From assembly GCA_030698695.1 (NCBI GenBank), contig JAUYMR010000042.1:3174-67173 (forward strand): 64,000 nt of DNA. Reading direction: 5' to 3'. Under the pieces are notes generated by a model. The model did not search any database and was not told where the DNA came from. It was given only the letters and a program-made list of their open reading frames with translations. This DNA is from a bacterium (lineage in GTDB: Bacteria > Patescibacteriota > Minisyncoccia > UBA6257 > WO2-44-18). Shown piece by piece: positions 1-64,000 of the stretch (within the stretch, counting starts at the first letter, position 1; each line of letters opens with the position of its first letter). The position numbers were made by a program, and so were the translations under genes.

Positions 1-891
1 GCCGATGAAAATGACAAGACCTATGAACGCGCCATTTCGGCTAGAACTTTTGACATCATGCGTGGCTTCCTTCCATTTTCAGCCACAACCTTCGTTGCTT
101 GGACTACTAACTTGCGCCAAGCGGCCGATAGATTGGAAATACTGCGTCACCATCCCCTAGCGGAAATTCGTGAAGTTGTTGAATTAATTTTTGATAATCT
201 TAGAAAGCGTTATCCGAAATCTTTTTCCCACAAAATCCGACCCGAACAAAACGCGTATTGGGAAAAAGTTAATGAAAGTGTTTATTATCAACCCGCATAT
301 GATCCGGGCTTCAGTTTTCAACATTTAATTTGTCAAAGAGATCTGAATCGTTATGCCAACTTGTTCGCCAATAGACCAAATCATGCCGATCTCCCCAATT
401 TCTTGGAAAGTCTCGGACAAATACACATCACTTTTATGCTGGATGGCGGATCTTGGCGAGATCTGCAACGACATCGCGCCTGCATCATCAGAGTTCCACT
501 TTTTGAAACCAAATGGGGATTCTATCCTTGGTATCTGGAACAATTGACGCCCATCCTCAAAGAAGAAGCCGAAAATATCATTAATTTGCAAATCAAGCGT
601 ATTAACAATTTGGACGCCGATCCTATCACTAAACAATATTATTTAGCGATGGGCTTTTCAGCTCCTATGCGCATCGTAGGAGGTCTGCCGGCAATCGTTT
701 ATCTTCTTGAATTGCGCTGTAGCAAAACAGTCCATCCCACTTTGCGTCAGCGGGCGCAAGAGATGGCCAAAGCCTTTATTACCGCCTTTCCCATAATTAA
801 AATATATGCCGATCTTAATCCGCACGACTGGGACATCAAACGCGGCACACAAACAATAACTGACGCTGATGGCCGCGCTATCAGTGATTAA
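1..891 (+). CDS. thyX: ThyX-like FAD-dependent thymidylate synthase, tandem-domain form; 5' end lies upstream of the window
   Basis: The frame is open back to nt 1. The first ~70 aa (..ARTFDIMRGFLPFSATTFVAWTTNLRQAADRLEILRHHPLAEIRE..) match the C-terminal half of ThyX (AR..LP...T..v.tN.R....LR...A..EIR). The remainder repeats a ThyX-like core with 'SWRDLQRHRACII' (RHR motif) and a second 'LLELRCSKTVHPTLRQRAQEMA' segment. Confidence 0.5.
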   Translation, partial: ADENDKTYERAISARTFDIMRGFLPFSATTFVAWTTNLRQAADRLEILRHHPLAEIREVVELIFDNLRKRYPKSFSHKIRPEQNAYWEKVNESVYYQPAYDPGFSFQHLICQRDLNRYANLFANRPNHADLPNFLESLGQIHITFMLDGGSWRDLQRHRACIIRVPLFETKWGFYPWYLEQLTPILKEEAENIINLQIKRINNLDADPITKQYYLAMGFSAPMRIVGGLPAIVYLLELRCSKTVHPTLRQRAQEMAKAFITAFPIIKIYADLNPHDWDIKRGTQTITDADGRAISD

Positions 892-895
892 ACCC

Positions 896-924
896 AAAAC
901 CCCCGACAATCATCGGGGGTTTTT
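896..924. terminator. bidirectional rho-independent terminator between thyX-like (+) and groEL (-)
   Basis: A 7-bp GC stem cccccga/tcggggg (900-906 / 913-919) is flanked by an A-run on one side and ttttt on the other. Confidence 0.75.
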
Positions 925-975
925 AGCTGTTCTCTCACATGTTATCTCTCCAACTAACTATTTAATAATTTCCAG

Positions 976-2706
<1,731 letters not shown>

Positions 2707-2771
2707 TTAAATTCTCTAAATATTTTTTAATTCTGATTTGTTTAGGATTTAGCGTTTCGGATTTATCACGA

Positions 2772-3062
2772 TTATTCTATGATCGCGAGTATATCATCCT
2801 CATCACCAACTAAATATTTTTTACTATCAACCTCTATTTCGTCAGGGCCGTATTTTTTAAACAAAACTACGTCGCCGACCTTGACCGACATAGCTATGCG
2901 CTCTCCTTTCTCATTAAGCTTACCCGGACCTGTTGCCAAAATTTTACCCTTCATCGGCTTCTCTCTTTCAGCCGTATCCGGGATAACAATTCCCGACTTA
3001 GTAGTTTTGTCCTCGCTAACGGGCTCTATAAAAACACGATTTGATAATGGTTTTAAATTCAT
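2772..3062 (-). CDS. groES: co-chaperonin GroES (Cpn10)
   Basis: MNLKPLSNRVFIEP..KTTKSGIVIPDTA..GKILATGPG..VKVGDVVLF is a typical Cpn10 of 96 aa, immediately upstream of groEL. Confidence 0.95.
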   Translation of the reverse strand: MNLKPLSNRVFIEPVSEDKTTKSGIVIPDTAEREKPMKGKILATGPGKLNEKGERIAMSVKVGDVVLFKKYGPDEIEVDSKKYLVGDEDDILAIIE

Positions 3063-3126
3063 ATTTTATTTATATTATTCATTTAAATTAGCTATATTCC
3101 TCCCTGCTGGAAAGTATAATCGCTAT

Positions 3127-3153
3127 CTGGCACTCTCGACCTAAGAGTGCTAA
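3127..3153. promoter_or_regulatory. CIRCE operator (HrcA binding site) upstream of groES
   Basis: cTgGCACTC-tcgacctaa-GAGTGCTAA matches TTAGCACTC-N9-GAGTGCTAA with 2 mismatches in the left arm. It lies between the putative promoter and the groES start. Confidence 0.85.
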
Positions 3154-3159
3154 GAGTAT

Positions 3160-3187
3160 TGTATATTACAACTATTAAAAACGTCAA
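3160..3187 (-). promoter_or_regulatory. sigma70-like promoter for groES-groEL
   Basis: On the minus strand, TTGACG (rc of 3182-3187) is followed after 16 nt by TATACA (rc of 3160-3165), just upstream of CIRCE. Confidence 0.45.
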
Positions 3188-3198
3188 TAGGTTTTGTT

Positions 3199-3224
3199 AA
3201 AAACAGCCCCGCTAAACGGGGCTG
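3199..3224 (-). terminator. rho-independent terminator of the upstream gene (3231-3668)
   Basis: An 8-bp stem cagccccg/cggggctg with loop ctaaa is followed on the minus strand by a U-run (plus-strand aaaaa at 3199-3203). Confidence 0.7.
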
Positions 3225-3230
3225 TGGGGG

Positions 3231-3668
3231 CTACAACAAATCAACTCTAATCTTGTGACGAAAGAAAGGACGCCTGGATTTTCTATCTTTTAAAACCCAG
3301 TAGAAAATCTTTTTAACATCTCTTACTACGCGCTTATCGGAATAACTGATCTTTACCAATAAACATAATGTATTGCGACTGAATTTGGAGTTGCGCAAAA
3401 ACGTCTCATAAGATCTGTCCGTAGATTTAATCTGAAGAACGAATACGCGTCTCATAATCTTTGGACGTCTGAGACTTCGTTTTTCAAAGACAACTACAAT
3501 ATCAACCTTTTTAGCGTCAAGTCTGCTAATTTTTTTAGACGCGTGCCGGTAGGTTCGGGCGGCCCTAACAATGGACCATCCGCGAAAAGCTTGATGAGCA
3601 GTCTGCAAACTCAAAATCGCCTGCAAACATCTTTCTTCTGCCCGCAATCCAGCTTCTACCACTAGCAA
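3231..3668 (-). CDS. hypothetical small basic protein (Lys/Arg-rich)
   Basis: A 145-aa ORF ending at its own terminator. Composition is very basic (..RHASKKISRLDAKKVDIVVVFEKRSLRRPKIMRR..). It resembles RnpA only loosely, so it is not assigned. Confidence 0.4.
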   Translation of the reverse strand: MLVVEAGLRAEERCLQAILSLQTAHQAFRGWSIVRAARTYRHASKKISRLDAKKVDIVVVFEKRSLRRPKIMRRVFVLQIKSTDRSYETFLRNSKFSRNTLCLLVKISYSDKRVVRDVKKIFYWVLKDRKSRRPFFRHKIRVDLL

Positions 3669-3744
3669 ACTCCTTTATCTCGTTTTGTTTTAAAACTTCT
3701 AAGATCAATCTATAACAAACAAAAAATAATTGCAATCTTTTTAA

Positions 3745-4449
3745 TTACCACCCCTCTTGTCGTTGATACTCAGCAATTCTTCTAGTGTCAGGATGAAATT
3801 CCAATTCAGCATCGCCATATTTAATACGCGGCTCATAGCCGGGCCTGTCCGTCTTAAGACTTCGCTCAATTTTTCTAGTTTGAATTGTTTTAAAATATTT
3901 CTCTATTTTATTCCCCAACCAGCCCGCTAAAATGGTTTCTAAAAATCTCTTATCTATAGCTCCCGACCTGCCATCATATCTTAAATCATCTTCTAAAATA
4001 ACCGATTCCCCCAACCAATCATGATTAGCCGCCCAAAAATCATCAATCATATTCGCATCTCCAAAAATAGGAACTAAATTTTTATAAAGTTTCTGCCAAT
4101 AATAATTGTGAGGTGGCGACAACCGCCACGATTGATTAGTTACAAAATGATTAAGGCATATTTTATCGGCTGCCGATTCTTTATGGCTTAATTTACGCCT
4201 GCGCCAACCCAACAATCCCAGAACAACAACGGCCACAGCCCGGGCGGTAAAAATCCTGCCTTGTTTTACGCTTATCAAAACGTCAAAATCAGAACTCTCA
4301 TGAACATTGCCAGTAGCCAATGACCCGGCCGCTAAAACAAAATCCACGAAGGGCAAATGACGAAAAATCCAAGTACGTTTTGAAAGTTTGCGCCACTTTA
4401 TATCATAAAGCACTTGTTGTTGCCGTCGCTTCACAATATCTTTATCCAT
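3745..4449 (-). CDS. nucleotidyltransferase-fold protein (minimal NTase, GS..D.D motif)
   Basis: 'AAGSLATGNVHESSDFDVLI' fits the GS-x9-13-DxD polymerase-beta-like NTase signature. Confidence 0.55.
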   Translation of the reverse strand: MDKDIVKRRQQQVLYDIKWRKLSKRTWIFRHLPFVDFVLAAGSLATGNVHESSDFDVLISVKQGRIFTARAVAVVVLGLLGWRRRKLSHKESAADKICLNHFVTNQSWRLSPPHNYYWQKLYKNLVPIFGDANMIDDFWAANHDWLGESVILEDDLRYDGRSGAIDKRFLETILAGWLGNKIEKYFKTIQTRKIERSLKTDRPGYEPRIKYGDAELEFHPDTRRIAEYQRQEGW

Positions 4450-4455
4450 AAAAAA

Positions 4456-5514
4456 CTAGCCGTCAGCTTCGCTGGCTGGCTTTTCTAATTGCTGAACCTC
4501 AATACCAACCGCGTCACCGGTTATCTTTAAAACATCTTTATCTATTTTGCCAAATTCCTTATAAGCATGGTTATACATACTGACTGTTGTGCTAAGATTT
4601 TTGCCCAATTTATCCATATAATTATCATAACTACCGAGATGCTTGCCCAAATTTTCAACTTGTTTAACAATTTCCTTGGCTTGTTCGGAAATCTTTTGAT
4701 TGCGCAAACCCTGCAATACCGTTTGCAGATAAGCCGTAAACGACGTCGGCGAAACAACGATAACTTTTTTCTGACCAGCGTAATTAATTAAATTTCTTGT
4801 TTCGTCCGTAACGGCGCCAACTTTATTTATTAATAAATCGTAATAAATAGCTTCCGAGGGGATGAACATAAAAGCGAAATCCATTGTATTTTCTTCTGGC
4901 TTCACATACTTTGATGTCTCATCAATGCGAATCTTAATATCAGAGACCAATGCCGCTTCATATTTTTTCTTTTCCGTAGGATCGCGAGCTTCTAAAATAC
5001 GATTATAATTCTCCAAACTAAACTTAGAATCAATGGGGATTATTCTTTTATCAACAAATACAACCGCGTCAACAATCACGCCATCGCTAAAACCATACTG
5101 CATCTGATAAGACCCGGGTGGCAATACGTTTTTTAGAACTGTTTCCAGATAATACTCTCCCAAAATGCCGCGTTGTTTTGGATTTTTTAAAATGTCTTGC
5201 AAATTTTGTAATTGATCGGCAAAGCTAATAACTTGCCGGTTGGTTTCGTCAAGTTTGGTCAAGCGCTCAGTTACGTCGCGAATGATTTTAGCAGACTCAG
5301 AAAATTGATGCCGCACAGCTTCTTGAGTCTGGCGAGAAGATTCGCCCATCTTAGAATCCAATGTACGGGCGATTTCATTAAGCTGATTTTGCAACAATAA
5401 TAGAGATTTATCTTCGGTTGGTTTCTGCGATGATTGTTTTTTTATAAACGAAAAAAGAACCGCGAAGCCCACGATTACAGCTGTCAATATAACTATAAAA
5501 AATGTCCATTGCAT
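4456..5514 (-). CDS. rmuC: DNA recombination protein RmuC
   Basis: N-terminal TM helix, long coiled-coil, then the conserved RmuC C-terminal region (..GILGEYYLETVLKNVLPPGSY..DAVVFVDKRIIPIDSKF..). Confidence 0.8.
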   Translation of the reverse strand: MQWTFFIVILTAVIVGFAVLFSFIKKQSSQKPTEDKSLLLLQNQLNEIARTLDSKMGESSRQTQEAVRHQFSESAKIIRDVTERLTKLDETNRQVISFADQLQNLQDILKNPKQRGILGEYYLETVLKNVLPPGSYQMQYGFSDGVIVDAVVFVDKRIIPIDSKFSLENYNRILEARDPTEKKKYEAALVSDIKIRIDETSKYVKPEENTMDFAFMFIPSEAIYYDLLINKVGAVTDETRNLINYAGQKKVIVVSPTSFTAYLQTVLQGLRNQKISEQAKEIVKQVENLGKHLGSYDNYMDKLGKNLSTTVSMYNHAYKEFGKIDKDVLKITGDAVGIEVQQLEKPASEADG

Positions 5515-5649
5515 AACTTAATAATAGCATAGCTCCTCAAATGAAAAACCCTCTCTCAATAAATACCCTGGGCAATAATTCTTCGCCTTTTTTTATCGCA
5601 GGTGGCAAAAAGCTTAAGTTTCAAAGCAATCTTAGCTTATCACGCAATT

Positions 5650-5678
5650 GAAAAGAGCGCCCTCACAGCGCTCTTTTC
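5650..5678. terminator. strong hairpin, probable terminator in the 338-bp intergenic region
   Basis: An 11-bp perfect stem gaaaagagcgc/gcgctcttttc with a 7-nt loop has U-rich flanks on both strands. Confidence 0.55.
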
Positions 5679-5852
5679 AATTAGTTTTCTTCACCGAGTC
5701 AGACTCGGTTTAGTCTAACTCACCCTGTTATGACAAGTCTCATAAACAAAGTAACACGTATGTGTACTATCAATAGTAGCATATTGATAATATATAATAA
5801 AATCCCCTTGTGGATAACTCCAAATTCACGCGATTAGTAATTTAAAATCACT

Positions 5853-6419
5853 CTACGCACTCAACACTACGAGGCCAACTATCAAGATGCCCACAAAATT
5901 CGCGATAAACGACAGCCATATGAAAGATTTTACGCTTAACTTTGAAATTCCCATCATGGCCAATCCAATCTCATCTGGCAACGGCGAGGCCACTAATAAA
6001 AATCCCAATATGGGCAATAGACGATGCCAAAACGCCATTTTCATAATATGCCTCCACCCCTTATCGTCGCCACCGTTAATTAAAGCCATAAAATCATCGG
6101 AAATGCGGTCTTTTACAAAACTGAATAATATAAAATCGCCCACCACAGAGCCAATGGCTCCAACAATCACGACCGGCCACAGACCAATATCCGCAACTAA
6201 GGCGGCTAGAGTCGCCACCGCCACACCAACCGTCAATACTGATGTAAAAAACATACCGGCTATAAAGATGGCCAAAAACTCAAACTCTTTTGATTGCGCC
6301 AATATCGCGTCAACAACTCCTAATTTCACCAAAAATATAGCCAACAAAACACCCACCAACAGGATAATAAAATTGCGCTGGAGATGACGCTTTATTTCGG
6401 CCGGACTAGTTTTCTGCAT
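5853..6419 (-). CDS. hypothetical polytopic membrane protein
   Basis: 188 aa with about 5 hydrophobic helices. Its 3' end overlaps the PPIase gene start by 14 nt. Confidence 0.5.
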   Translation of the reverse strand: MQKTSPAEIKRHLQRNFIILLVGVLLAIFLVKLGVVDAILAQSKEFEFLAIFIAGMFFTSVLTVGVAVATLAALVADIGLWPVVIVGAIGSVVGDFILFSFVKDRISDDFMALINGGDDKGWRHIMKMAFWHRLLPILGFLLVASPLPDEIGLAMMGISKLSVKSFIWLSFIANFVGILIVGLVVLSA

Positions 6420-7032
6420 TAATAACTATTTTCTCTAACACTATATCTTTCAGCGGCAACGACAATTCGCCGGCGCCATTATATGTCACTGAGGTATCGG
6501 CTATAGCATCCAATACGTCCCAACCATCTATAACTTGTCCGAAAATCACATAATTTTTGGGCAATGGATAATCTTGATGCATAATAAAAAACTGACTACC
6601 GTTAGTATCTGGACCGGCATTGGCCATGGCTACTATGCCGCGTTTATAATCTCTGGCGATAGATTCATCAGGAAATCTGTAGCCCGGCCCTCCAGTACCA
6701 TCGCCTTTAGGATCACCGCCTTGAATCATAAAATTTTTAATAACGCGATGAAACTTGGTATTGTCATAAAAATTCTGCTGGGCTAAAAAGACGAAGTTAT
6801 TAACCGTTACCGGAACTTCCTCGGTAAAAAGCTCTATCTTAATATTGCCCCCCGAAGTAAACAATTCAGCGATATACTGCTTATCTCTATCAATGGTAAA
6901 TAACGGGGGCTCCTGCCAATTTTTGATCATATTATCTGATGTCATATTTGATTTATTCAACCAATTATTCGCGACTACAATTAGTATTATTATGCCGATC
7001 AAGACGATTATATAGTTTATTATAGTTTTCAT
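6406..7032 (-). CDS. ppiB: peptidyl-prolyl cis-trans isomerase, cyclophilin type, membrane-anchored or secreted
   Basis: Cyclophilin core motifs are present (FHRVIKNFMIQGGDP.GDGTGGPGY.F.DE, MANAGPDTNGSQFFI). The N-terminus is hydrophobic. Confidence 0.9.
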   Translation of the reverse strand: MKTIINYIIVLIGIIILIVVANNWLNKSNMTSDNMIKNWQEPPLFTIDRDKQYIAELFTSGGNIKIELFTEEVPVTVNNFVFLAQQNFYDNTKFHRVIKNFMIQGGDPKGDGTGGPGYRFPDESIARDYKRGIVAMANAGPDTNGSQFFIMHQDYPLPKNYVIFGQVIDGWDVLDAIADTSVTYNGAGELSLPLKDIVLEKIVINAEN

Positions 7033-7036
7033 ATTT

Positions 7037-7648
7037 CTATTTAAACACCACTAATCTATAAGCCATAAAATTCCACAGCAACGAAGGCGCTACTGCTATT
7101 AATTTAGCAATATTTTCCCAAAGAGGCAAAGAAATACCAGTCAGCTGTATAAACGTCGTAAGTCCATAAACGATAGCTGTATTTATAACCAATCCCCCAA
7201 AACTAGCCAAAACAAACTTGATATATTCACCTCTGTTGATGGGGTCCACATTTCTAAAGGTCCAAAATTTATTAAAAATATAACTATTGGTAACAGCTAT
7301 AGAAAAAGAAATCACATTAAAAATAATAATCATCGGTCCTTGATAAACTTGAAATATTAAACTCAATAAGTTTAATATGCTGAGATCCAAAATGGCGTTA
7401 AATGAACCAATGGCGGCGAATTTTGTAAACTGCCACATAGCCGGCCAATTATGACCCGTAATTCCACCCACCCATAAAGCCGCGTTAGCAAAAATAAAAA
7501 AAGACATCACCAACAGGCCGACGTTTAAAAAGGTTAATGACCAAAACCCGGGATTAATATTTTCCAACACCGGAACCAACAAAATCCCAAAACCAATACC
7601 TATTAAGGAAACTAAAAAATAATCGTTTTTTGCGGCAACGGAGTTCAT
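7037..7648 (-). CDS. GtrA-family membrane protein
   Basis: Four TM helices and the GtrA-like 'NSYIFNKFWTFRN' motif. Confidence 0.6.
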   Translation of the reverse strand: MNSVAAKNDYFLVSLIGIGFGILLVPVLENINPGFWSLTFLNVGLLVMSFFIFANAALWVGGITGHNWPAMWQFTKFAAIGSFNAILDLSILNLLSLIFQVYQGPMIIIFNVISFSIAVTNSYIFNKFWTFRNVDPINRGEYIKFVLASFGGLVINTAIVYGLTTFIQLTGISLPLWENIAKLIAVAPSLLWNFMAYRLVVFK

Positions 7649-8310
7649 GTAAATCTTTTCAAAAAATTGATTATTTTTTCTGACAGCTCTTGATGAGTTT
7701 CCAATAAATCCGTACCGTGACCACCGCTTCTATAAATCATCACCTCTTTGACAATATTTACAGACACTAACTTGGCTAGCTGTTGATTCATAGTCGCGCA
7801 ATTACCACCAGAACGATTATCGTCTTCACTGGCTACCAACACAATCCCCTGCCCTGAAGCCAATTTAGGCACGAAGGCTGCCGCATTAACACCGTGATAA
7901 TTTAAGCCGGCAGATAATAAAACCGCCGCCCTGGCGCTATGATATTCAGCTAAATACCGCAGAGACAAATTGGCGCCGATAGAAGCGCCTACCAAAAAAA
8001 TATTTTTATCAACAGCGCCAAATCTCTTTAGCTGTTCTGTGGCGGCCACTAAATCCAAAAAACTTTTTTGATGATCGTCATCGCTAAAATCCCTATAGCC
8101 ATCCGGCCCCCCATCGGATTGGCCATGACCACGCAAATCTATAGCTATGGAAGCTAGATTATATTTTTGAGCTAGGGTAGCAAAGTTAACCCAAGACTCT
8201 TTAGTGGCCGGCATCATATGAACTAATAACAAATAGCCAACTGGTTTATCAACCGGATAATAATTATAGGCAATCCTAATATTATCTGTTGTTTGTAAAA
8301 AACTAGGCAT
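7645..8310 (-). CDS. alpha/beta-hydrolase (dienelactone hydrolase/esterase-like)
   Basis: A GxSxG nucleophile elbow (LVGASIGANL), HGQSDG, and the length of 221 aa fit this fold. Confidence 0.75.
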   Translation of the reverse strand: MPSFLQTTDNIRIAYNYYPVDKPVGYLLLVHMMPATKESWVNFATLAQKYNLASIAIDLRGHGQSDGGPDGYRDFSDDDHQKSFLDLVAATEQLKRFGAVDKNIFLVGASIGANLSLRYLAEYHSARAAVLLSAGLNYHGVNAAAFVPKLASGQGIVLVASEDDNRSGGNCATMNQQLAKLVSVNIVKEVMIYRSGGHGTDLLETHQELSEKIINFLKRFT

Positions 8311-8349
8311 AAATATGCAATCTACGATTAAACCATCGGATTATTGCTT

Positions 8350-9102
8350 CTATCTAATTTCGTAAGTCACGCTAATCACAACGTTGAGCTCCTGGCTCCC
8401 AGGCTCAATAGTCGGAGCCATGGCCATATCCTCAGCTACAGCGCCACCCAAAGCTCTATAAATGGGCCCTGGCGGATAATATCCTTGAGATTCAGAAAAG
8501 GTAACCACTCTTTTTATACTCACGCCATTTTGTTTGGCCATAACTTTGGCCTTAGAATAAGCCTTGGCGAAAGCCTCAGCTCGAGCCTGATTAAGATAAA
8601 CATCTTGATCATCAACCTCAAATCGCAACTGACCTATTTCATTTACCCCTAAATTGGGTAGTCCGGCCAAAATAAATGAAATTTTAGAGAAGTCTCTTAT
8701 CTTTAGAGACACGCCTTGAACTAACTGATATCCCGAAATAAAAGTCTGACGCCTCTCTTTATCATATTCATAGCGCGGGTAAAGATTATACTGCGAGGTT
8801 TGAATATCGTCTGATTTGATTCCTTGATCTTTTACAAAATCAATCGCCGCGTTAATCTTCTGCGTATTATTTTCCTGAATCTTTACCGGATCAACTCCTT
8901 CTGAAATTACAGAAAAACTCACTTGGGCTATGTCCGGAGTTGCCACCGCCTTACCCTCAGCTGAAACCATAATTGTTCTTGATGGAGCTAAAGATGATCC
9001 ATAACTACCAACCACCTTAACGCCATACAGCATACCCACTATTAATACCGCCAAACCAACATTGATTAATGTCCAGAATATATTTTTTGAATCCAATCTC
9101 AT
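8350..9102 (-). CDS. SIMPL/DUF541-domain protein (26-kDa periplasmic immunogenic protein family), membrane-anchored
   Basis: N-terminal TM helix, then ..AQVSFSV..A.SA..A..N..K....I..L...GI...DIQT..Y.L.P.Y.Y.., the typical SIMPL layout. Confidence 0.7.
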   Translation of the reverse strand: MRLDSKNIFWTLINVGLAVLIVGMLYGVKVVGSYGSSLAPSRTIMVSAEGKAVATPDIAQVSFSVISEGVDPVKIQENNTQKINAAIDFVKDQGIKSDDIQTSQYNLYPRYEYDKERRQTFISGYQLVQGVSLKIRDFSKISFILAGLPNLGVNEIGQLRFEVDDQDVYLNQARAEAFAKAYSKAKVMAKQNGVSIKRVVTFSESQGYYPPGPIYRALGGAVAEDMAMAPTIEPGSQELNVVISVTYEIR

Positions 9103-9113
9103 ATTTTTTATAT

Positions 9114-9845
9114 TTAATAATTTTTGGCTATTGCGACTATTTTTTTAATTTCATCTGATTTCAAGCTCGCGCCACCAACCAAAGCGCCGTCAATATCTTG
9201 ATTTTTTAAAAAATCATCGGCATTAATACTCGTAACAGATCCTCCATAAATAATTTTAGCATTTAACGAGGAATTAATGGCGTGTATGGTTTTTTTAATA
9301 AACTTGGTTATCTCAACGGTATCGGCCGGGACATCTGGAACACCAGTTCCTATGGCCCAAATCGGCTCATAAGCGATAACGATGTCTAATTGGTTGATCT
9401 CTGAATCGATTAAATAACTCAAACCTGTTTTTAATTCGCGCTCAATCACGGCCTTAGTTTGACCGCTATCGTGTTCGCTCTTGGTCTCGCCAACGCATAG
9501 AATCGGTTTTAACCCGACATCAATAACTGCTTTTATTTTTTTAGCTATCATTTCGTCGGTTTCTCCAAGATTCTGTCGCCGCTCGGAATGGCCGATGATA
9601 ACATATTTAGCGCCAAGATTCTGAAGCTGTGTTGCGGAAACCTCGCCCGTGTAAGCGCCCGCCGTTTCCCAAAACACATCTTGAGATCCCAAAACAGCGT
9701 TTTTAATACTATCTCCAACACTATTTATAAAAATAAACGGCGGACAAATGATTAACCCAGCGACATCACTATTAGTAGCTAATTCCACGGCTTCCCCTAT
9801 TGAATGCGGGTTCATTTTCCAATTCGCTACGACTAATTTACTCAT
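9114..9845 (-). CDS. tpiA: triose-phosphate isomerase
   Basis: VVANWKMN.., IGHSERR and AYEPIWAIGTG are the TIM signatures. Confidence 0.95.
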   Translation of the reverse strand: MSKLVVANWKMNPHSIGEAVELATNSDVAGLIICPPFIFINSVGDSIKNAVLGSQDVFWETAGAYTGEVSATQLQNLGAKYVIIGHSERRQNLGETDEMIAKKIKAVIDVGLKPILCVGETKSEHDSGQTKAVIERELKTGLSYLIDSEINQLDIVIAYEPIWAIGTGVPDVPADTVEITKFIKKTIHAINSSLNAKIIYGGSVTSINADDFLKNQDIDGALVGGASLKSDEIKKIVAIAKNY

Positions 9846-9950
9846 TGTAACTAATTATAACACGTCCTTAATGTAGATTTACGGCAATAGACAAAAAATG
9901 GCGACTATCACTTCTCGCGGGAAAATTCATAATATCTTCAATGGTTATTC

Positions 9951-10025
9951 TGGTGCCAGGGGCGAGGATCGAACTCGCGACCTGACGCTTATGAAACGTC
10001 TGCTCTGCCACTGAGCTACCCTGGC
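9951..10025 (-). tRNA. tRNA-Met/Ile2 (anticodon CAT), CCA encoded
   Basis: rc = GCCAGGGTAGCTCAGTGGCAGAGCAGACGTTTCATAAGCGTCAGGTCGCGAGTTCGATCCTCGCCCCTGGCACCA. It folds as a cloverleaf with anticodon loop TTCATAA and a GTTCGAT T-loop. Confidence 0.85.
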
Positions 10026-10158
10026 ATATATCGTTGAAAATAATTCTATAAAACATCCACCCCATTATTGAACTACGCCGGCCTGTATTATTAGCTATAT
10101 CAGAGACAAGCAAAATAACAGCTAAAACTATTATAACCATTAACCATCAAAATACAAC

Positions 10159-10530
10159 TTATGATAAAAATTCTTTGACTCGTTTGCTGAGCTCTTCCAA
10201 TGAACAATTGGCCTTGACTATGTAGGCATCGACTTTAAGACCCATGCTTTCTAACGATTCCTCTTGGCCGGAAAGATTGGTAAAAACAAAAACCGGCGTA
10301 TTAACAAACGGAGACTGTGGGTCGCGTATTTTCTTCAACACATCAGTACCCGGCATTTCTGGTAAAATTATATCCAACAATATGAGGTCTGGCTTAAACT
10401 GACTAAGCTTATCTACTGCTTGCAAACCGTCAGTCGCGATATCAATTTCATAACCATCACTACGCAGGCTATCCGCGATAGCGTTAGCTAATATCTTTTC
10501 ATCTTCTACTACTAAAATTTTCTTGCCCAT
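10159..10530 (-). CDS. stand-alone response-regulator receiver (CheY-like, no output domain)
   Basis: MGKKILVVEDEKILA..D..PDLILLDIILPEM.G..VLKKIR.. carries the conserved D..D..K receiver residues in only 124 aa. Confidence 0.88.
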   Translation of the reverse strand: MGKKILVVEDEKILANAIADSLRSDGYEIDIATDGLQAVDKLSQFKPDLILLDIILPEMPGTDVLKKIRDPQSPFVNTPVFVFTNLSGQEESLESMGLKVDAYIVKANCSLEELSKRVKEFLS

Positions 10531-10605
10531 AAATTTATTCTTTTTAGCAAATATATTTTTAAAAAATGACCACTTGTTCATATTATAACACAAAATATTA
10601 ATTTG

Positions 10606-12750
10606 TTATTCTATTGGCAAAGCAAAATAAAAATCGGTTCCCTTGTCTCGACCTTCAGAATAAAACCATATATCTCCGCCATGCGCTCTAATAAAAGATC
10701 TGGCGATAAACATGCCCAACCCCAAACCATCTGGCAAAGTGGTTCTGGCTTTATCTCCTCGGAAAAACTGATCAAAAATGTGCCCCTTCTCATCTCCATC
10801 AATACCAATACCCTGATCACTCACGCTGATTACGACTCTGTTCTTATCTCCAACTTGATCCAAACTTGAAGTAATTTTAATCTCACCGTCCTTATGAGAA
10901 TAGGCTATGGCATTACTTATAATAACCTTTAAAATTCTTTTCAACTTGTCATAATCCGCCGGCACAATGACTGCCCTACTCTTAAAATCTCGGCTAATAA
11001 CCAAACGCTTCGGGAAAATAATGTCTTTAAAATCCTTAATAATTTCATTAACTATTTCCGATAAATCACAATCAGTCTTTTTGACCAACAATTTCCTGTC
11101 ATAAATATCTAAAGCCACCAAAATATCGTCCAATTGGCCGCCCAAAAAAACCGTACTCTGATAGGCGTTATCAACCATTTTCCGCCTATCTGCTTCCGAT
11201 AGCTTGTTTTGAGATAAAGATTCCAAAGACCATCTCAAAGCCGAAACTGGTGTGCGTAGTTGATGAGAAACTACGTTTATAAATTTTGATTTAGATTCGG
11301 ATAATTCTTTAACATCCGAATAAAGTTTGGCATTCTGGATCGCAAAACCAGCCTCGGCGGTAAATATATTCAATAAATTCATATCCTGATGAAAATAACC
11401 CTCACCGGATAATTTACTGCCAAGAACCAATATGGCAATCTCAGCGTCTTCGGCCATAATTGGGATCACTACGTCAATATCGTGAGACCTCATAACTTGT
11501 TTAATCGGCCCCTCTTCTAGGTAGTCAAAAGCTAATTCTATGGGGCGGGGGTCTCTGACCGTGGAGAGAGTTGAAAAATTGTTTGTTGATTGAAGGTGTA
11601 ACAAACTCTCCAATTCTTTGGCTGTGTCGTCCCCAAAACCAAATCCCATATCAAATTGGTTGATGATTTTATGATCATCAACCAACAACCAAGCTCCCTT
11701 GGCAATACCCATTTGTTCGGTTAAAAGCTTTAATGTTTCATTAGTCATTTTCTCCAAATCAACTGTACGACTAATGATGTTATTAAGCCGCGTCAGTAAT
11801 TCATCGGGGTCATAACGAACAGCATGAAATATTCTATTGGTTAGCTGTCTAAAAAAACTCTCTAAGGGACGGAAAGTAGTCAAAATCAATAAGGCCAATG
11901 CTATTGATATCGCCGATACGGTAATATCAAACTGCAATCCCAAAACCTCTTTGATAACAGCCAGTAAAACGAAGGCGTAAGCTACGGTTAAAACGGCCAT
12001 AGTCAATAAAAATGATGCCGCCCGTATTATAAAAATTCTAATATCAAAAAGACGATGCTTGATAATGGCGTAAGCGGTAAAAGCTACGAAGGGAAAGATG
12101 AAAATAGCGGCGAACGGCAAATAAGAAGGGTTATTAAAGACAACTGGCAAGAAAAAATTAGTCATCATAACGGCCAAAAACATGGCGGCAACTCCGGTGG
12201 TAACAAAAATAAATTTTCTACGATTATTTTTATCGGCCTTAAAAGTTTTAACCACTAAAATCACCAATCCAACAATGGCATAGCCAACAGTAGTCATGCC
12301 GAATACGGGCATCAACGGACCATTGACGGCTGACAATATAATGCCGTCGGGAGATAAAAACCCCACCTCTTTTAAAACCAATGGCGTCAACGTCAAAATA
12401 GAAATAATTGATGTCCAAATACTCAATATAATCACATAAATTTTTGATAATTTTATACGCTGATCGGGGAATGACAAAGCGAATAGAAAAAAAGAAAAGG
12501 TATATAAAGTGGCCGTAAACAGCGTCAAGCGCAGAACAGAAAAAGCATAGAAAACCGGCAATGGCCGGGAGCTAAGATAGTTAGCTATAGACCAAAAAGC
12601 TATAAAAAATGTAAATAGAAAGAACGTTATGTGGGTGGCGCTCCGACGCAATGATAAAAACACAATAAAACCCAAAATCACTGTCGCCATAATAGCCAAC
12701 CCGACAACAGAAAAATCCCAATTTATTAATAGAGGGTAGGTGGCTTGCAT
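10606..12750 (-). CDS. sensor histidine kinase with large (~10 TM) N-terminal membrane sensor domain
   Basis: Multi-TM N-terminal half, a GAF-like middle, the HisKA H-box 'VSHQLRTPVSALRWSLESL', and HATPase_c motifs (DQGIGI.., GLGLGM). Confidence 0.9.
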   Translation of the reverse strand: MQATYPLLINWDFSVVGLAIMATVILGFIVFLSLRRSATHITFFLFTFFIAFWSIANYLSSRPLPVFYAFSVLRLTLFTATLYTFSFFLFALSFPDQRIKLSKIYVIILSIWTSIISILTLTPLVLKEVGFLSPDGIILSAVNGPLMPVFGMTTVGYAIVGLVILVVKTFKADKNNRRKFIFVTTGVAAMFLAVMMTNFFLPVVFNNPSYLPFAAIFIFPFVAFTAYAIIKHRLFDIRIFIIRAASFLLTMAVLTVAYAFVLLAVIKEVLGLQFDITVSAISIALALLILTTFRPLESFFRQLTNRIFHAVRYDPDELLTRLNNIISRTVDLEKMTNETLKLLTEQMGIAKGAWLLVDDHKIINQFDMGFGFGDDTAKELESLLHLQSTNNFSTLSTVRDPRPIELAFDYLEEGPIKQVMRSHDIDVVIPIMAEDAEIAILVLGSKLSGEGYFHQDMNLLNIFTAEAGFAIQNAKLYSDVKELSESKSKFINVVSHQLRTPVSALRWSLESLSQNKLSEADRRKMVDNAYQSTVFLGGQLDDILVALDIYDRKLLVKKTDCDLSEIVNEIIKDFKDIIFPKRLVISRDFKSRAVIVPADYDKLKRILKVIISNAIAYSHKDGEIKITSSLDQVGDKNRVVISVSDQGIGIDGDEKGHIFDQFFRGDKARTTLPDGLGLGMFIARSFIRAHGGDIWFYSEGRDKGTDFYFALPIE

Positions 12751-12752
12751 AT

Positions 12753-13535
12753 TTAATTATAACTGGCCATTTTTTTAAAAAACTCCATTTTGTGTTCTAG
12801 AACACACCTTTCTGCCTCGGGATGCCAAAAACGATTCTTCATAAATCCTATAAAATCTTTACCGCCGAAAAAATTATGCTTAAGAGGCTTCAATCCGTTG
12901 TTAAAATCTTCACAATTCAGACACTTAGTCTCTACGTTTTTATATTTTTCAGAGATATCAATAGCATATTCTAATGTGCCTTCGGGCACTATTTCGTCAT
13001 CATCACAAATAAATAATAGGGTACGAATATTGGGTGGGATGTGTTCTAATTTAACAGCCGGCCGAACTACGCCCTGCGGATAGAAAATAAGGGGCGATAT
13101 GCCAAACAGGCCGACTATATGATTTTTAAGATTTCTCACGCTATGTTTTTTAATTTCTTCATCTGACGGCTCCTGAACCACTCTTCCAGCGAAAACGAAT
13201 CCCCCACTCATACCGCCAAGCACAATCTTGCTCTTTCCTCGACTCAAACACTCTTTAATGCCTTCTTCTATCTTATCAAAAACCCTACTCTCAGGAAAGG
13301 AATTGGCAAATTTAATCCTCCTCTGATAAGCCCCGGGCAACACCGTAAGTTTTAAGACTTTCCAAAAAGTCTTCTTCTCATAAGAATCGTCAAAAATATC
13401 AACACCGACAACAAACGCGCCCTCTTTAACAATGGGGTCAAAAACATCCATCATTGACTTGGTCAACCCTATGATGGGACTTATAAAAACAATTCCCAGA
13501 TTATTTAAATTATTATTGTTTTCCGATGCCAGCAT
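12753..13535 (-). CDS. alpha/beta-hydrolase-like protein (GxSxG 'GGMSGG')
   Basis: 260 aa with a putative nucleophile elbow LGGMSGGFVFAG. It overlaps the nitroreductase gene by 23 nt. Fold assignment is tentative. Confidence 0.4.
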   Translation of the reverse strand: MLASENNNNLNNLGIVFISPIIGLTKSMMDVFDPIVKEGAFVVGVDIFDDSYEKKTFWKVLKLTVLPGAYQRRIKFANSFPESRVFDKIEEGIKECLSRGKSKIVLGGMSGGFVFAGRVVQEPSDEEIKKHSVRNLKNHIVGLFGISPLIFYPQGVVRPAVKLEHIPPNIRTLLFICDDDEIVPEGTLEYAIDISEKYKNVETKCLNCEDFNNGLKPLKHNFFGGKDFIGFMKNRFWHPEAERCVLEHKMEFFKKMASYN

Positions 13536-14619
13536 GATGATTTTTATTATTTAATTTAGATATCAGTTTTTCTTCTACCGAAATACGCGAACTAAAAGAG
13601 CTGGCAGGTCCGGCCTCGCCAAGCCTAAACATCATAGCAATAGTTTCGTTACCCACATCAAATGTTCTTTTTATATCGTCATAAGCGGACTTCATCAAGC
13701 TTATATGATATGAAGATAATAAATTTTCGGTTTTTTCAGAGATTATGCGTTGAGCAAAAAACAATGTGGCGGTTACCGGCTGTAAAACCAAACCGAACGA
13801 AGTAGCTTTCAACCACACTCTTTGCATCAATCTACCGGCATTTACATAATCTCTGCTATTGTTGCCGCTCATTGTTATAATTCCCATCGCGGACCCACTG
13901 GCATAAAGCTTAGAATCTTCTTTAGCAATAAATCTCGGCAAACCCAAATGAATGGCTAACTTCATAAGCGGCCAATTCTTAGCTAGTCTAAACATTATTT
14001 TTTGAACAGGATTAAACTCCATCGCATTGATATACAATCCATGACGCAATCTTTTTTCTCTTGATTCATTCCAAACCACATCTTTGAACAATAGGCCATG
14101 AAGTTTTTTATTCTCTAAAATAACTATTTCGGCTAACGCCCCAGCTTTGCCGGCTATTTGTTTTTCTTTTTCGGATTCTAATAACTTAATCCCACCCGAT
14201 TCCGACTCTTGAGATGCCCTCAAAATACCGCTCCTTTGCTCCGCCGTTAACGGAATATTTTTATATGGCCTGCGATTAGTGTGGCGTTTTTTAATAAATT
14301 CAAAAAGAGCATCTTGTCGGACGCTGTCTGACTTTGAAAAAAACACCTCTGCCACTAAATTTTTATCAGTAGCTGACGGAAATAAATCAACTTTTGAAGA
14401 ATAGCCAAAATGCGAAGCGGCAATGACCATATTTTCAATCAATCCACCATGAGCAATATAAGAACCGCTTTGTTCAAAATTTAAATAAGGATTATCTTTA
14501 TCCGGTAAATTATATATCAAAAGACTATCTCCACCTATCTGAAATGCCCATGGCTGGCTATTATCTCCCGATGGAGCCCAAATGGCATAATCTAAAATGT
14601 CTTTAATATAACCCGACAT
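13513..14619 (-). CDS. nitroreductase-superfamily protein, two-lobed/tandem (368 aa; SagB/McbC-like size class)
   Basis: The N-terminal 'DYAIWAPSGDNSQPWAF' is the nitroreductase APS..N.QPW signature, and a second NTR-like half follows (..RRPYKNIPLTAEQ..). Confidence 0.7.
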   Translation of the reverse strand: MSGYIKDILDYAIWAPSGDNSQPWAFQIGGDSLLIYNLPDKDNPYLNFEQSGSYIAHGGLIENMVIAASHFGYSSKVDLFPSATDKNLVAEVFFSKSDSVRQDALFEFIKKRHTNRRPYKNIPLTAEQRSGILRASQESESGGIKLLESEKEKQIAGKAGALAEIVILENKKLHGLLFKDVVWNESREKRLRHGLYINAMEFNPVQKIMFRLAKNWPLMKLAIHLGLPRFIAKEDSKLYASGSAMGIITMSGNNSRDYVNAGRLMQRVWLKATSFGLVLQPVTATLFFAQRIISEKTENLLSSYHISLMKSAYDDIKRTFDVGNETIAMMFRLGEAGPASSFSSRISVEEKLISKLNNKNHHAGIGKQ

Positions 14620-14664
14620 ATCTCATTAAATTATACCACCTAGAACTCTAGGCATAAACTCAGT

Positions 14665-16197
14665 CTATTTTTTTACCCATTTTTGCTTACCGCCAGAATG
14701 GAAATATAGCGGATGTTCATAGGGCCAAAGAGTTAATCTAGGCAACATCCTAATTTTCGTTTGGTTATAACTCTCTCTGTATTCAGAATTTTCTTTCAGC
14801 AGATGGTTAATAATGATTGATCTAATCTTATCGCTAAGCTGTTTGGATTTTTTAATTTTCCGCCGTAATTCAATATTGATTTTAAAAACTTGATTTTGTC
14901 CTTTGTCTCTATCAACTACCATAGTGAATTTGCCCGTAATATTTTTTGATAAACTGCTAGCGCCCAAAGCCCTCCTTATTGTTTCCGGATATATATTAAA
15001 ACCGTTTAGAGTAACCACAAAATCACTTCTCTCATAAACAAAAACAAACGGCAATCTTTGAATTGTATCTTTGATGCCGGCCTTCTTTATTTCATTTTCC
15101 AAATTGATGCCCGCATTGCGGCAATGCTGAAGCATCTCATCAAAACCAATCACGCCGCCATTATCTTTCAAATCATAACGCGCCAAAGGCAATCCGCTAT
15201 AAGCCGAACATACTAAGCCGCCGTTTATTTCTTCAAAAAAGAACATTTCGGGAAAATATTGAGTTAATGTAGGTAATTTATAAATATCTCCAAAAATTGT
15301 TTTATAAAGCTTCTTGTTTTTGATAGCTAATCTTCTTATTAAAATTGACAATGGAGTCTCATAAGACATCGTTCCTAAATCTACCGTACCATAATGATTT
15401 AGCGTATCACGATAGATATTTTTAAGACCGGCTTGATGGGCTATATAATCTCTAAACTTTTCACTAAAACCTTCGGCTGAAAAGATAAACTTCATATTGT
15501 AATTTCGCCACTTTATTCCCTCGGCCAAGCCTTCATCCAATAAATCTTTAACGAATGGCGGATAACCGCCAATAATTATCTGATTGTAATAAGGAGCTAA
15601 TTTCCTAAATGCCTTTAAAATTTCTGACTTGTTCAATCCGGGATTTATAATGCTCAAAGCATAATCACCGCGACTAACCAAATGTTTAAGAGCTTGATAA
15701 GTAAACAAACCGCCGATCCACGCGCCCATAGCGAAACCGTTTATATATAAAGTTTTATGGCGATCAATTTTAAAATTACTATTTAGATATATTTCAGCAG
15801 TGGTTGCGTACTGCATATCTTGATCATCTTGGCGTGGGAAATAAAAAGGTTCTCCCGTAGATCCCGATGTGACTGAATACACCCAATGCTTTTCAGACAA
15901 TTCGCCACCCCAACATAAATCAACTAACGGGTATTTTTTAAGATATTCGCCCTTATCAAGGGTGGGCAACAATTTAAAATCAGCCATATTTTTAATATCG
16001 CCCATTTTAATGCCGTTGGACTTTAAAAATCTTTTATAGGCTGGCACCTCTTTAACCATTTCTCCGAAAAGACGCAAAGCCATCTGTTCTCCTCTCTTAA
16101 TCCAATAAACAGCCGGCTTGATTTTTAAATCTCTGATAATATTACGAATCTTCTTATTCATACATATCGTATCTTTATATGATAACAAAATACTCAC
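14665..16197 (-). CDS. PaaK-like adenylate-forming enzyme (phenylacetate-CoA ligase / coenzyme F390 synthetase family)
   Basis: The AMP-binding P-loop 'VTSGSTGEPFYFP' and 510-aa PaaK/CapK-like architecture. Confidence 0.75.
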   Translation of the reverse strand: MSILLSYKDTICMNKKIRNIIRDLKIKPAVYWIKRGEQMALRLFGEMVKEVPAYKRFLKSNGIKMGDIKNMADFKLLPTLDKGEYLKKYPLVDLCWGGELSEKHWVYSVTSGSTGEPFYFPRQDDQDMQYATTAEIYLNSNFKIDRHKTLYINGFAMGAWIGGLFTYQALKHLVSRGDYALSIINPGLNKSEILKAFRKLAPYYNQIIIGGYPPFVKDLLDEGLAEGIKWRNYNMKFIFSAEGFSEKFRDYIAHQAGLKNIYRDTLNHYGTVDLGTMSYETPLSILIRRLAIKNKKLYKTIFGDIYKLPTLTQYFPEMFFFEEINGGLVCSAYSGLPLARYDLKDNGGVIGFDEMLQHCRNAGINLENEIKKAGIKDTIQRLPFVFVYERSDFVVTLNGFNIYPETIRRALGASSLSKNITGKFTMVVDRDKGQNQVFKINIELRRKIKKSKQLSDKIRSIIINHLLKENSEYRESYNQTKIRMLPRLTLWPYEHPLYFHSGGKQKWVKK

Positions 16198-16265
16198 AGA
16201 AAAGCCCCAATTTTCATCGGGAACTAAAATTCAATTAAGTCTATATGGGTTATTTATATGCCCCG

Positions 16266-17315
16266 CTAATAAGCATCAACCTTGGCCCTGGCCATTGAGT
16301 CGGCAATAAAATCCGTAGATTTACGCATTTTAGAACTTTTAACAAAAATATCGCCGAGAGTCTTTTTTATCATTTTGACCCGGTTGATTATTAGCTTCTT
16401 ATTAATTTTATTTTCATATTCACTGACTACGCTTATTAATCCGCCAGCATTTACTACATAATCTGGCGCATATAAAATACCGGAGCGGTACAACAACTCC
16501 CCCGCCTTATCGTTAGCTAATTGATTGTTGGCGCCGCCTAAAACAATCTGACATCTCAATTCTTTAATAGTTTTGTTATTTAGTATGCCGCTCATGGCGC
16601 ATGGTGAATAAACGTCTACCCTTTGCTCGTGTATCTTAGAGGGTGAAATGGCAATTACTTTGGGGAATCTCTTTTCTATTGATTTTACTTTGTCTTTATC
16701 AATATCCGAAACAAATATTTTTTGATTGGAATTATCGCTATAAATCAATTTCAAAAATTCAGAACCAACCTTTCCAAGGCCGGCTATGGCAAAATTAGTT
16801 TCAGTCACATCTTTTTCGCCGAAAACCTCTCTTAAGGCCGCCTCCAAACCATAAAATAATCCCAAGCCAGTAAACTCAGTCGGATCTATTTTGGAACCAA
16901 CCATAAAAGGACTGGTGCGGCTCATCGTTTTAACGTCTGCCTGAGTCAAGCCGATGTCCGAACCGGTAATAAAAAGACCTTCTAATAGATTTACCCTTTC
17001 GGCATAAGCTTTCAATAAAGCGCTTGATTTGGGAACTGATCCAGATATAACAGCTTTAGCGCCTCCATATGGCAATCCCGCCATAGCCGCTTTATAAGAC
17101 ATTAATTTAGACAATCTCAAAACATCTTTAATAGCCTCCAATTGAGAACTATATGGCCATAAACGAGTGGCGCCAAAAGATGGAAATTTCTTGTTCTTCC
17201 GATGAATACCTATAAAACCCTTCAGGCCAATATTAGAATCATTCAAAAAGACCACTTTATGATGGTTGTCATATTCAACTAATTTTTCTACATCAAAACT
17301 GTGTCTAAAAGACAT
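16266..17315 (-). CDS. Glu/Leu/Phe/Val-type amino-acid dehydrogenase (Leu/Phe dehydrogenase-like)
   Basis: 'GIHRKN..GATRLWPY' and the catalytic-Lys motif 'AMAGLPYGGAKAVI' are followed by a C-terminal Rossmann fold (AIAGLGKVG). Confidence 0.85.
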   Translation of the reverse strand: MSFRHSFDVEKLVEYDNHHKVVFLNDSNIGLKGFIGIHRKNKKFPSFGATRLWPYSSQLEAIKDVLRLSKLMSYKAAMAGLPYGGAKAVISGSVPKSSALLKAYAERVNLLEGLFITGSDIGLTQADVKTMSRTSPFMVGSKIDPTEFTGLGLFYGLEAALREVFGEKDVTETNFAIAGLGKVGSEFLKLIYSDNSNQKIFVSDIDKDKVKSIEKRFPKVIAISPSKIHEQRVDVYSPCAMSGILNNKTIKELRCQIVLGGANNQLANDKAGELLYRSGILYAPDYVVNAGGLISVVSEYENKINKKLIINRVKMIKKTLGDIFVKSSKMRKSTDFIADSMARAKVDAY

Positions 17316-17322
17316 TGTTAGA

Positions 17323-18405
17323 TTAAAGATGCGGGTTGATGTGGATTCGCGCTACCAGCTGCTTGTCTTTGCTTAAAGCAATCTTCTTGAGGGCATAGAC
17401 CGCGTACACGCCCCCCAACATAGCAGCACTACCCAATTGAGGCCAAGAAACTAATTTTTTACTAATAACTTTTTTCACCGATTTTATCATTTCGGGATCC
17501 ACCAAATGTATTCCTCCGACAATATCTTTCATTATAATACTACCAACCATCTGCATTTTATTTATCTTAGGATCGCCGAATTCTCTAAGTTTTCTATTCC
17601 AATAGCTAAGCGGACGATGAAATATTTTCTTATAGCCCAAATCATAACGCTCAATATGCAAAACTATGCCATTACCGTTATCGGTGACCATTATAACTGG
17701 AACTTTATATTTTAAGGCTAATTTCCTAAGATTTATTTTCATAGGTAAATTATCAATCTCATCAACTAGACAATTTAATTTTTTTTGTGCTAATAGCGGC
17801 TCTAAATTATCTTCCGTTATACCTTTGGGCATAATCCTGACCTTAGCGAACGGATTATCCTCATAGATGCGGCGCGCGGCCAAAACGCATTTATTTAAGC
17901 CAATTTGATGAACTCCGCCAAAAATACGATTAAGATTGGTATTGTCCAAATTATCAAAATCAGCGATAGTTATTTCTCGCGCGATGCCGGCTTGCGTCGC
18001 GACAAAAGCGATATTACTACCAACGCTCATGCCGAATACAGCGACCTTGTAATTATATAACTTCTTTTGTTCCGCCGCGGTAATAAGATCTTGATTACGA
18101 TTTGTCTTTAATCTGAAATAGTCATCGGCGCGAACAGTTTTAACTAGATGATAATTCCACGGATAATACACCCAAACAAAAGATTTTTCTTTTTTAGTTT
18201 TGTATTTTTTAAAATCTTGCGTCTTATAAACAACTTCTTTATCTGCGCCGATGTATTTATGATTATCTATAAAAAACAACTCATTGATCTGGCGATTAAA
18301 AGAATCTACCACAATAACGGCATTATTGCCCCTCTTCAATCTATTAGCTTTGTCGTTGCTTAAAATTAGCGATCTATATTCTGAAGCTTCAAATTTCATA
18401 ATCAT
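17323..18405 (-). CDS. ThiF/MoeB/HesA-family E1-like adenylyltransferase with ~110-aa N-terminal extension
   Basis: Rossmann motif 'VAVFGMSVGSNIAFVATQAGI..ITIADFDNLDNTNLNRI'. There are no CxxC zinc motifs. An N-terminal ~110-aa domain is of unknown function. Confidence 0.75.
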   Translation of the reverse strand: MIMKFEASEYRSLILSNDKANRLKRGNNAVIVVDSFNRQINELFFIDNHKYIGADKEVVYKTQDFKKYKTKKEKSFVWVYYPWNYHLVKTVRADDYFRLKTNRNQDLITAAEQKKLYNYKVAVFGMSVGSNIAFVATQAGIAREITIADFDNLDNTNLNRIFGGVHQIGLNKCVLAARRIYEDNPFAKVRIMPKGITEDNLEPLLAQKKLNCLVDEIDNLPMKINLRKLALKYKVPVIMVTDNGNGIVLHIERYDLGYKKIFHRPLSYWNRKLREFGDPKINKMQMVGSIIMKDIVGGIHLVDPEMIKSVKKVISKKLVSWPQLGSAAMLGGVYAVYALKKIALSKDKQLVARIHINPHL

Positions 18406-18418
18406 ATCATTTAAAAAA

Positions 18419-19897
18419 TTAATCTTGTTTGGGGACGGGCAGACTCAGCCAGAATGTAACCCCATTGCCATCTTTTATCGGCGATTCAAACCATATTTTG
18501 CCTTGATTGGCCTCCATGGCCAGCTTAGCTATAAAAAGACCTAGGCCGCTACCGCGCGGTCTCAATTTTTGAGCCAATGGCCCACGATAGAATTTATTAA
18601 ATATTTTATCGTGCTCAATTTCGGGTATGCCCGGACCATCATTGCGTATGCCTATAAGATATTCATCGTTCCTCTTGCTAACACTAACGGCTACTGCCGA
18701 ACCTTCGGGAGAATAAGCAATCGCATTATCTAAAATATTCTCAAACGCCTCACTAAATAGCGCCCTATCTATAGACAATGTTTTTATGTCATCGGTTATA
18801 GATAACTCCACTCTAACATTACGAGATTTCGCGACTGGCTCAAATAAGGTCATCGTCTCCCTAATTAACTCACTAATATCAGTAGGCTGTCGCTTTGATG
18901 CTACGGAACCGGCTTCCAATCTAGAAATGCTCAACAAATCACCCACTAAAGAGATTAATCTTTCGTTTGATTCATATATGTTGGCCAGCTTTTCTTCTTG
19001 TTTATCAGAAAAATGATCGTCTTTGCGCAAAGACTCTATTAACCATTTCATAGACGATAAAGGTGTACGCAACTGATGCGAAGCAATAGAAATAAATTCT
19101 GTCTTAGATTTGTTCATCTCTTCTAACTCTCTAACGTTGCGAGTCAGCGCGTCTCCCATGCGGCTTACAGATTTATATAAACCACCTATTTCGCCATCGG
19201 CTAGCCGTTTGGGAATTATTTCCACCCTACCTTCGGCTATATTATTAGCCAAACTGGACACCTCTTTAATCGGTTCCAAAACACTTCTGTAAGCGTAGAC
19301 CATAAAGGCCACTCCTCCCAAAGTAACCAATAACCAAGCGGCAGAAAAAATAGGATAAAACAAAACCGCATTATTTTCAAAACTCTCTATCTGATCGGCA
19401 CTAACTTGGCGCAATATTACCAATAAAATATCGCTATTGACGCTAATATCATTTAGTAAATTTATTGATAATGGATTGGCGAGATAATCATTGACAGACT
19501 GCTTAAGCGCTAAGAATGATTCATATTCTAGCTGGGATAAAACTAATAAATTATCGCTAAGATATCGTTTATTGTCCGGCAAAAACAATCCATAATTATT
19601 CTCATAGTCCGCTATAGATGTATTCAGTCTGGCTTTCTGCTCCTTGATTAGATTTTCATATTCTGATTGAGTATATAAATTAGCGCTTCTCGCCAAAATG
19701 TCCAATCTTAAAGAAGTCTCCCGAATATCAGCCGCTGTCCTTCTTCCATTGGTAACAACATTTTCCTGTTGACTAATATAATTGACGGCATCGTTATAGA
19801 TATAAACGCTAAAAATGGCGCTTAAAAAAACCGGGATAGTGGCCAATATCACAAATCTCAAACCAAACTTTTCCGAAAGAGGCATTCTTGATTTCAT
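18419..19897 (-). CDS. sensor histidine kinase (2 TM, periplasmic sensor, HAMP-like linker, HisKA, HATPase_c)
   Basis: H-box 'IASHQLRTPLSSMKWLIESL' with N/G1/G2 boxes (NILDNAIAYSP, RNDGPGIP, GSGLGL). Confidence 0.9.
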   Translation of the reverse strand: MKSRMPLSEKFGLRFVILATIPVFLSAIFSVYIYNDAVNYISQQENVVTNGRRTAADIRETSLRLDILARSANLYTQSEYENLIKEQKARLNTSIADYENNYGLFLPDNKRYLSDNLLVLSQLEYESFLALKQSVNDYLANPLSINLLNDISVNSDILLVILRQVSADQIESFENNAVLFYPIFSAAWLLVTLGGVAFMVYAYRSVLEPIKEVSSLANNIAEGRVEIIPKRLADGEIGGLYKSVSRMGDALTRNVRELEEMNKSKTEFISIASHQLRTPLSSMKWLIESLRKDDHFSDKQEEKLANIYESNERLISLVGDLLSISRLEAGSVASKRQPTDISELIRETMTLFEPVAKSRNVRVELSITDDIKTLSIDRALFSEAFENILDNAIAYSPEGSAVAVSVSKRNDEYLIGIRNDGPGIPEIEHDKIFNKFYRGPLAQKLRPRGSGLGLFIAKLAMEANQGKIWFESPIKDGNGVTFWLSLPVPKQD

Positions 19898-19990
19898 TAT
19901 TTAATTGTATCACAACCAGATAGATAATTACTTAAATATATCCCCACATTCCTTCAAGACGATTGATTTTGAAAATACTTCGCGCGATTG

Positions 19991-20040
19991 TATTCCCTCG
20001 TCGTTTTATTCCTCACGACAATTGAAAATCTATTCCTCGC
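19991..20040 (-). promoter_or_regulatory. three direct repeats TATTCC(C)TC(G/A)C upstream of the kinase/ThiF operon
   Basis: tattccctcg (19991), tattcctcac (20007) and tattcctcgc (20031) lie 95-140 bp upstream of the start codon at 19897. Confidence 0.25.
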
Positions 20041-20067
20041 TATACTCGCAATGATTTCCTAATTAGT

Positions 20068-20137
20068 TGCGGGGGTGGGAGTTGAACCCACTGCCTCCTG
20101 GTTATGAGCCAGACGAGCTACCGTTGCTCTACCCCGC
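20068..20137 (-). tRNA. tRNA-Met/Ile2 (anticodon CAT), no encoded CCA
   Basis: rc = GCGGGGTAGAGCAACGGTAGCTCGTCTGGCTCATAACCAGGAGGCAGTGGGTTCAACTCCCACCCCCGCA, with anticodon loop CTCATAA and T-arm GTGGG-TTCAACT-CCCAC. Confidence 0.8.
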
Positions 20138-20190
20138 GTGAATAGTGTATCACAATTGTTGCCAAATGCAAAAATTGGTAACCTTAAGCC

Positions 20191-21510
20191 ATGATTCCGC
20201 GGGCTCGCCATAATATGAATATAGCCATTCTTGGTTTCGCGCGAGAAGGAAGATCTCTATTAAAATTTCTAAAAAAAGCCCCTAAATTCAAGGGAGCTAA
20301 AATTACTATTTTAGATAAAAAGCTTAATAAAAATTATCTCCATCGTCTTGATAGATTTGACTTGCTCTTTCGCTCACCGGGCATCCCCTATAACTTGCCA
20401 GAAATTCAACAAGCTATTAAAGGGGGCCTTAAAATTTCCAGCGCCACTAAATTATTTTTTGATCTCTGTCCGGCTAAAGTTATCGGCGTTACCGGCACCA
20501 AGGGCAAGGGCACAACTTCCACGTTAATATATAAAATCCTTAAAGAGGCCGACAAAGACGTCTATCTAGCCGGCAATATCGGCAAACCGGCATTGAATAT
20601 CTTGCCCGAATTATCCAAAAAATCTTTGGTGATATTAGAACTATCTAGCTTTCAATTGCAGGATCTCAAAAAATCGCCAACTATTGCCATCGTATTAGAT
20701 ATCTTCCCCGATCATTTAGATTCTCATAAAAATATGCGAGAATATTTAGCCGCCAAAACTAATATTTGCGCCCACCAAACCAAAAAAGATGTTGTCTTTT
20801 ATTTCAAAAATAACCCACTATCTCAAAAAATGGCGCTCCATAGCCGCGGCCGTCACATTCCAATCTCCGCGCCCGACAACCTTTCAAAAAATAAAATAAT
20901 GGCCGCGACAGTAGCCGCCCATCTCAATTGTTCGCGCGCCACTATTGATAGAGTCATCAAAAATTTTCATGGCATGAAGCACCGCTTAGAACTTATTCGT
21001 AACATCAAAATCTCCAGAACCACTAAGCAACATTCTGGCATTCTTAATAATATGAGGGTGTTATTTTACGACGATTCGGCTAGTACTAATCCCCAAACCG
21101 CCGCCGTAGCCGTTCTATCTTTTGCGCCGAACAAATTAACCAATTCACCAACTAACCAACTAACCATTTTAATAGCCGGTGGCAAAGACAAAAATCTCAA
21201 TTATACTCCCCTAGCCAAGGCCATCAAAAAATCTGGTAACGTAAAACTAGTAATCCTTTTCGGCGAAAATAAAATTAAAATTAAAAAAACACTAGAGACT
21301 GGTGACCAGAAACCGAATATAAAACTAGCCAAAAATTTAAAATCCGCCGTTGATTTAGCTTATCAATCTGCCCGAAAACTAAGTAACCAACCAACTAATC
21401 AACTAATTAACATTATCCTCTCTTCCGGCGCCGCCAGTTTTGATATGTTCAAAGATTATGCCGATCGGGGCCAGCAATTCAAAAAGATTGTAAAAAAAAT
21501 AGCAAGATAG
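20191..21510 (+). CDS. murD: UDP-N-acetylmuramoyl-L-alanine--D-glutamate ligase
   Basis: Mur-ligase P-loop 'VIGVTGTKGKGTTSTLIYKIL', a MurD-like N-terminal Rossmann (NIAILGFAREGRS), and three-domain length. An alternative start lies at 20215. Confidence 0.8.
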   Translation: MIPRARHNMNIAILGFAREGRSLLKFLKKAPKFKGAKITILDKKLNKNYLHRLDRFDLLFRSPGIPYNLPEIQQAIKGGLKISSATKLFFDLCPAKVIGVTGTKGKGTTSTLIYKILKEADKDVYLAGNIGKPALNILPELSKKSLVILELSSFQLQDLKKSPTIAIVLDIFPDHLDSHKNMREYLAAKTNICAHQTKKDVVFYFKNNPLSQKMALHSRGRHIPISAPDNLSKNKIMAATVAAHLNCSRATIDRVIKNFHGMKHRLELIRNIKISRTTKQHSGILNNMRVLFYDDSASTNPQTAAVAVLSFAPNKLTNSPTNQLTILIAGGKDKNLNYTPLAKAIKKSGNVKLVILFGENKIKIKKTLETGDQKPNIKLAKNLKSAVDLAYQSARKLSNQPTNQLINIILSSGAASFDMFKDYADRGQQFKKIVKKIAR

Positions 21511-21526
21511 TATACTTTTTTTAGTT

Positions 21527-21601
21527 GCAGCCGTAGTGTAGCCCGGTTAACACGTCTCCCTGTCACGGAGAAGATCGCCGGTTCGAATCCGGTCGGCTGC
21601 G
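21527..21601 (+). tRNA. tRNA-Asp (GTC)
   Basis: GCAGCCGTAGTGTAGCCCGGTTAACACGTCTCCCTGTCACGGAGAAGATCGCCGGTTCGAATCCGGTCGGCTGCG, with anticodon loop CTGTCAC and discriminator G. Confidence 0.88.
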
Positions 21602-21674
21602 CATCAGATTTTTCAAGCAAGATAACGAGCTTTAAAAATCAATTCTCCGATCAAGCATCGGAACATCATATTTT

Positions 21675-23141
21675 CTAAGCCGATATTTTCTCATAATACT
21701 GACCTATCCCCAAAATATCTTTTTCTCGCCAATGTTTGCCAATGAGTTGAAAGCCCACTGGCAACCCCTCGCGACCTCGGACTGGAATAGAAATAGCCGG
21801 CAATCCGGCCATGTTGACTGGAATAGTAAAAATATCTGAAAGGTACATAGTTAAGGGATCAGCCGTTTTCTCTCCTAACTTAAATGCCGTAGTCGGTGAG
21901 ACTGGGGTTAAAATAACATCCACTTCCTTAAAGGCCTCGTCAAAATCTTTTTTGATAAGCGCCCTTACTTTTTGCGCCTTAGCATAATAGGCATCATAAT
22001 ATCCAGAAGATAAAACATAAGTCCCTAAAATAATTCTCCGCTTAACCTCTTGACCAAAACCATCACTGCGATTCTTTTTATAAAGATCCAACAAATTATC
22101 GGCCTTAGCATGGCCATCTTTTCGGCCATATCTAATACCATCAAAACGAGCCAAGTTGGCGCTAACTTCCGCGGGCATAATTATGTAATAGCAAGAAAGC
22201 GCGTATTTTGTGTGAGGTAATTTGATTGTTTTAAAATTAATCCTCAAGCTTTTTATTTTCTCTATAGCGCCCTCTACGGCTTTAACAACTTCCGAATCCG
22301 CGCCAGCGGTAAAATATTCTTCCGGCAATCCAATGGTCAAATTTTTAATATCTTCCAATTCGGGATTGAACAAGGTATTGCCATAGCCACCTTCCGGGTC
22401 AGCGCTGGTAGCGTCAAATTGATCTCGGCCGGCTATGGCCTGAAATAAAATAGCCACATCTTCAACGGTTTTAGCAAACGGACCAATCTGATCTAAACTA
22501 GATGCCATAGCTGTCGCCCCATATCTAGAAACAGCTCCATAAGTCGGCTTAAGACCCACCACCCCGCATAAACTAGCGGGCTGACGAATAGAGCCGCCCG
22601 TATCTGTGCCTAGAGCGCCTAAGGCCATATGAGCAGAGACAGCGGCCGCTGATCCGCCAGAAGATCCTCCCGGAACTCTCTCTAAATCATGCGGATTCCG
22701 AGTTAATTTAAAAGCCGATGTTTCCGTGGAAGACCCCATAGCAAACTCATCCATATTGGTTTTACCCAGAAAAACCGCGTCAACCCCTTTAAGTTTTCTA
22801 ATAACAGTCGCGTCGTAAGGGGCGCGATAATCTTCCAATATTTTAGAAGCGCAAGTCATAGGTTGACCAGACACTAAAAGATTGTCCTTAATAGCTAATG
22901 GCGCGCCGGCTAACATGCCCACTGGTTCATCTCCGGCTATTTTAAGATCAACCCGCTCGGCTTGCCTATAAGCTTCATCTTTAGCCAGCGATAGATAGGC
23001 ATTAATCTCCCGATCTTTGGAATCTATATATTCAAAAAATTTCTGCGCCACTTCCAAAGCGGTATACTCTTTTTTGAGTAATCCTTCGTGAAGCTTTTTA
23101 ATTGTAAGATCATGTAATGAATGCATATTATTCTCCGCCAA
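21675..23141 (-). CDS. gatA: Asp/Glu-tRNA amidotransferase subunit A
   Basis: Amidase signature (GGSSGGSAAAV, ..GTDTGGSIRQPA..) in 488 aa, overlapping gatC by 14 nt. Confidence 0.92.
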   Translation of the reverse strand: MAENNMHSLHDLTIKKLHEGLLKKEYTALEVAQKFFEYIDSKDREINAYLSLAKDEAYRQAERVDLKIAGDEPVGMLAGAPLAIKDNLLVSGQPMTCASKILEDYRAPYDATVIRKLKGVDAVFLGKTNMDEFAMGSSTETSAFKLTRNPHDLERVPGGSSGGSAAAVSAHMALGALGTDTGGSIRQPASLCGVVGLKPTYGAVSRYGATAMASSLDQIGPFAKTVEDVAILFQAIAGRDQFDATSADPEGGYGNTLFNPELEDIKNLTIGLPEEYFTAGADSEVVKAVEGAIEKIKSLRINFKTIKLPHTKYALSCYYIIMPAEVSANLARFDGIRYGRKDGHAKADNLLDLYKKNRSDGFGQEVKRRIILGTYVLSSGYYDAYYAKAQKVRALIKKDFDEAFKEVDVILTPVSPTTAFKLGEKTADPLTMYLSDIFTIPVNMAGLPAISIPVRGREGLPVGFQLIGKHWREKDILGIGQYYEKISA

Positions 23142-23457
23142 GGGCGGATCTGTCTTCGGCGTAAAAAACTGGGGGCACTTTCAAAAACCCACCATCCTGT
23201 TCTGGAAATTGCTCTCTCAATTTATCAACATTCTCAAAATGTCCTTCGGTAAAAACCTCGTCTTCACGCGTCACGTTCTTCAGCATCGTACCTCCAGTCA
23301 TTGGCCGGACTTCGTCAGTGTTAACTTCCTGCAACTCTTTAAAGTGATTAAGAATGCTGGTTAGATCAGTTAAAAACTTTTCCTGCTCTTTTTCAGTCAA
23401 TTTTAACCTTGCCAATTCAGCCAAATGCTCAATAGATTTTTTGTTTATTTCAAACAT
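23128..23457 (-). CDS. gatC: Asp/Glu-tRNA amidotransferase subunit C
   Basis: A ~100-aa protein (..IEHLAELARLKLTEKEQEKF..DL..IL..) immediately upstream of, and overlapping, gatA. Confidence 0.8.
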   Translation of the reverse strand: MFEINKKSIEHLAELARLKLTEKEQEKFLTDLTSILNHFKELQEVNTDEVRPMTGGTMLKNVTREDEVFTEGHFENVDKLREQFPEQDGGFLKVPPVFYAEDRSALGGE

Positions 23458-23543
23458 ACAATTAATTCTATATTAAATAGAGATTCTATTCAAAATAAAA
23501 AACTCCCGCAATACTATTACACAGCGGGAGCAGTTGGCGGCCA

Positions 23544-23738
23544 CTAGATACCGATATAGCGAGCCACCGCAGAGGCGACGAACACCACTCCTATCAATAC
23601 AACATCAAAAAACATTTTCCATTTTGACGATTCGTCAAATACCGTCGGGAAAAAACGCCTCAAGAAAACCAGCATCAACAATATCATTCCAACAGTATAA
23701 AGAGCTCCTGACGTATCCATAGCCACATCCTTTCTCAA
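23544..23738 (-). CDS. small membrane protein (2 TM), hypothetical
   Basis: 64 aa with two hydrophobic helices, co-oriented between ligA and gatC. Confidence 0.3.
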   Translation of the reverse strand: MRKDVAMDTSGALYTVGMILLMLVFLRRFFPTVFDESSKWKMFFDVVLIGVVFVASAVARYIGI

Positions 23739-23802
23739 GGGGAGGGGCAGAGAAATAAAATAAACTTTTTAATTTGCTTACGACATCATAGCACAATCGA
23801 CA

Positions 23803-25917
<2,115 letters not shown>

Positions 25918-25985
25918 CTAACATAAAAAATACCGCGGTTATGGGGCGTTTTTGTGCTTCGTGGCGGCTTATTTATCTATAAATA

Positions 25986-26321
25986 CTAAAAGGTCGCTTC
26001 AAAGGCGCGAGCCACCTGACCGGATTCGCCCAACGACTGTATAGTGTCCGCATCTGGCAAATTCGTACTAAAACTCGCTTCATTATTCAGAACCATTGAA
26101 CTGCAATAATCGGTTGAATCGGCATCTTTAAATCTGCGATAAAACTGACATTCTAAACCACTGTCAGCCGCGAAAATGGCCTTAGCTGAATCAGCAACAT
26201 TGGTAGTTTGTCTTATCTGATAGAGCATCAATAATCCGGCTATGGCCGTAGCGCCCAAAATCGTGCCAGATAAAATCAGTACCGTAACCAACATAACTTG
26301 TCCTTTGGAATTATTATTCAT
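25986..26321 (-). CDS. hypothetical membrane-anchored protein at the edge of the pilus locus
   Basis: A single N-terminal TM helix after 'SKGQVMLVTVLIL'. There is no canonical prepilin G-F-T-L-I-E motif. Confidence 0.3.
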   Translation of the reverse strand: MNNNSKGQVMLVTVLILSGTILGATAIAGLLMLYQIRQTTNVADSAKAIFAADSGLECQFYRRFKDADSTDYCSSMVLNNEASFSTNLPDADTIQSLGESGQVARAFEATF

Positions 26322-26327
26322 AATATT

Positions 26328-26582
26328 TTATTGTCCCGGCAACGACGGTAATGAAAAGTCGGGCTGTAAATTGCCATATTGATAAAGCAATATGGCATAA
26401 ATCACGGCTGACCATACAAGAATAATAACCCCCTCTTTGCGATGTTCTCTTTCGCTAGCTAAAGCGATTCCATAAACAATGCCCGCTACAACATTAAAAA
26501 AACCTATAATTATGCCTATCCAGAACCATTTTTTATAAAGCTTAAAATTATCTTCCATGATGTAATTATAACACGCACTCAC
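26328..26582 (-). CDS. small membrane protein, hypothetical
   Basis: 84 aa with two TM helices, overlapping the next gene by 17 nt. Confidence 0.3.
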   Translation of the reverse strand: MSACYNYIMEDNFKLYKKWFWIGIIIGFFNVVAGIVYGIALASEREHRKEGVIILVWSAVIYAILLYQYGNLQPDFSLPSLPGQ

Positions 26583-27162
26583 GAGAGGTATCTAAAACTC
26601 TCGGACTTATAGTAGTTTGAATATCTGTGAAAAAATCTCGCAACTGAGCCAACGACGACCCCACTCTTAACGAGATGGTTATTTTAACTTGCTCAAAGTC
26701 CGTAGTAGATTCTCCCTTTAACAAAAATCTCAATCTTTCAACATCAACGTCATCGCTGGTAATGCGGCGAAATGACAGCGGATCTGGATCCGGCGGAGGG
26801 ATAAAATCAGATTCGCTACGCTCTATATATCCCGTTCTATCTCTAAGCAAATTCAATCTATAAACAACGTATTTTCTATTCGCATTAATAAAATTTAATT
26901 CACTATCAGAGGTGTCAAAACAAATGCCCGTTCGTATTTCACGAGCCATCTGCTCTAAAGTTAAACTCGCGTTATTGTTTACCGCTATCAAACTAACAAT
27001 AGTTCTTTGACTACGCAACGATTTGATAAAAATACCGCTAGTAATAGCTAGAACCGTCACAAACAAAGTCATGGCCACCAAAAGCTCAATCAAAGTAAAA
27101 CCGTCCCGGACGCGCGATATATAGCATCTTAAAATTGTTAATTTATGTAATAATTTTTTCAT
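26566..27162 (-). CDS. prepilin-type N-terminal cleavage/methylation-domain protein (minor pilin/pseudopilin)
   Basis: 'RDGFTLIELLVAMTLFV' is a class III signal peptide. Confidence 0.85.
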   Translation of the reverse strand: MKKLLHKLTILRCYISRVRDGFTLIELLVAMTLFVTVLAITSGIFIKSLRSQRTIVSLIAVNNNASLTLEQMAREIRTGICFDTSDSELNFINANRKYVVYRLNLLRDRTGYIERSESDFIPPPDPDPLSFRRITSDDVDVERLRFLLKGESTTDFEQVKITISLRVGSSLAQLRDFFTDIQTTISPRVLDTSRECVL

Positions 27163-27192
27163 CTCGCAACTATATATTTAACTTTAATCATA

Positions 27193-27720
27193 TTAACGCC
27201 AGTTGAAAAAATGATCCTCTAGATTAATCTCAAAATCGCCGCCGCCACGGGTAGTCCAATTAACAATTGAATTAACCCGCATTTCATCATTTGACCCATC
27301 TAAATGTCTATCAAATGGATAGCTGATGCGAATATATCTAGTAAACCGGGTATCATCTCCAGACGCATAACTATACACATCGCGGCCATCATCATATCTA
27401 AGCGGTGGTGGGTTGGCTGATAATAACGATATTGACCCATTGTAATTGACAAGATATAAGCCAGCGCTCAGACCCAAAGACCAATCATTATTATTGATAT
27501 AATTAGTATCAATTTTATTTTTAACAATCTCTATCCCCTCAGATGCCAAATAAGTCGCTATATAACGATCACTTAATACCCTATTCAAGCTTTGAGATTC
27601 TGAAAGCAATGTAAAAATACCCAAAAGACCTATCACGATGATGCTGATAGCAATCATCGATTCAATCAACAACTCGCCTTTTTGCGAATTGTCTAATTTG
27701 ATATATATTTTTTTAAACAT
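27193..27720 (-). CDS. pilin-like protein with a degenerate class III signal
   Basis: 'QKGELLIESMIAISIIVIGLLG' has a G-x-x-x-x-E arrangement like prepilins, but F is replaced. Confidence 0.5.
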   Translation of the reverse strand: MFKKIYIKLDNSQKGELLIESMIAISIIVIGLLGIFTLLSESQSLNRVLSDRYIATYLASEGIEIVKNKIDTNYINNNDWSLGLSAGLYLVNYNGSISLLSANPPPLRYDDGRDVYSYASGDDTRFTRYIRISYPFDRHLDGSNDEMRVNSIVNWTTRGGGDFEINLEDHFFNWR

Positions 27721-27726
27721 ATAATT

Positions 27727-28248
27727 TTATCTGGATGAAACCTGACCGGCACTATTAACAACAACAACCACCGAAGATTGTTCGCCGGCTATATTCGTTG
27801 AGAGTGTGATGGTGGTTTCGGACGCATTGGGGGTCAGGGTAGTTTTCGGGTCTGGCGGCGTAAAGAAAATATCAGTTACATTGGGGTTGCTACTCAACTC
27901 AATATCTACAGCATACAGATTTGTTTTCTCTTCCAGCTCCTCTCCAACATCAAACTTCTTATTACTAGCTCTTAAGCTACAATCTCCATTAATTTTAGAA
28001 TCTTTAAAGAGTTGATAATATTTAGGCACTATATGCACACCGTAACCACAAGCGGCGCCATCAACTCTAAAAGTTTGGATGCTCAAAGATTTAGCCCTTA
28101 AAATAGTATTGACTAATTTAGCCTGCTCTCTAAGCAGGGTTAATTGTTTCTCACTATCGCGGCTGTACAACAACAACATTGAAGTCAACAGCGCCAGAAT
28201 ACCGATGACAACCAACAGCTCTATTACAGTAAAACCTCTTTGCTTCAT
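27727..28248 (-). CDS. prepilin-type N-terminal cleavage/methylation-domain protein (minor pilin)
   Basis: 'KQRGFTVIELLVVIGILALL'. Confidence 0.85.
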   Translation of the reverse strand: MKQRGFTVIELLVVIGILALLTSMLLLYSRDSEKQLTLLREQAKLVNTILRAKSLSIQTFRVDGAACGYGVHIVPKYYQLFKDSKINGDCSLRASNKKFDVGEELEEKTNLYAVDIELSSNPNVTDIFFTPPDPKTTLTPNASETTITLSTNIAGEQSSVVVVVNSAGQVSSR

Positions 28249-29009
28249 AATCTAATAATAGCAAAAATACGCGGTCCGAAAAACAAAGCAATCAAAGTTC
28301 CGATTACTAAAAATGGCCCAAACGGTATGGCGTCTTTCATTTTTTTTATATTTGCGGCCATAAGAATAATCCCCCAGACCCCGCCCGCGATAAAAGCCGT
28401 CATAAAAGCCACCAAAATCTGTGGCCAACCCAATAATAACCCCATAGCGCCGGCCAATTTAACATCGCCCATTCCCATAGCTCTACCTTTGCTGAAAAAT
28501 GCCAGACTACCGAAAAATAACAATCCGCCTAAAGCCGATAAAATATGACCCCAATAAGCGCCGCTTAATATGATAATTATCGCGCCCAGAATAGCTAAAA
28601 AAATATTTAGGCCATCCGGCAAAATAGATAATCTCGCGTCAATAGAAGCCATTAAAATCAATGTCAATGATGCCAAGACTAAGACTAAAAACTGCCACCA
28701 TGTCACAAAATTGAATATATAAATATAAAGCGACGCGAAAACTAGACCCGTCATAAACTCAACAATTGGATAACGCCAAGAAATTTTATAACTACATTGG
28801 CGACATTTTCTATTTTGAATAAAAAAACTTACCAATGGGATAAGTTCATACCAACTAAGCATTTTGCTACAGTTGGGGCATTTAGATCTGCCGCCGAAAT
28901 AGTAACTAGGATAACGTTCGGCAACCACATTTATAAAACTACCCATCACTAAACCGAAAATAAAAATTATTAAAATGTTTATTATCATTATCTGCTGTTC
29001 ATTATACAA
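28245..29009 (-). CDS. pilD: prepilin peptidase (A24 family)
   Basis: An N-terminal tetra-Cys (CPNCSKML..CRQCSYKI), polytopic membrane topology and the catalytic Asp region (..GMGDVKLAG..). Confidence 0.88.
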   Translation of the reverse strand: MYNEQQIMIINILIIFIFGLVMGSFINVVAERYPSYYFGGRSKCPNCSKMLSWYELIPLVSFFIQNRKCRQCSYKISWRYPIVEFMTGLVFASLYIYIFNFVTWWQFLVLVLASLTLILMASIDARLSILPDGLNIFLAILGAIIIILSGAYWGHILSALGGLLFFGSLAFFSKGRAMGMGDVKLAGAMGLLLGWPQILVAFMTAFIAGGVWGIILMAANIKKMKDAIPFGPFLVIGTLIALFFGPRIFAIIRL

Positions 29010-29065
29010 ACTTGGGGAGGCGGTTGCCTCCCCAAGCCGATTTATTCTAACTAAATATTGTCAGT

Positions 29066-29578
29066 CTATAAAGTAACACAATATTTATCAGTCGGAGTCT
29101 CAACAGTACTGCAAAGCGAACTAGGACTGCTTTGCCCATTGTTGGGCACCGTCATCGGAGAGGCAACCCCAGGACCACAAGCATCTTCAAATGCCCTATT
29201 CGGAGTTTGCTTAAGAGCAGAATTATTGCCGTCCTCCAGTATCGCTCCTAACACATAACGAGAGCCATTTTCGCTACAATATCCATAATGACGGGGGTTG
29301 GTTGGACTATTAACGGGATCGTCTGGTACCTGATTAATTCCGATAGTCGCATTAATCAATACATTAGCCAAATCATCCCAATTGTTGGAAGACGGATAAA
29401 CGCCCTCCTTAGCAAAGTACAACTCAAGAGCGTTCTGTACTTGCTTAAGATCGCTGATACGACGCGCATCGCGACTCTTACCTCTAAAGCCGCCCAAACC
29501 GACCAAAACAATGGAAGCTAAGATACCGATAATAGCTATAACGATAACTAATTCTATTAAAGTAAAGCCTTTCTTCAT
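29066..29578 (-). CDS. pilA: type IV pilin (major pilin candidate)
   Basis: 'MKKGFTLIELVIVIAIIGILASIVL' is a canonical class III leader plus alpha1 helix, with a Cys pair near the C-terminus. Confidence 0.88.
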   Translation of the reverse strand: MKKGFTLIELVIVIAIIGILASIVLVGLGGFRGKSRDARRISDLKQVQNALELYFAKEGVYPSSNNWDDLANVLINATIGINQVPDDPVNSPTNPRHYGYCSENGSRYVLGAILEDGNNSALKQTPNRAFEDACGPGVASPMTVPNNGQSSPSSLCSTVETPTDKYCVTL

Positions 29579-29720
29579 ATATGTTTACAGATGGACACAG
29601 ATTGAGAGCTGATCGGCACGGATCACAGATCGGTGCCTATCCGCATATTATCAGCGTCTATCCGTAATATCTTTTCTCGACCTTTCCGGATTAATTATTG
29701 CTTATTATTAATTATACCAA

Positions 29721-30929
29721 TTAAAACGATTGTATCAAATTATAAATAGGCAATAGCACCGAGGCAAACAATACACCCACCAAAACTCCCATAACAACCA
29801 TTAGGGTGGGCTGGATCAATTCCACTAGATTAGCTACTAAATCATTAACCTCTCGGGTATAAAATATAGCCACGCGATCCAGCATCTCATCCAATTTACC
29901 AGTCTTTTCACCTACGGCCACCATCTGCCCTACCAAAACAGGAAAATATTTCTCGTTAGTCTCAATTGCTTCCGAAACCAATCTTCCACTACGAACTTTT
30001 TCGGCCAAATCATGTATCACCTCGCGATAAATAACGTTATCAATAGTATGTCCGCTAATCTCAATTGCTTGAGCAACCGGAATACCTCCCTTTATCAAAA
30101 TAGACAACCCTTCCGAAAATCTGCTTATGTAGACTTTTTTAAATAGATCTCCAAAAACAGGAGCTCTAATAATCAACTGCCCATAAACCATGCGCCCCTC
30201 TTGGCTGCGCAAATAATCAGCAACAATTACCAGCAAAATAGCGACCGCGATAATAACACCCAACCACCAAGCAGCGATAAAATTACCGACATCTAAAAGA
30301 ATTTGAGTGAAAAATGGCAATTGCACATTGGATTCCGCGAAAATCGGACTTAACTGCGGAAAAACTACCCCGACTAAAATACCGGCCACCACCAAAAATA
30401 ATCCCAAAACAAAAGCTGGATAAATTAAAGCGTTGCGAACCTTGGCTATAAGAGCCATTTCTTTTTCTAAATAATCTGCCAAAAATTCCATCACTTCATC
30501 TATGCGCCCCGTAACCTCTGCCGATCTAACTAAATTTATATAAAATTCTGAGAAGATGGCGCTATGTTTTTCCAGGGCCTGCGATAACGACAATCCAGCA
30601 TCAACATCAGACCACATTTCAAAAATTGCCTCTTTCAAAGTCGGATTTTTAGACTGTAAATACAATCCTTTTAGCGCTTCATCTAACGGCAAATCTGCTT
30701 TAAGCATCGCGGAAAATTGGCGCGTGAAAATCACCAAATCCACCCTTTTGGCGCGTTGCATAAAATTAAGCATTGAGGCGTAGAACTTGGGCACTCTTAC
30801 TTCGGCTAAACTTAAAATATACAGGCTGTGTCCCTGTAAAATATCTAGAGCAGTATTACGATTAATTGCCTCAACGTAACCCGCTTGCAACTCCCCCTCT
30901 TTAGTTCTGGCCTTATATTTAAACTTCAT
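29721..30929 (-). CDS. pilC: type IV pilus platform protein PilC (GspF family)
   Basis: 402 aa with a duplicated T2SSF domain and three TM helices. Confidence 0.88.
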   Translation of the reverse strand: MKFKYKARTKEGELQAGYVEAINRNTALDILQGHSLYILSLAEVRVPKFYASMLNFMQRAKRVDLVIFTRQFSAMLKADLPLDEALKGLYLQSKNPTLKEAIFEMWSDVDAGLSLSQALEKHSAIFSEFYINLVRSAEVTGRIDEVMEFLADYLEKEMALIAKVRNALIYPAFVLGLFLVVAGILVGVVFPQLSPIFAESNVQLPFFTQILLDVGNFIAAWWLGVIIAVAILLVIVADYLRSQEGRMVYGQLIIRAPVFGDLFKKVYISRFSEGLSILIKGGIPVAQAIEISGHTIDNVIYREVIHDLAEKVRSGRLVSEAIETNEKYFPVLVGQMVAVGEKTGKLDEMLDRVAIFYTREVNDLVANLVELIQPTLMVVMGVLVGVLFASVLLPIYNLIQSF

Positions 30930-30966
30930 CGTAGGGCATTCACTAATAATGCGTTCGCGATTACTC

Positions 30967-32037
30967 CTATCTTTCTAATAATACTTTTAACTCTGATGGA
31001 TTTAAAGAATATAATTCCGCGTTTTCCAAAGAAATCATTTTTCTTTTGACTAAATCAACCAGTGAACGATTTAGACTAACCATACCTTCTTGTGAGCTAG
31101 TTTCAATCACTAAATCAATCTGATGAACTTTTCTTTCTCTTATTAAATTTCTAATAGCGGAGTTCATAATCATAACTTCGCAAGCCGGCACGCGACCACC
31201 TCCGATTTTAGGTATTAACCTTTCAGAGACAATAGCCACCAAAGTAGATGCTAGCTGTGAAGCGGCTTGGTTTTGTTGTTCAGCGGGAAAACTATCAATA
31301 ATACGATCAATGGTCTGCGCGGCTGAATTGGTATGCAGAGTAGAAAATACCAAGTGGCCGGTTTCGGCGGCAGTCATAGCGGCGGCTACGGATTCATGCC
31401 CACGCATTTCACCAACCATAATAACATCGGGGTCTTGACGCAAAACAGATGTCAAAGCTTTGTTAAAACTTAGCGCGTCTATTTTAATTTCTCGTTGTGA
31501 AACAATGGATTTATCTTGAGTAAATAAATATTCTATGGGATCCTCAACGGTTATTATATGATCCAGACGAGTATGATTAATCTCATCAACCATCGCGGCA
31601 GATGTCGTTGATTTGCCGTGACCAGCCGGACCGACTATCAACACAAAACCTTGAGCTAACTTAGTAAAATCGTGAAGTATGGGCGGCAAATTAAGATCGT
31701 CTAAAGTCGGCGGTTTGGCTCTCACTAATCTCATGGCGGCGGCCAAAAAACCTCGTTGATGGAAAACATTAACCCTAAAACGCGCCTTGTTATCAAAAGA
31801 GTAAGAAAAATCTATCTCTTTGTCTCGCAATACCTCGTCTTTTTGGTCTGATGTTAACAAAGCCGTAATCAAGCCCTCCACTGCTTCTGGTGTTAATACC
31901 ACCTCTTCATTCAGTGGGATTAAAGACCCGTCAATTCTTAAAGTTGGCTTAGTGCCTACTCCCAAATGCAAATCCGACGCGCCACGACTAGCGGCCGCCA
32001 ACAACAGTTCATTAAGTTTTTGCTGGTAGTTATTCAT
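30967..32037 (-). CDS. pilT: twitching-motility/retraction ATPase PilT
   Basis: Walker A 'GPAGHGKSTT', Asp box, His box and the PilT size of 356 aa. Confidence 0.85.
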   Translation of the reverse strand: MNNYQQKLNELLLAAASRGASDLHLGVGTKPTLRIDGSLIPLNEEVVLTPEAVEGLITALLTSDQKDEVLRDKEIDFSYSFDNKARFRVNVFHQRGFLAAAMRLVRAKPPTLDDLNLPPILHDFTKLAQGFVLIVGPAGHGKSTTSAAMVDEINHTRLDHIITVEDPIEYLFTQDKSIVSQREIKIDALSFNKALTSVLRQDPDVIMVGEMRGHESVAAAMTAAETGHLVFSTLHTNSAAQTIDRIIDSFPAEQQNQAASQLASTLVAIVSERLIPKIGGGRVPACEVMIMNSAIRNLIRERKVHQIDLVIETSSQEGMVSLNRSLVDLVKRKMISLENAELYSLNPSELKVLLER

Positions 32038-32099
32038 AGAGTTTAGGGATTAGGAATTTTTAAACTATACCTCAAACTCCGCACCCTATTATTATTGTA

Positions 32100-33818
32100 T
32101 CACGCTTCTTCGGTATCTCTTAACACTTCCTCCATACTAACCCTGCCATCAAGACTCTTAAGAATTCCATCTTGTCTTAAAGTTACCATTCCCTGTCTTT
32201 TAGATTCATCCCAAAGTTTATTCTCGGTTACGCCACTGCTAATAATATCTGAAAGTTGCGGCGTCATTTTAAAGGCCTCAAAAACAGCCAAACGTCCGAC
32301 AATGCCTTTTTGATTGCAAGTGGCGCATCCGCCAGCGTGATAGATTTTATAAGGCGCTTTATATTTAGATCTAATACTTTCCGGCATTTCAGATAATTCT
32401 TTGTTAATAATCTCTGTCATTGCTTGTGAGGCCACGGTGGATTTTTTGCAATCAGGGCACAATTCAGAAACTAAGCGTTGAGCGCCCATAAGATTAAGCG
32501 ATGATGGCAATAAAAATGGTTGTATGCCCAGATCAATTAATCTTGGCACGGCTGTAACTGCATTGTTGGTGTGTAATGTTGTTAAAACAATATGACCGGT
32601 TAGGGCCGCATGCACGGCTAGAGTTGCGGTTTCGCTGTCTCTTATTTCGCCGACCATAATTACATCCGGATCCTGACGCAATATCTCTCTCAAACCACTG
32701 GCAAAATCGTAGCCAATCTCTGGCTTAATTTGTGATTGATTCACTCCTTCAATGGAATATTCCACCGGATCCTCCAAGCTAACAATATTAACGCCATCAT
32801 TATTAAGTATTTGCATCAACGAATAAAGAGTAGTGGTTTTACCAGAGCCCGTCGGACCAGTAATTAGTACCATGCCGTAAGGCTTAGCAATGGCCTCTTT
32901 CAATAAATCTGCGTTCCTGTTCAAAAAACCCAAATCATCTAAACTGCGTAGTCCAACTTTGGGGTCAAGTACGCGCAAAGCCAACTTCTCGCCAAAAGGC
33001 GTTGGAAAACTGGACACGCGAAAATCAATATCTCTATCTAAAATATTCGTACGAAATCGTCCATCTTGAGGAATGCGAGTCTCATCAATTTTTAAATTGG
33101 AAAGTATCTTAACGCGAGAAATAATAGGTTGATGCAATTCTATTGGCAACGATAATACTTCTTGCAGAACTCCATTTTTTCTAAATCTAACTCGCAAACG
33201 ATTGCGTTGCGGCTCTAAATGGATATCTGAAGCATCGGCGCCGACTGCGTCCTTTAAAATAGACGACACTATCTTGATAACTGGCGCTTCTTGAGCTACG
33301 GCCATCTCCGATTCCATTGTTATGCCCCGCTGACCGCTTAACGGCTTAATGGCTCTCAAAGCTGCCTGCACCTCGTCTTTATTGGCCCCACCATATTGTT
33401 TGAGGACAGCCATAACGTCTTTAGGCGTAACCAAATAAACTCCCAAATTGATTTTTAAATCCTTACCCACAAAACGCAAGGCCTCTTTTACACTGGCGTC
33501 TTCCGGATTGACAGCGCCGACTATCAACATATCACTTTTCTTTTCCAGCGGAATTATTTTGTATCTATTAGCCGCGTCTGTAGGTATTAATTTTAATAGT
33601 TCCGGCGATAATTGATCGGGATCAACCTTTTTATAAGGTATTTTTAATAGCTGGCTTTTTATTTTAGCGACCTCTTCTTCGGCCACTAATTGACGATCAT
33701 AAACCAATTGCTCTGCCGATCTTTTAGTAGATCCAACATCGCCTAACAACCTATCGGCCGCATCCGAAGTGATCAATTTTGCATCAATTAAAGCTTTTAT
33801 AAGTTCTTTGTCTTTCAT
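32100..33818 (-). CDS. pilB: type IV pilus assembly ATPase PilB (GspE family)
   Basis: An N-terminal GSPII-like domain, Walker A 'GPTGSGKTTT' and a tetra-Cys (CPDC..C..CN) in 572 aa. Confidence 0.9.
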   Translation of the reverse strand: MKDKELIKALIDAKLITSDAADRLLGDVGSTKRSAEQLVYDRQLVAEEEVAKIKSQLLKIPYKKVDPDQLSPELLKLIPTDAANRYKIIPLEKKSDMLIVGAVNPEDASVKEALRFVGKDLKINLGVYLVTPKDVMAVLKQYGGANKDEVQAALRAIKPLSGQRGITMESEMAVAQEAPVIKIVSSILKDAVGADASDIHLEPQRNRLRVRFRKNGVLQEVLSLPIELHQPIISRVKILSNLKIDETRIPQDGRFRTNILDRDIDFRVSSFPTPFGEKLALRVLDPKVGLRSLDDLGFLNRNADLLKEAIAKPYGMVLITGPTGSGKTTTLYSLMQILNNDGVNIVSLEDPVEYSIEGVNQSQIKPEIGYDFASGLREILRQDPDVIMVGEIRDSETATLAVHAALTGHIVLTTLHTNNAVTAVPRLIDLGIQPFLLPSSLNLMGAQRLVSELCPDCKKSTVASQAMTEIINKELSEMPESIRSKYKAPYKIYHAGGCATCNQKGIVGRLAVFEAFKMTPQLSDIISSGVTENKLWDESKRQGMVTLRQDGILKSLDGRVSMEEVLRDTEEA

Positions 33819-33946
33819 CCCGTTAGAGATAGGATGCGCTGATAAAGCACATCCGTAAAGTTAGGATTAATTTAAAATCACAGATGACACGTAATCTCAT
33901 AATAAATATAATGATATAACTAAATTGTCTCTAAAAGGATTCATCG

Positions 33947-34258
33947 TTAAAACGGCTGAAAAGGATTGGCCCGACCAATTACACCAACAGTCTGAACGGG
34001 TACGTAATTCGTCAGATTTCTGAACGCCTGACTGTTCAAAACTGTTGTTGAGTCAATCTCGGAATTATAAATTCGCTCTGCCGATTGCAATGGCGGAGGT
34101 ACGATAATATCAAAAGCCGGTGTCGGGGCGAAAAACAAATAATAGACAATCGCTCCTATTATCACTATCAAAACTATCAGCCCGATAAGCTTTCCCAAGC
34201 CAGATGATTTTTCTTTTCCTTCTATAATGTTTGCCATGTTATTGATAGTATGCGTCAA
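33947..34258 (-). CDS. small membrane-anchored protein in pilMNO block (PilP-like position), hypothetical
   Basis: 103 aa with one TM helix, overlapping the upstream gene by 20 nt. Confidence 0.3.
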   Translation of the reverse strand: MTHTINNMANIIEGKEKSSGLGKLIGLIVLIVIIGAIVYYLFFAPTPAFDIIVPPPLQSAERIYNSEIDSTTVLNSQAFRNLTNYVPVQTVGVIGRANPFQPF

Positions 34259-34754
34259 CCGACAAATTATATGTATCGTCCCTAATGGTTAAATGATTCA
34301 CATCCATAATCCTAATATTAGTTTCCAGCGTTTGTAAAAATGATTTTAGCGCGTTATAAGATCCTCTAAGGCCCAGATTTATTCTAACCATACCCAAACC
34401 TGACGAATCAGAACTTGGCTGGCTCAAACTTAACGATATCATTTGCAAACCGCTGTTTTGTCCTAAACTATAAATCTGTTGGAATAACGATGCTGTGTCC
34501 GCACCTAGCGGCAATACCAAGGAAATGATTTCTTGCAATCTGGCCGCGCTTTGGTATTGAGAAAGCAAGTCGCTAACACGATCAATAATTTCTTTTTGAC
34601 CGTCAAACAATTTTGTTTTCGCCGCTAGATTCCCTCTTAACTCCTGAATATTATCATATTCAGGACTAATAAAATTAGCATAAAAAACCAACGCGCCGAT
34701 CAATAACGCGGCTGACGCCAAAAGACTTAAACTTCTTTTAGAGCTGGCTTTCAT
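34239..34754 (-). CDS. PilO-like pilus assembly protein
   Basis: N-terminal TM helix, then a coiled-coil and ferredoxin-like portion, positioned after pilN as in pilMNOP operons. Confidence 0.45.
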   Translation of the reverse strand: MKASSKRSLSLLASAALLIGALVFYANFISPEYDNIQELRGNLAAKTKLFDGQKEIIDRVSDLLSQYQSAARLQEIISLVLPLGADTASLFQQIYSLGQNSGLQMISLSLSQPSSDSSGLGMVRINLGLRGSYNALKSFLQTLETNIRIMDVNHLTIRDDTYNLSVDAYYQ

Positions 34755-34759
34755 CCCGT

Positions 34760-34794
34760 TAAAAACAGAACGCGCTTAATAGGCGCGTTCGTAC
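34760..34794 (-). terminator. intra-operon hairpin/attenuator between pilN-like and pilO-like genes
   Basis: An 8-bp stem gaacgcgc/gcgcgttc (34772-34794, loop ttaatag) is followed on the minus strand by uguuuuu. Confidence 0.5.
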
Positions 34795-34883
34795 TGCGAT
34801 AGTTAGTCTTGAGTTGTTGACCTTGTATGATTTCATGTGGAATATAATTAGTTTGATTTAATTGCTTTTAACGGGATTCATCA

Positions 34884-35414
34884 TTATTTAAATACTGTTG
34901 GATTTAAAACTAGACCAACTTTGAAATTAACCAAAGACCCGCGAGCATCTGTTTGATTAAGATAAAAACTTTCCAATTCCGACGTCTCTTTAAAAGATTG
35001 TAGTTGTTGCGACAAAACACTATAAGACTGAGCTACTCCATCAACAATAACTGTGCGCTTTGCAACATCTAAATCAAACCCGCTATAATAAACTCTTTGA
35101 TTAGTAATACGCTCTAAAAGCGGCAAAACTTTTGAAATAATGACGTGCTTGTTTAAAACATTTTGCAAATTACCCAACTGACCATAAAAACGAAGTAAGT
35201 TTTGTTGCTCAACCTCCGGTATTGTCCGAGCTAGTTCGGCTATTTCGGCATCTTTATCCTCAATTTGTGAATGAAGATATGATCCATAACCAAATCGCAA
35301 TCCTAAATAACCAGCCGCCAATGCAACAAATAATATTATAGAGAACGACAATAGCCGCCATGGCCAACCCACTTCTAATTTTTCTGGCCCAAAATTATCT
35401 AAATTATTTGCCAT
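34884..35414 (-). CDS. PilN-like pilus assembly protein
   Basis: A 176-aa bitopic protein directly downstream of pilM, with a 1-nt gap. Confidence 0.45.
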   Translation of the reverse strand: MANNLDNFGPEKLEVGWPWRLLSFSIILFVALAAGYLGLRFGYGSYLHSQIEDKDAEIAELARTIPEVEQQNLLRFYGQLGNLQNVLNKHVIISKVLPLLERITNQRVYYSGFDLDVAKRTVIVDGVAQSYSVLSQQLQSFKETSELESFYLNQTDARGSLVNFKVGLVLNPTVFK

Positions 35415-35415
35415 T

Positions 35416-36489
35416 TTAAAAATCCTTCTTCAAACCCAAGCCAATAGCTGTACTTAATTCCGTTCTCAAACCTTCCACCAAGGGCTTAAGAGCTAGAGGA
35501 TAATTGATTTTATCAAAAGGGTCGCCCCTCTTAACTACCATCCCCAACTGTTCACCGATATAAGCGGTTATTCCAGTTAACCTAGAGCCACCACCGGCTA
35601 GAACCACCAATTCAACATTGATCTTATATGTTTCTTCGTAACTATTTTTGACTCTCCTAGCTTCATTAATTATAACATCTAATATCGGCTTAATGAGTGT
35701 GGATAACTCAGCAGTGGCTCCGCTACTTGTCAAGCCATGCCGTTTTTTCAAATCTTCGGCTTTACGAACAGAGACATCAAGACCGGTAGATAAAACTTGA
35801 GTTAATGATCCTCCGGCAAAATCAGTTTGGTTAGTGAACTTCAACAAGCCATTCTGAGCAATAGAAAAACTGGTTGATCGCGCGCCTATATCAATAATCA
35901 TCATCGGCTTCTCTACGCCGGATGAAAAGATTCTCGCCTGACTTACGCCCTCCATTTCCATGGCTACCAAATCAAGCCCCGCAACTTCAAAAATCCTTTT
36001 ATATTTTTCAATTTGCTCATTTAAAATGGCAATCAAAAAAATCTGTTGTTTTTTAGACCCATTTCCATCATCTCTTTCCCCCACTTTAAACCAATTCAAA
36101 GTTACAGACTCCATAGATAACGGCACATATTGCTTAGCTTGAAATCGCATAGCGCGGTCCAAATCTTCTGTCGGCATTGATGGCAATTCAATCAAGGTGG
36201 TAAAAGCCGCGAAAGCGGGCAAAGAAACAATGGCCTGATTGGTCTCAATTCCCGCCTTATTAATTAGTAGCTTAAGATAGCTAGCCGTTTCTGTGTCTAT
36301 TAATTTTAGACTACTACTCTGCAAAACTTCATTAACTCTATCTAAATAAGAATAAGTCTCCAAAACCCCATAATTTTTTAGCGTAAAATTGTTTTTTGAT
36401 CTATTTATTTCAACCACCTTAATAGACGTGGTTCCAATATCCACGCCTAAATAAGTTTTGGATTTAGTTAATGATTGCCACCATGACAT
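35416..36489 (-). CDS. pilM: type IV pilus assembly protein PilM (actin-like ATPase)
   Basis: 'LGVDIGTTSIKVVEI' at the N-terminus and an actin/HSP70 fold of 357 aa. Confidence 0.85.
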   Translation of the reverse strand: MSWWQSLTKSKTYLGVDIGTTSIKVVEINRSKNNFTLKNYGVLETYSYLDRVNEVLQSSSLKLIDTETASYLKLLINKAGIETNQAIVSLPAFAAFTTLIELPSMPTEDLDRAMRFQAKQYVPLSMESVTLNWFKVGERDDGNGSKKQQIFLIAILNEQIEKYKRIFEVAGLDLVAMEMEGVSQARIFSSGVEKPMMIIDIGARSTSFSIAQNGLLKFTNQTDFAGGSLTQVLSTGLDVSVRKAEDLKKRHGLTSSGATAELSTLIKPILDVIINEARRVKNSYEETYKINVELVVLAGGGSRLTGITAYIGEQLGMVVKRGDPFDKINYPLALKPLVEGLRTELSTAIGLGLKKDF

Positions 36490-36529
36490 ATCATTGTTAT
36501 TATATCACGACAAGTAATAAATTGGATTT

Positions 36530-37267
36530 ATGCGAAATTTATCAAAAACCTTGTTGGTTGTCCGAAATCTATTCCTAAGTATACTATTTCCCAAATTTTG
36601 TTGTAATTGCCGCGAATTATTATCAGAGTCATATCAAGGATTGTGCTCAAATTGTTCATCTTTGATAAATTTTAACCAAACATCTTTTTGTTCTATCTGC
36701 AGAGCTCGCTTGCCCCAGAACAAAAAAATATGCCACAAAGATGCTCCATATATTTTAGCAGCGGCCACAAACTATAATAGCGCCGCGATTCGCAATTTGA
36801 TTTGCCAATATAAATATCGTCGTCGCCAAACGCTGGTTAACCCTCTGGCAAATATTGTAAATACATTCATTGATAAATCAGGACTTAAATCAATAATCTC
36901 AACCGATACTTTGATAATCCCGATACCTCTTCATCCCAAAAAACAACGAGAACGCGGCTTCAATCAAAGCCTGCTCCTGGCGCAATCATTATCTACAACT
37001 TTAAAATTACCGGTAGAAAATATATTGGAGCGTAAAAAACCTACGACCCCCCAAGCGGAAATAAATGATTTTGAAAAAAGAAAAATCAATGTAGCCGATT
37101 GCTTCGCCATTAATGAAACTGCGCGAATCACGAATAAAATTAAGAATAAGGACATTGTCTTAATTGATGACGTCTATACCTCCGGATCAACACTTAATGA
37201 AGCAGCTAAGATGTTAAAAATTTGTGGCGCCAAAAAGATTATCGCCCTAGTCATAGCTAAGGCATAA
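36530..37267 (+). CDS. comFC: ComF family protein (ComFC-like phosphoribosyltransferase, competence)
   Basis: An N-terminal Cys cluster (CCNCREL..CSNCSS..CSICRARL) and a C-terminal PRTase motif 'IVLIDDVYTSGSTLNEA'. Confidence 0.85.
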   Translation: MRNLSKTLLVVRNLFLSILFPKFCCNCRELLSESYQGLCSNCSSLINFNQTSFCSICRARLPQNKKICHKDAPYILAAATNYNSAAIRNLICQYKYRRRQTLVNPLANIVNTFIDKSGLKSIISTDTLIIPIPLHPKKQRERGFNQSLLLAQSLSTTLKLPVENILERKKPTTPQAEINDFEKRKINVADCFAINETARITNKIKNKDIVLIDDVYTSGSTLNEAAKMLKICGAKKIIALVIAKA

Positions 37268-37297
37268 TCTAAGGCCTTGCGATGGCCTTAGATTATG
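37263..37297. terminator. 14-bp perfect stem-loop spanning both convergent stop codons
   Basis: cataatctaaggcc-ttgcgat-ggccttagattatg. There is no U-tract on either side. Confidence 0.45.
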
Positions 37298-40200
37298 GGG
37301 TTGGCTCTTCAGCTGGTGCTGGCTCCTCGGGGGCTAGCGCCGGTTCTTCTGCTGGTGCTGGCTCTTCTGCTGGGGCCTCCTCTACGGCTGACTCTTCAGC
37401 TGGTGCTGGCTCTTCAGTTGACTCCGGCTGAGACTGAATCAATGACGAGCAAACACCAGAAGTGGTCTCAGCCAATCCATTGCGAACAAATAGACAATAT
37501 GGCTGATTAGTTTCGGTGTCATATAAAGTTATTCCCGTAGGAGCTGAAGATGAGCCAACTTCCAATTTCCCAACTATTAATTCTTTAATAGTCACCAAGG
37601 CGTCTCTCAACCAATTAGCCACTATATTGATAATCTGTGCTACCAGACCATCACCTTCTAAATTAAGACTGCTATTCTCTTGATTGACTGGAGATTCTAA
37701 CGAAACCGGCATCCAATAAGTAAGATTAACGAACATCAAGACCTTGCTATGATTTTCTTCGGTGGGGCCATCAAAATTGCTGATAGCATAACCCAAGATG
37801 CGGCCCGCTTGATTGGCTTTTTTAGCGACTCCGGCTTCCGAAGAAATAGTCAACGGGTCCCCTATAACGATAGGTCCATTTTCTAGATTCACTTTAACCG
37901 GAACACGACCAGAAAGAGCTAGCGGGGCTTTGTCGGGATCAGGACTATAAAAACCACTAAGAGCTTTGATGTGACTACCCTCAAACACGATGGCCGGGGA
38001 AGTTGAAATAACGCCTGCCAATTTTTCTGGCCCGGTAGCTTTTGATATATGAGCCGGACTGGAGCCGTCAAACATAACCACATCGCCACCAGTTAATGCT
38101 TCACTAGTTGGATAAAGCTCGGCAAGATCGTTTAACACACAATCACCTAAACTATTAGTATCACGGCATTGATCGTTAGCGGCTATAGAGATTGCCGTAT
38201 TGCCCTCATCGCTACCGCTAGCATTAATTAATAAAGCTGGAAGAGTATTGTTGTTGGTGTTGTCTATGGACAAAGTCCCTCCCGGCGAAGTAGTTCCAAT
38301 GCCGATTAAGCCGTTATCCAAAACCGTCATTATGGTCGTTGAGGCGTTATTAACTAATTGCAATAATTGACCGGTGCCCGTGCCTGCTCCCCAAACACTA
38401 AATTGAGAATAAGGAGTAGTGGTGCCGACAGCTACACGATTGCCAAAAGTGGCAGACGTCACATTTCCCAAACTGGTGCTGGTAGCCACGACACTGATAG
38501 GCCCAGCGCTCAACAATCCGTTAGTGCCTATATTGACGCCACCGCCAACCTGCAAACGACCGCCGATTTCAACATCTTTATATATGCGCGCCTCACCAGC
38601 TTCCAAAGAATGAATATTGGCGGCCACGGTCTCTATACCGGAAATATCTCTAACTTCTAGAACTCTAGTACCGGAGCCACCGGTCTGGGGACCTATGAAA
38701 AGACGCCTGCCGGAAATATCAAAAGATTCCGGATTAGGATTGGTAGTTGAGGCGCTACCTATTAACACTGGACTCGCTGGATCAAAGACGTCAAAAATAT
38801 GCATACTGGCTATGTCATCAAATGCCTTTCCAGCAATAACATATGCATAACGACCACGAACTTTTATGCCGGCTGGTCTTCTAAAAGCATTTGCCAATTG
38901 ACTGACTTTGGCCGGACTACTGGTAGAAATATCAAATATTTCTAACAATGGGTCATCGCCGCCGTCAGAAGTAACATAGGCATAATTTCCAACAACTTCC
39001 AAGTCATTATTAGTGACGGCATTCATATTGATGGGGGCACTACCGATAACCGCGGGCGTGCTGGTGGAAATATCCACCTTAGCCAAAGCGTTATTACCGC
39101 CGTCAAGAACGTATAAATAACGACCCAGAACTTTAGCGCCGCGCATATTGTTGCTAAAATCCATAGTGGACACAAGATTGGGAGCGATGGGATTGGTGAT
39201 GTCCCAGACAGCCAATGAAGGACTGTTGCCGAAAATATATGCCCTGCCACCAACCACAGTAACACCATTGCCACCGCCAGTATTGGTTGAGCTTATAATA
39301 GCCGGTCTCAAAGGATCAGATATATCAATTATCACCAAAGAAGTATTTATCTGATCCATAACATAGGCATAGCGACCAGCAATGGTTATAGACACCGGAT
39401 TGGGACCGCCTCCCGTAAGAGCAACTGTAGCAACTTGAGCCGGAGAAGTGGTAGAAATATCAAAGACCAGAATATTGCCGCCATTGGAATTAGTTAAATA
39501 AGCATATTTACCAGAAATAGCCATTTCTTGTGATTGAACACCATCGTCCAAAGTGGCATAGCCCAATAAACTCGGGGTAGAAGTTGCCGGATTGAATATG
39601 TTGCCCCAAACAACTAACCTATCCTTAACATTAGTAGCAACGGTTGACGTACCTATCAATAATTGACCGTTATTATTTATAGTGAGAGCAGGAATCGTAT
39701 TGAGTCCACCGCCAACCGAAGTTGGCGTAACAGTACTACCAGAAGTCCAAGTGCCCAAAGACGATCCTTTAGTAAAATCATCTGGGTCACGAGCAAATAT
39801 TCCCAAAGTGTTGTCATCTATCATCCCTAAATTGACCAAGTCCGTATGGTCATAATAATCGCTGTAGCCAGCTGAATCTATATTCCTCAAAATACGATAA
39901 CCTTCAACATCTGGATCGTCAGACGCATTCCACGTCATCGCAACCCAAAAATCAACGTCACATTTGGAACTATCAGTCTCTATATAATCAGAAGAATAGA
40001 TAACAGTTCCACTAACGGTTTTAAAAGAGTAAATTCGATAATCCAAACACCCAGAAACATAATCACCATCCCCGCCTATATTATTAGCAGTTAATGGTGA
40101 TCCTGGACCAGATATAGTCGACGCCGCTGTCGTTGAGGCAATCATACTTCCAAATTGCAAACTTCCGCTTGAAGTAGTAAGGGCAAGATTACCAGATGAA

Positions 40201-43200
40201 CTAATGCCACCCGATGTTATGTACGTCGTACCCGTACCAACTTGTAGAGTTCCCCTAACTAATAAATTATTCTCAATCGTGGAAGTGCCCGTGCCGCCGA
40301 CGTATAATCTGCCAGATAGGGCAAATTTTTCAGCCGGAGTAGATGTGCCGACCCCCAAGGCACCCATAAAAGTAGAAGTAGCTGTGGTAGATGTGGCTGT
40401 AAAATATTCTGCGGCAACCTGACCAACAATTGATAATTTTGCATATGGAGATGTGGTGCCGATGCCGACGTTGCCGTTGTTGAGAACAGTCATCACGCTG
40501 GTGGAAGCGTTGTTGACGAGTTGCAAAAGATTACCCGTTCCAGTTCCTGAACCCCAGACGGTGAGACGAGCATAGGGGGTTGAGGTGCCGATGGAGACGC
40601 GGTTGCCAAAGGAGGCGGAAATTATATCCCTAGTAGAGCTTGCGGACACAGCAATCGGGCCGTCGCTAAGAACGCCACCATAACCGACATTTAAGCCGCT
40701 ATAAACGTTGAGATTACCCGAAATATTAACACTATTGCGCACTTGAAGATCTCCGGCTTCTAAAGAGTGAACAATAGCCGATGTCGTTTCTATGCCGGAG
40801 ATGTCGTAAACTTGCAAACCTGAAGAACTTGAGAGTGCGTAAGCATAACGACCGGCAACTTTAACAGCTGAGGGATTGGCGCCGATTGTGATCGTAGATA
40901 CGACGACAGGAGATAGCGGATTAGAAACATCTATAGTCTGCAAACTGTTCGCGCCATAATTTATTACATAAGCATAGCGACCAGACACACTCAAACCATT
41001 CGGGTTGGTTTCTGTATCAATAGATGACAAAAGGACTGGTGTAACATAAGGATCGGAAACATCAAAAATATAAAGCTTGCTATCCGTATAATGGGTAACA
41101 TAGGCATAGCCATTGTTTACATAAATTTCCCCGGTATTGCTAGTCACGAAACTATAAGTGCTTATTTTTACCACATCATAAGGATCGCTCGCGTCATAGA
41201 TGGCTAGCTTGCTGGCGTTCCAATTAACCATATAAACATATTTACCAGAAACAAAGATTGATTTTGGATTCGCGTTGCCGGCAACTGAATCAGTCAAGAT
41301 GGGATTGGTCGGATTAGAAATATCAAAAACTCTCAAAGGGATTGTTGAATCTCCCACATAAGCATAGCGACCGGAAACAAATAGACCTTGAGCTATATTA
41401 AGAGTGGTAGTTGAAACAATAATGGGATTTTTAACATTAGAAATATCTACAATCTGAAAACTAATATCGGTAGCTATATACGCGTAATTACCAGCGATAT
41501 AAATTGTCCTAGGATTAGTATCCAAGGTAAGAGTTGAAACTAATGCCGGACTGCTCGTAGATATATCAAAAATTTGCAATGTTTCTCCGGTACCGACTAC
41601 ATAGGCATATCTTCCGACGATAGATAAATCATATGGAGCGGTCGCGCTAGCCGACCCCACCAAAGTCGGCGTAGAGGTAGCCGGATTGAAAATGTTGCCC
41701 CAAACGACAAGGCGGCTGTTTTTGGCTTCAGCTGTGGTAGCTAATGTTGAAGTGCCAATGAGGACTTGGCCTCCATATGGATTGAGTAGAAGTTTGCCGG
41801 TGGTGGTAGCTCCAGAGACGATAAGGTCTCCGGTGCCGGTGGTAGCGGCGGCTATTGGGCCGGCGAAGGTAGATGTAGCGGTGGTTGTGGAGGTGAAGTA
41901 GGCGCCAACGATTTCACCGACTACTGAGAGTTTGGCATATGGAGATGTAGTGCCGATACCAACGTTGCCGTTATTACTAATTCTTAACCATTCTGTGTAG
42001 GTAGATAGCGAGTCATTTAAAATACCAAAGGCAAGGGCTCCGGCTGACGACGAAGCATAAACATGCTTAAGATCTGTTCCGCCACCTATATCAGTTAGTA
42101 ACAGTTGAGGACTGGTGGTCGCAGCTATTTGTAATTTATTGTTAGGAGTTGAAGTCCCAATACCTACACTGTCAGTAAGAGTGTCTAAAACCACGACTGT
42201 TCCATTATCACCCCAACCGCCAACGCCGCCCCAAGCGCCGTTAACATAAGCGCGCAAGCCATTGGTGTCGGTAGAATAATATAAAGTACCGTTGCCCACC
42301 CCAGACGGATCGCCACTCAATGATCCTAAAGTCAGCGAACCAGATAAAGTTGTAGTAGCCGCGCTAAGTATTCCTGAAAATGTTGAAGTAGATGTATTGG
42401 AAACTATTAAATTGGTGATAGTTGTCGTGCCCAATGTTCCGGTAAAATTAGTGATGCCGTTGGTAATACTAGCCGTTCCGCTCACGGTCAAGCTATCAAC
42501 CGACAAGCTGGAAATAGTATTAGTAAAATTCGGACTGGTGATATTGGGAGAATTGATAGTCGGCGAAGAAATAGTTAAATAATTAGTGTCTCCAACTGAC
42601 CCCAATGAATTGATACGATTGCTTAACGCTAAACTTTTATTGAGTTCGGCAATGGCTTCTGATTTGTTTTCATTTTGGACTTGAAGCAATCCAATTTGTG
42701 ATTCCAATAAACTAAGACGAGATAGCAATTCGTTGCTGGCTAGAAGACCGGAACTAACTTCTCTGATAATAGTCGTAGTCGTTGGTTGTAGTTGGGATTG
42801 AATTAACAAATTATTGCTAGTCGTAACATTTTGTATATTTGTATCTGGCGAGTCTTGTCCGGAATCTATAACAATATCCGCGTCTGAAGATGTGAACCAT
42901 TCCCCAATAGCATAAAAAATATTTTTAGCTTTTAATAACGCCGAATCAAAAATCTCTCCGAGAGTAGGCCAGGTCCTGGGTTTAAAAATTGGCGCTTGAT
43001 TTTGTTGTGTCTGGTTTTGAGAAGAAACAAATTCTAAAGAATTTATATCATATATATCCGGTATTGTCGGGGAGGTCGGATTCAGATCTGTTATTTGTGT
43101 TTGAGCTTGTGCTAGATAGTTATTAGCAACCGACAATGAACTGGAAACGTTGGTGGTTTGTTTTATATCAACACCGACCGACGACACCGGAGAAATCGGT

Positions 43201-43442
43201 TTTTCAACAACTACTATTGTGGTTTTTGATGGAGCAAAAAAATCAACAATGACGCTAACTGTATTTTTAGCGCCATCCACGACACCGCCGATTATTTCAT
43301 TTATTATTGTGGCCGATGACTGATCTAATCCTTGTACCCGATTCAATTGTCCGTCAGAAGCCGCTTGTGAATTAGAAAACAAAAACAGACCAATCGTTAG
43401 GCTAAAAAATATCAATCCTAAAATAACAATGTTTTTTATCAT
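37293..43442 (-). CDS. giant secreted/surface protein (2049 aa) with LVIVD beta-propeller repeats, tail-fibre-like repeats and a PAEEP-repeat C-terminus
   Basis: Signal/TM 'MIKNIVILGLIFFSLTIGLFLFSNSQA', then two blocks of recurring 'G[RNK]YAYV..LQIFDIS.P..' units (LVIVD-type). 'NGNVGIGTTSPYAKLS[VI]VG' is repeated three times, and modules around aa ~860-990 and ~1640-1770 are duplicated. The C-terminus is (EEPAPA)n. Confidence 0.85.
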   Translation of the reverse strand: MIKNIVILGLIFFSLTIGLFLFSNSQAASDGQLNRVQGLDQSSATIINEIIGGVVDGAKNTVSVIVDFFAPSKTTIVVVEKPISPVSSVGVDIKQTTNVSSSLSVANNYLAQAQTQITDLNPTSPTIPDIYDINSLEFVSSQNQTQQNQAPIFKPRTWPTLGEIFDSALLKAKNIFYAIGEWFTSSDADIVIDSGQDSPDTNIQNVTTSNNLLIQSQLQPTTTTIIREVSSGLLASNELLSRLSLLESQIGLLQVQNENKSEAIAELNKSLALSNRINSLGSVGDTNYLTISSPTINSPNITSPNFTNTISSLSVDSLTVSGTASITNGITNFTGTLGTTTITNLIVSNTSTSTFSGILSAATTTLSGSLTLGSLSGDPSGVGNGTLYYSTDTNGLRAYVNGAWGGVGGWGDNGTVVVLDTLTDSVGIGTSTPNNKLQIAATTSPQLLLTDIGGGTDLKHVYASSSAGALAFGILNDSLSTYTEWLRISNNGNVGIGTTSPYAKLSVVGEIVGAYFTSTTTATSTFAGPIAAATTGTGDLIVSGATTTGKLLLNPYGGQVLIGTSTLATTAEAKNSRLVVWGNIFNPATSTPTLVGSASATAPYDLSIVGRYAYVVGTGETLQIFDISTSSPALVSTLTLDTNPRTIYIAGNYAYIATDISFQIVDISNVKNPIIVSTTTLNIAQGLFVSGRYAYVGDSTIPLRVFDISNPTNPILTDSVAGNANPKSIFVSGKYVYMVNWNASKLAIYDASDPYDVVKISTYSFVTSNTGEIYVNNGYAYVTHYTDSKLYIFDVSDPYVTPVLLSSIDTETNPNGLSVSGRYAYVINYGANSLQTIDVSNPLSPVVVSTITIGANPSAVKVAGRYAYALSSSSGLQVYDISGIETTSAIVHSLEAGDLQVRNSVNISGNLNVYSGLNVGYGGVLSDGPIAVSASSTRDIISASFGNRVSIGTSTPYARLTVWGSGTGTGNLLQLVNNASTSVMTVLNNGNVGIGTTSPYAKLSIVGQVAAEYFTATSTTATSTFMGALGVGTSTPAEKFALSGRLYVGGTGTSTIENNLLVRGTLQVGTGTTYITSGGISSSGNLALTTSSGSLQFGSMIASTTAASTISGPGSPLTANNIGGDGDYVSGCLDYRIYSFKTVSGTVIYSSDYIETDSSKCDVDFWVAMTWNASDDPDVEGYRILRNIDSAGYSDYYDHTDLVNLGMIDDNTLGIFARDPDDFTKGSSLGTWTSGSTVTPTSVGGGLNTIPALTINNNGQLLIGTSTVATNVKDRLVVWGNIFNPATSTPSLLGYATLDDGVQSQEMAISGKYAYLTNSNGGNILVFDISTTSPAQVATVALTGGGPNPVSITIAGRYAYVMDQINTSLVIIDISDPLRPAIISSTNTGGGNGVTVVGGRAYIFGNSPSLAVWDITNPIAPNLVSTMDFSNNMRGAKVLGRYLYVLDGGNNALAKVDISTSTPAVIGSAPINMNAVTNNDLEVVGNYAYVTSDGGDDPLLEIFDISTSSPAKVSQLANAFRRPAGIKVRGRYAYVIAGKAFDDIASMHIFDVFDPASPVLIGSASTTNPNPESFDISGRRLFIGPQTGGSGTRVLEVRDISGIETVAANIHSLEAGEARIYKDVEIGGRLQVGGGVNIGTNGLLSAGPISVVATSTSLGNVTSATFGNRVAVGTTTPYSQFSVWGAGTGTGQLLQLVNNASTTIMTVLDNGLIGIGTTSPGGTLSIDNTNNNTLPALLINASGSDEGNTAISIAANDQCRDTNSLGDCVLNDLAELYPTSEALTGGDVVMFDGSSPAHISKATGPEKLAGVISTSPAIVFEGSHIKALSGFYSPDPDKAPLALSGRVPVKVNLENGPIVIGDPLTISSEAGVAKKANQAGRILGYAISNFDGPTEENHSKVLMFVNLTYWMPVSLESPVNQENSSLNLEGDGLVAQIINIVANWLRDALVTIKELIVGKLEVGSSSAPTGITLYDTETNQPYCLFVRNGLAETTSGVCSSLIQSQPESTEEPAPAEESAVEEAPAEEPAPAEEPALAPEEPAPAEEPTP

Positions 43443-43548
43443 TAACTAGCGCGTATTAAAATGATTATTTGCTTTCTATGCTTCTGCTTATAATTATAGC
43501 AAACTTAAGGCTTTTAGATCATTCATCTTGTGTGGATAACTTGATCGC

Positions 43549-46152
43549 CTACTTATTTCTATAAATCCATTTTCCAAATTCTATCAATGCGATATTGATA
43601 AAGCTGACTATCGCGACACCCCATAACCAACTTGGCGGCAAAGTAATCGTACCCAATAATCCTTGGAAAAATGGCACATAAACAGCCACAGCCATCAAGA
43701 CAAATCCTAACAATATGCTGAATATTATATATGGATTGGAAAATAGATTAATAGAGAAAATACTATGACTTAAACTGCGTACCGCCAAAATAGCAAACAA
43801 AGTATATGTTCCGAAAACCGTAAAAGTGAAGGTGTTAACCAATTTTTCTTCAAAGCCCAAATGAGTTAATCCGGCATAAATAATAAGCAACAAAACGCTG
43901 GTTAATACGCCGATGATCATTATTAAAAACTTCATTTCCGAATCTAATAGTCCCTTGGGAATCTTTGGCGGCTTCTGGCCTAAACGATCATGTCCGTCTT
44001 CAAATGCTAAAGCTATTCCGGGGAAACTATCAGTGAAAAAATTAACCCATAAAATCTGTAAAGGATTCAACGGCATTCCCAGCCCCAACGCCAAAGCCCC
44101 GCCTATCAAAATAACGGCGTCTAAAGAATCTGATAGTAGGTAGACAATTGCTTTACGAATATTGGCCAATATTCTCCGGCCTTCGTTGATGGCCTCTACA
44201 ATAGTTTCAAAATTATCATCAAGCAAAACCAAATCCGCCACATCTTTCGCCACGTCAGAACCAGAACCCATCCCGACTCCGATGTCCGCCTCTTTCAAGG
44301 TCGGCGCATCGTTGATTCCATCCCCCGTCATAGCCACCGTGGCGCCGCTAGCTTGATAAGCCTTGAGAATTCTTAATTTTCCTTGTGGGCTTATGCGAGA
44401 AACTATTTTTAAATTATCTAATTTTGATTTCAAAACCTCGTCACTCAAAGATTCTAATTCAGTGCCGTCAATCACTTGATCTGGGTTAATCACAAAACCA
44501 ATTTCTCTGGCTACTGATACAGCTGTCCCCATGTGATCACCGGTTATAATAACGACCTTAACTCCGGCGCTGGTGACGCGCTCCATGGCATCTTTGACTT
44601 CAGACCTCACCGGATCACGAAAAGAGATTGTCCCCAAAAAATCAGCTCCCTGAAAATTATTTCTATCGCTTAACGAAACCTTGCTCGTCAACTTCTTAAC
44701 TGCCACTGATAATACTCTGTCGCCACCATAAGCCATTTTATCAACTGCGGATAAAACTCTCTTTCTTTCTTCGGGCGTTAAATCAGCATATTTCAATATT
44801 ATCTCCGGCGCCCCGAATAGACTTAATAGATATCTATCATCGTTATTGTATTTAATGATTGACGCTGAAAATTTATTAGCTGAACTAAATGGCAAGTAAT
44901 CAACTACTTTTATATCTTTTTTTAGTTTGGGTAAAATAATATTTCTTCTAGCAGCCGCTTTGACAGCCGCTATCTCTAAAGGACGACCGATAATCTGCCA
45001 ATTGTCTGGAAGATCGTTGGGATTTTCTATAACCACGTCGCTATTAACAATGGCGAGTTCTATAATTTTATCGCTGATGTTTTCTCCTTTATCATGATCA
45101 CTAAAAACAGTTACGCGCGACAAATCCATTTTAGCCTGAGTTAAAGTTCCAGTTTTATCAGTTAACACGATGGATGTACTGCCCAACGTCTCGGCCGCCA
45201 ACAATTTTCTAACAATCCCCCTCTTGCCGGCTAAACGCTGAACACCTATCGCCAAAATCACCGTCAATACCACCGGCAAACCTTCGGGCACAGCCGAAAC
45301 CGCCATAGCCACCGCTATCAAAAACATATCAAAAACCGATTGCCCACTATAAACGCCCAAACCGAAAATAAGAGCTGTCAAGCCCAATAGAAAAAACCCT
45401 ATCCGCCAACTTAAACGCGCGACGCTTCCCTGTAGCGGAGTCTTTTCTCTCTCCGGCCTACCAACCAATAAAGCGATTTTTCCGATTTCGGTGTGCCGCC
45501 CAGTGGCCGTCACTACTGCATTGCCGAAACCCTGCACTGCTACTGTTCCGCTGAAAATCATTGATTGTTGGTCGGCTAACACAGTTTCAAAACTCATTGA
45601 TTCAACCGATTTAGGAACTGGCAAAGATTCACCGGTCAAAATAGATTGATCAACTTGTAAATCATTGGCGTAAATAATGCGCCCGTCAGCCGGTATTCTA
45701 TCTCCCTGTGATAAATGGATGATATCTCCAGGCACTAATTCAGTAACATCAACTTCTAATTCACGATTGTCGCGGAATACCCTAACGCGCTTTTCAATAT
45801 ATGTCCTCAAATGATCTAGGGCTTCTTCGGCTTTGTTTTCCTGATAGAAGCCAAGAACCGCGTTAACGAACGCCGCGGCTAAAATAAAAATTGTGTCTTT
45901 AAAGTCCTCTAAAAATAAAGTTATAGTGCCGGATATTAGAAGCAAAATAATAAAAGGGTTTTTAAATTGCCTCATAAAAATCTTTAATTTGGTAATTTTA
46001 CCCTTTTCTGGTAATTTATTTACACCAAAAAAGGACGAGCGCTGATTGACATCTTCGTGGGATAAACCGAAAGTGGTTGTCTCTAGCATATTCAAACACT
46101 CTTCCGCTGGTAGCGCCCAAAACGATCTCTTTAAAATTTCTTTGGTAATCAT
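43549..46152 (-). CDS. P-type ATPase, cation-transporting (Ca2+/Mg2+-type, P2)
   Basis: 'DKTGTLT' phosphorylation motif, 'TGDHMGTA', a 'GDGINDAP' hinge and 10 TM helices in 867 aa. Confidence 0.9.
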   Translation of the reverse strand: MITKEILKRSFWALPAEECLNMLETTTFGLSHEDVNQRSSFFGVNKLPEKGKITKLKIFMRQFKNPFIILLLISGTITLFLEDFKDTIFILAAAFVNAVLGFYQENKAEEALDHLRTYIEKRVRVFRDNRELEVDVTELVPGDIIHLSQGDRIPADGRIIYANDLQVDQSILTGESLPVPKSVESMSFETVLADQQSMIFSGTVAVQGFGNAVVTATGRHTEIGKIALLVGRPEREKTPLQGSVARLSWRIGFFLLGLTALIFGLGVYSGQSVFDMFLIAVAMAVSAVPEGLPVVLTVILAIGVQRLAGKRGIVRKLLAAETLGSTSIVLTDKTGTLTQAKMDLSRVTVFSDHDKGENISDKIIELAIVNSDVVIENPNDLPDNWQIIGRPLEIAAVKAAARRNIILPKLKKDIKVVDYLPFSSANKFSASIIKYNNDDRYLLSLFGAPEIILKYADLTPEERKRVLSAVDKMAYGGDRVLSVAVKKLTSKVSLSDRNNFQGADFLGTISFRDPVRSEVKDAMERVTSAGVKVVIITGDHMGTAVSVAREIGFVINPDQVIDGTELESLSDEVLKSKLDNLKIVSRISPQGKLRILKAYQASGATVAMTGDGINDAPTLKEADIGVGMGSGSDVAKDVADLVLLDDNFETIVEAINEGRRILANIRKAIVYLLSDSLDAVILIGGALALGLGMPLNPLQILWVNFFTDSFPGIALAFEDGHDRLGQKPPKIPKGLLDSEMKFLIMIIGVLTSVLLLIIYAGLTHLGFEEKLVNTFTFTVFGTYTLFAILAVRSLSHSIFSINLFSNPYIIFSILLGFVLMAVAVYVPFFQGLLGTITLPPSWLWGVAIVSFINIALIEFGKWIYRNK

Positions 46153-46243
46153 ATTTTGTATAGATGTTGCAATAATATCTTAATTCATTATATATTGTTA
46201 ACTGATTCATTGAAACCTAAAAACCCCAACGGAGGATGCGCTT

Positions 46244-46867
46244 ATGTCTGACAGGAAGCATGGCCAATTAACAGTTGTCGCCGGAACGATGTTTTCCGGA
46301 AAAACAGATCGTTTGATTGATAAAGCTGTGAAGCTCGGCGACTACGGCAAAAAAGGCGGCAGGAATAATGTGGTGGTCGTCTTTAAGCCAACTATTGACA
46401 CTCGTAGCCCTGCCGGCTTTATCAAAAGCGAAACTGGCAAACAACTTCCGTGTATAGATATTGCATCCGATAAACCGGAGAATATGATCTCCTATCTCAA
46501 AGATCATTCAGATGTCACTCATGTGTTTATTGACGAAGCTCAGTTCTTCCCCCAAACCAAAAAATTCGTAAGAATTATTATTTACATCTTGGATATGGGG
46601 GTGGACGTGTGGGCCGCCGGCTTACCTTTAGATTTTCGTTGTGAACCATTTGGAGCTATGCCTTATTTGCTGGCTAGAGCCGATATTATCATTCAACTGA
46701 ACGAAGCTCACTGCAATGAATGTGGGGAGTCTGGTACTTTCCCTCAACGCTTGGTCAATAGCAAACCAGCTAATTACAATGATCAGCTGATTGTTGTTGG
46801 CGGCAAAGATTCTTATGAAGTGCGTTGTCGGGAATGTCACGAGCTCCCCGGCAAACCAACATTTTAA
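46244..46867 (+). CDS. tdk: thymidine kinase
   Basis: P-loop 'GTMFSGKT', 'VFIDEAQFF' and a C-terminal Zn ribbon (CNECGES..C..CH). Confidence 0.9.
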   Translation: MSDRKHGQLTVVAGTMFSGKTDRLIDKAVKLGDYGKKGGRNNVVVVFKPTIDTRSPAGFIKSETGKQLPCIDIASDKPENMISYLKDHSDVTHVFIDEAQFFPQTKKFVRIIIYILDMGVDVWAAGLPLDFRCEPFGAMPYLLARADIIIQLNEAHCNECGESGTFPQRLVNSKPANYNDQLIVVGGKDSYEVRCRECHELPGKPTF

Positions 46868-46876
46868 AAACAACAC

Positions 46877-46903
46877 AGCCCCGATATATCGGGGCTATTT
46901 TTT
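46877..46903. terminator. bidirectional rho-independent terminator (tdk / convergent membrane-protein gene)
   Basis: Palindrome agccccgata|tatcggggct is flanked by an A-run and a T-run. Confidence 0.75.
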
Positions 46904-46909
46904 AGGTCT

Positions 46910-47692
46910 TCATCTATGGTCGTCATCAAAAAATTCGTAATAAGACAACACGCAAATTGCCGCCATAATAAACCACGCAAAAAATTCTTCAAAAGGAAAT
47001 CTGTAACCGAATAATTCCACCCAACCGACAAAATTATCACCGGGAAACGCCCACTGTCCCAATTCCAAACCAGTTAATTCAAATAATAAAGCTATCAAGA
47101 AAAAATAGGCGGCAGTTTTAACATACTTGGAAAGCAATCTCGGAAAGAATGATAAAAAGGTTATTGACGGCAATATGGAAACTATTATTAAAATCCATAA
47201 ATAAGCATAACGCATCATTAACAATCCCGGATTAATTAACCAAATTATCAAAAACGTTATAAAAATGACAATCAACGGCCATATCAGATATTTCATTCGC
47301 CTATCCACCAGTTGCTCCCTGCCCTTATCCAAAAAATGTTCATAAAAAATGATGATATTGTAAATCAAAAAGAAAAACCAAACCAAATCTTCAATCGGCA
47401 CAATGTCAAAAAAACGGAAAGGAAGAACCGTGACCGGAACAAGCCATGAGCCACTCAAAGTGCCAATATAATCCAAAATAATACCAACCGGAATTGAAAA
47501 GATTAAAGAAAATATTAAAGTTTTTAAGATTGTTGATGGGGTTCTGATGGAAAGCCATAATGATGGCAATCCCAAAAACAACAATGTTGATATTAAAAAA
47601 TTGGCTCTGATAGCCAACGACAACACAACTGCCAATACTGGGAAAAAAATTAATAAAACAATATCAAGCTTCTTCAATAACGATTCATTCAT
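46910..47692 (-). CDS. polytopic membrane protein with two lycopene-cyclase-domain-like (CrtYcd) repeats
   Basis: About 8 TM helices with two 'hPhEE' motifs (DIVPIEDLVWFF, YRFPFEEFFAWF) characteristic of heterodimeric-type lycopene cyclase domains. Confidence 0.45.
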   Translation of the reverse strand: MNESLLKKLDIVLLIFFPVLAVVLSLAIRANFLISTLLFLGLPSLWLSIRTPSTILKTLIFSLIFSIPVGIILDYIGTLSGSWLVPVTVLPFRFFDIVPIEDLVWFFFLIYNIIIFYEHFLDKGREQLVDRRMKYLIWPLIVIFITFLIIWLINPGLLMMRYAYLWILIIVSILPSITFLSFFPRLLSKYVKTAAYFFLIALLFELTGLELGQWAFPGDNFVGWVELFGYRFPFEEFFAWFIMAAICVLSYYEFFDDDHR

Positions 47693-48016
47693 AATCTATA
47701 CGCTAATTTTAACCGATTTTATTTCTTTAGAATACACAGTCGGAAAATTTGTTTATTATATCGCTATCGTTAAAAATCTAAACTTTAGATAATATTTTCA
47801 ACATAGTAACTTTTCACGCGGAGCGGCCCTATCCACATCTTAAACGGGCACATAAACTTAGTCGAAATATATCTTACACATTTGTTTGTAATTAAATACT
47901 TGTTTATAAAGGCACGTCCGGAACCAGACTTAAAATATTTCTTAAACTCAAAAGATTTATATCTACCATCAACGGCAAAGTAAAATCCTAAACTTACAGG
48001 CAGACGATCAATTTAG

Positions 48017-48062
48017 AATATATAACACTTATATTACGATCGTCAAATAAGTGTTATATATT
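48017..48062. repeat. 16-bp perfect inverted repeat with 14-nt spacer containing a nested 8-bp palindrome
   Basis: aatatataacacttat-attACGATCGTcaa-ataagtgttatatatt. Confidence 0.6.
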
Positions 48063-48147
48063 TCCAAATATATCCACGCCATAAATAAACTATATACTTA
48101 AAACATAAAGGTATTATGACGAGGGGCCTCCTTAGCGAACTCACTAG

Positions 48148-48234
48148 CGGAAGCGGGAGGATTCGAACCTCCGAGGCCCTTTCGGACCTTCCGGTTTTCA
48201 AAACCGGTGCATTCGGCCTCTCTGCCACGCTTCC
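48148..48234 (-). tRNA. tRNA-Ser (TGA), long variable arm
   Basis: rc = GGAAGCGTGGCAGAGAGGCCGAATGCACCGGTTTTGAAAACCGGAAGGTCCGAAAGGGCCTCGGAGGTTCGAATCCTCCCGCTTCCG, with discriminator G. Confidence 0.85.
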
Positions 48235-48335
48235 CACTCGTTTAAAATATCATTTTCTTTGATTTTAGAAAAGACATGATACAATTAATGTAATCCCTCG
48301 TCGCTTCGCTTACTCGGGATGATTGAAATCCTAAA

Positions 48336-49673
48336 ATGCAATTAAACATTATAAAAATTTCTAATCACATGAAAAAAATATATTTACTAACAATCATAGG
48401 AATTTTATTAATAACCGCTTCGGTTTCAGCCGCCAACGAAGAAAAGTCTTATATTTTAAGTTTCGCCAATGATCCGACAGCTGGAACAGCCCTTAATCCA
48501 CAATTCGCCATTCCCCTGCCGGCAGAGATTACAATCATCAACGCGCCAGATAACGCCGCTTTCTCGGATTCCATACTTTATCTTATCGGTCCAGAAACTA
48601 TAATACCTGGTTCATCTTGGGATATTGAAATAACCATATCCGGCCCCGCCGAAATTCTTGATAATCTTAACAACAAGGAGCTTGCTTATGGCTGGCAGGA
48701 TGAAAATTTTATCGGCGAGGGACGAGTTGTTTTGATGATGGTCGGACAACCAAATTTTATCCAGACGCTTAGATCAAATGTTCAAATTCTAAGCCAGATT
48801 AAAAAAGTTGGTGTTCCACTAGCTATCGGCTTAGGCGGCGTCGGAGTAATTTCTTTGGGAATAACCGCTGTTTCCACTAGCGCTTCGTTAGCATTTAATT
48901 TGGCTGAATTTTTACGCTATTTGGCGTTTGGTTTTCTTAGATTTAAGAAGCGCAAACCTTGGGGCACGGTTCATAATGAAATAACTAGCAGTCCGGTCGC
49001 TGGCGCTTTGGTCAAAATTTTTGATACTAAAACGCAAAAGCTAAAAGAAACCCAGCTAACCGACAAAGACGGCCGTTTTGGTTTTCTGGTGCAACCGGGA
49101 GATTATTATATCAAAACATCTCGTCATGGTTTCATAGAAAATCAAAGCGATGTTTTTAAAGTTGTTGAATCCGAAGTTATGACCGATATTAATGTCCCTC
49201 TTTTACCTCTAGCCGCCGACACTAAAACAACCGCCGCCGTCTGGCACGCCATCAAACATTTCATTACCACCATCAGCCCCTACGTCTTAGCTCTGGGGAG
49301 CATCTTGAGCGCCGCCATTGCCATTATCGTTCCCAGTAAAGTAAACATCGGCATATTGATAATCTATGTCGTGATAGACATTATTAAAATTATTATTTCT
49401 ATTCAAACCATTAGACCCTTTGGCTTGGTTGAAGATCAAAAAACCGATAAAACTCTTGATTTAGCAGTTGTCAGAATATTTGATTTGCAAAAAAATTGGC
49501 TCCTCAACACCAAAGTTACCGACCTAGATGGCAAATTTGATTTCTTGGTTATGCCGGGATCATATTACCTAACCGCCGCCAGGGATGGCTACCAGCCATT
49601 CCATTCCAAAGCAATAAAAATCACCGAATCGGGTCTTATCAATCTTGATATTAAATTGGCTGGCGAAAAATAA
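48336..49673 (+). CDS. membrane protein with two carboxypeptidase-regulatory-like (CarbopepD_reg/Ig-like) domains
   Basis: Signal peptide, then 'TDKDGRFGFLVQPGDYYIKTSRHGF' and 'TDLDGKFDFLVMPGSYYLTAARDGYQP' motifs, each preceded by TM segments. Confidence 0.45.
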   Translation: MQLNIIKISNHMKKIYLLTIIGILLITASVSAANEEKSYILSFANDPTAGTALNPQFAIPLPAEITIINAPDNAAFSDSILYLIGPETIIPGSSWDIEITISGPAEILDNLNNKELAYGWQDENFIGEGRVVLMMVGQPNFIQTLRSNVQILSQIKKVGVPLAIGLGGVGVISLGITAVSTSASLAFNLAEFLRYLAFGFLRFKKRKPWGTVHNEITSSPVAGALVKIFDTKTQKLKETQLTDKDGRFGFLVQPGDYYIKTSRHGFIENQSDVFKVVESEVMTDINVPLLPLAADTKTTAAVWHAIKHFITTISPYVLALGSILSAAIAIIVPSKVNIGILIIYVVIDIIKIIISIQTIRPFGLVEDQKTDKTLDLAVVRIFDLQKNWLLNTKVTDLDGKFDFLVMPGSYYLTAARDGYQPFHSKAIKITESGLINLDIKLAGEK

Positions 49674-51201
49674 CTCCCAACAAACTATTACCTATCATAG
49701 TTTGAGGTTTGGCTAATTCTAATAATTCTAAGATGGTGGGGGCAACATCGGGCAAAATCCCGCCTATGTTTATTTTCATATCAGCCGCCCCCTCCCCTTG
49801 TCTATCTTTAGTTACCAACCAAAGGGGCACCGGATTAACTGAATGTTCGGTGTCTATTTGTCCAGTCTCCGGATTAATCATTTCCTCGCAATTCCCATGA
49901 TCTGCGGTAATAATTAAAGCCCCCCCAACATCCAAAACCTCTTTGCTAATGGCTCCGATACATTCATCAACCGTTTCCATAGCTTTAATACTCGCCGTCA
50001 AATTGCCGGTATGGCCGACCATATCGCCGTTAGCAAAATTCACCACAATAAAATCATATTTATTTTCTTTTATCGCCACTATCAATCTTTGCGTAATTTC
50101 ATAAGCTCCCATTTCTGGTTTTTTGTCATAACTATCAACTTTGGGCGACGATATTAAAATCCTATCTTCACCCGGAAACGGCTTTTCTCTACCGCCATTG
50201 AAGAAATAAGTAACGTGGGCATATTTTTCCGTTTCGGTAATATGTAATTGTTTTTTGTCAGCGGACGAGATAATTCCCGCCAATGGTTGCAAAACGTTTT
50301 CCGGCTTAAAGACAACAGGGATTTTAAACTGTTCATCATACTGGGTCATTGATAATAAAAATTTATCGTCGGACGCGTATTTAATAAACTCGGCTGTTAA
50401 TTGTCTCGCGCGGTCGGGACGAAAATTGAAAAACACAACAGCATCCCCGTCTTTAATCGGACCTATAGACTGTTTATTCTCATCTACTATAACACTGGGC
50501 TCAATGAACTCATCCGTCTTTTTATTATTGTAAGCATTGTTTATAGCTTCCATGACATCGGTATACTGATCCCCCTTGCCCAAAGCTATTGATTCATACG
50601 CCGCCTGCGTTCGTTCCCAACGCTGATCACGATCCATGGCATAATAACGACCGCATACGGAAGCTATAGTCCCTATTTTTAATTCTTTAATTTTATTATT
50701 CAACTCTTCAATAAAAGTTGGCGCTGATTGTATCGGCGCGTCACGTCCATCGGTAAAAATATGAATAAATACTTGCCTGGTAAATTTCTTGTCAGCTAAT
50801 AATTTTAAGATTGCAAATAAATGATTATAGTGAGAATGGACTCCTCCATTGGAAAGTAGGCCGACTAAATGAACAGCGGATTGATTTTTATTGGCATGGT
50901 CAATGACTTGTCGCCAGACTTCAAAATCAGAAAATTCATTGCTAGCAATTGATTGATTAATCTGCGACAGATATTGGTACATTATTGATCCAGAACCTAT
51001 GGCCGTATGTCCGACCTCAGAATTACCAACCTCTCCCCAAGGAATGCCGACAGTTAAGCCAGCCGCCTGCAGAGCAGTGCCGGGATAAATCTGACTAATC
51101 TTTCGCAAATTAGGCAACTTGGCCATAGCCACGGCATTGCCCTTTTCCTCTACAGACAATCCAACGCCGTCCATTATTACTAAAACCAGCGGCTTATACA
51201 T
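49651..51201 (-). CDS. gpmI: 2,3-bisphosphoglycerate-independent phosphoglycerate mutase
   Basis: 'VLVIMDGVGL', catalytic Ser region, 'ITADHGN' and a metalloenzyme fold of 516 aa. Confidence 0.92.
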   Translation of the reverse strand: MYKPLVLVIMDGVGLSVEEKGNAVAMAKLPNLRKISQIYPGTALQAAGLTVGIPWGEVGNSEVGHTAIGSGSIMYQYLSQINQSIASNEFSDFEVWRQVIDHANKNQSAVHLVGLLSNGGVHSHYNHLFAILKLLADKKFTRQVFIHIFTDGRDAPIQSAPTFIEELNNKIKELKIGTIASVCGRYYAMDRDQRWERTQAAYESIALGKGDQYTDVMEAINNAYNNKKTDEFIEPSVIVDENKQSIGPIKDGDAVVFFNFRPDRARQLTAEFIKYASDDKFLLSMTQYDEQFKIPVVFKPENVLQPLAGIISSADKKQLHITETEKYAHVTYFFNGGREKPFPGEDRILISSPKVDSYDKKPEMGAYEITQRLIVAIKENKYDFIVVNFANGDMVGHTGNLTASIKAMETVDECIGAISKEVLDVGGALIITADHGNCEEMINPETGQIDTEHSVNPVPLWLVTKDRQGEGAADMKINIGGILPDVAPTILELLELAKPQTMIGNSLLGVIFRQPI

Positions 51202-51258
51202 ATAAACAATTATAGCACTCTTGAGTTATCTTCCAGAACGGGTAGAATATAAACTATC

Positions 51259-51332
51259 GCGGGTATCGTATAGTGGCAATACCTCAGCTTTCCAAGCTGA
51301 AGCCGGGGGTTCGATTCCCCCTACCCGCTCCA
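51259..51332 (+). tRNA. tRNA-Gly (TCC), CCA encoded
   Basis: GCGGGTATCGTATAGTGGCAATACCTCAGCTTTCCAAGCTGAAGCCGGGGGTTCGATTCCCCCTACCCGCTCCA. Confidence 0.88.
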
Positions 51333-51389
51333 GATATCGCCCGTCCATAACGAGATTGACTTTGCTATTAAATCATCCTAAGATAAGAC

Positions 51390-51998
51390 TTGATGAAATT
51401 AAGAACTTGGCATTGGGCATCCGGCATCTCTATTATCCTCATAGCTATTGCTATAGCCAGCTATTGGATTATGTCAGGCCCTAACGTGCCTCAAGAATTT
51501 TCTGAGGCCAGAATAAAAGGCGCTGAAATCGCCGAAGAAATTCTTGCTCAACAAGCTAATACGCTACAGACCTTGGAAAAGATTGCTCAATTTGATAAGG
51601 CGCGCAATACAGCCCAAGCGCTTATTTTAATATCTGAAGAAGTCATCCGCAACCGCGAAGCCAACTCCAAAGCAATAAAATTATCATCTCAATTACAAAG
51701 AATGGCCTCTGCCCTGACATCTATCAAACCAAATATAGCTCAAACATTGGCTACTCAAGCTGTCACTTCCGAAGTTTCTTTAGTTAGTAGATTATTAAGC
51801 TACAACGACTATCTCTCTCAGCTTTTTGAAGTATTAAAAGACAAGTTTGAGGGCAAGGCTACATATACAACCACCAAAATACAAGACTTGATAAACAATA
51901 TAAACGATGAGGTTAAGGCCATTAACGATCTCAATAAAGATTTTACTTACGCTCTCAATAGTTTTGACGCCCTATTTATAGATGGCGTCGCGCGTTAA
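51390..51998 (+). CDS. hypothetical membrane-anchored helical protein
   Basis: One N-terminal TM helix, then predicted helical repeats. No recognisable motif. Confidence 0.4.
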   Translation: MMKLRTWHWASGISIILIAIAIASYWIMSGPNVPQEFSEARIKGAEIAEEILAQQANTLQTLEKIAQFDKARNTAQALILISEEVIRNREANSKAIKLSSQLQRMASALTSIKPNIAQTLATQAVTSEVSLVSRLLSYNDYLSQLFEVLKDKFEGKATYTTTKIQDLINNINDEVKAINDLNKDFTYALNSFDALFIDGVAR

Positions 51999-52000
51999 GA

Positions 52001-52963
52001 TTAATGCGCCATTCTTTTCTTAAACTCTTCCACCATCGGAACCGCTTCTGGTTCAACGTGATAGTTTTCGGCAAGATAGTAAGACGTCCAATCGGCTAGA
52101 GAAAGTGATGAAAATATTTTTTGCCAGATATTGACACCCCTGACATCAACTGATGTCACCGACAATCCCCTGTCTTGATACAATTTTTGCGTAATATGTT
52201 GTCTCTTTTTGATGTCGGCCGAATCCGTGTTGTCTTTAAGAAAAATGAAGGCAAATTGCTTGGCTAGGTTTTTAGTAACTCCTCGCGCGTCAAAACCAGT
52301 CATTTCATTGTGATTCAATTCCGGCCAAACGTTATAAAATGCCGGCGCCTTGCTGGTTTCATTGAATCTAACTTTCCAGTTAAGAGCTAGCGCCCTATTT
52401 TTATCTGAAGCATACACGACCGGTACGCGATTTTTTAATTTTCCAGCCAGATCTTTCCCTTCTCGTTCATAAACTTCCGGTCGTAAAGTTTTTGCTAATC
52501 TGGCCGTTTCTTTTATGGCTTTTTCCTCTTTCATTATTTTTAATAATGCCAACAAACTATAACCAACTGCTGATCTGGGCTGAATACCCGTTTCGGACAT
52601 CGCTACATAGGGTACAGAGTGTTTTTTGGCTAAAGATAACAATCTGCCACCGGAGGTTATAACCGCCATCGGCAATTTCTCTTTACGCGCCACTTGAAAA
52701 GAGCTAATAACCTCTTCGGTATTGCCAGAATAAGAACTTAAAATCACTAAACGACCGCCTCGTTTTAGTTGGGGCAAACCATAGTTCCGATGAATAATTA
52801 TGTTAATATCCGGCTTCCAAATCTTTAACAAATCCGCAACCAAGTTAGAACCCCCCATACCTACCACAATAAATCTCTCAAACTTTTTTAGCTTGGATCC
52901 ATTTTTAAGTTCTGGCTTGTAAGCAAATTGCTTATTAAAATTATTTATGACATCTCTTAACAT
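52001..52963 (-). CDS. pgi: bifunctional phosphoglucose/phosphomannose isomerase (SIS-domain, archaeal-type PGI/PMI)
   Basis: 'RFIVVGMGGSNLVADLL' SIS motif and a second SIS half, in about 320 aa. Confidence 0.75.
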   Translation of the reverse strand: MLRDVINNFNKQFAYKPELKNGSKLKKFERFIVVGMGGSNLVADLLKIWKPDINIIIHRNYGLPQLKRGGRLVILSSYSGNTEEVISSFQVARKEKLPMAVITSGGRLLSLAKKHSVPYVAMSETGIQPRSAVGYSLLALLKIMKEEKAIKETARLAKTLRPEVYEREGKDLAGKLKNRVPVVYASDKNRALALNWKVRFNETSKAPAFYNVWPELNHNEMTGFDARGVTKNLAKQFAFIFLKDNTDSADIKKRQHITQKLYQDRGLSVTSVDVRGVNIWQKIFSSLSLADWTSYYLAENYHVEPEAVPMVEEFKKRMAH

Positions 52964-53103
52964 ATTTTATGGTCGCGTATTCTGAATTTAGCGCGAACCC
53001 ATTTTGAGCGAAATTGCTGACGCAATTTCGCCAACCTTTCCGAAATCCGCTCGGGTGTGGCGGAAGGAGGGGGTTGGGGGGAGGAGTTCTGCCGCGCCCT
53101 CGC

Positions 53104-53123
53104 TTCGGAAAAATTCGCGCCGA
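53104..53123. repeat. left copy of 20-bp perfect inverted repeat
   Basis: ttcggaaaaattcgcgccga is the exact reverse complement of 54261-54280. Confidence 0.9.
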
Positions 53124-53199
53124 CAATTGCGAAAACAAATACAATTAAAGGATAGCTGAAAAAATTTGTTTTCGCAAAGTTTGTTCTTTGAAATTTTGA

Positions 53200-53236
53200 G
53201 AAAAGAAAAGGGCCTTGGATGTTTCCATCCAAGGCC
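53200..53236 (-). terminator. rho-independent terminator of the SDR gene
   Basis: An 11-bp stem ggccttggatg/catccaaggcc with loop tttc is followed by a U-rich run on the minus strand. Confidence 0.75.
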
Positions 53237-53252
53237 CGGCGAAAACGGTGAA

Positions 53253-53948
53253 TCACCCAATCTGCTTGTCCACAACCTCCTCTCTTTGCAGTGCACGGAC
53301 GACTTCCTCGGCAACTGTGTTGATGGGGATCAGCTTCGGCGGCTTGGGTCCCCCGTGATGAAACGACGTATCCACTGCCGCAGGTGCTACGCGATGCACC
53401 CTGATCTTCCGTTCGGCGATCATGGGGTCGTGCCGCATGCCGTCCACCAACCAATCCTCGGCACTGATCACACCCGCGTGATAGTGCGCCTGTAGGAACG
53501 GTGGGAACTGACCCTTGAGACGAGTAATCGCTGACGAGATGAAGACGAAACAGCCGCCGTTCTCAAGATTCGCCGCCATGCACTGGAAGACGTTGAGTAC
53601 ACCGATCTGGTGCATGTCGATCTCGTTTCTGTACTTGTCGAGCGAAAGTTGCGAGAGCGGATGCTTGATCGCATCCGAGAGCCCGTTCGGCGGACAGTGT
53701 CCCACCGCGTAGACTACGCCATCAAGCTTGTAGAGTTCAGAGAGATGACTGGCATACGCCTCTATCGTCTTCCGATCAGCGACATTCTCGATAACATCCA
53801 CGAGCGCACCGCTTCGCAACAACCCCTCCCTGACTTCTTGATGATGTTCTCGCACTGAAGCGATGACGCGGTGGCCAGCGACGAGCAACTGACGCACCAC
53901 CTCTTGGCCGATTGAGCCAGCCGCACCGAAAACCAGATAGGTCTTCAC
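53253..53948 (-). CDS. SDR-family NAD(P)-dependent oxidoreductase (high-GC, probably horizontally acquired)
   Basis: 'VKTYLVFGAAGSIGQEVVRQL' Rossmann motif and the 'ISSAITRLK' region. A GTG start at 53948 is preceded by AAGGAGA with a 5-nt spacer. The longer ORF to 54035 is unlikely. Confidence 0.75.
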   Translation of the reverse strand: MKTYLVFGAAGSIGQEVVRQLLVAGHRVIASVREHHQEVREGLLRSGALVDVIENVADRKTIEAYASHLSELYKLDGVVYAVGHCPPNGLSDAIKHPLSQLSLDKYRNEIDMHQIGVLNVFQCMAANLENGGCFVFISSAITRLKGQFPPFLQAHYHAGVISAEDWLVDGMRHDPMIAERKIRVHRVAPAAVDTSFHHGGPKPPKLIPINTVAEEVVRALQREEVVDKQIG

Positions 53949-54260
53949 AGCTTTCTCCTTTCGTTCCGTTTGTGATGATGCGTATTCCTTGCCCCGCACC
54001 AATCGGGCAATGTCCACTCGAAATGAGCAGCGCAATAGACATCTTATTCAAAAAGACAACCATTGCGCTACTCACTACACCGCATTTTTTATCAAAGAGC
54101 TTGCAAAAGATACAATAGAGTGTACCTCAACTGTTGTTAATAGCATAGCAGATTACTATCAAGATGTCAAGGTCGAAATGGCGGTTAAACAAAAAACAGA
54201 ACCCTTGAGAAATTCTACTCAAAAATCCTATGAAATTATCTTATCAATTACTGAAAGTTA

Positions 54261-54280
54261 TCGGCGCGAATTTTTCCGAA
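54261..54280. repeat. right copy of 20-bp perfect inverted repeat
   Basis: tcggcgcgaatttttccgaa. Confidence 0.9.
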
Positions 54281-54293
54281 CCGTGGGGATTTG

Positions 54294-54318
54294 CCGCGTC
54301 CCGCCTTGCGGGACGCGG
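54294..54318. repeat. 11-bp perfect GC-rich stem-loop adjacent to IR-R
   Basis: ccgcgtcccgc-ctt-gcgggacgcgg. Confidence 0.7.
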
Positions 54319-54376
54319 AGATGCCGAGCGGCGAAGCCGCGAGGCAACCTCTCCCGAAAATTTGACTTGTCTTGAA

Positions 54377-54450
54377 TGGTCGGAGAGCCGGGAATCGAAC
54401 CCGAACCTCGTGCTCCCAAAGCACGTATACTACCACTATACTACTCTCCG
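54377..54450 (-). tRNA. tRNA-Pro (TGG), CCA encoded
   Basis: rc = CGGAGAGTAGTATAGTGGTAGTATACGTGCTTTGGGAGCACGAGGTTCGGGTTCGATTCCCGGCTCTCCGACCA, with G37. Confidence 0.88.
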
Positions 54451-54561
54451 ATACTACTTATTATATCATTCTGGCGCAGCGTTCTTAAATCAGTCGTCGA
54501 GCCCTTCCTCCGTCAGGATAAACTCCGCGAGGCGAACCAAAACCGCTTGATTTTTCCTTTC

Positions 54562-54636
54562 TGGTGCCCCCGCGAGGAATCGAACCTCGATCCTCTCCTT
54601 AGAAGGGAGATGTTCTATCCGTTGAACTACGGGGAC
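54562..54636 (-). tRNA. tRNA-Arg (TCT), CCA encoded
   Basis: rc = GTCCCCGTAGTTCAACGGATAGAACATCTCCCTTCTAAGGAGAGGATCGAGGTTCGATTCCTCGCGGGGGCACCA. Confidence 0.88.
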
Positions 54637-54692
54637 ATATAAAGAAATGATTGGTAATGTGCCTATGATACCACTATAACTTAAAATAAAAC

Positions 54693-54716
54693 ACCCCTCC
54701 AATCAAGTGAGGGGCG
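54693..54716 (-). terminator. hairpin downstream of the zinc-ribbon gene
   Basis: Stem cccctc..gagggg with U-rich sequence after it on the minus strand. Confidence 0.4.
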
Positions 54717-54729
54717 CTTTATTTAAGAT

Positions 54730-54900
54730 TTATTTAGCAGAAGGCAAAATCTTATACATTGTAGTGCCGCAAACCTCGCATTTGCCGGTATAAGCTCTGC
54801 CGGTCTTGCCGCCTTTCTTTTGCATTACCACCTCTTTGCCATCAACAATCTTACGATCCTTTTCTTTGCATTTAACGCAATATCCTTTTACGTCTTCCAT
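54730..54900 (-). CDS. small zinc-ribbon protein (DUF5679-like, C-x2-C...C-x2-C)
   Basis: MEDVKGYCVKCKEKDRKIVDGKEVVMQKKGGKTGRAYTGKCEVCGTTMYKILPSAK. The ATG at 54900 is preferred over the upstream in-frame ATG. Confidence 0.55.
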   Translation of the reverse strand: MEDVKGYCVKCKEKDRKIVDGKEVVMQKKGGKTGRAYTGKCEVCGTTMYKILPSAK

Positions 54901-55081
54901 AATTTTAAAAGTTAATATAATTTGGTTGACCTTTATATAAGGAATCCTAGCATATTTAAACCTATTTATCCACAAGGCGGTATATCAAGGTAACATTTGC
55001 CCACTTTGGCGCATTATATTCGTGACGCGCGCCTCGGGCTTTGATTATAGTGTTAATAGTGGTATTTTACTGATAAATCTT

Positions 55082-55645
55082 ATGTCTCTAAGTCAAAAAG
55101 AAGAAAAATCGCTTATACTCAAAATTAAAAATGGAGATCAAGGAGCCTTGTCGCTACTTTGGGACAATTTAACGCCTAAACTTTTTGGTTATCTCATAAA
55201 CACCACTCGCAACAAAACTTTAGCTGAGGATTTATTGCAAAATACTTGGCTCAAAGCTATTAACGCCCTGCCAGGTTTTGAACCGAGAAATATCAGTATC
55301 GCCGCCTGGCTGTTTGCTATCGCCAAAAATGAATGTCGCATGCATTGGAGAAAATCAGGAAGAGAAACCTTGTTTGATCCCGCGAAAGACGAAGAAACGC
55401 CAATAAAACACGATGAAGTTAATAATGTCGGTAATCTGGAAAATAAAATATTAATAGAACAAATTCTTGGGCTCCTCTCTGAAGACGATCGCGAAATACT
55501 CCGCCTACGCTATATTGCCGATCTGCCATTAAACAAAATAGCCAATGTACTAAAAATTAACTTTGTGGCGGTACGCGTTCGTATGCACAGAGCCCTAGGT
55601 CGAGCTCGCGGAATAATAGATAAAAATCATTATGAACAAATATAA
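55082..55645 (+). CDS. ECF-type RNA polymerase sigma factor (sigma-70 family)
   Basis: Region 2 (..LLQNTWLKAI..) and region 4 (..EILRLRYIADLPLNKIANVL..), overlapping the downstream gene by 14 nt. Confidence 0.85.
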   Translation: MSLSQKEEKSLILKIKNGDQGALSLLWDNLTPKLFGYLINTTRNKTLAEDLLQNTWLKAINALPGFEPRNISIAAWLFAIAKNECRMHWRKSGRETLFDPAKDEETPIKHDEVNNVGNLENKILIEQILGLLSEDDREILRLRYIADLPLNKIANVLKINFVAVRVRMHRALGRARGIIDKNHYEQI

Positions 55646-56864
55646 TTTACACAAAATCCTAACTTCTTGGGGTAAATCTCAACGGCAACTCCCAGACAAT
55701 AACGAATCGCTGAAAAAAAGCTTACTGGCCAACTTGCCAAATTCGCCTACCATTAAAGACACTGGACTTATCCATCGCGCTCCCTGGTTATCTATGTCCC
55801 TAATAGGTTTGGCGGTGCTTGTCCTAATCATTACGCCATCAAGTATTAATAGAATGAACCCGCCCATATCTGGCGCGCCTTACATGGATAATTACGGAGA
55901 TGACAGCCGCGACTCAGCATCGCCAATAACTTCAACTGCCATAAACAGCCCCGAAACCAAAACATCTTCCGCCGGAAAATTTATGGAGAATTCTATGTCC
56001 CCCAACGTCCAAAACGCTAAGCCATCTTATGTCCTTCCCGACATTTATCCCGAACCCCCTTACTACAATGACCCAGCTCCGATTAATGATACTCGTGAAT
56101 TTTTAAAAACTAGTTATAACGCTACCATTCGTACTAGAAAAGTTAACGAGATATCTCAACATATCCAGATTGCCGTACGTGGAGTTGGTGGGCGCATAGA
56201 TGGCTTCACTAGCTCAAATAAAAATGGCTATATAAATTTTGCCATACCGGCTGATAAATTAGATTTCTTTGTAGCAGATATAAAAAACCTGGTTCCCAAA
56301 AAGTTTTTTGTAGAGACGACTATGGTAGAAAACCTTTTGCCACAGAAACAATCTATTGAACGCCAACAGGAACAAATCTATAAAATGCTGGCGACTCTGA
56401 ACTCTAATCGCGATCAATTAATAATCACTCACAAAAATTACGCGGCCTCAATACAAAGACAACTTGATGATATCGCGATAGAAACCGATGCTCTAAAATC
56501 CGTAATCACCGATGATTTAATCCGCCAGACAGAGATTGCGGCTCGTCTGCAAGAATTATCAATCTTGAAAAGCTCACTTAAATCACAGCTAACTAATGAA
56601 AATTATAGTTACAACAAAAAGCTGGCTTCTTTAGATTCACAAATCAAAAATTATCAAGACAGCTTAGAATACAACTATAAACAGGATCAAAAACTAATAG
56701 ACAACGTGGCTACTGTTCGCGGCACGATCTATATCAATTGGATTGGCTACTGGGAAATAATAGGACTTTATACTCCTTCTTATTGGCCGTCCATAGTTTT
56801 AGTTGCCGCCGCCATCATTGCCTACATCAACTATCGCCGCAAATCCAGAAATATAATTCCTTAA
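55632..56864 (+). CDS. putative anti-sigma factor: cytoplasmic N-terminus, one TM helix, DUF4349-like extracytoplasmic domain, C-terminal TM
   Basis: It is translationally coupled to the sigma gene. A TM helix lies at about aa 55-75. A DUF4349-like pattern (..TSYNATIRTRKVNEISQHIQIAVRGVGGRIDGFTS..) is followed by a coiled coil and a terminal TM. Confidence 0.55.
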   Translation: MNKYNLHKILTSWGKSQRQLPDNNESLKKSLLANLPNSPTIKDTGLIHRAPWLSMSLIGLAVLVLIITPSSINRMNPPISGAPYMDNYGDDSRDSASPITSTAINSPETKTSSAGKFMENSMSPNVQNAKPSYVLPDIYPEPPYYNDPAPINDTREFLKTSYNATIRTRKVNEISQHIQIAVRGVGGRIDGFTSSNKNGYINFAIPADKLDFFVADIKNLVPKKFFVETTMVENLLPQKQSIERQQEQIYKMLATLNSNRDQLIITHKNYAASIQRQLDDIAIETDALKSVITDDLIRQTEIAARLQELSILKSSLKSQLTNENYSYNKKLASLDSQIKNYQDSLEYNYKQDQKLIDNVATVRGTIYINWIGYWEIIGLYTPSYWPSIVLVAAAIIAYINYRRKSRNIIP

Positions 56865-56883
56865 ATAATTGATAGGGCCTCAT

Positions 56884-56917
56884 AAAAACATCCCCATCGG
56901 CTAACGGGGATGTTTTT
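56884..56917. terminator. bidirectional rho-independent terminator
   Basis: aaaaa-catcccc-atcggctaac-ggggatg-ttttt. Confidence 0.8.
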
Positions 56918-56954
56918 ATGATACGCGCGTGACGCGCTTAAAAACTACCAATTA

Positions 56955-57266
56955 TTAAACCGCTATCGCCAACGCAACAACCACTAGAAAGATGATTAAC
57001 CAAGCTAACGTCAGTCCTAATAAAATCAATGCTTCTTTTTTTAGGCCATTGGAATAAAGACTAATCGGCTTTCCTAAAACCAAAAATCCGGTAACGACAG
57101 CTGATACGATAAACAACAACAACACAAACACCGGCGCCAGAAAACTATCTTTCGGTTCACCAAAAATATTCTGACTATTAAAACCCAACCAAGCCACGCC
57201 AGATACGTAAATAAAAACTCCGGCGCCGCTAACCAGACTTCGTAAAATATAGGTTGTTTTGGTCAT
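56955..57266 (-). CDS. small membrane protein (3 TM), hypothetical
   Basis: 103 aa, hydrophobic. Confidence 0.4.
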   Translation of the reverse strand: MTKTTYILRSLVSGAGVFIYVSGVAWLGFNSQNIFGEPKDSFLAPVFVLLLFIVSAVVTGFLVLGKPISLYSNGLKKEALILLGLTLAWLIIFLVVVALAIAV

Positions 57267-57455
57267 AATTATTCGTACTCCTTATCTATTTGTAGAACTA
57301 CAAATTTTATCCCTTTTGTTTCCAAAAATTGAAACGGCATCTTATGGGTTGAATCGGACTTTTTCAAAATGCCTTGGCGGGACTTGGCGGAAATACCAGT
57401 CCAAGCCCGCGCCTTTGGCGCGGGCGAGGTCAATCTTTCTTCAAATTCGGAATTG

Positions 57456-57526
57456 TGGACCTAACCGGAATCGGACCGGTGTCTCGCCCATGCGAAGGGC
57501 GCGTCTTACCACTGGACCATAGGCCC
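57456..57526 (-). tRNA. tRNA-Ala (CGC), G3:U70 identity pair, no encoded CCA
   Basis: rc = GGGCCTATGGTCCAGTGGTAAGACGCGCCCTTCGCATGGGCGAGACACCGGTCCGATTCCGGTTAGGTCCA. Confidence 0.8.
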
Positions 57527-58566
57527 TATAAATGTTCCGTTGCTTTAAGATAAAACATGAACTCCAATATTATAAGCACAAACCATCCAAGCTGTAAAAC
57601 AAAAAACACAGCTATCTGAATAAATTCCAGTCGCTCATTGCGAGATAAGCTGAATTTTTCGGACACAATATTATAGATATCTTCCAAAGATTCAAATTTG
57701 TTCCTAATAACCGATCGCCATTCTTCCAATTTGAATTTTTTAGCTATTAAATCGTAAAGCCTCGCTAAATACCAATCGCCTATCAATTTTATATCCCGCT
57801 CAAAAGACTCAAACTCAGTAATAGATTGCGTGCGAATTTTAATAATTTCTTGAAAGCTGTTGGCTAGCTCCTTTTGTCCAAAAAAGAATAATTTTTTCTC
57901 TGTTTTACTACTAGAAAGCCGAGCCACCTTCTTGAGGCGATTATCTAATTCAGAATCCAAAATTCGGTAACGCAATAGTTGCAAATTGGCTGTTTGAAAA
58001 AGATCAATAGCACTTTCCACGTCACCAACGGGATCAAAAATAAAAGACCCGTCCCAATCAACTATTATTAAATCGTCTTTGGCGTATTTTAATTGCTTGG
58101 AAAGAGTATATTCAATCTCGTTCTCGGCCAAAGTCATTTTCTCGGATTTCAAAAAGCTAGCTATGGCGGCTTTTTTGTCAGCGCTTAAAAATCGCTCCGG
58201 ATCGCCCTGATAATCATAGACGATGGCTAACGCGTATTCTTCGCTCATCTCCGGCCTACTGCCACGATCTTTTAATATTTTATGACAAGCGTCAATCAGC
58301 TCCTCACGCAACTTGAAAGTTTCTTGAGAAAAAACGTCATCAGTTTCCACGACTGTTTCGGCCAATAAAATATCCGGCGCGTACGATCTCACCAAAAATT
58401 TAACATCATTACCGCCTATTTTAAGACTAGTCTCAGAAACTGCAAATTGTTTAGGCAATTCGTAATATTGAGGAGCGCTTTGAGCGGCTTTAGCTTCAAC
58501 AATTTTATCCCCCTTTTTGGGCCGATTAACTCCGGCTATGACAAAAGCCGCTATTTTGTATTTCAT
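57526..58566 (-). CDS. hypothetical protein with C-terminal TM helix
   Basis: 346 aa with no recognisable motif. Its stop codon abuts the tRNA-Ala 5' end. Confidence 0.4.
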   Translation of the reverse strand: MKYKIAAFVIAGVNRPKKGDKIVEAKAAQSAPQYYELPKQFAVSETSLKIGGNDVKFLVRSYAPDILLAETVVETDDVFSQETFKLREELIDACHKILKDRGSRPEMSEEYALAIVYDYQGDPERFLSADKKAAIASFLKSEKMTLAENEIEYTLSKQLKYAKDDLIIVDWDGSFIFDPVGDVESAIDLFQTANLQLLRYRILDSELDNRLKKVARLSSSKTEKKLFFFGQKELANSFQEIIKIRTQSITEFESFERDIKLIGDWYLARLYDLIAKKFKLEEWRSVIRNKFESLEDIYNIVSEKFSLSRNERLEFIQIAVFFVLQLGWFVLIILEFMFYLKATEHL

Positions 58567-58619
58567 ATCTAAATCCTACCATTTCGCTAAATGTTTGGCA
58601 TCCGGCTCTCACGCAACCG

Positions 58620-59465
58620 TTAACGTCTCAAAACAAGCTTTATAAGTATGCTGATTATAAAAAATATCGTGGCGACGCTGATTATTACTGGTCCCAAAGT
58701 AAGCTGTGTCGCTGAAGCGACTAAAAAACCCACCACTACCGACAACACAGCCATAAATGAAGATAACCATAAATCCGCGTTCAAACCAGTGGCCAAATTT
58801 TTGGCCACCGCGGCCGGAACAATAACCAATGCGCCCATCAACAACACACCGAGAAATTTTAATCCCAAAAGAACGTTTATAGAAAAAAGTAATAAGAAAA
58901 TAAAATTAATTCTGCTAGTTTTTAGCCCTATGGTCCTCGCCAAATCCTGTGACACCATTGATAAAACTATTTTTTCTCTAATCATAAGCAGGGTAAAACC
59001 AATGACTAAAGTCACAATCAAGCCGACTAACCCCTCCATAACTGACGGGGTAGCAATATCGCCAAACAACACCTCTTCCAACTCATGACTGGGCGTTATC
59101 AAACTACCGATAGCTAGCGATGCCGAAAAAACCACCCCGATAACGGTCTCGGTAGAAATTTTTGTTTGACTCTCAATCGCCCAAATGATAATTGCCCCCA
59201 GAACCAAAGCAACTAAACCGCCCCACAATGGATTAATGTTCAAAAGTATGGCCAAACCCAATCCCGGCAAGGCAATATGAGATATGGCGTCTGAAGCCAA
59301 AGCCATGCGCTTCATCAACGCGAAAGACCCCACCAAACCGGAGACGGCGGCGACAGATATCATCAAAACTATATTCAATATGTCGGCTAAATTAGTTGGC
59401 ATGTTTTTAATGGTTATCTCTATCGGGACGCGGGTGATGATGATGATATAAAACACGCTCTCCAT
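58620..59465 (-). CDS. znuB: metal (Zn/Mn) ABC transporter permease (ABC-3 family)
   Basis: 8 TM helices with the ABC-3 signature region. It overlaps the ATPase gene. Confidence 0.8.
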   Translation of the reverse strand: MESVFYIIIITRVPIEITIKNMPTNLADILNIVLMISVAAVSGLVGSFALMKRMALASDAISHIALPGLGLAILLNINPLWGGLVALVLGAIIIWAIESQTKISTETVIGVVFSASLAIGSLITPSHELEEVLFGDIATPSVMEGLVGLIVTLVIGFTLLMIREKIVLSMVSQDLARTIGLKTSRINFIFLLLFSINVLLGLKFLGVLLMGALVIVPAAVAKNLATGLNADLWLSSFMAVLSVVVGFLVASATQLTLGPVIISVATIFFIISILIKLVLRR

Positions 59466-60126
59466 ATAATTTAGTTAGCACATCTGTATTCAATGTTTTC
59501 TGCGGCTCACCGAAGCAAAGCATAGATTTATTGATACACAGAACTTGGGTGGCATAACGATAGACCAGATTGAGATCGTGCGATATAAACATCAAAGTCA
59601 ACTCTTTGTGATCTTGCAATTCGTGCAAAGTTTCATAAATTAATTCTTCTCGGGGCGAATCTACGCCGGAGGTCGGCTCATCAAAAAGCAGAACATTAGT
59701 ATCGCCTATCAAAGCCAGGGCTATAAGACCTCTTTGAATTATGCCTGCCGCTAAATTAACCAATCTCTTATCAAGATCTTTTTTATCTACGTGCGCCAGA
59801 GATATAACTTCATCAATCACATCCGGTGACAATTTCAAAATACCTATCTTGAGCATTAATAAATCTCTCAAAGTTAAAGTTAGTTGTGGATCTAAATCTA
59901 ATCGTTGTGGCACATAGCCGAATCTAACGCCATCAGACCACTCAATATCACCACTAAAAGGAGTGGCTCCTATCAAAGCTTTAAATAATACCGTTTTACC
60001 GGCTCCATTGGGACCGATAACAGCCAAAGCCTGATTCCGGCTCAGTTCAAAATTTACATTTTCCAAGACCAAATGATCGCCAAAACGAACATTTAGGTTT
60101 TTGACTTTTAAGATTGGTTCTGCCAT
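59407..60126 (-). CDS. znuC: metal ABC transporter ATP-binding protein with His-rich C-terminal tail
   Basis: Walker A 'GPNGAGKT', signature 'LSGGQ'-like region, Walker B, and the tail 'YHHHHPRPDRDNH'. Confidence 0.88.
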   Translation of the reverse strand: MAEPILKVKNLNVRFGDHLVLENVNFELSRNQALAVIGPNGAGKTVLFKALIGATPFSGDIEWSDGVRFGYVPQRLDLDPQLTLTLRDLLMLKIGILKLSPDVIDEVISLAHVDKKDLDKRLVNLAAGIIQRGLIALALIGDTNVLLFDEPTSGVDSPREELIYETLHELQDHKELTLMFISHDLNLVYRYATQVLCINKSMLCFGEPQKTLNTDVLTKLYGERVLYHHHHPRPDRDNH

Positions 60127-60183
60127 AAATAAAGTCTACAAGGTTACCGATTTTTGTTATATTAATAATAACACTAGCTTTCG

Positions 60184-60208
60184 GGAACATAAAGCCCACT
60201 TATTCGTT
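60184..60208 (+). promoter_or_regulatory. ECF-type promoter GGAAC-N16-CGTT abutting the sigma-factor start codon
   Basis: gGGAACataaagcccacttattCGTTatatATG, with the -10 only 4 nt from the ATG at 60213. Confidence 0.5.
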
Positions 60209-60212
60209 ATAT

Positions 60213-60761
60213 ATGATAGCAGACGAGGAAAATCTAATAAAACAAGCTCAAGGTGGCGATTCCGGCTCATTTGGAGAGCTTTACCACCATTATTCGCCAG
60301 CTATCTACCGCTTTGTACTGCTTAAGGTTAATCAACGCCAGATGGCGGAAGATTTAACCCATGATGTGTTTACAAACGCCTGGCAAAGTATTGGCCGCTA
60401 TACCCATCAGGGCTTTCCTTTTTCCAGTTGGCTATATCAGATAGCTCGCAATCGGGTTATAGATCATTACCGCACTCACAAGAAACAAACTAGCATAGAT
60501 TTATTGGATGAAGATGTTCTAAAAGAGCATGGCTTGGAAGAAATCAAATTAGATAATTCTTTGGATGTAAAGCGTGTTCGTAAGGCCATTACCGAGTTAA
60601 GCTCGGAACAGCAAGATGTGGTGTTGATGAGATTTATGGAAGATATGTCCCATCAAGAAATAGCCGCCGCGCTAGATAAAAGCGAAGGCGCCGTAAGACT
60701 GCTTCAACATCGCGCCATCAATAAACTCAAAAATTTATTCTCTAATGACAATGGAAGATAG
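60213..60761 (+). CDS. ECF-type RNA polymerase sigma factor
   Basis: Region 2 '..YRFVLLKVNQRQMAEDLTHDVFTNAW..' and region 4 '..QQDVVLMRFMEDMSHQEIAAAL..'. Confidence 0.88.
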   Translation: MIADEENLIKQAQGGDSGSFGELYHHYSPAIYRFVLLKVNQRQMAEDLTHDVFTNAWQSIGRYTHQGFPFSSWLYQIARNRVIDHYRTHKKQTSIDLLDEDVLKEHGLEEIKLDNSLDVKRVRKAITELSSEQQDVVLMRFMEDMSHQEIAAALDKSEGAVRLLQHRAINKLKNLFSNDNGR

Positions 60762-61146
60762 ACTAAACAAAGCATTGAAGCCGTTCAAAGCGATCAAACC
60801 AAGCGCTGATTTTATGCGCTATTCTAGGGCGGAAATTTTGGCTACCAAACAAAAATTTTTCTCCGCTCGCCGAAGTTGGCATTGGAACTTTTGGAGCAGT
60901 GTTAAATTCGCCAGCTCGTTAACCTTGGCAACTTTATTGGTTTTAATTGTAATTGGCGGCCTATCTTATTTCAATTTGAATTTAGCTCCGACTCTATTGA
61001 CCGAGTTGGATAAAGAAAGTCTTTTGAGAGAAGCCAATTCTTTAGATTTTCAGATTCATCTAAAAGAACTTAAATACTACGACGATTCCGCTAAAGAAGT
61101 GGCGGCATTATTAGACCAAGTAACTGAAAATGAAACAAATTTATAG
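60745..61146 (+). CDS. putative membrane anti-sigma factor
   Basis: 133 aa with one central TM helix. It overlaps the sigma gene by 17 nt and the downstream gene by 17 nt. Confidence 0.45.
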   Translation: MTMEDRLNKALKPFKAIKPSADFMRYSRAEILATKQKFFSARRSWHWNFWSSVKFASSLTLATLLVLIVIGGLSYFNLNLAPTLLTELDKESLLREANSLDFQIHLKELKYYDDSAKEVAALLDQVTENETNL

Positions 61147-61900
61147 TTCCAAACTTCGTATTTTGGGCATATTAATAATCGGGGTGTTTCTAATGCTCCC
61201 CTATTTTAAAGTTAACGCCCAGTCAGAAGCATTAAAATCCGCCCTTAAAGAAGTTACTGATATAAAAGACAGCAATATTGAAAGTCCGGAAAGTCGCGTA
61301 TCGGCTATACTAAAAATAATTGATCTTTCAAGATTGGAAGTTGAGGATCTTATCAAAAAACTATCTTCTTTAGAGAATCTGGACAAAAACTATAGCGATC
61401 TACGGGATAGTTTCTTGTCTATTCTTAGCGATTATCTAATTTATTTAGACAACGCGGAGATTGAAGCCAATAATCCCGAGCTATCTCCCGATGATTTAAA
61501 ATTATTAGCCAACAATCTCAAACAATGGCGAGACGCTAAATACAACAACACACTCAAAAAAACGGTTAACTTTATCTGGGTATTAAGAGAGGCCGACTTG
61601 TTAGATACCGCCCATAATAGATTGGATAAAATTTCTACTGATCTGAAAAAAGCTAAAAATTCTCGCTTCATTAAAATTGCCGATCTTATGCCACCCTTAG
61701 AAAAAGCCACTACCCTATTGAAAGAGGCGAAGATGTCAAGCAAATTAGCTCACGAATTATTGTTCGCTACCACCACTCCAGAAAATTATAAATCTTCAAC
61801 TTTAGACGACGTCGTTGAAGAAACTCTTAGTAAAATAAAATCTGCTTATCAAGAATTTTTCAAAATGAATTCCTTAATAAAAGAAATGCTCGGCCTGTAG
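61130..61900 (+). CDS. secreted coiled-coil protein, third gene of the ECF operon
   Basis: Signal peptide '..ILGILIIGVFLMLPYFKVNAQS', then a helical body. Confidence 0.45.
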   Translation: MKQIYSSKLRILGILIIGVFLMLPYFKVNAQSEALKSALKEVTDIKDSNIESPESRVSAILKIIDLSRLEVEDLIKKLSSLENLDKNYSDLRDSFLSILSDYLIYLDNAEIEANNPELSPDDLKLLANNLKQWRDAKYNNTLKKTVNFIWVLREADLLDTAHNRLDKISTDLKKAKNSRFIKIADLMPPLEKATTLLKEAKMSSKLAHELLFATTTPENYKSSTLDDVVEETLSKIKSAYQEFFKMNSLIKEMLGL

Positions 61901-61911
61901 TCGGCCGATCA

Positions 61912-61975
61912 GTTGGTTAGTTGCCTAGTTACTTAGTTTTAAAACCAAGTAACCAAGTAACCAACTAACTCAGAA
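61912..61975. terminator. long imperfect AT-rich palindrome between convergent genes
   Basis: cagttggttagttgcctagttacttagtttt / aaaaccaagtaaccaagtaaccaactaactcag. Confidence 0.45.
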
Positions 61976-61982
61976 CTGGTCT

Positions 61983-62258
61983 CTATTTCACTGCCTCCTT
62001 CAAGGCCTTAGCGGCTTTGAATTTCGGCTTGATAGAAGCCTTGATTTGAATTTTTTCTCCAGTTTTTGGATTGACGCCCATACGAGCTGCGCTTTTAGCA
62101 ACGCGAAAAGTGCCAAAGCCAGCTATAGCGACCTCCTCACCGCGACCCAAAGATTTGGTAATGGTGTCAAAAACAGCTTCTACCGCTTCCTGAGATTGTT
62201 TTTTAGTACCTAGATTGGCGGCCTTCATAGCGGCGGCCATTAAATCATCTTTTTTCAT
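61983..62258 (-). CDS. hup: DNA-binding protein HU
   Basis: '..AIAGFGTFRVAKSAARMGVNPKTGEKIQIKASIKPKFKAAKALK' is the HU/IHF fold in 91 aa. Confidence 0.9.
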   Translation of the reverse strand: MKKDDLMAAAMKAANLGTKKQSQEAVEAVFDTITKSLGRGEEVAIAGFGTFRVAKSAARMGVNPKTGEKIQIKASIKPKFKAAKALKEAVK

Positions 62259-62476
62259 AGATTAGCGTAACGTAAAATGTTGATCGAGACATGGGATAAT
62301 TTCCATACATGTCACTCATCACATTAAACATTTGACTATTTATCCCGACCTTTTCAATAAATCTTATTATACTATCAGCTATTATTCTATGTCCATTTTT
62401 CAATGTCTAATGAGCCCTGTGTTTAATGTATTCCTATCTACCGCGCATCACTATATTCTCACAGACATCTATTACG

Positions 62477-63967
62477 CTATTTAGCATATTCTACAGCCCT
62501 CATCTCTCTAATAACATTGACTTTAATTTCGCCGGGATATTTTAATTCCGATTGTATCTTAGTCGCGATATTTTTAGCTAATTGCAAAGCGCCAAAGTCA
62601 TCAATTTTCTCCGGTGTGACGAATATTCTGATTTCTCGTCCAGCGGAAAGAGCGTAAGCATTTTTCACGCCCTCAAAACCAATGGCTATTTTTTCCAGGT
62701 CTTGCAAGCGTTTAAGATAGTTTTCTATTGAATCGCGACGCGCTCCCGGACGAGCCGCGGAAATAACATCGGCTGCGGCCACAATGTAAGATTCCGGAGT
62801 AGCATATGGATATTCTTCATGATGCGATTGCATGGCTTCTATAACATTTTGATTGATGCCGTATTTACTTAAAATCTTACGCCCCAATTCAACATGAGTG
62901 CCCTCAACTTCATGACTAATGGCCTTGCCAATATCGTGAAGAAGCGCCCCCTTCTTGGTTACTTCAACATTGGCCCCTAATTCCGAAGCTATCATGCCGG
63001 AAATGTGAGTCATCTCAATAGAATGAGTTAATACATTTTGGCCATAACTGGTTCTAAAATGCAGTCGTCCCAATAATTGAATAATTTCCTTTGGTAAATC
63101 TACTATACCGACTTCAAAAGCGGCCTGCTCCCCTATTTCATACATGCGCTTATTCATATCCTGCCTAGCTTCTTCAACTTTCTCCTCAATTTTAGCCGGT
63201 TGGAATCTTCCGTCCTTGACCAATTTTTCCAAAGCCAATTTAGCGATCTCTCTTCGTAATGGATCAAAAGAAGAAATAACCACGTTTTCCGGACTTTCAT
63301 CAACAATAATCTCTACTCCAGCCGCGCGCTCTAAAGCTCGTATATTGCGTCCCTCGCGACCGATAATTTTGCCCTTAAGATCCTCATTGGGCAAATTAAA
63401 AACACTAGTGGTTAATTCCGACACATTTGATCGCGCATAACGTTGGATAGCTGTGGTAATTATATCTAAACTTTTTTTCTCCACCTCTTCCCTCTTTTCC
63501 TTTTCCAATCTTTGCACGGCATTAACTAAATCATTTTTATAACTCTCTTCCACTTCTTTCAATAATTTTTTCTTAGCATCGTCAACGCTTAAATTGGCTA
63601 TCTTCTCTAAATCGGCCAGAGCTTTTTTCTGCAATTGCTCTACTTCGGACTTAACGGCGCCAACTCTGACTTCCGATTGCTCTAATTTACTCTCACGCTC
63701 CAACAAAGTTTGAGAACGCTTCTCGGTCATTTCTTCTTTTTTAAGAATCCTCTCTTCTAATTTTTCCAACTGGGCCTTATGCTCTCGCTCCTCCTTGCGA
63801 GTATTTTCAACCAAAGTCGCCGCCTCATCTTTGGCTTTTTGAATAATAATATTAGCCTGATTTTCGGCCGATGCCGCTCTCTTAGAAGCGAGCGATTGAC
63901 GAATAAAATAACCTGCTACGATACCCAAAACTAGAGCCCCCGCGGCCCACGGAATTATTGCTGACAT
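62477..63967 (-). CDS. rny: ribonuclease Y
   Basis: N-terminal TM helix, a coiled coil, a KH domain and an HD domain (..LLHDIGKA..), 496 aa. Confidence 0.92.
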   Translation of the reverse strand: MSAIIPWAAGALVLGIVAGYFIRQSLASKRAASAENQANIIIQKAKDEAATLVENTRKEEREHKAQLEKLEERILKKEEMTEKRSQTLLERESKLEQSEVRVGAVKSEVEQLQKKALADLEKIANLSVDDAKKKLLKEVEESYKNDLVNAVQRLEKEKREEVEKKSLDIITTAIQRYARSNVSELTTSVFNLPNEDLKGKIIGREGRNIRALERAAGVEIIVDESPENVVISSFDPLRREIAKLALEKLVKDGRFQPAKIEEKVEEARQDMNKRMYEIGEQAAFEVGIVDLPKEIIQLLGRLHFRTSYGQNVLTHSIEMTHISGMIASELGANVEVTKKGALLHDIGKAISHEVEGTHVELGRKILSKYGINQNVIEAMQSHHEEYPYATPESYIVAAADVISAARPGARRDSIENYLKRLQDLEKIAIGFEGVKNAYALSAGREIRIFVTPEKIDDFGALQLAKNIATKIQSELKYPGEIKVNVIREMRAVEYAK

Positions 63968-64000
63968 ATGATATGTTCGCTAAATTCTTCATTTTTAGAA

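Follow-up and report, generated by a model that had tools for sequence, protein, structure and literature searches.

The spacer between pgi and a tRNA-Pro gene in the 64,000-nt stretch of DNA analyzed here (the window) is a horizontally acquired copy, without a recombinase gene, of a family of small, tRNA-adjacent gene cassettes that occurs in many Patescibacteria (CPR bacteria). We consider it probable (roughly 0.7) that this 1.4-kb segment is a stranded member of a modular, horizontally spreading family, and that its partner module, which encodes a large serine recombinase (LSR), was lost by recombination at a common core. The cassette family had previously gone unnoticed, and a full-text literature search found no published description of such cassettes. 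The features of the segment are listed in Table 1.

Table 1. Features of the insert and of the adjoining tRNA genes (positions in the window).
Feature	Position	Strand	Description
Block a	52970-53103	+	Outer part of the long inverted end of the cassette; terminus TGGTCGCGTATTCTGAATTTAGCGCGAACCC
Block-a hairpin	53053-53099	+	Arms GGGTGTGGCGGAA and TTCTGCCGCGCCC, G-rich loop
Site I (left 20-mer)	53104-53123	+	TTCGGAAAAATTCGCGCCGA; first 11 nt are the core common with the recombinase arms
A-end	53124-53217	+	Conserved inner end on the 3' side of the cargo; 14-bp hairpin (53127-53140/53164-53177), then T-run
SDR terminator hairpin	53210-53237	-	Intrinsic; conserved at the DNA level with the SDR homologue in L002
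SDR coding sequence	53253-53948	-	Short-chain dehydrogenase/reductase, 231 aa, GTG start at 53948
Ribosome-binding site	53955-53960	-	AAGGAG, upstream of SDR
5' leader motif	53965-54027	-	GCTNCTCATNTCGAG..TGRTGCGGGG..ACGCATCA; conserved; hairpin TGGTGCG/CGCATCA
Promoter-like site	54142-54170	-	TTGACA-17-TATGCT; would drive the cargo gene
B-end	54187-54260	-	Conserved inner end on the promoter side; terminator-like hairpin, T-run at 54231-54196
Site I' (right 20-mer)	54261-54280	-	Hybrid: cassette-type inner half, recombinase-arm-type flank past the core ATTTTTCCGAA
Block b	54281-54376	+	tRNA-proximal inverted arm and last LSR codons; two GC-rich hairpins
tRNA-Pro(TGG)	54377-54450	-	3' end CGACCA (54377-54382), where block b starts
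tRNA-Arg(TCT)	54562-54636	-	Beyond tRNA-Pro(TGG)

The insert (52970-54376) makes up the entire pgi-to-tRNA-Pro spacer, with its left edge 6 nt from the pgi start codon (52961-52963), and it is compositionally foreign. The initial annotation had described a GC-rich SDR gene, an AT-rich stretch and a return to high GC up to the tRNA, all of which we could confirm: GC content is 0.557 in 52964-53103, 0.571 in the SDR gene, 0.382 in 53952-54260, and 0.635 in 54281-54376, while the window as a whole has 0.40. The SDR gene has a GC3 of 0.659, compared with 0.381±0.052 for 54 ORFs of the window. In tetranucleotide usage, the insert interior correlates with the host at 0.25, against 0.85±0.09 (minimum 0.50) for host pieces of equal size. 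The annotation was equally correct in placing the segment next to a tRNA, as it directly abuts the 3' end of tRNA-Pro. A direct repeat of 7 bp at both edges, ATGGTCG, was considered as a target-site duplication and rejected, since its copies belong to the conserved termini of the two blocks, a and b (and to the tRNA end). A duplicated tRNA end was rejected as well, since inspection of block a found no recognizable tRNA 3' half. In a search for the empty site through PGI relatives, the best PGI homolog was 58% identical and its neighbor genes differed.

The initial annotation also reported the exact inverted 20-mer and judged it unlikely to be a chance occurrence. Our figures agree: the chance expectation is 0.02, none of 100 shuffles gave two matches, and the window contains no third match at up to 3 mismatches. 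At 90% complementarity, the inverted repeat is 30 nt long (53097-53126 and 54258-54287). It had been taken to be terminal, however, and this did not hold. Element DNA reaches 134 nt beyond the left copy and 96 nt beyond the right copy, and since the high GC content persists beyond both copies, the foreign segment does not end at the repeats. In intact family members, the 20-mer forms the innermost 20 nt of inverted ends of about 155 nt (block a plus the 20-mer), and it is the most conserved internal site of the cassette family.

Searching for further copies of the repeat, a check that the annotation had proposed, revealed this family. The exact 20-mer was found in 22 species genomes, where about 1 would be expected by chance, and in 48 metagenome contigs, with conserved blocks around it in 16 and 38 of these, respectively. 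Together with about 250 nt of surrounding sequence, the 20-mer is found again at 82-96% identity in some 54 loci, mostly from diverse Patescibacteria; hosts with explicit lineage names include Taylor-, Azam-, Vogel-, Lipton-, Falkow-, and Yanofskybacteria, and the GC content of the loci ranges from 0.39 to 0.56. Groundwater from Hainich, Rifle, and Northern California is a repeated source of the matches. Window positions 52964-53217, for example, are 82-91% identical to L010, L014, L015, L016, and L020. A phage or plasmid origin was rejected, as the 20-mer had 0 matches in IMG/VR and block a, site I, and the A-end together had no match among the plasmids of PLSDB.

An intact member consists of two inverted ends, each containing block a with its hairpin followed by site I. 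Inside each end lies a terminator that faces inward and would stop transcripts arriving from outside (the A-end on one side, a B- or C-end on the other), and between these terminators are found a consensus promoter, a leader that is shared in subsets of members, one or two cargo ORFs, and a further terminator. The ORFs are the sole part that differs between members. At least 20 unrelated cargo ORFs occur in this constant frame, and their Pfam families differ. The cargo ORF ends 32-132 nt before the A-end (at most 90 nt in all loci but one), and its GC content (0.49-0.67) is above that of the locus wherever the ORF is complete. Exact 20-mer pairs within a cassette are always convergent and 1.2-1.9 kb apart. 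As for their position, the cassettes are found at many different tRNAs and also after gene terminators. The window element belongs to this family, with its own cargo in the constant frame, and keeps one full inverted end and the 20-mer of the other.

These comparisons also bear on the integrity of the assembly. Blocks a and I are repeated in these communities, a Logan contig ends at 53130, immediately interior to the left repeat, and four related loci (L004, L005, L011, and L017) end at the repeat, all of which would fit a chimera or a contaminant joined to the host contig across the repeat. The Logan contig, which comes from an independent assembly, nevertheless matches the window at 100% identity from SDR through I' and block b to tRNA-Pro, and the same order of tRNA-Pro, block b, cargo gene, and block a recurs in L015 and L039. 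In tetranucleotide usage, the right flank correlates with left-hand chunks at 0.91-0.97, the range found among the left-hand chunks themselves, so that both flanks belong to one genome. A misjoined contig is therefore extremely improbable.

Block a is 82-95% identical to its counterparts in, among others, L010, L015, L016, L017, L026, and L078, and its outer boundary is sharp, with unrelated host DNA beyond it in different loci. In an alignment of 31 sequences, its hairpin shows compensatory double changes at 4 of 14 stem pairs; in the window, three of its pairs are G·T, and the fold as DNA is weak (z = -1.5). The A-end is 84-96% identical in more than 30 loci and folds at -12.7 kcal/mol (z = -2.4); judging from its hairpin and T-run, it would stop transcription entering from outside. 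The B-end, 81-88% identical in L008, L011, L012, L026, and L029, has a weak hairpin in the window copy (z = -0.3). Given the weak hairpins of block a and the B-end, this copy may be inert. Block b folds at -25.8 kcal/mol (z = -3.35) and is 96% identical to positions 417-518 of L016, in a match that covers window positions 54270-54376. L016 is also the only locus with a hammerhead-like Rfam match, which was below threshold.

The conserved blocks could in principle be genes for structured RNAs or insulators that are selected beside tRNAs and are not mobile, with the SDR gene merely lying between two of them. The compensatory changes in the hairpin would suit this explanation, as would the terminator at the end of each unit and the position of the units downstream of tRNA genes, with which they would be co-transcribed. 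Rfam, however, gave nothing at E <= 1 in 52800-54800 beyond the tRNAs and weak chance matches, and only tRNAs reached the gathering score over 20 related loci. In addition, wobble pairs show no strand bias (12 versus 9), the hairpin loop is inverted in some copies, the boundaries with host DNA are sharp, and the flanking genes vary by locus. A DNA identity of 82-96% across lineages in which the PGI proteins share about 58% identity agrees with recent transfer rather than vertical conservation. Together, these points make immobile RNA genes or insulators highly improbable, and we retain the interpretation of a mobile cassette.

The SDR is an accessory gene gained by transfer. The protein matches the Pfam domain adh_short (3.6e-14) and is identical to database protein P0001. 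Its homologs with names are all from Patescibacteria, the best at 80% identity, and one of 71% identity is encoded directly after a tRNA-Pro in L003. No specific family was assigned from NCBIfam or PDB, and no canonical YxxxK motif was seen by eye. We considered whether the inverted repeats travel with the SDR gene and rejected this, as the homologous loci L002 and L003 have none. The terminator, AAGGAG site, and GTG start that the initial annotation had assigned to the gene itself are all present. The leader motif preceding it is also found upstream of unrelated cargo ORFs in L009, L016 (twice), L043, L048, and L061. A promoter-like site equivalent to that of the window (TTGACx-17-TATxxT) lies directly past the B- or C-end in L011, L015, L016, and L026. 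The SDR gene probably uses its own promoter for expression and is probably insulated at both ends.

This arrangement weighs on another explanation of the 20-bp repeats, namely an invertible-DNA switch in which the SDR segment flips to give phase variation. The repeats are indeed inverted and perfect, and two loci, L054 and L068, which are 99-99.7% identical and have the flank, block a, and I in common, differ in their inner side (A-end versus C-end) and carry an interior piece in opposite orientation. Because the cargo has its own promoter and terminators at both ends, though, flipping would leave expression unchanged. A free switch should also produce a more even split of orientations than was found, as it is the promoter side that is turned toward the tRNA in about 14 loci, compared with 1 locus for the A side, and no invertase is encoded in the window. 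We regard such a switch as very unlikely.

An LSR gene or its remnant adjoins cassettes or cargo modules in 9 loci; homologs or remnants directly beside cassettes were found in L016, L026, L032, L038, L047, and L054, and contiguous b-a junctions in L016, L026, L043, and L078. The intact arrangement is seen in L026, in the order cassette, LSR module, tRNA-Pro, and the LSR of this locus has Resolvase, Recombinase, and Zn_ribbon_recom domains. Intact LSR genes are present in L026, L038, L078, L079, and L081. The last three of these loci are independent, as they were picked by similarity of the LSR protein only. All 3 have inverted arms of 144-158 nt at 96-99% identity around the LSR gene, overlapping tRNA-Pro, and in all 3 the adjacent segment is bounded by a-type blocks or long inverted repeats. 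The tRNA-Pro(TGG)/tRNA-Arg(TCT) pair of the window is also present in L081, where it accompanies an intact recombinase module. In L079 and L081, the cargo modules beside the LSR do not contain the 20-mer; site I is therefore specific to a subfamily.

The minimal LSR module consists of the gene and near-perfect inverted arms of about 150 nt (block b), the outer end of which overlaps the last bases of tRNA-Pro. In L026, L078, L079, and L081, the module abuts the last 3-6 nt of tRNA-Pro, and no duplications were seen. Lacking its own stop codon, the LSR ORF continues into the antisense strand of tRNA-Pro. The protein is 23-30% identical to phage integrases, and its best match in PDB is SPbeta SprA/YokA (E = 5e-9). 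Each arm contains an 11-nt core, TTCGGAAAAAT, about 100 nt from its tip, and this core is common with the cassette 20-mer. Cassette ends and LSR arms also have the terminus CGACCA/TGGTCG in common, and share a short motif that is about equally far from the tip in both (at 95-122 nt in L026, and at 105-121 nt in L079).

The window contains a remnant of this module. Residues 470-532 of the L026 LSR match window positions 54269-54457 on the forward strand at 70% identity (tblastn), corresponding to about the last 63 codons; no other LSR sequence was found within the 64 kb. The initial annotation had stated that no transposase or integrase is present. This stands insofar as there is no working recombinase, but the statement needs qualifying for an integrase, because the right end consists of a leftover arm and the 3' end of an LSR gene. 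Moreover, the right repeat is a hybrid. Compared with L026, the inner 20 nt of I' match the cassette site at 17 of 20 positions and the recombinase-arm site at 2 of 20, while the outer 45 nt match the arm site at 40 of 45 positions and the cassette site at 14 of 45. The switch between the two parents falls within the 11-nt core. The same hybrid is present in L029; the reciprocal cassette/arm hybrid was not seen. The loci can be arranged in a series of decay, from an intact LSR gene (L026, L038, and L078) through an N-terminally truncated one (L047) to block b only (the window, L029, and L015/L039). As the right repeat is a cassette/LSR-arm hybrid and block b an LSR 3' remnant, we infer that the recombinase module was deleted.

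These observations suggest that the LSR acts on the cassettes, with the 11-nt core as its crossover site. Alternatively, the cassettes could be moved by a different enzyme, for example a transposase that works on the long inverted ends, with the LSR sharing their landing places (tRNA-Pro ends and CGACCA-like termini) and the hybrid produced by microhomology-mediated deletion. The block-a termini (TGG/TGTG) resemble the TG...CA ends of DDE transposons, cassettes without an LSR in the fetched flank are found beside many tRNAs and past terminators, and the cargo modules of L079 and L081 do without the 20-mer. On the other hand, no recurring transposase gene was found beside the cassettes, compared with an LSR in 9 loci, and L026, L032, L037, and L038 show no target-site duplication. 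The terminus common to cassette ends and LSR arms likewise speaks for the LSR, as does their shared motif at similar tip distance in two diverged lineages (L026 and L079). Transposition of the DDE type was rejected, as TG-type termini are present while target duplications are absent. Overall, we find a different enzyme unlikely and favor the LSR as the partner of the cassettes.

The family can be compared with several known systems. The initial annotation had suggested a MITE-like element, which is not borne out: the element carries a gene, has no target-site duplication, and is partnered by a serine recombinase rather than a transposase. MITEs are small (less than about 600 bp) and non-coding, whereas the window element is 1.4 kb long with an intact gene of 231 aa, a promoter, and a terminator; their inverted repeats are terminal, whereas the 20-30-nt repeat of the window is internal; and their target-site duplication has no equivalent at L026, L032, L037, or L038. 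Mobile insertion cassettes (MICs) consist of passenger genes between IS-derived inverted ends, without a transposase. Like the members of the family, they are small and non-autonomous, have inverted ends with one or a few passenger genes between them, lack a mobilizing enzyme, and have autonomous relatives elsewhere. The ends of the present family are about 155 nt long, however, contain a hairpin, and lack target-site duplications, its cargo lies in a conserved frame of promoter, leader, and terminator, and its partner is an LSR as opposed to a DDE transposase. The abstract of PMC5444012, for example, uses the term mobile insertion cassette. The autonomous partner of the present family, unlike that of MICs, has other arms, with only the terminus and the 11-nt core in common, and no IS with block-a ends was found.

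Transposons and integrative elements with an LSR include Tn4451 (TnpX), Tn5397 (TndX), and elements with phage LSR integrases. The Resolvase, Recombinase, and zinc-ribbon domains are found in the LSR of the family as well, and the lack of target duplication, the mutually inverted ends, and the insertion at a specific sequence are further likenesses. In the family, however, the LSR module is minimal and the cargo lies in separate, neighboring modules bounded by inverted repeats, and the window copy has only the last 63 or so codons in place of an LSR gene. Genomic islands at tRNAs similarly insert at the 3' end of a tRNA and have a foreign composition and a recombinase remnant beside the tRNA. 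The window insert differs in its size of only 1.4 kb, in the lack of a tyrosine integrase, and in a tRNA-end repeat of 6-7 nt that is part of the conserved module termini.

Integron cassettes also place many unrelated single-gene cargos in one constant recombination frame, and where adjacent modules join, a long imperfect palindrome is formed, the outer edges of which carry conserved core sites. The present family differs in having no IntI tyrosine recombinase and no attC R/L boxes (no attC-like layout was seen by sequence inspection). Its bounding sites are inverted rather than direct, and its cassettes carry their own promoter and terminators, whereas the ORF of an integron cassette is promoterless. 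In the pdif modules of Acinetobacter plasmids, cargo lies between inversely oriented XerC/XerD sites of 28 bp (XerC-spacer-XerD). Both systems have discrete cargo modules, short inverted recombination sites, and a recombinase encoded elsewhere. Site I, however, is embedded in long inverted ends, and inspection of the 20-mer and its flanks found no dif-like dyad of the 11-6-11 type, a layout that may not be that of the dif sites of Patescibacteria. The present family is furthermore chromosomal, tRNA-linked, and partnered by a serine recombinase.

A possible history of the window copy can be outlined from these data. An island would have inserted 6 nt upstream of pgi, at the point where tRNA-Pro(TGG) has its 3' end. 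The right I' would then have recombined with the tRNA-proximal arm site, which is in direct orientation, with the crossover within the 11-nt core. This would have taken out the right block a, the distal arm, and the LSR gene, and left the hybrid of cassette I' and arm, followed by block b and tRNA-Pro; the predicted product of such a deletion is tcggcgcgaATTTTTCCGAAccgtgggg. The hybrid junction could equally be the unoccupied product of the reverse reaction. The proposed action of the LSR on site I draws on adjacency and on one type of hybrid junction, and unaided microhomology of 11 nt could yield the same product. Classical phage-type LSR integrases are not known to accept so wide a range of targets. 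The present element would be immobile unless an LSR were supplied in trans. The proposal of the initial annotation, a non-autonomous or decayed mobile element with a passenger gene at a tRNA, was thus essentially right, in view of the family and the LSR remnant.

Patescibacteria have tiny genomes, few recognized mobile elements, and almost no genetic tools. The cargos of the family include SDR, kinase-like, SPFH, AIR-synthase-like, and phosphoribosyltransferase-like proteins, as well as many unknowns. A restriction-modification system was located in a related module. The native promoter, leader, terminators, and putative recombination sites are candidate tools for these bacteria, as is a compact recombinase whose landing site on the chromosome, at the tRNA-Pro 3' end, is defined. 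For annotation, GC-rich spacers adjacent to tRNAs may represent the ends of cassettes or the remnants of recombinase genes and not regulatory DNA. In the source genome, the insertion displaced the former DNA upstream of pgi. More tentatively, and at somewhat less than even odds, Patescibacteria may possess an integron-like system based on a serine recombinase, in which insulated cassettes, serving as ready expression units for unrelated ORFs, are chained beside a minimal LSR module at tRNA-Pro and are exchanged, inverted, or deleted by the LSR at the core, with the LSR gene completed by the antisense strand of the tRNA. The identity of about 90% within the cassette family across classes points to active gene flow among Patescibacteria.

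The GC-rich insertion between pgi and tRNA-Pro is a real feature that was acquired horizontally, and we consider it, with a probability of roughly 0.8, to be a stranded member of a family of cassettes associated with large serine recombinases (LSRs). The initial annotation had described an exact pair of 20-bp inverted repeats around a short-chain dehydrogenase/reductase (SDR) gene with its own terminator, ribosome-binding site and GTG start, and all of these were recovered. At up to 3 mismatches, the 20-mer matches the window at these two places only; the chance expectation is 0.02, and none of 100 shuffles yielded two matches; the inverted-repeat pairing reaches 30 nt at 90%. By eye, the SDR carries the nucleotide-binding motif GAAGSIG, and YHAGV at the position expected for YxxxK. 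In an NCBIfam search with the protein, every match was far under its cut-off.

Features of the window element, followed by the layout of the cassette family
Feature	Position	Strand	Description
Left 20-mer (I), TTCGGAAAAATTCGCGCCGA	53104-53123	+	direct reading of sequence
Right 20-mer (I'), reverse complement of TTCGGAAAAATTCGCGCCGA	54261-54280		direct reading of sequence
SDR CDS	53253-53948	-	GTG start; Pfam adh_short 3.6e-14
AAGGAG ribosome-binding site of SDR	53955-53960		
SDR terminator	53237-53210		12-bp stem
Promoter-like site	54170-54142		TTGACA-17-TATGCT
Block b	54281-54376		tRNA-proximal LSR arm and last LSR codons; tblastn 70% identity, residues 470-532; DNA 96% to locus L016
Block a	outermost in cassette		~135 nt; terminus TGGTCGCGTATTCTGAATTTAGCGCGAACCC or two variant termini
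Hairpin	within block a		compensatory changes at 4 of 14 stem pairs
20-mer I	innermost part of each inverted end		
A-end	inside one end (cargo 3' side)		14-bp hairpin and T-run
B- or C-end	inside the other end (promoter side)		terminator-like hairpin and T-run

The foreign, GC-rich character of the segment was borne out as well. The SDR gene has a GC content of 0.57 (window mean 0.40) and a GC3 of 0.659 (0.381±0.052 for 54 ORFs), and tetranucleotide correlation with the host was 0.25 for the insert interior vs 0.85±0.09 for host pieces of equal size. GC content is also high outside the repeats (0.56 at 52964-53103; 0.64 at 54281-54376). Foreign DNA therefore occupies all of the spacer between pgi and tRNA-Pro, and the repeats, originally taken as terminal, are not its ends. 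On the pgi side (52961-52975), 6 nt separate the end of the element from the start codon downstream of it, and a search of the 250 nt upstream of pgi gave no promoter-like site; expression of the gene must rely on block-a sequence or read-through. Milder composition outliers are the ORFs at 5853-6419 and 58620-59465 (GC3 0.49, more than 2 SD over the window mean) and a 450-nt stretch reaching GC 0.49 (45150-45600).

An assembly artefact, raised as a concern at the outset, was rejected. The right flank (54451-64000) correlates with left-hand chunks at 0.91-0.97, equal to the left-to-left range, and 53130-54542 recurs with 100% identity in L001, a Logan contig from SRR13727534 that runs from the SDR through the right repeat and tRNA-Pro into the following spacer. 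This contig breaks off immediately inward of the left repeat, as it would if the left end were repeated in the community.

Further copies of the repeat, which had been suggested as a check, do exist. Among one genome per GTDB species, the exact 20-mer was found in 22 loci, with about 1 expected by chance, and 16 of these share far more than the 20-mer. Where a lineage is named explicitly, the hosts belong to Taylor-, Azam-, Vogel-, Lipton-, Falkow- and Yanofskybacteria or “Patescibacteria group”; the others are TPA assemblies that carry the label “uncultured Candidatus Saccharibacteria”. A further 48 loci came from JGI and ENA metagenomes, 38 of them with shared blocks, and a scan of IMG/VR gave no match. 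Window positions 52964-53217 are 82-91% identical to loci L010, L014, L015, L016 and L020, and 54270-54376 are 96% identical to L016. No homologue of the host PGI exceeded 59% identity; set against this, the high non-coding identity indicates recent transfer. Exact 20-mers in high-GC, non-CPR contigs (L018, L028, L036, L055, L069; also L025, L049, L065) have common flanks of their own (ttcgcaca..., cagtgcaa...) and no cassette blocks, and appear to be unrelated conserved sequences.

Comparison of these loci gave a common anatomy. Block a and I recur inverted at the opposite end of the cassette, giving inverted ends of ~155 nt, and exact 20-mer pairs are always convergent, with a spacing of 1.2-1.9 kb within a cassette. 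Inward of the B- or C-end follow a TTGACx-17-TATxxT promoter, a leader, one or more cargo ORFs, a terminator and the A-end; the hairpins at both inner ends would block transcription from outside. In about 14 loci it is the promoter side that is turned towards the 3' end of a tRNA gene (Pro, Val, Arg, Leu, Gly or Lys), and in 1 it is the A side; other block-a termini directly follow gene terminators. Target-site duplications, another suggested check, were not found in L026, L032, L037 or L038. In some copies the block-a hairpin loop is inverted (C-rich instead of G-rich) with stem and flanks unmoved, a flip/flop arrangement (L013, ~3880-3915 and ~5290-5330; L059, ~5670-5720; L079, 3870-3925). 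A cassette in L029 holds a ~1.5-kb insertion (~985-2460) with inverted ends GTAACCTGCCACACCTC and GAGGTGTGGCGGGTTAC and one long ORF that by eye resembles an IS66-type transposase; at 2530-2540 a deletion fuses two cassettes, B-end to A-end.

The cargo varies between members, with at least 20 unrelated ORF families, including SDR, AIR-synthase-like, SPFH/Band 7, AAA_33 kinase, response-regulator-like and phosphoribosyltransferase-like proteins and many unknowns. Cargo GC content is 0.49-0.67, higher than that of the locus wherever the cargo ORF is complete, and the ORF ends 32-132 nt from the A-end (at most 90 nt in all loci except one). Unrelated cargos have frame parts in common: one terminator and one leader in L011, L015 and L029, and a second leader in the window, L009, L016, L043, L048 and L061. 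Between two cargo ORFs of L016 (1774-1816, +) lies a hammerhead type III-like core, CUGAUGAGUCCGAAAGGACGAAA, scoring 28.6 bits in Rfam (E = 0.0022) and so falling short of the gathering score, 48.5. An SDR homologue 71% identical to that of the window also directly follows a tRNA-Pro(GGG) gene in L003 (3951-4024 and 4900-4960), and after it comes a degenerate segment similar to the loop of the block-a hairpin.

An intact arrangement was seen in locus L026, in which a complete cassette (553-2066) is followed by an LSR gene from 2267 (domains Resolvase, Recombinase and Zn_ribbon_recom) and tRNA-Pro(CGG). The LSR gene lies between inverted arms of ~150 nt (2061-2210 and 3637-3787) with CGACCA at the outer tips. 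On the tRNA side the tip coincides with the 3' end of the tRNA itself, and the opposite tip is common to the arm and the end of block a. Some 100 nt inward of the tips, both arms contain TTCGGAAAAAT, which is identical to the first 11 nt of I; beyond this stretch the sequences diverge. In the left flank of this cassette (515-540), a 15-nt copy (agccctcacgcaccc) of the anticodon-arm region of tRNA-Pro(CGG), 3.3 kb off, adjoins a degenerate block-b end. LSR homologues or remnants also adjoin cassettes in L016, L032, L038, L047 and L054.

Against circularity, three further LSR loci were picked by protein similarity alone (L078, L079, L081). In all three, the gene lies between arms of 144-158 nt at 96-99% identity and tRNA-Pro is overlapped. 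In L078, block a abuts the LSR arm and is 95% identical to that of the window. In L079 a restriction-modification module adjoins the LSR, bounded by repeats of 192 nt that have an a-type terminus and a hairpin. L081 shares the tRNA-Pro(TGG)/tRNA-Arg(TCT) pair with the window, and its module of two genes is enclosed by perfect repeats of 321 nt. Neither module contains the 20-mer, and I is thus confined to a subfamily; in L079, cargo repeat and LSR arm share a different 12-mer at equal distance from the tip. By sequence comparison, the LSR is no more than a distant relative of those already studied, with 23-30% identity to phage integrases and E = 5e-9 for SPbeta SprA. Its ORF has no stop codon in its own module (L026 2267-3895; L078 320-1894; L079 7001-8605; L081 7001-8656) and continues across the inverted arm into, or through, the antisense strand of tRNA-Pro, so that the host tRNA gene supplies the last 25-30 codons. 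In a Nomurabacteria relative whose PGI is 58% identical (L076, 4976-5937), two tRNA-Ser genes come after pgi, and then, at the contig end, a Zn_ribbon_recom protein, a further recombinase beside tRNA genes.

The initial annotation held that no integrase is present. No complete LSR gene is found at the insert, but block b retains the last LSR codons, and the window ORF at 54230-54550 (+) is a remnant of the LSR reading frame. When the right repeat was compared with the cassette and arm sites of L026, its inner 20 nt matched the cassette site at 17/20 and the arm site at 2/20, whereas its outer 45 nt matched the arm site at 40/45 and the cassette site at 14/45. The switch between parents falls within the 11-nt core common to both sites. 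In L026 the two sites are in direct orientation, with the right block a, the distal arm and the LSR gene in between, and recombination between them would yield exactly the window sequence; the reaction may equally have run the other way, which would make the window sequence its unoccupied product. The same hybrid site occurs in L029, a further deletion in L015 and L039, and a truncated LSR in L047; together with the window, these loci form a decay series.

From these comparisons we tentatively propose, at slightly less than even odds, that the LSR may act at the 11-nt core. Such recombination is favored because LSR genes and cassettes repeatedly adjoin, because cassette ends and LSR arms share termini and core, and because the hybrid junction is clean, although microhomology could also account for the window deletion. 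It is further favored because the two block-a copies of L032 and L037 differ while I is identical, and because the cassette interior is apparently inverted between L054 and L068; this inversion could also stem from homologous recombination of the long ends with each other. These two metagenome contigs are 99-99.7% identical and have the LSR-side flank, block a and I in common, with interiors in opposite orientations.

Apart from the boundaries and the label, the initial interpretation was essentially right: the element is non-autonomous or decayed, probably a stranded cassette, and the label MITE-like does not fit. It lacks what defines MITEs, integron cassettes and pdif modules. Its array logic recalls the latter two, and it works most like a mobile insertion cassette, with an LSR element as partner instead of an IS. 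Within the searchable library, no description of these elements was found; the wider family, which seems not to have been described before, is of interest to the genetics of Patescibacteria.
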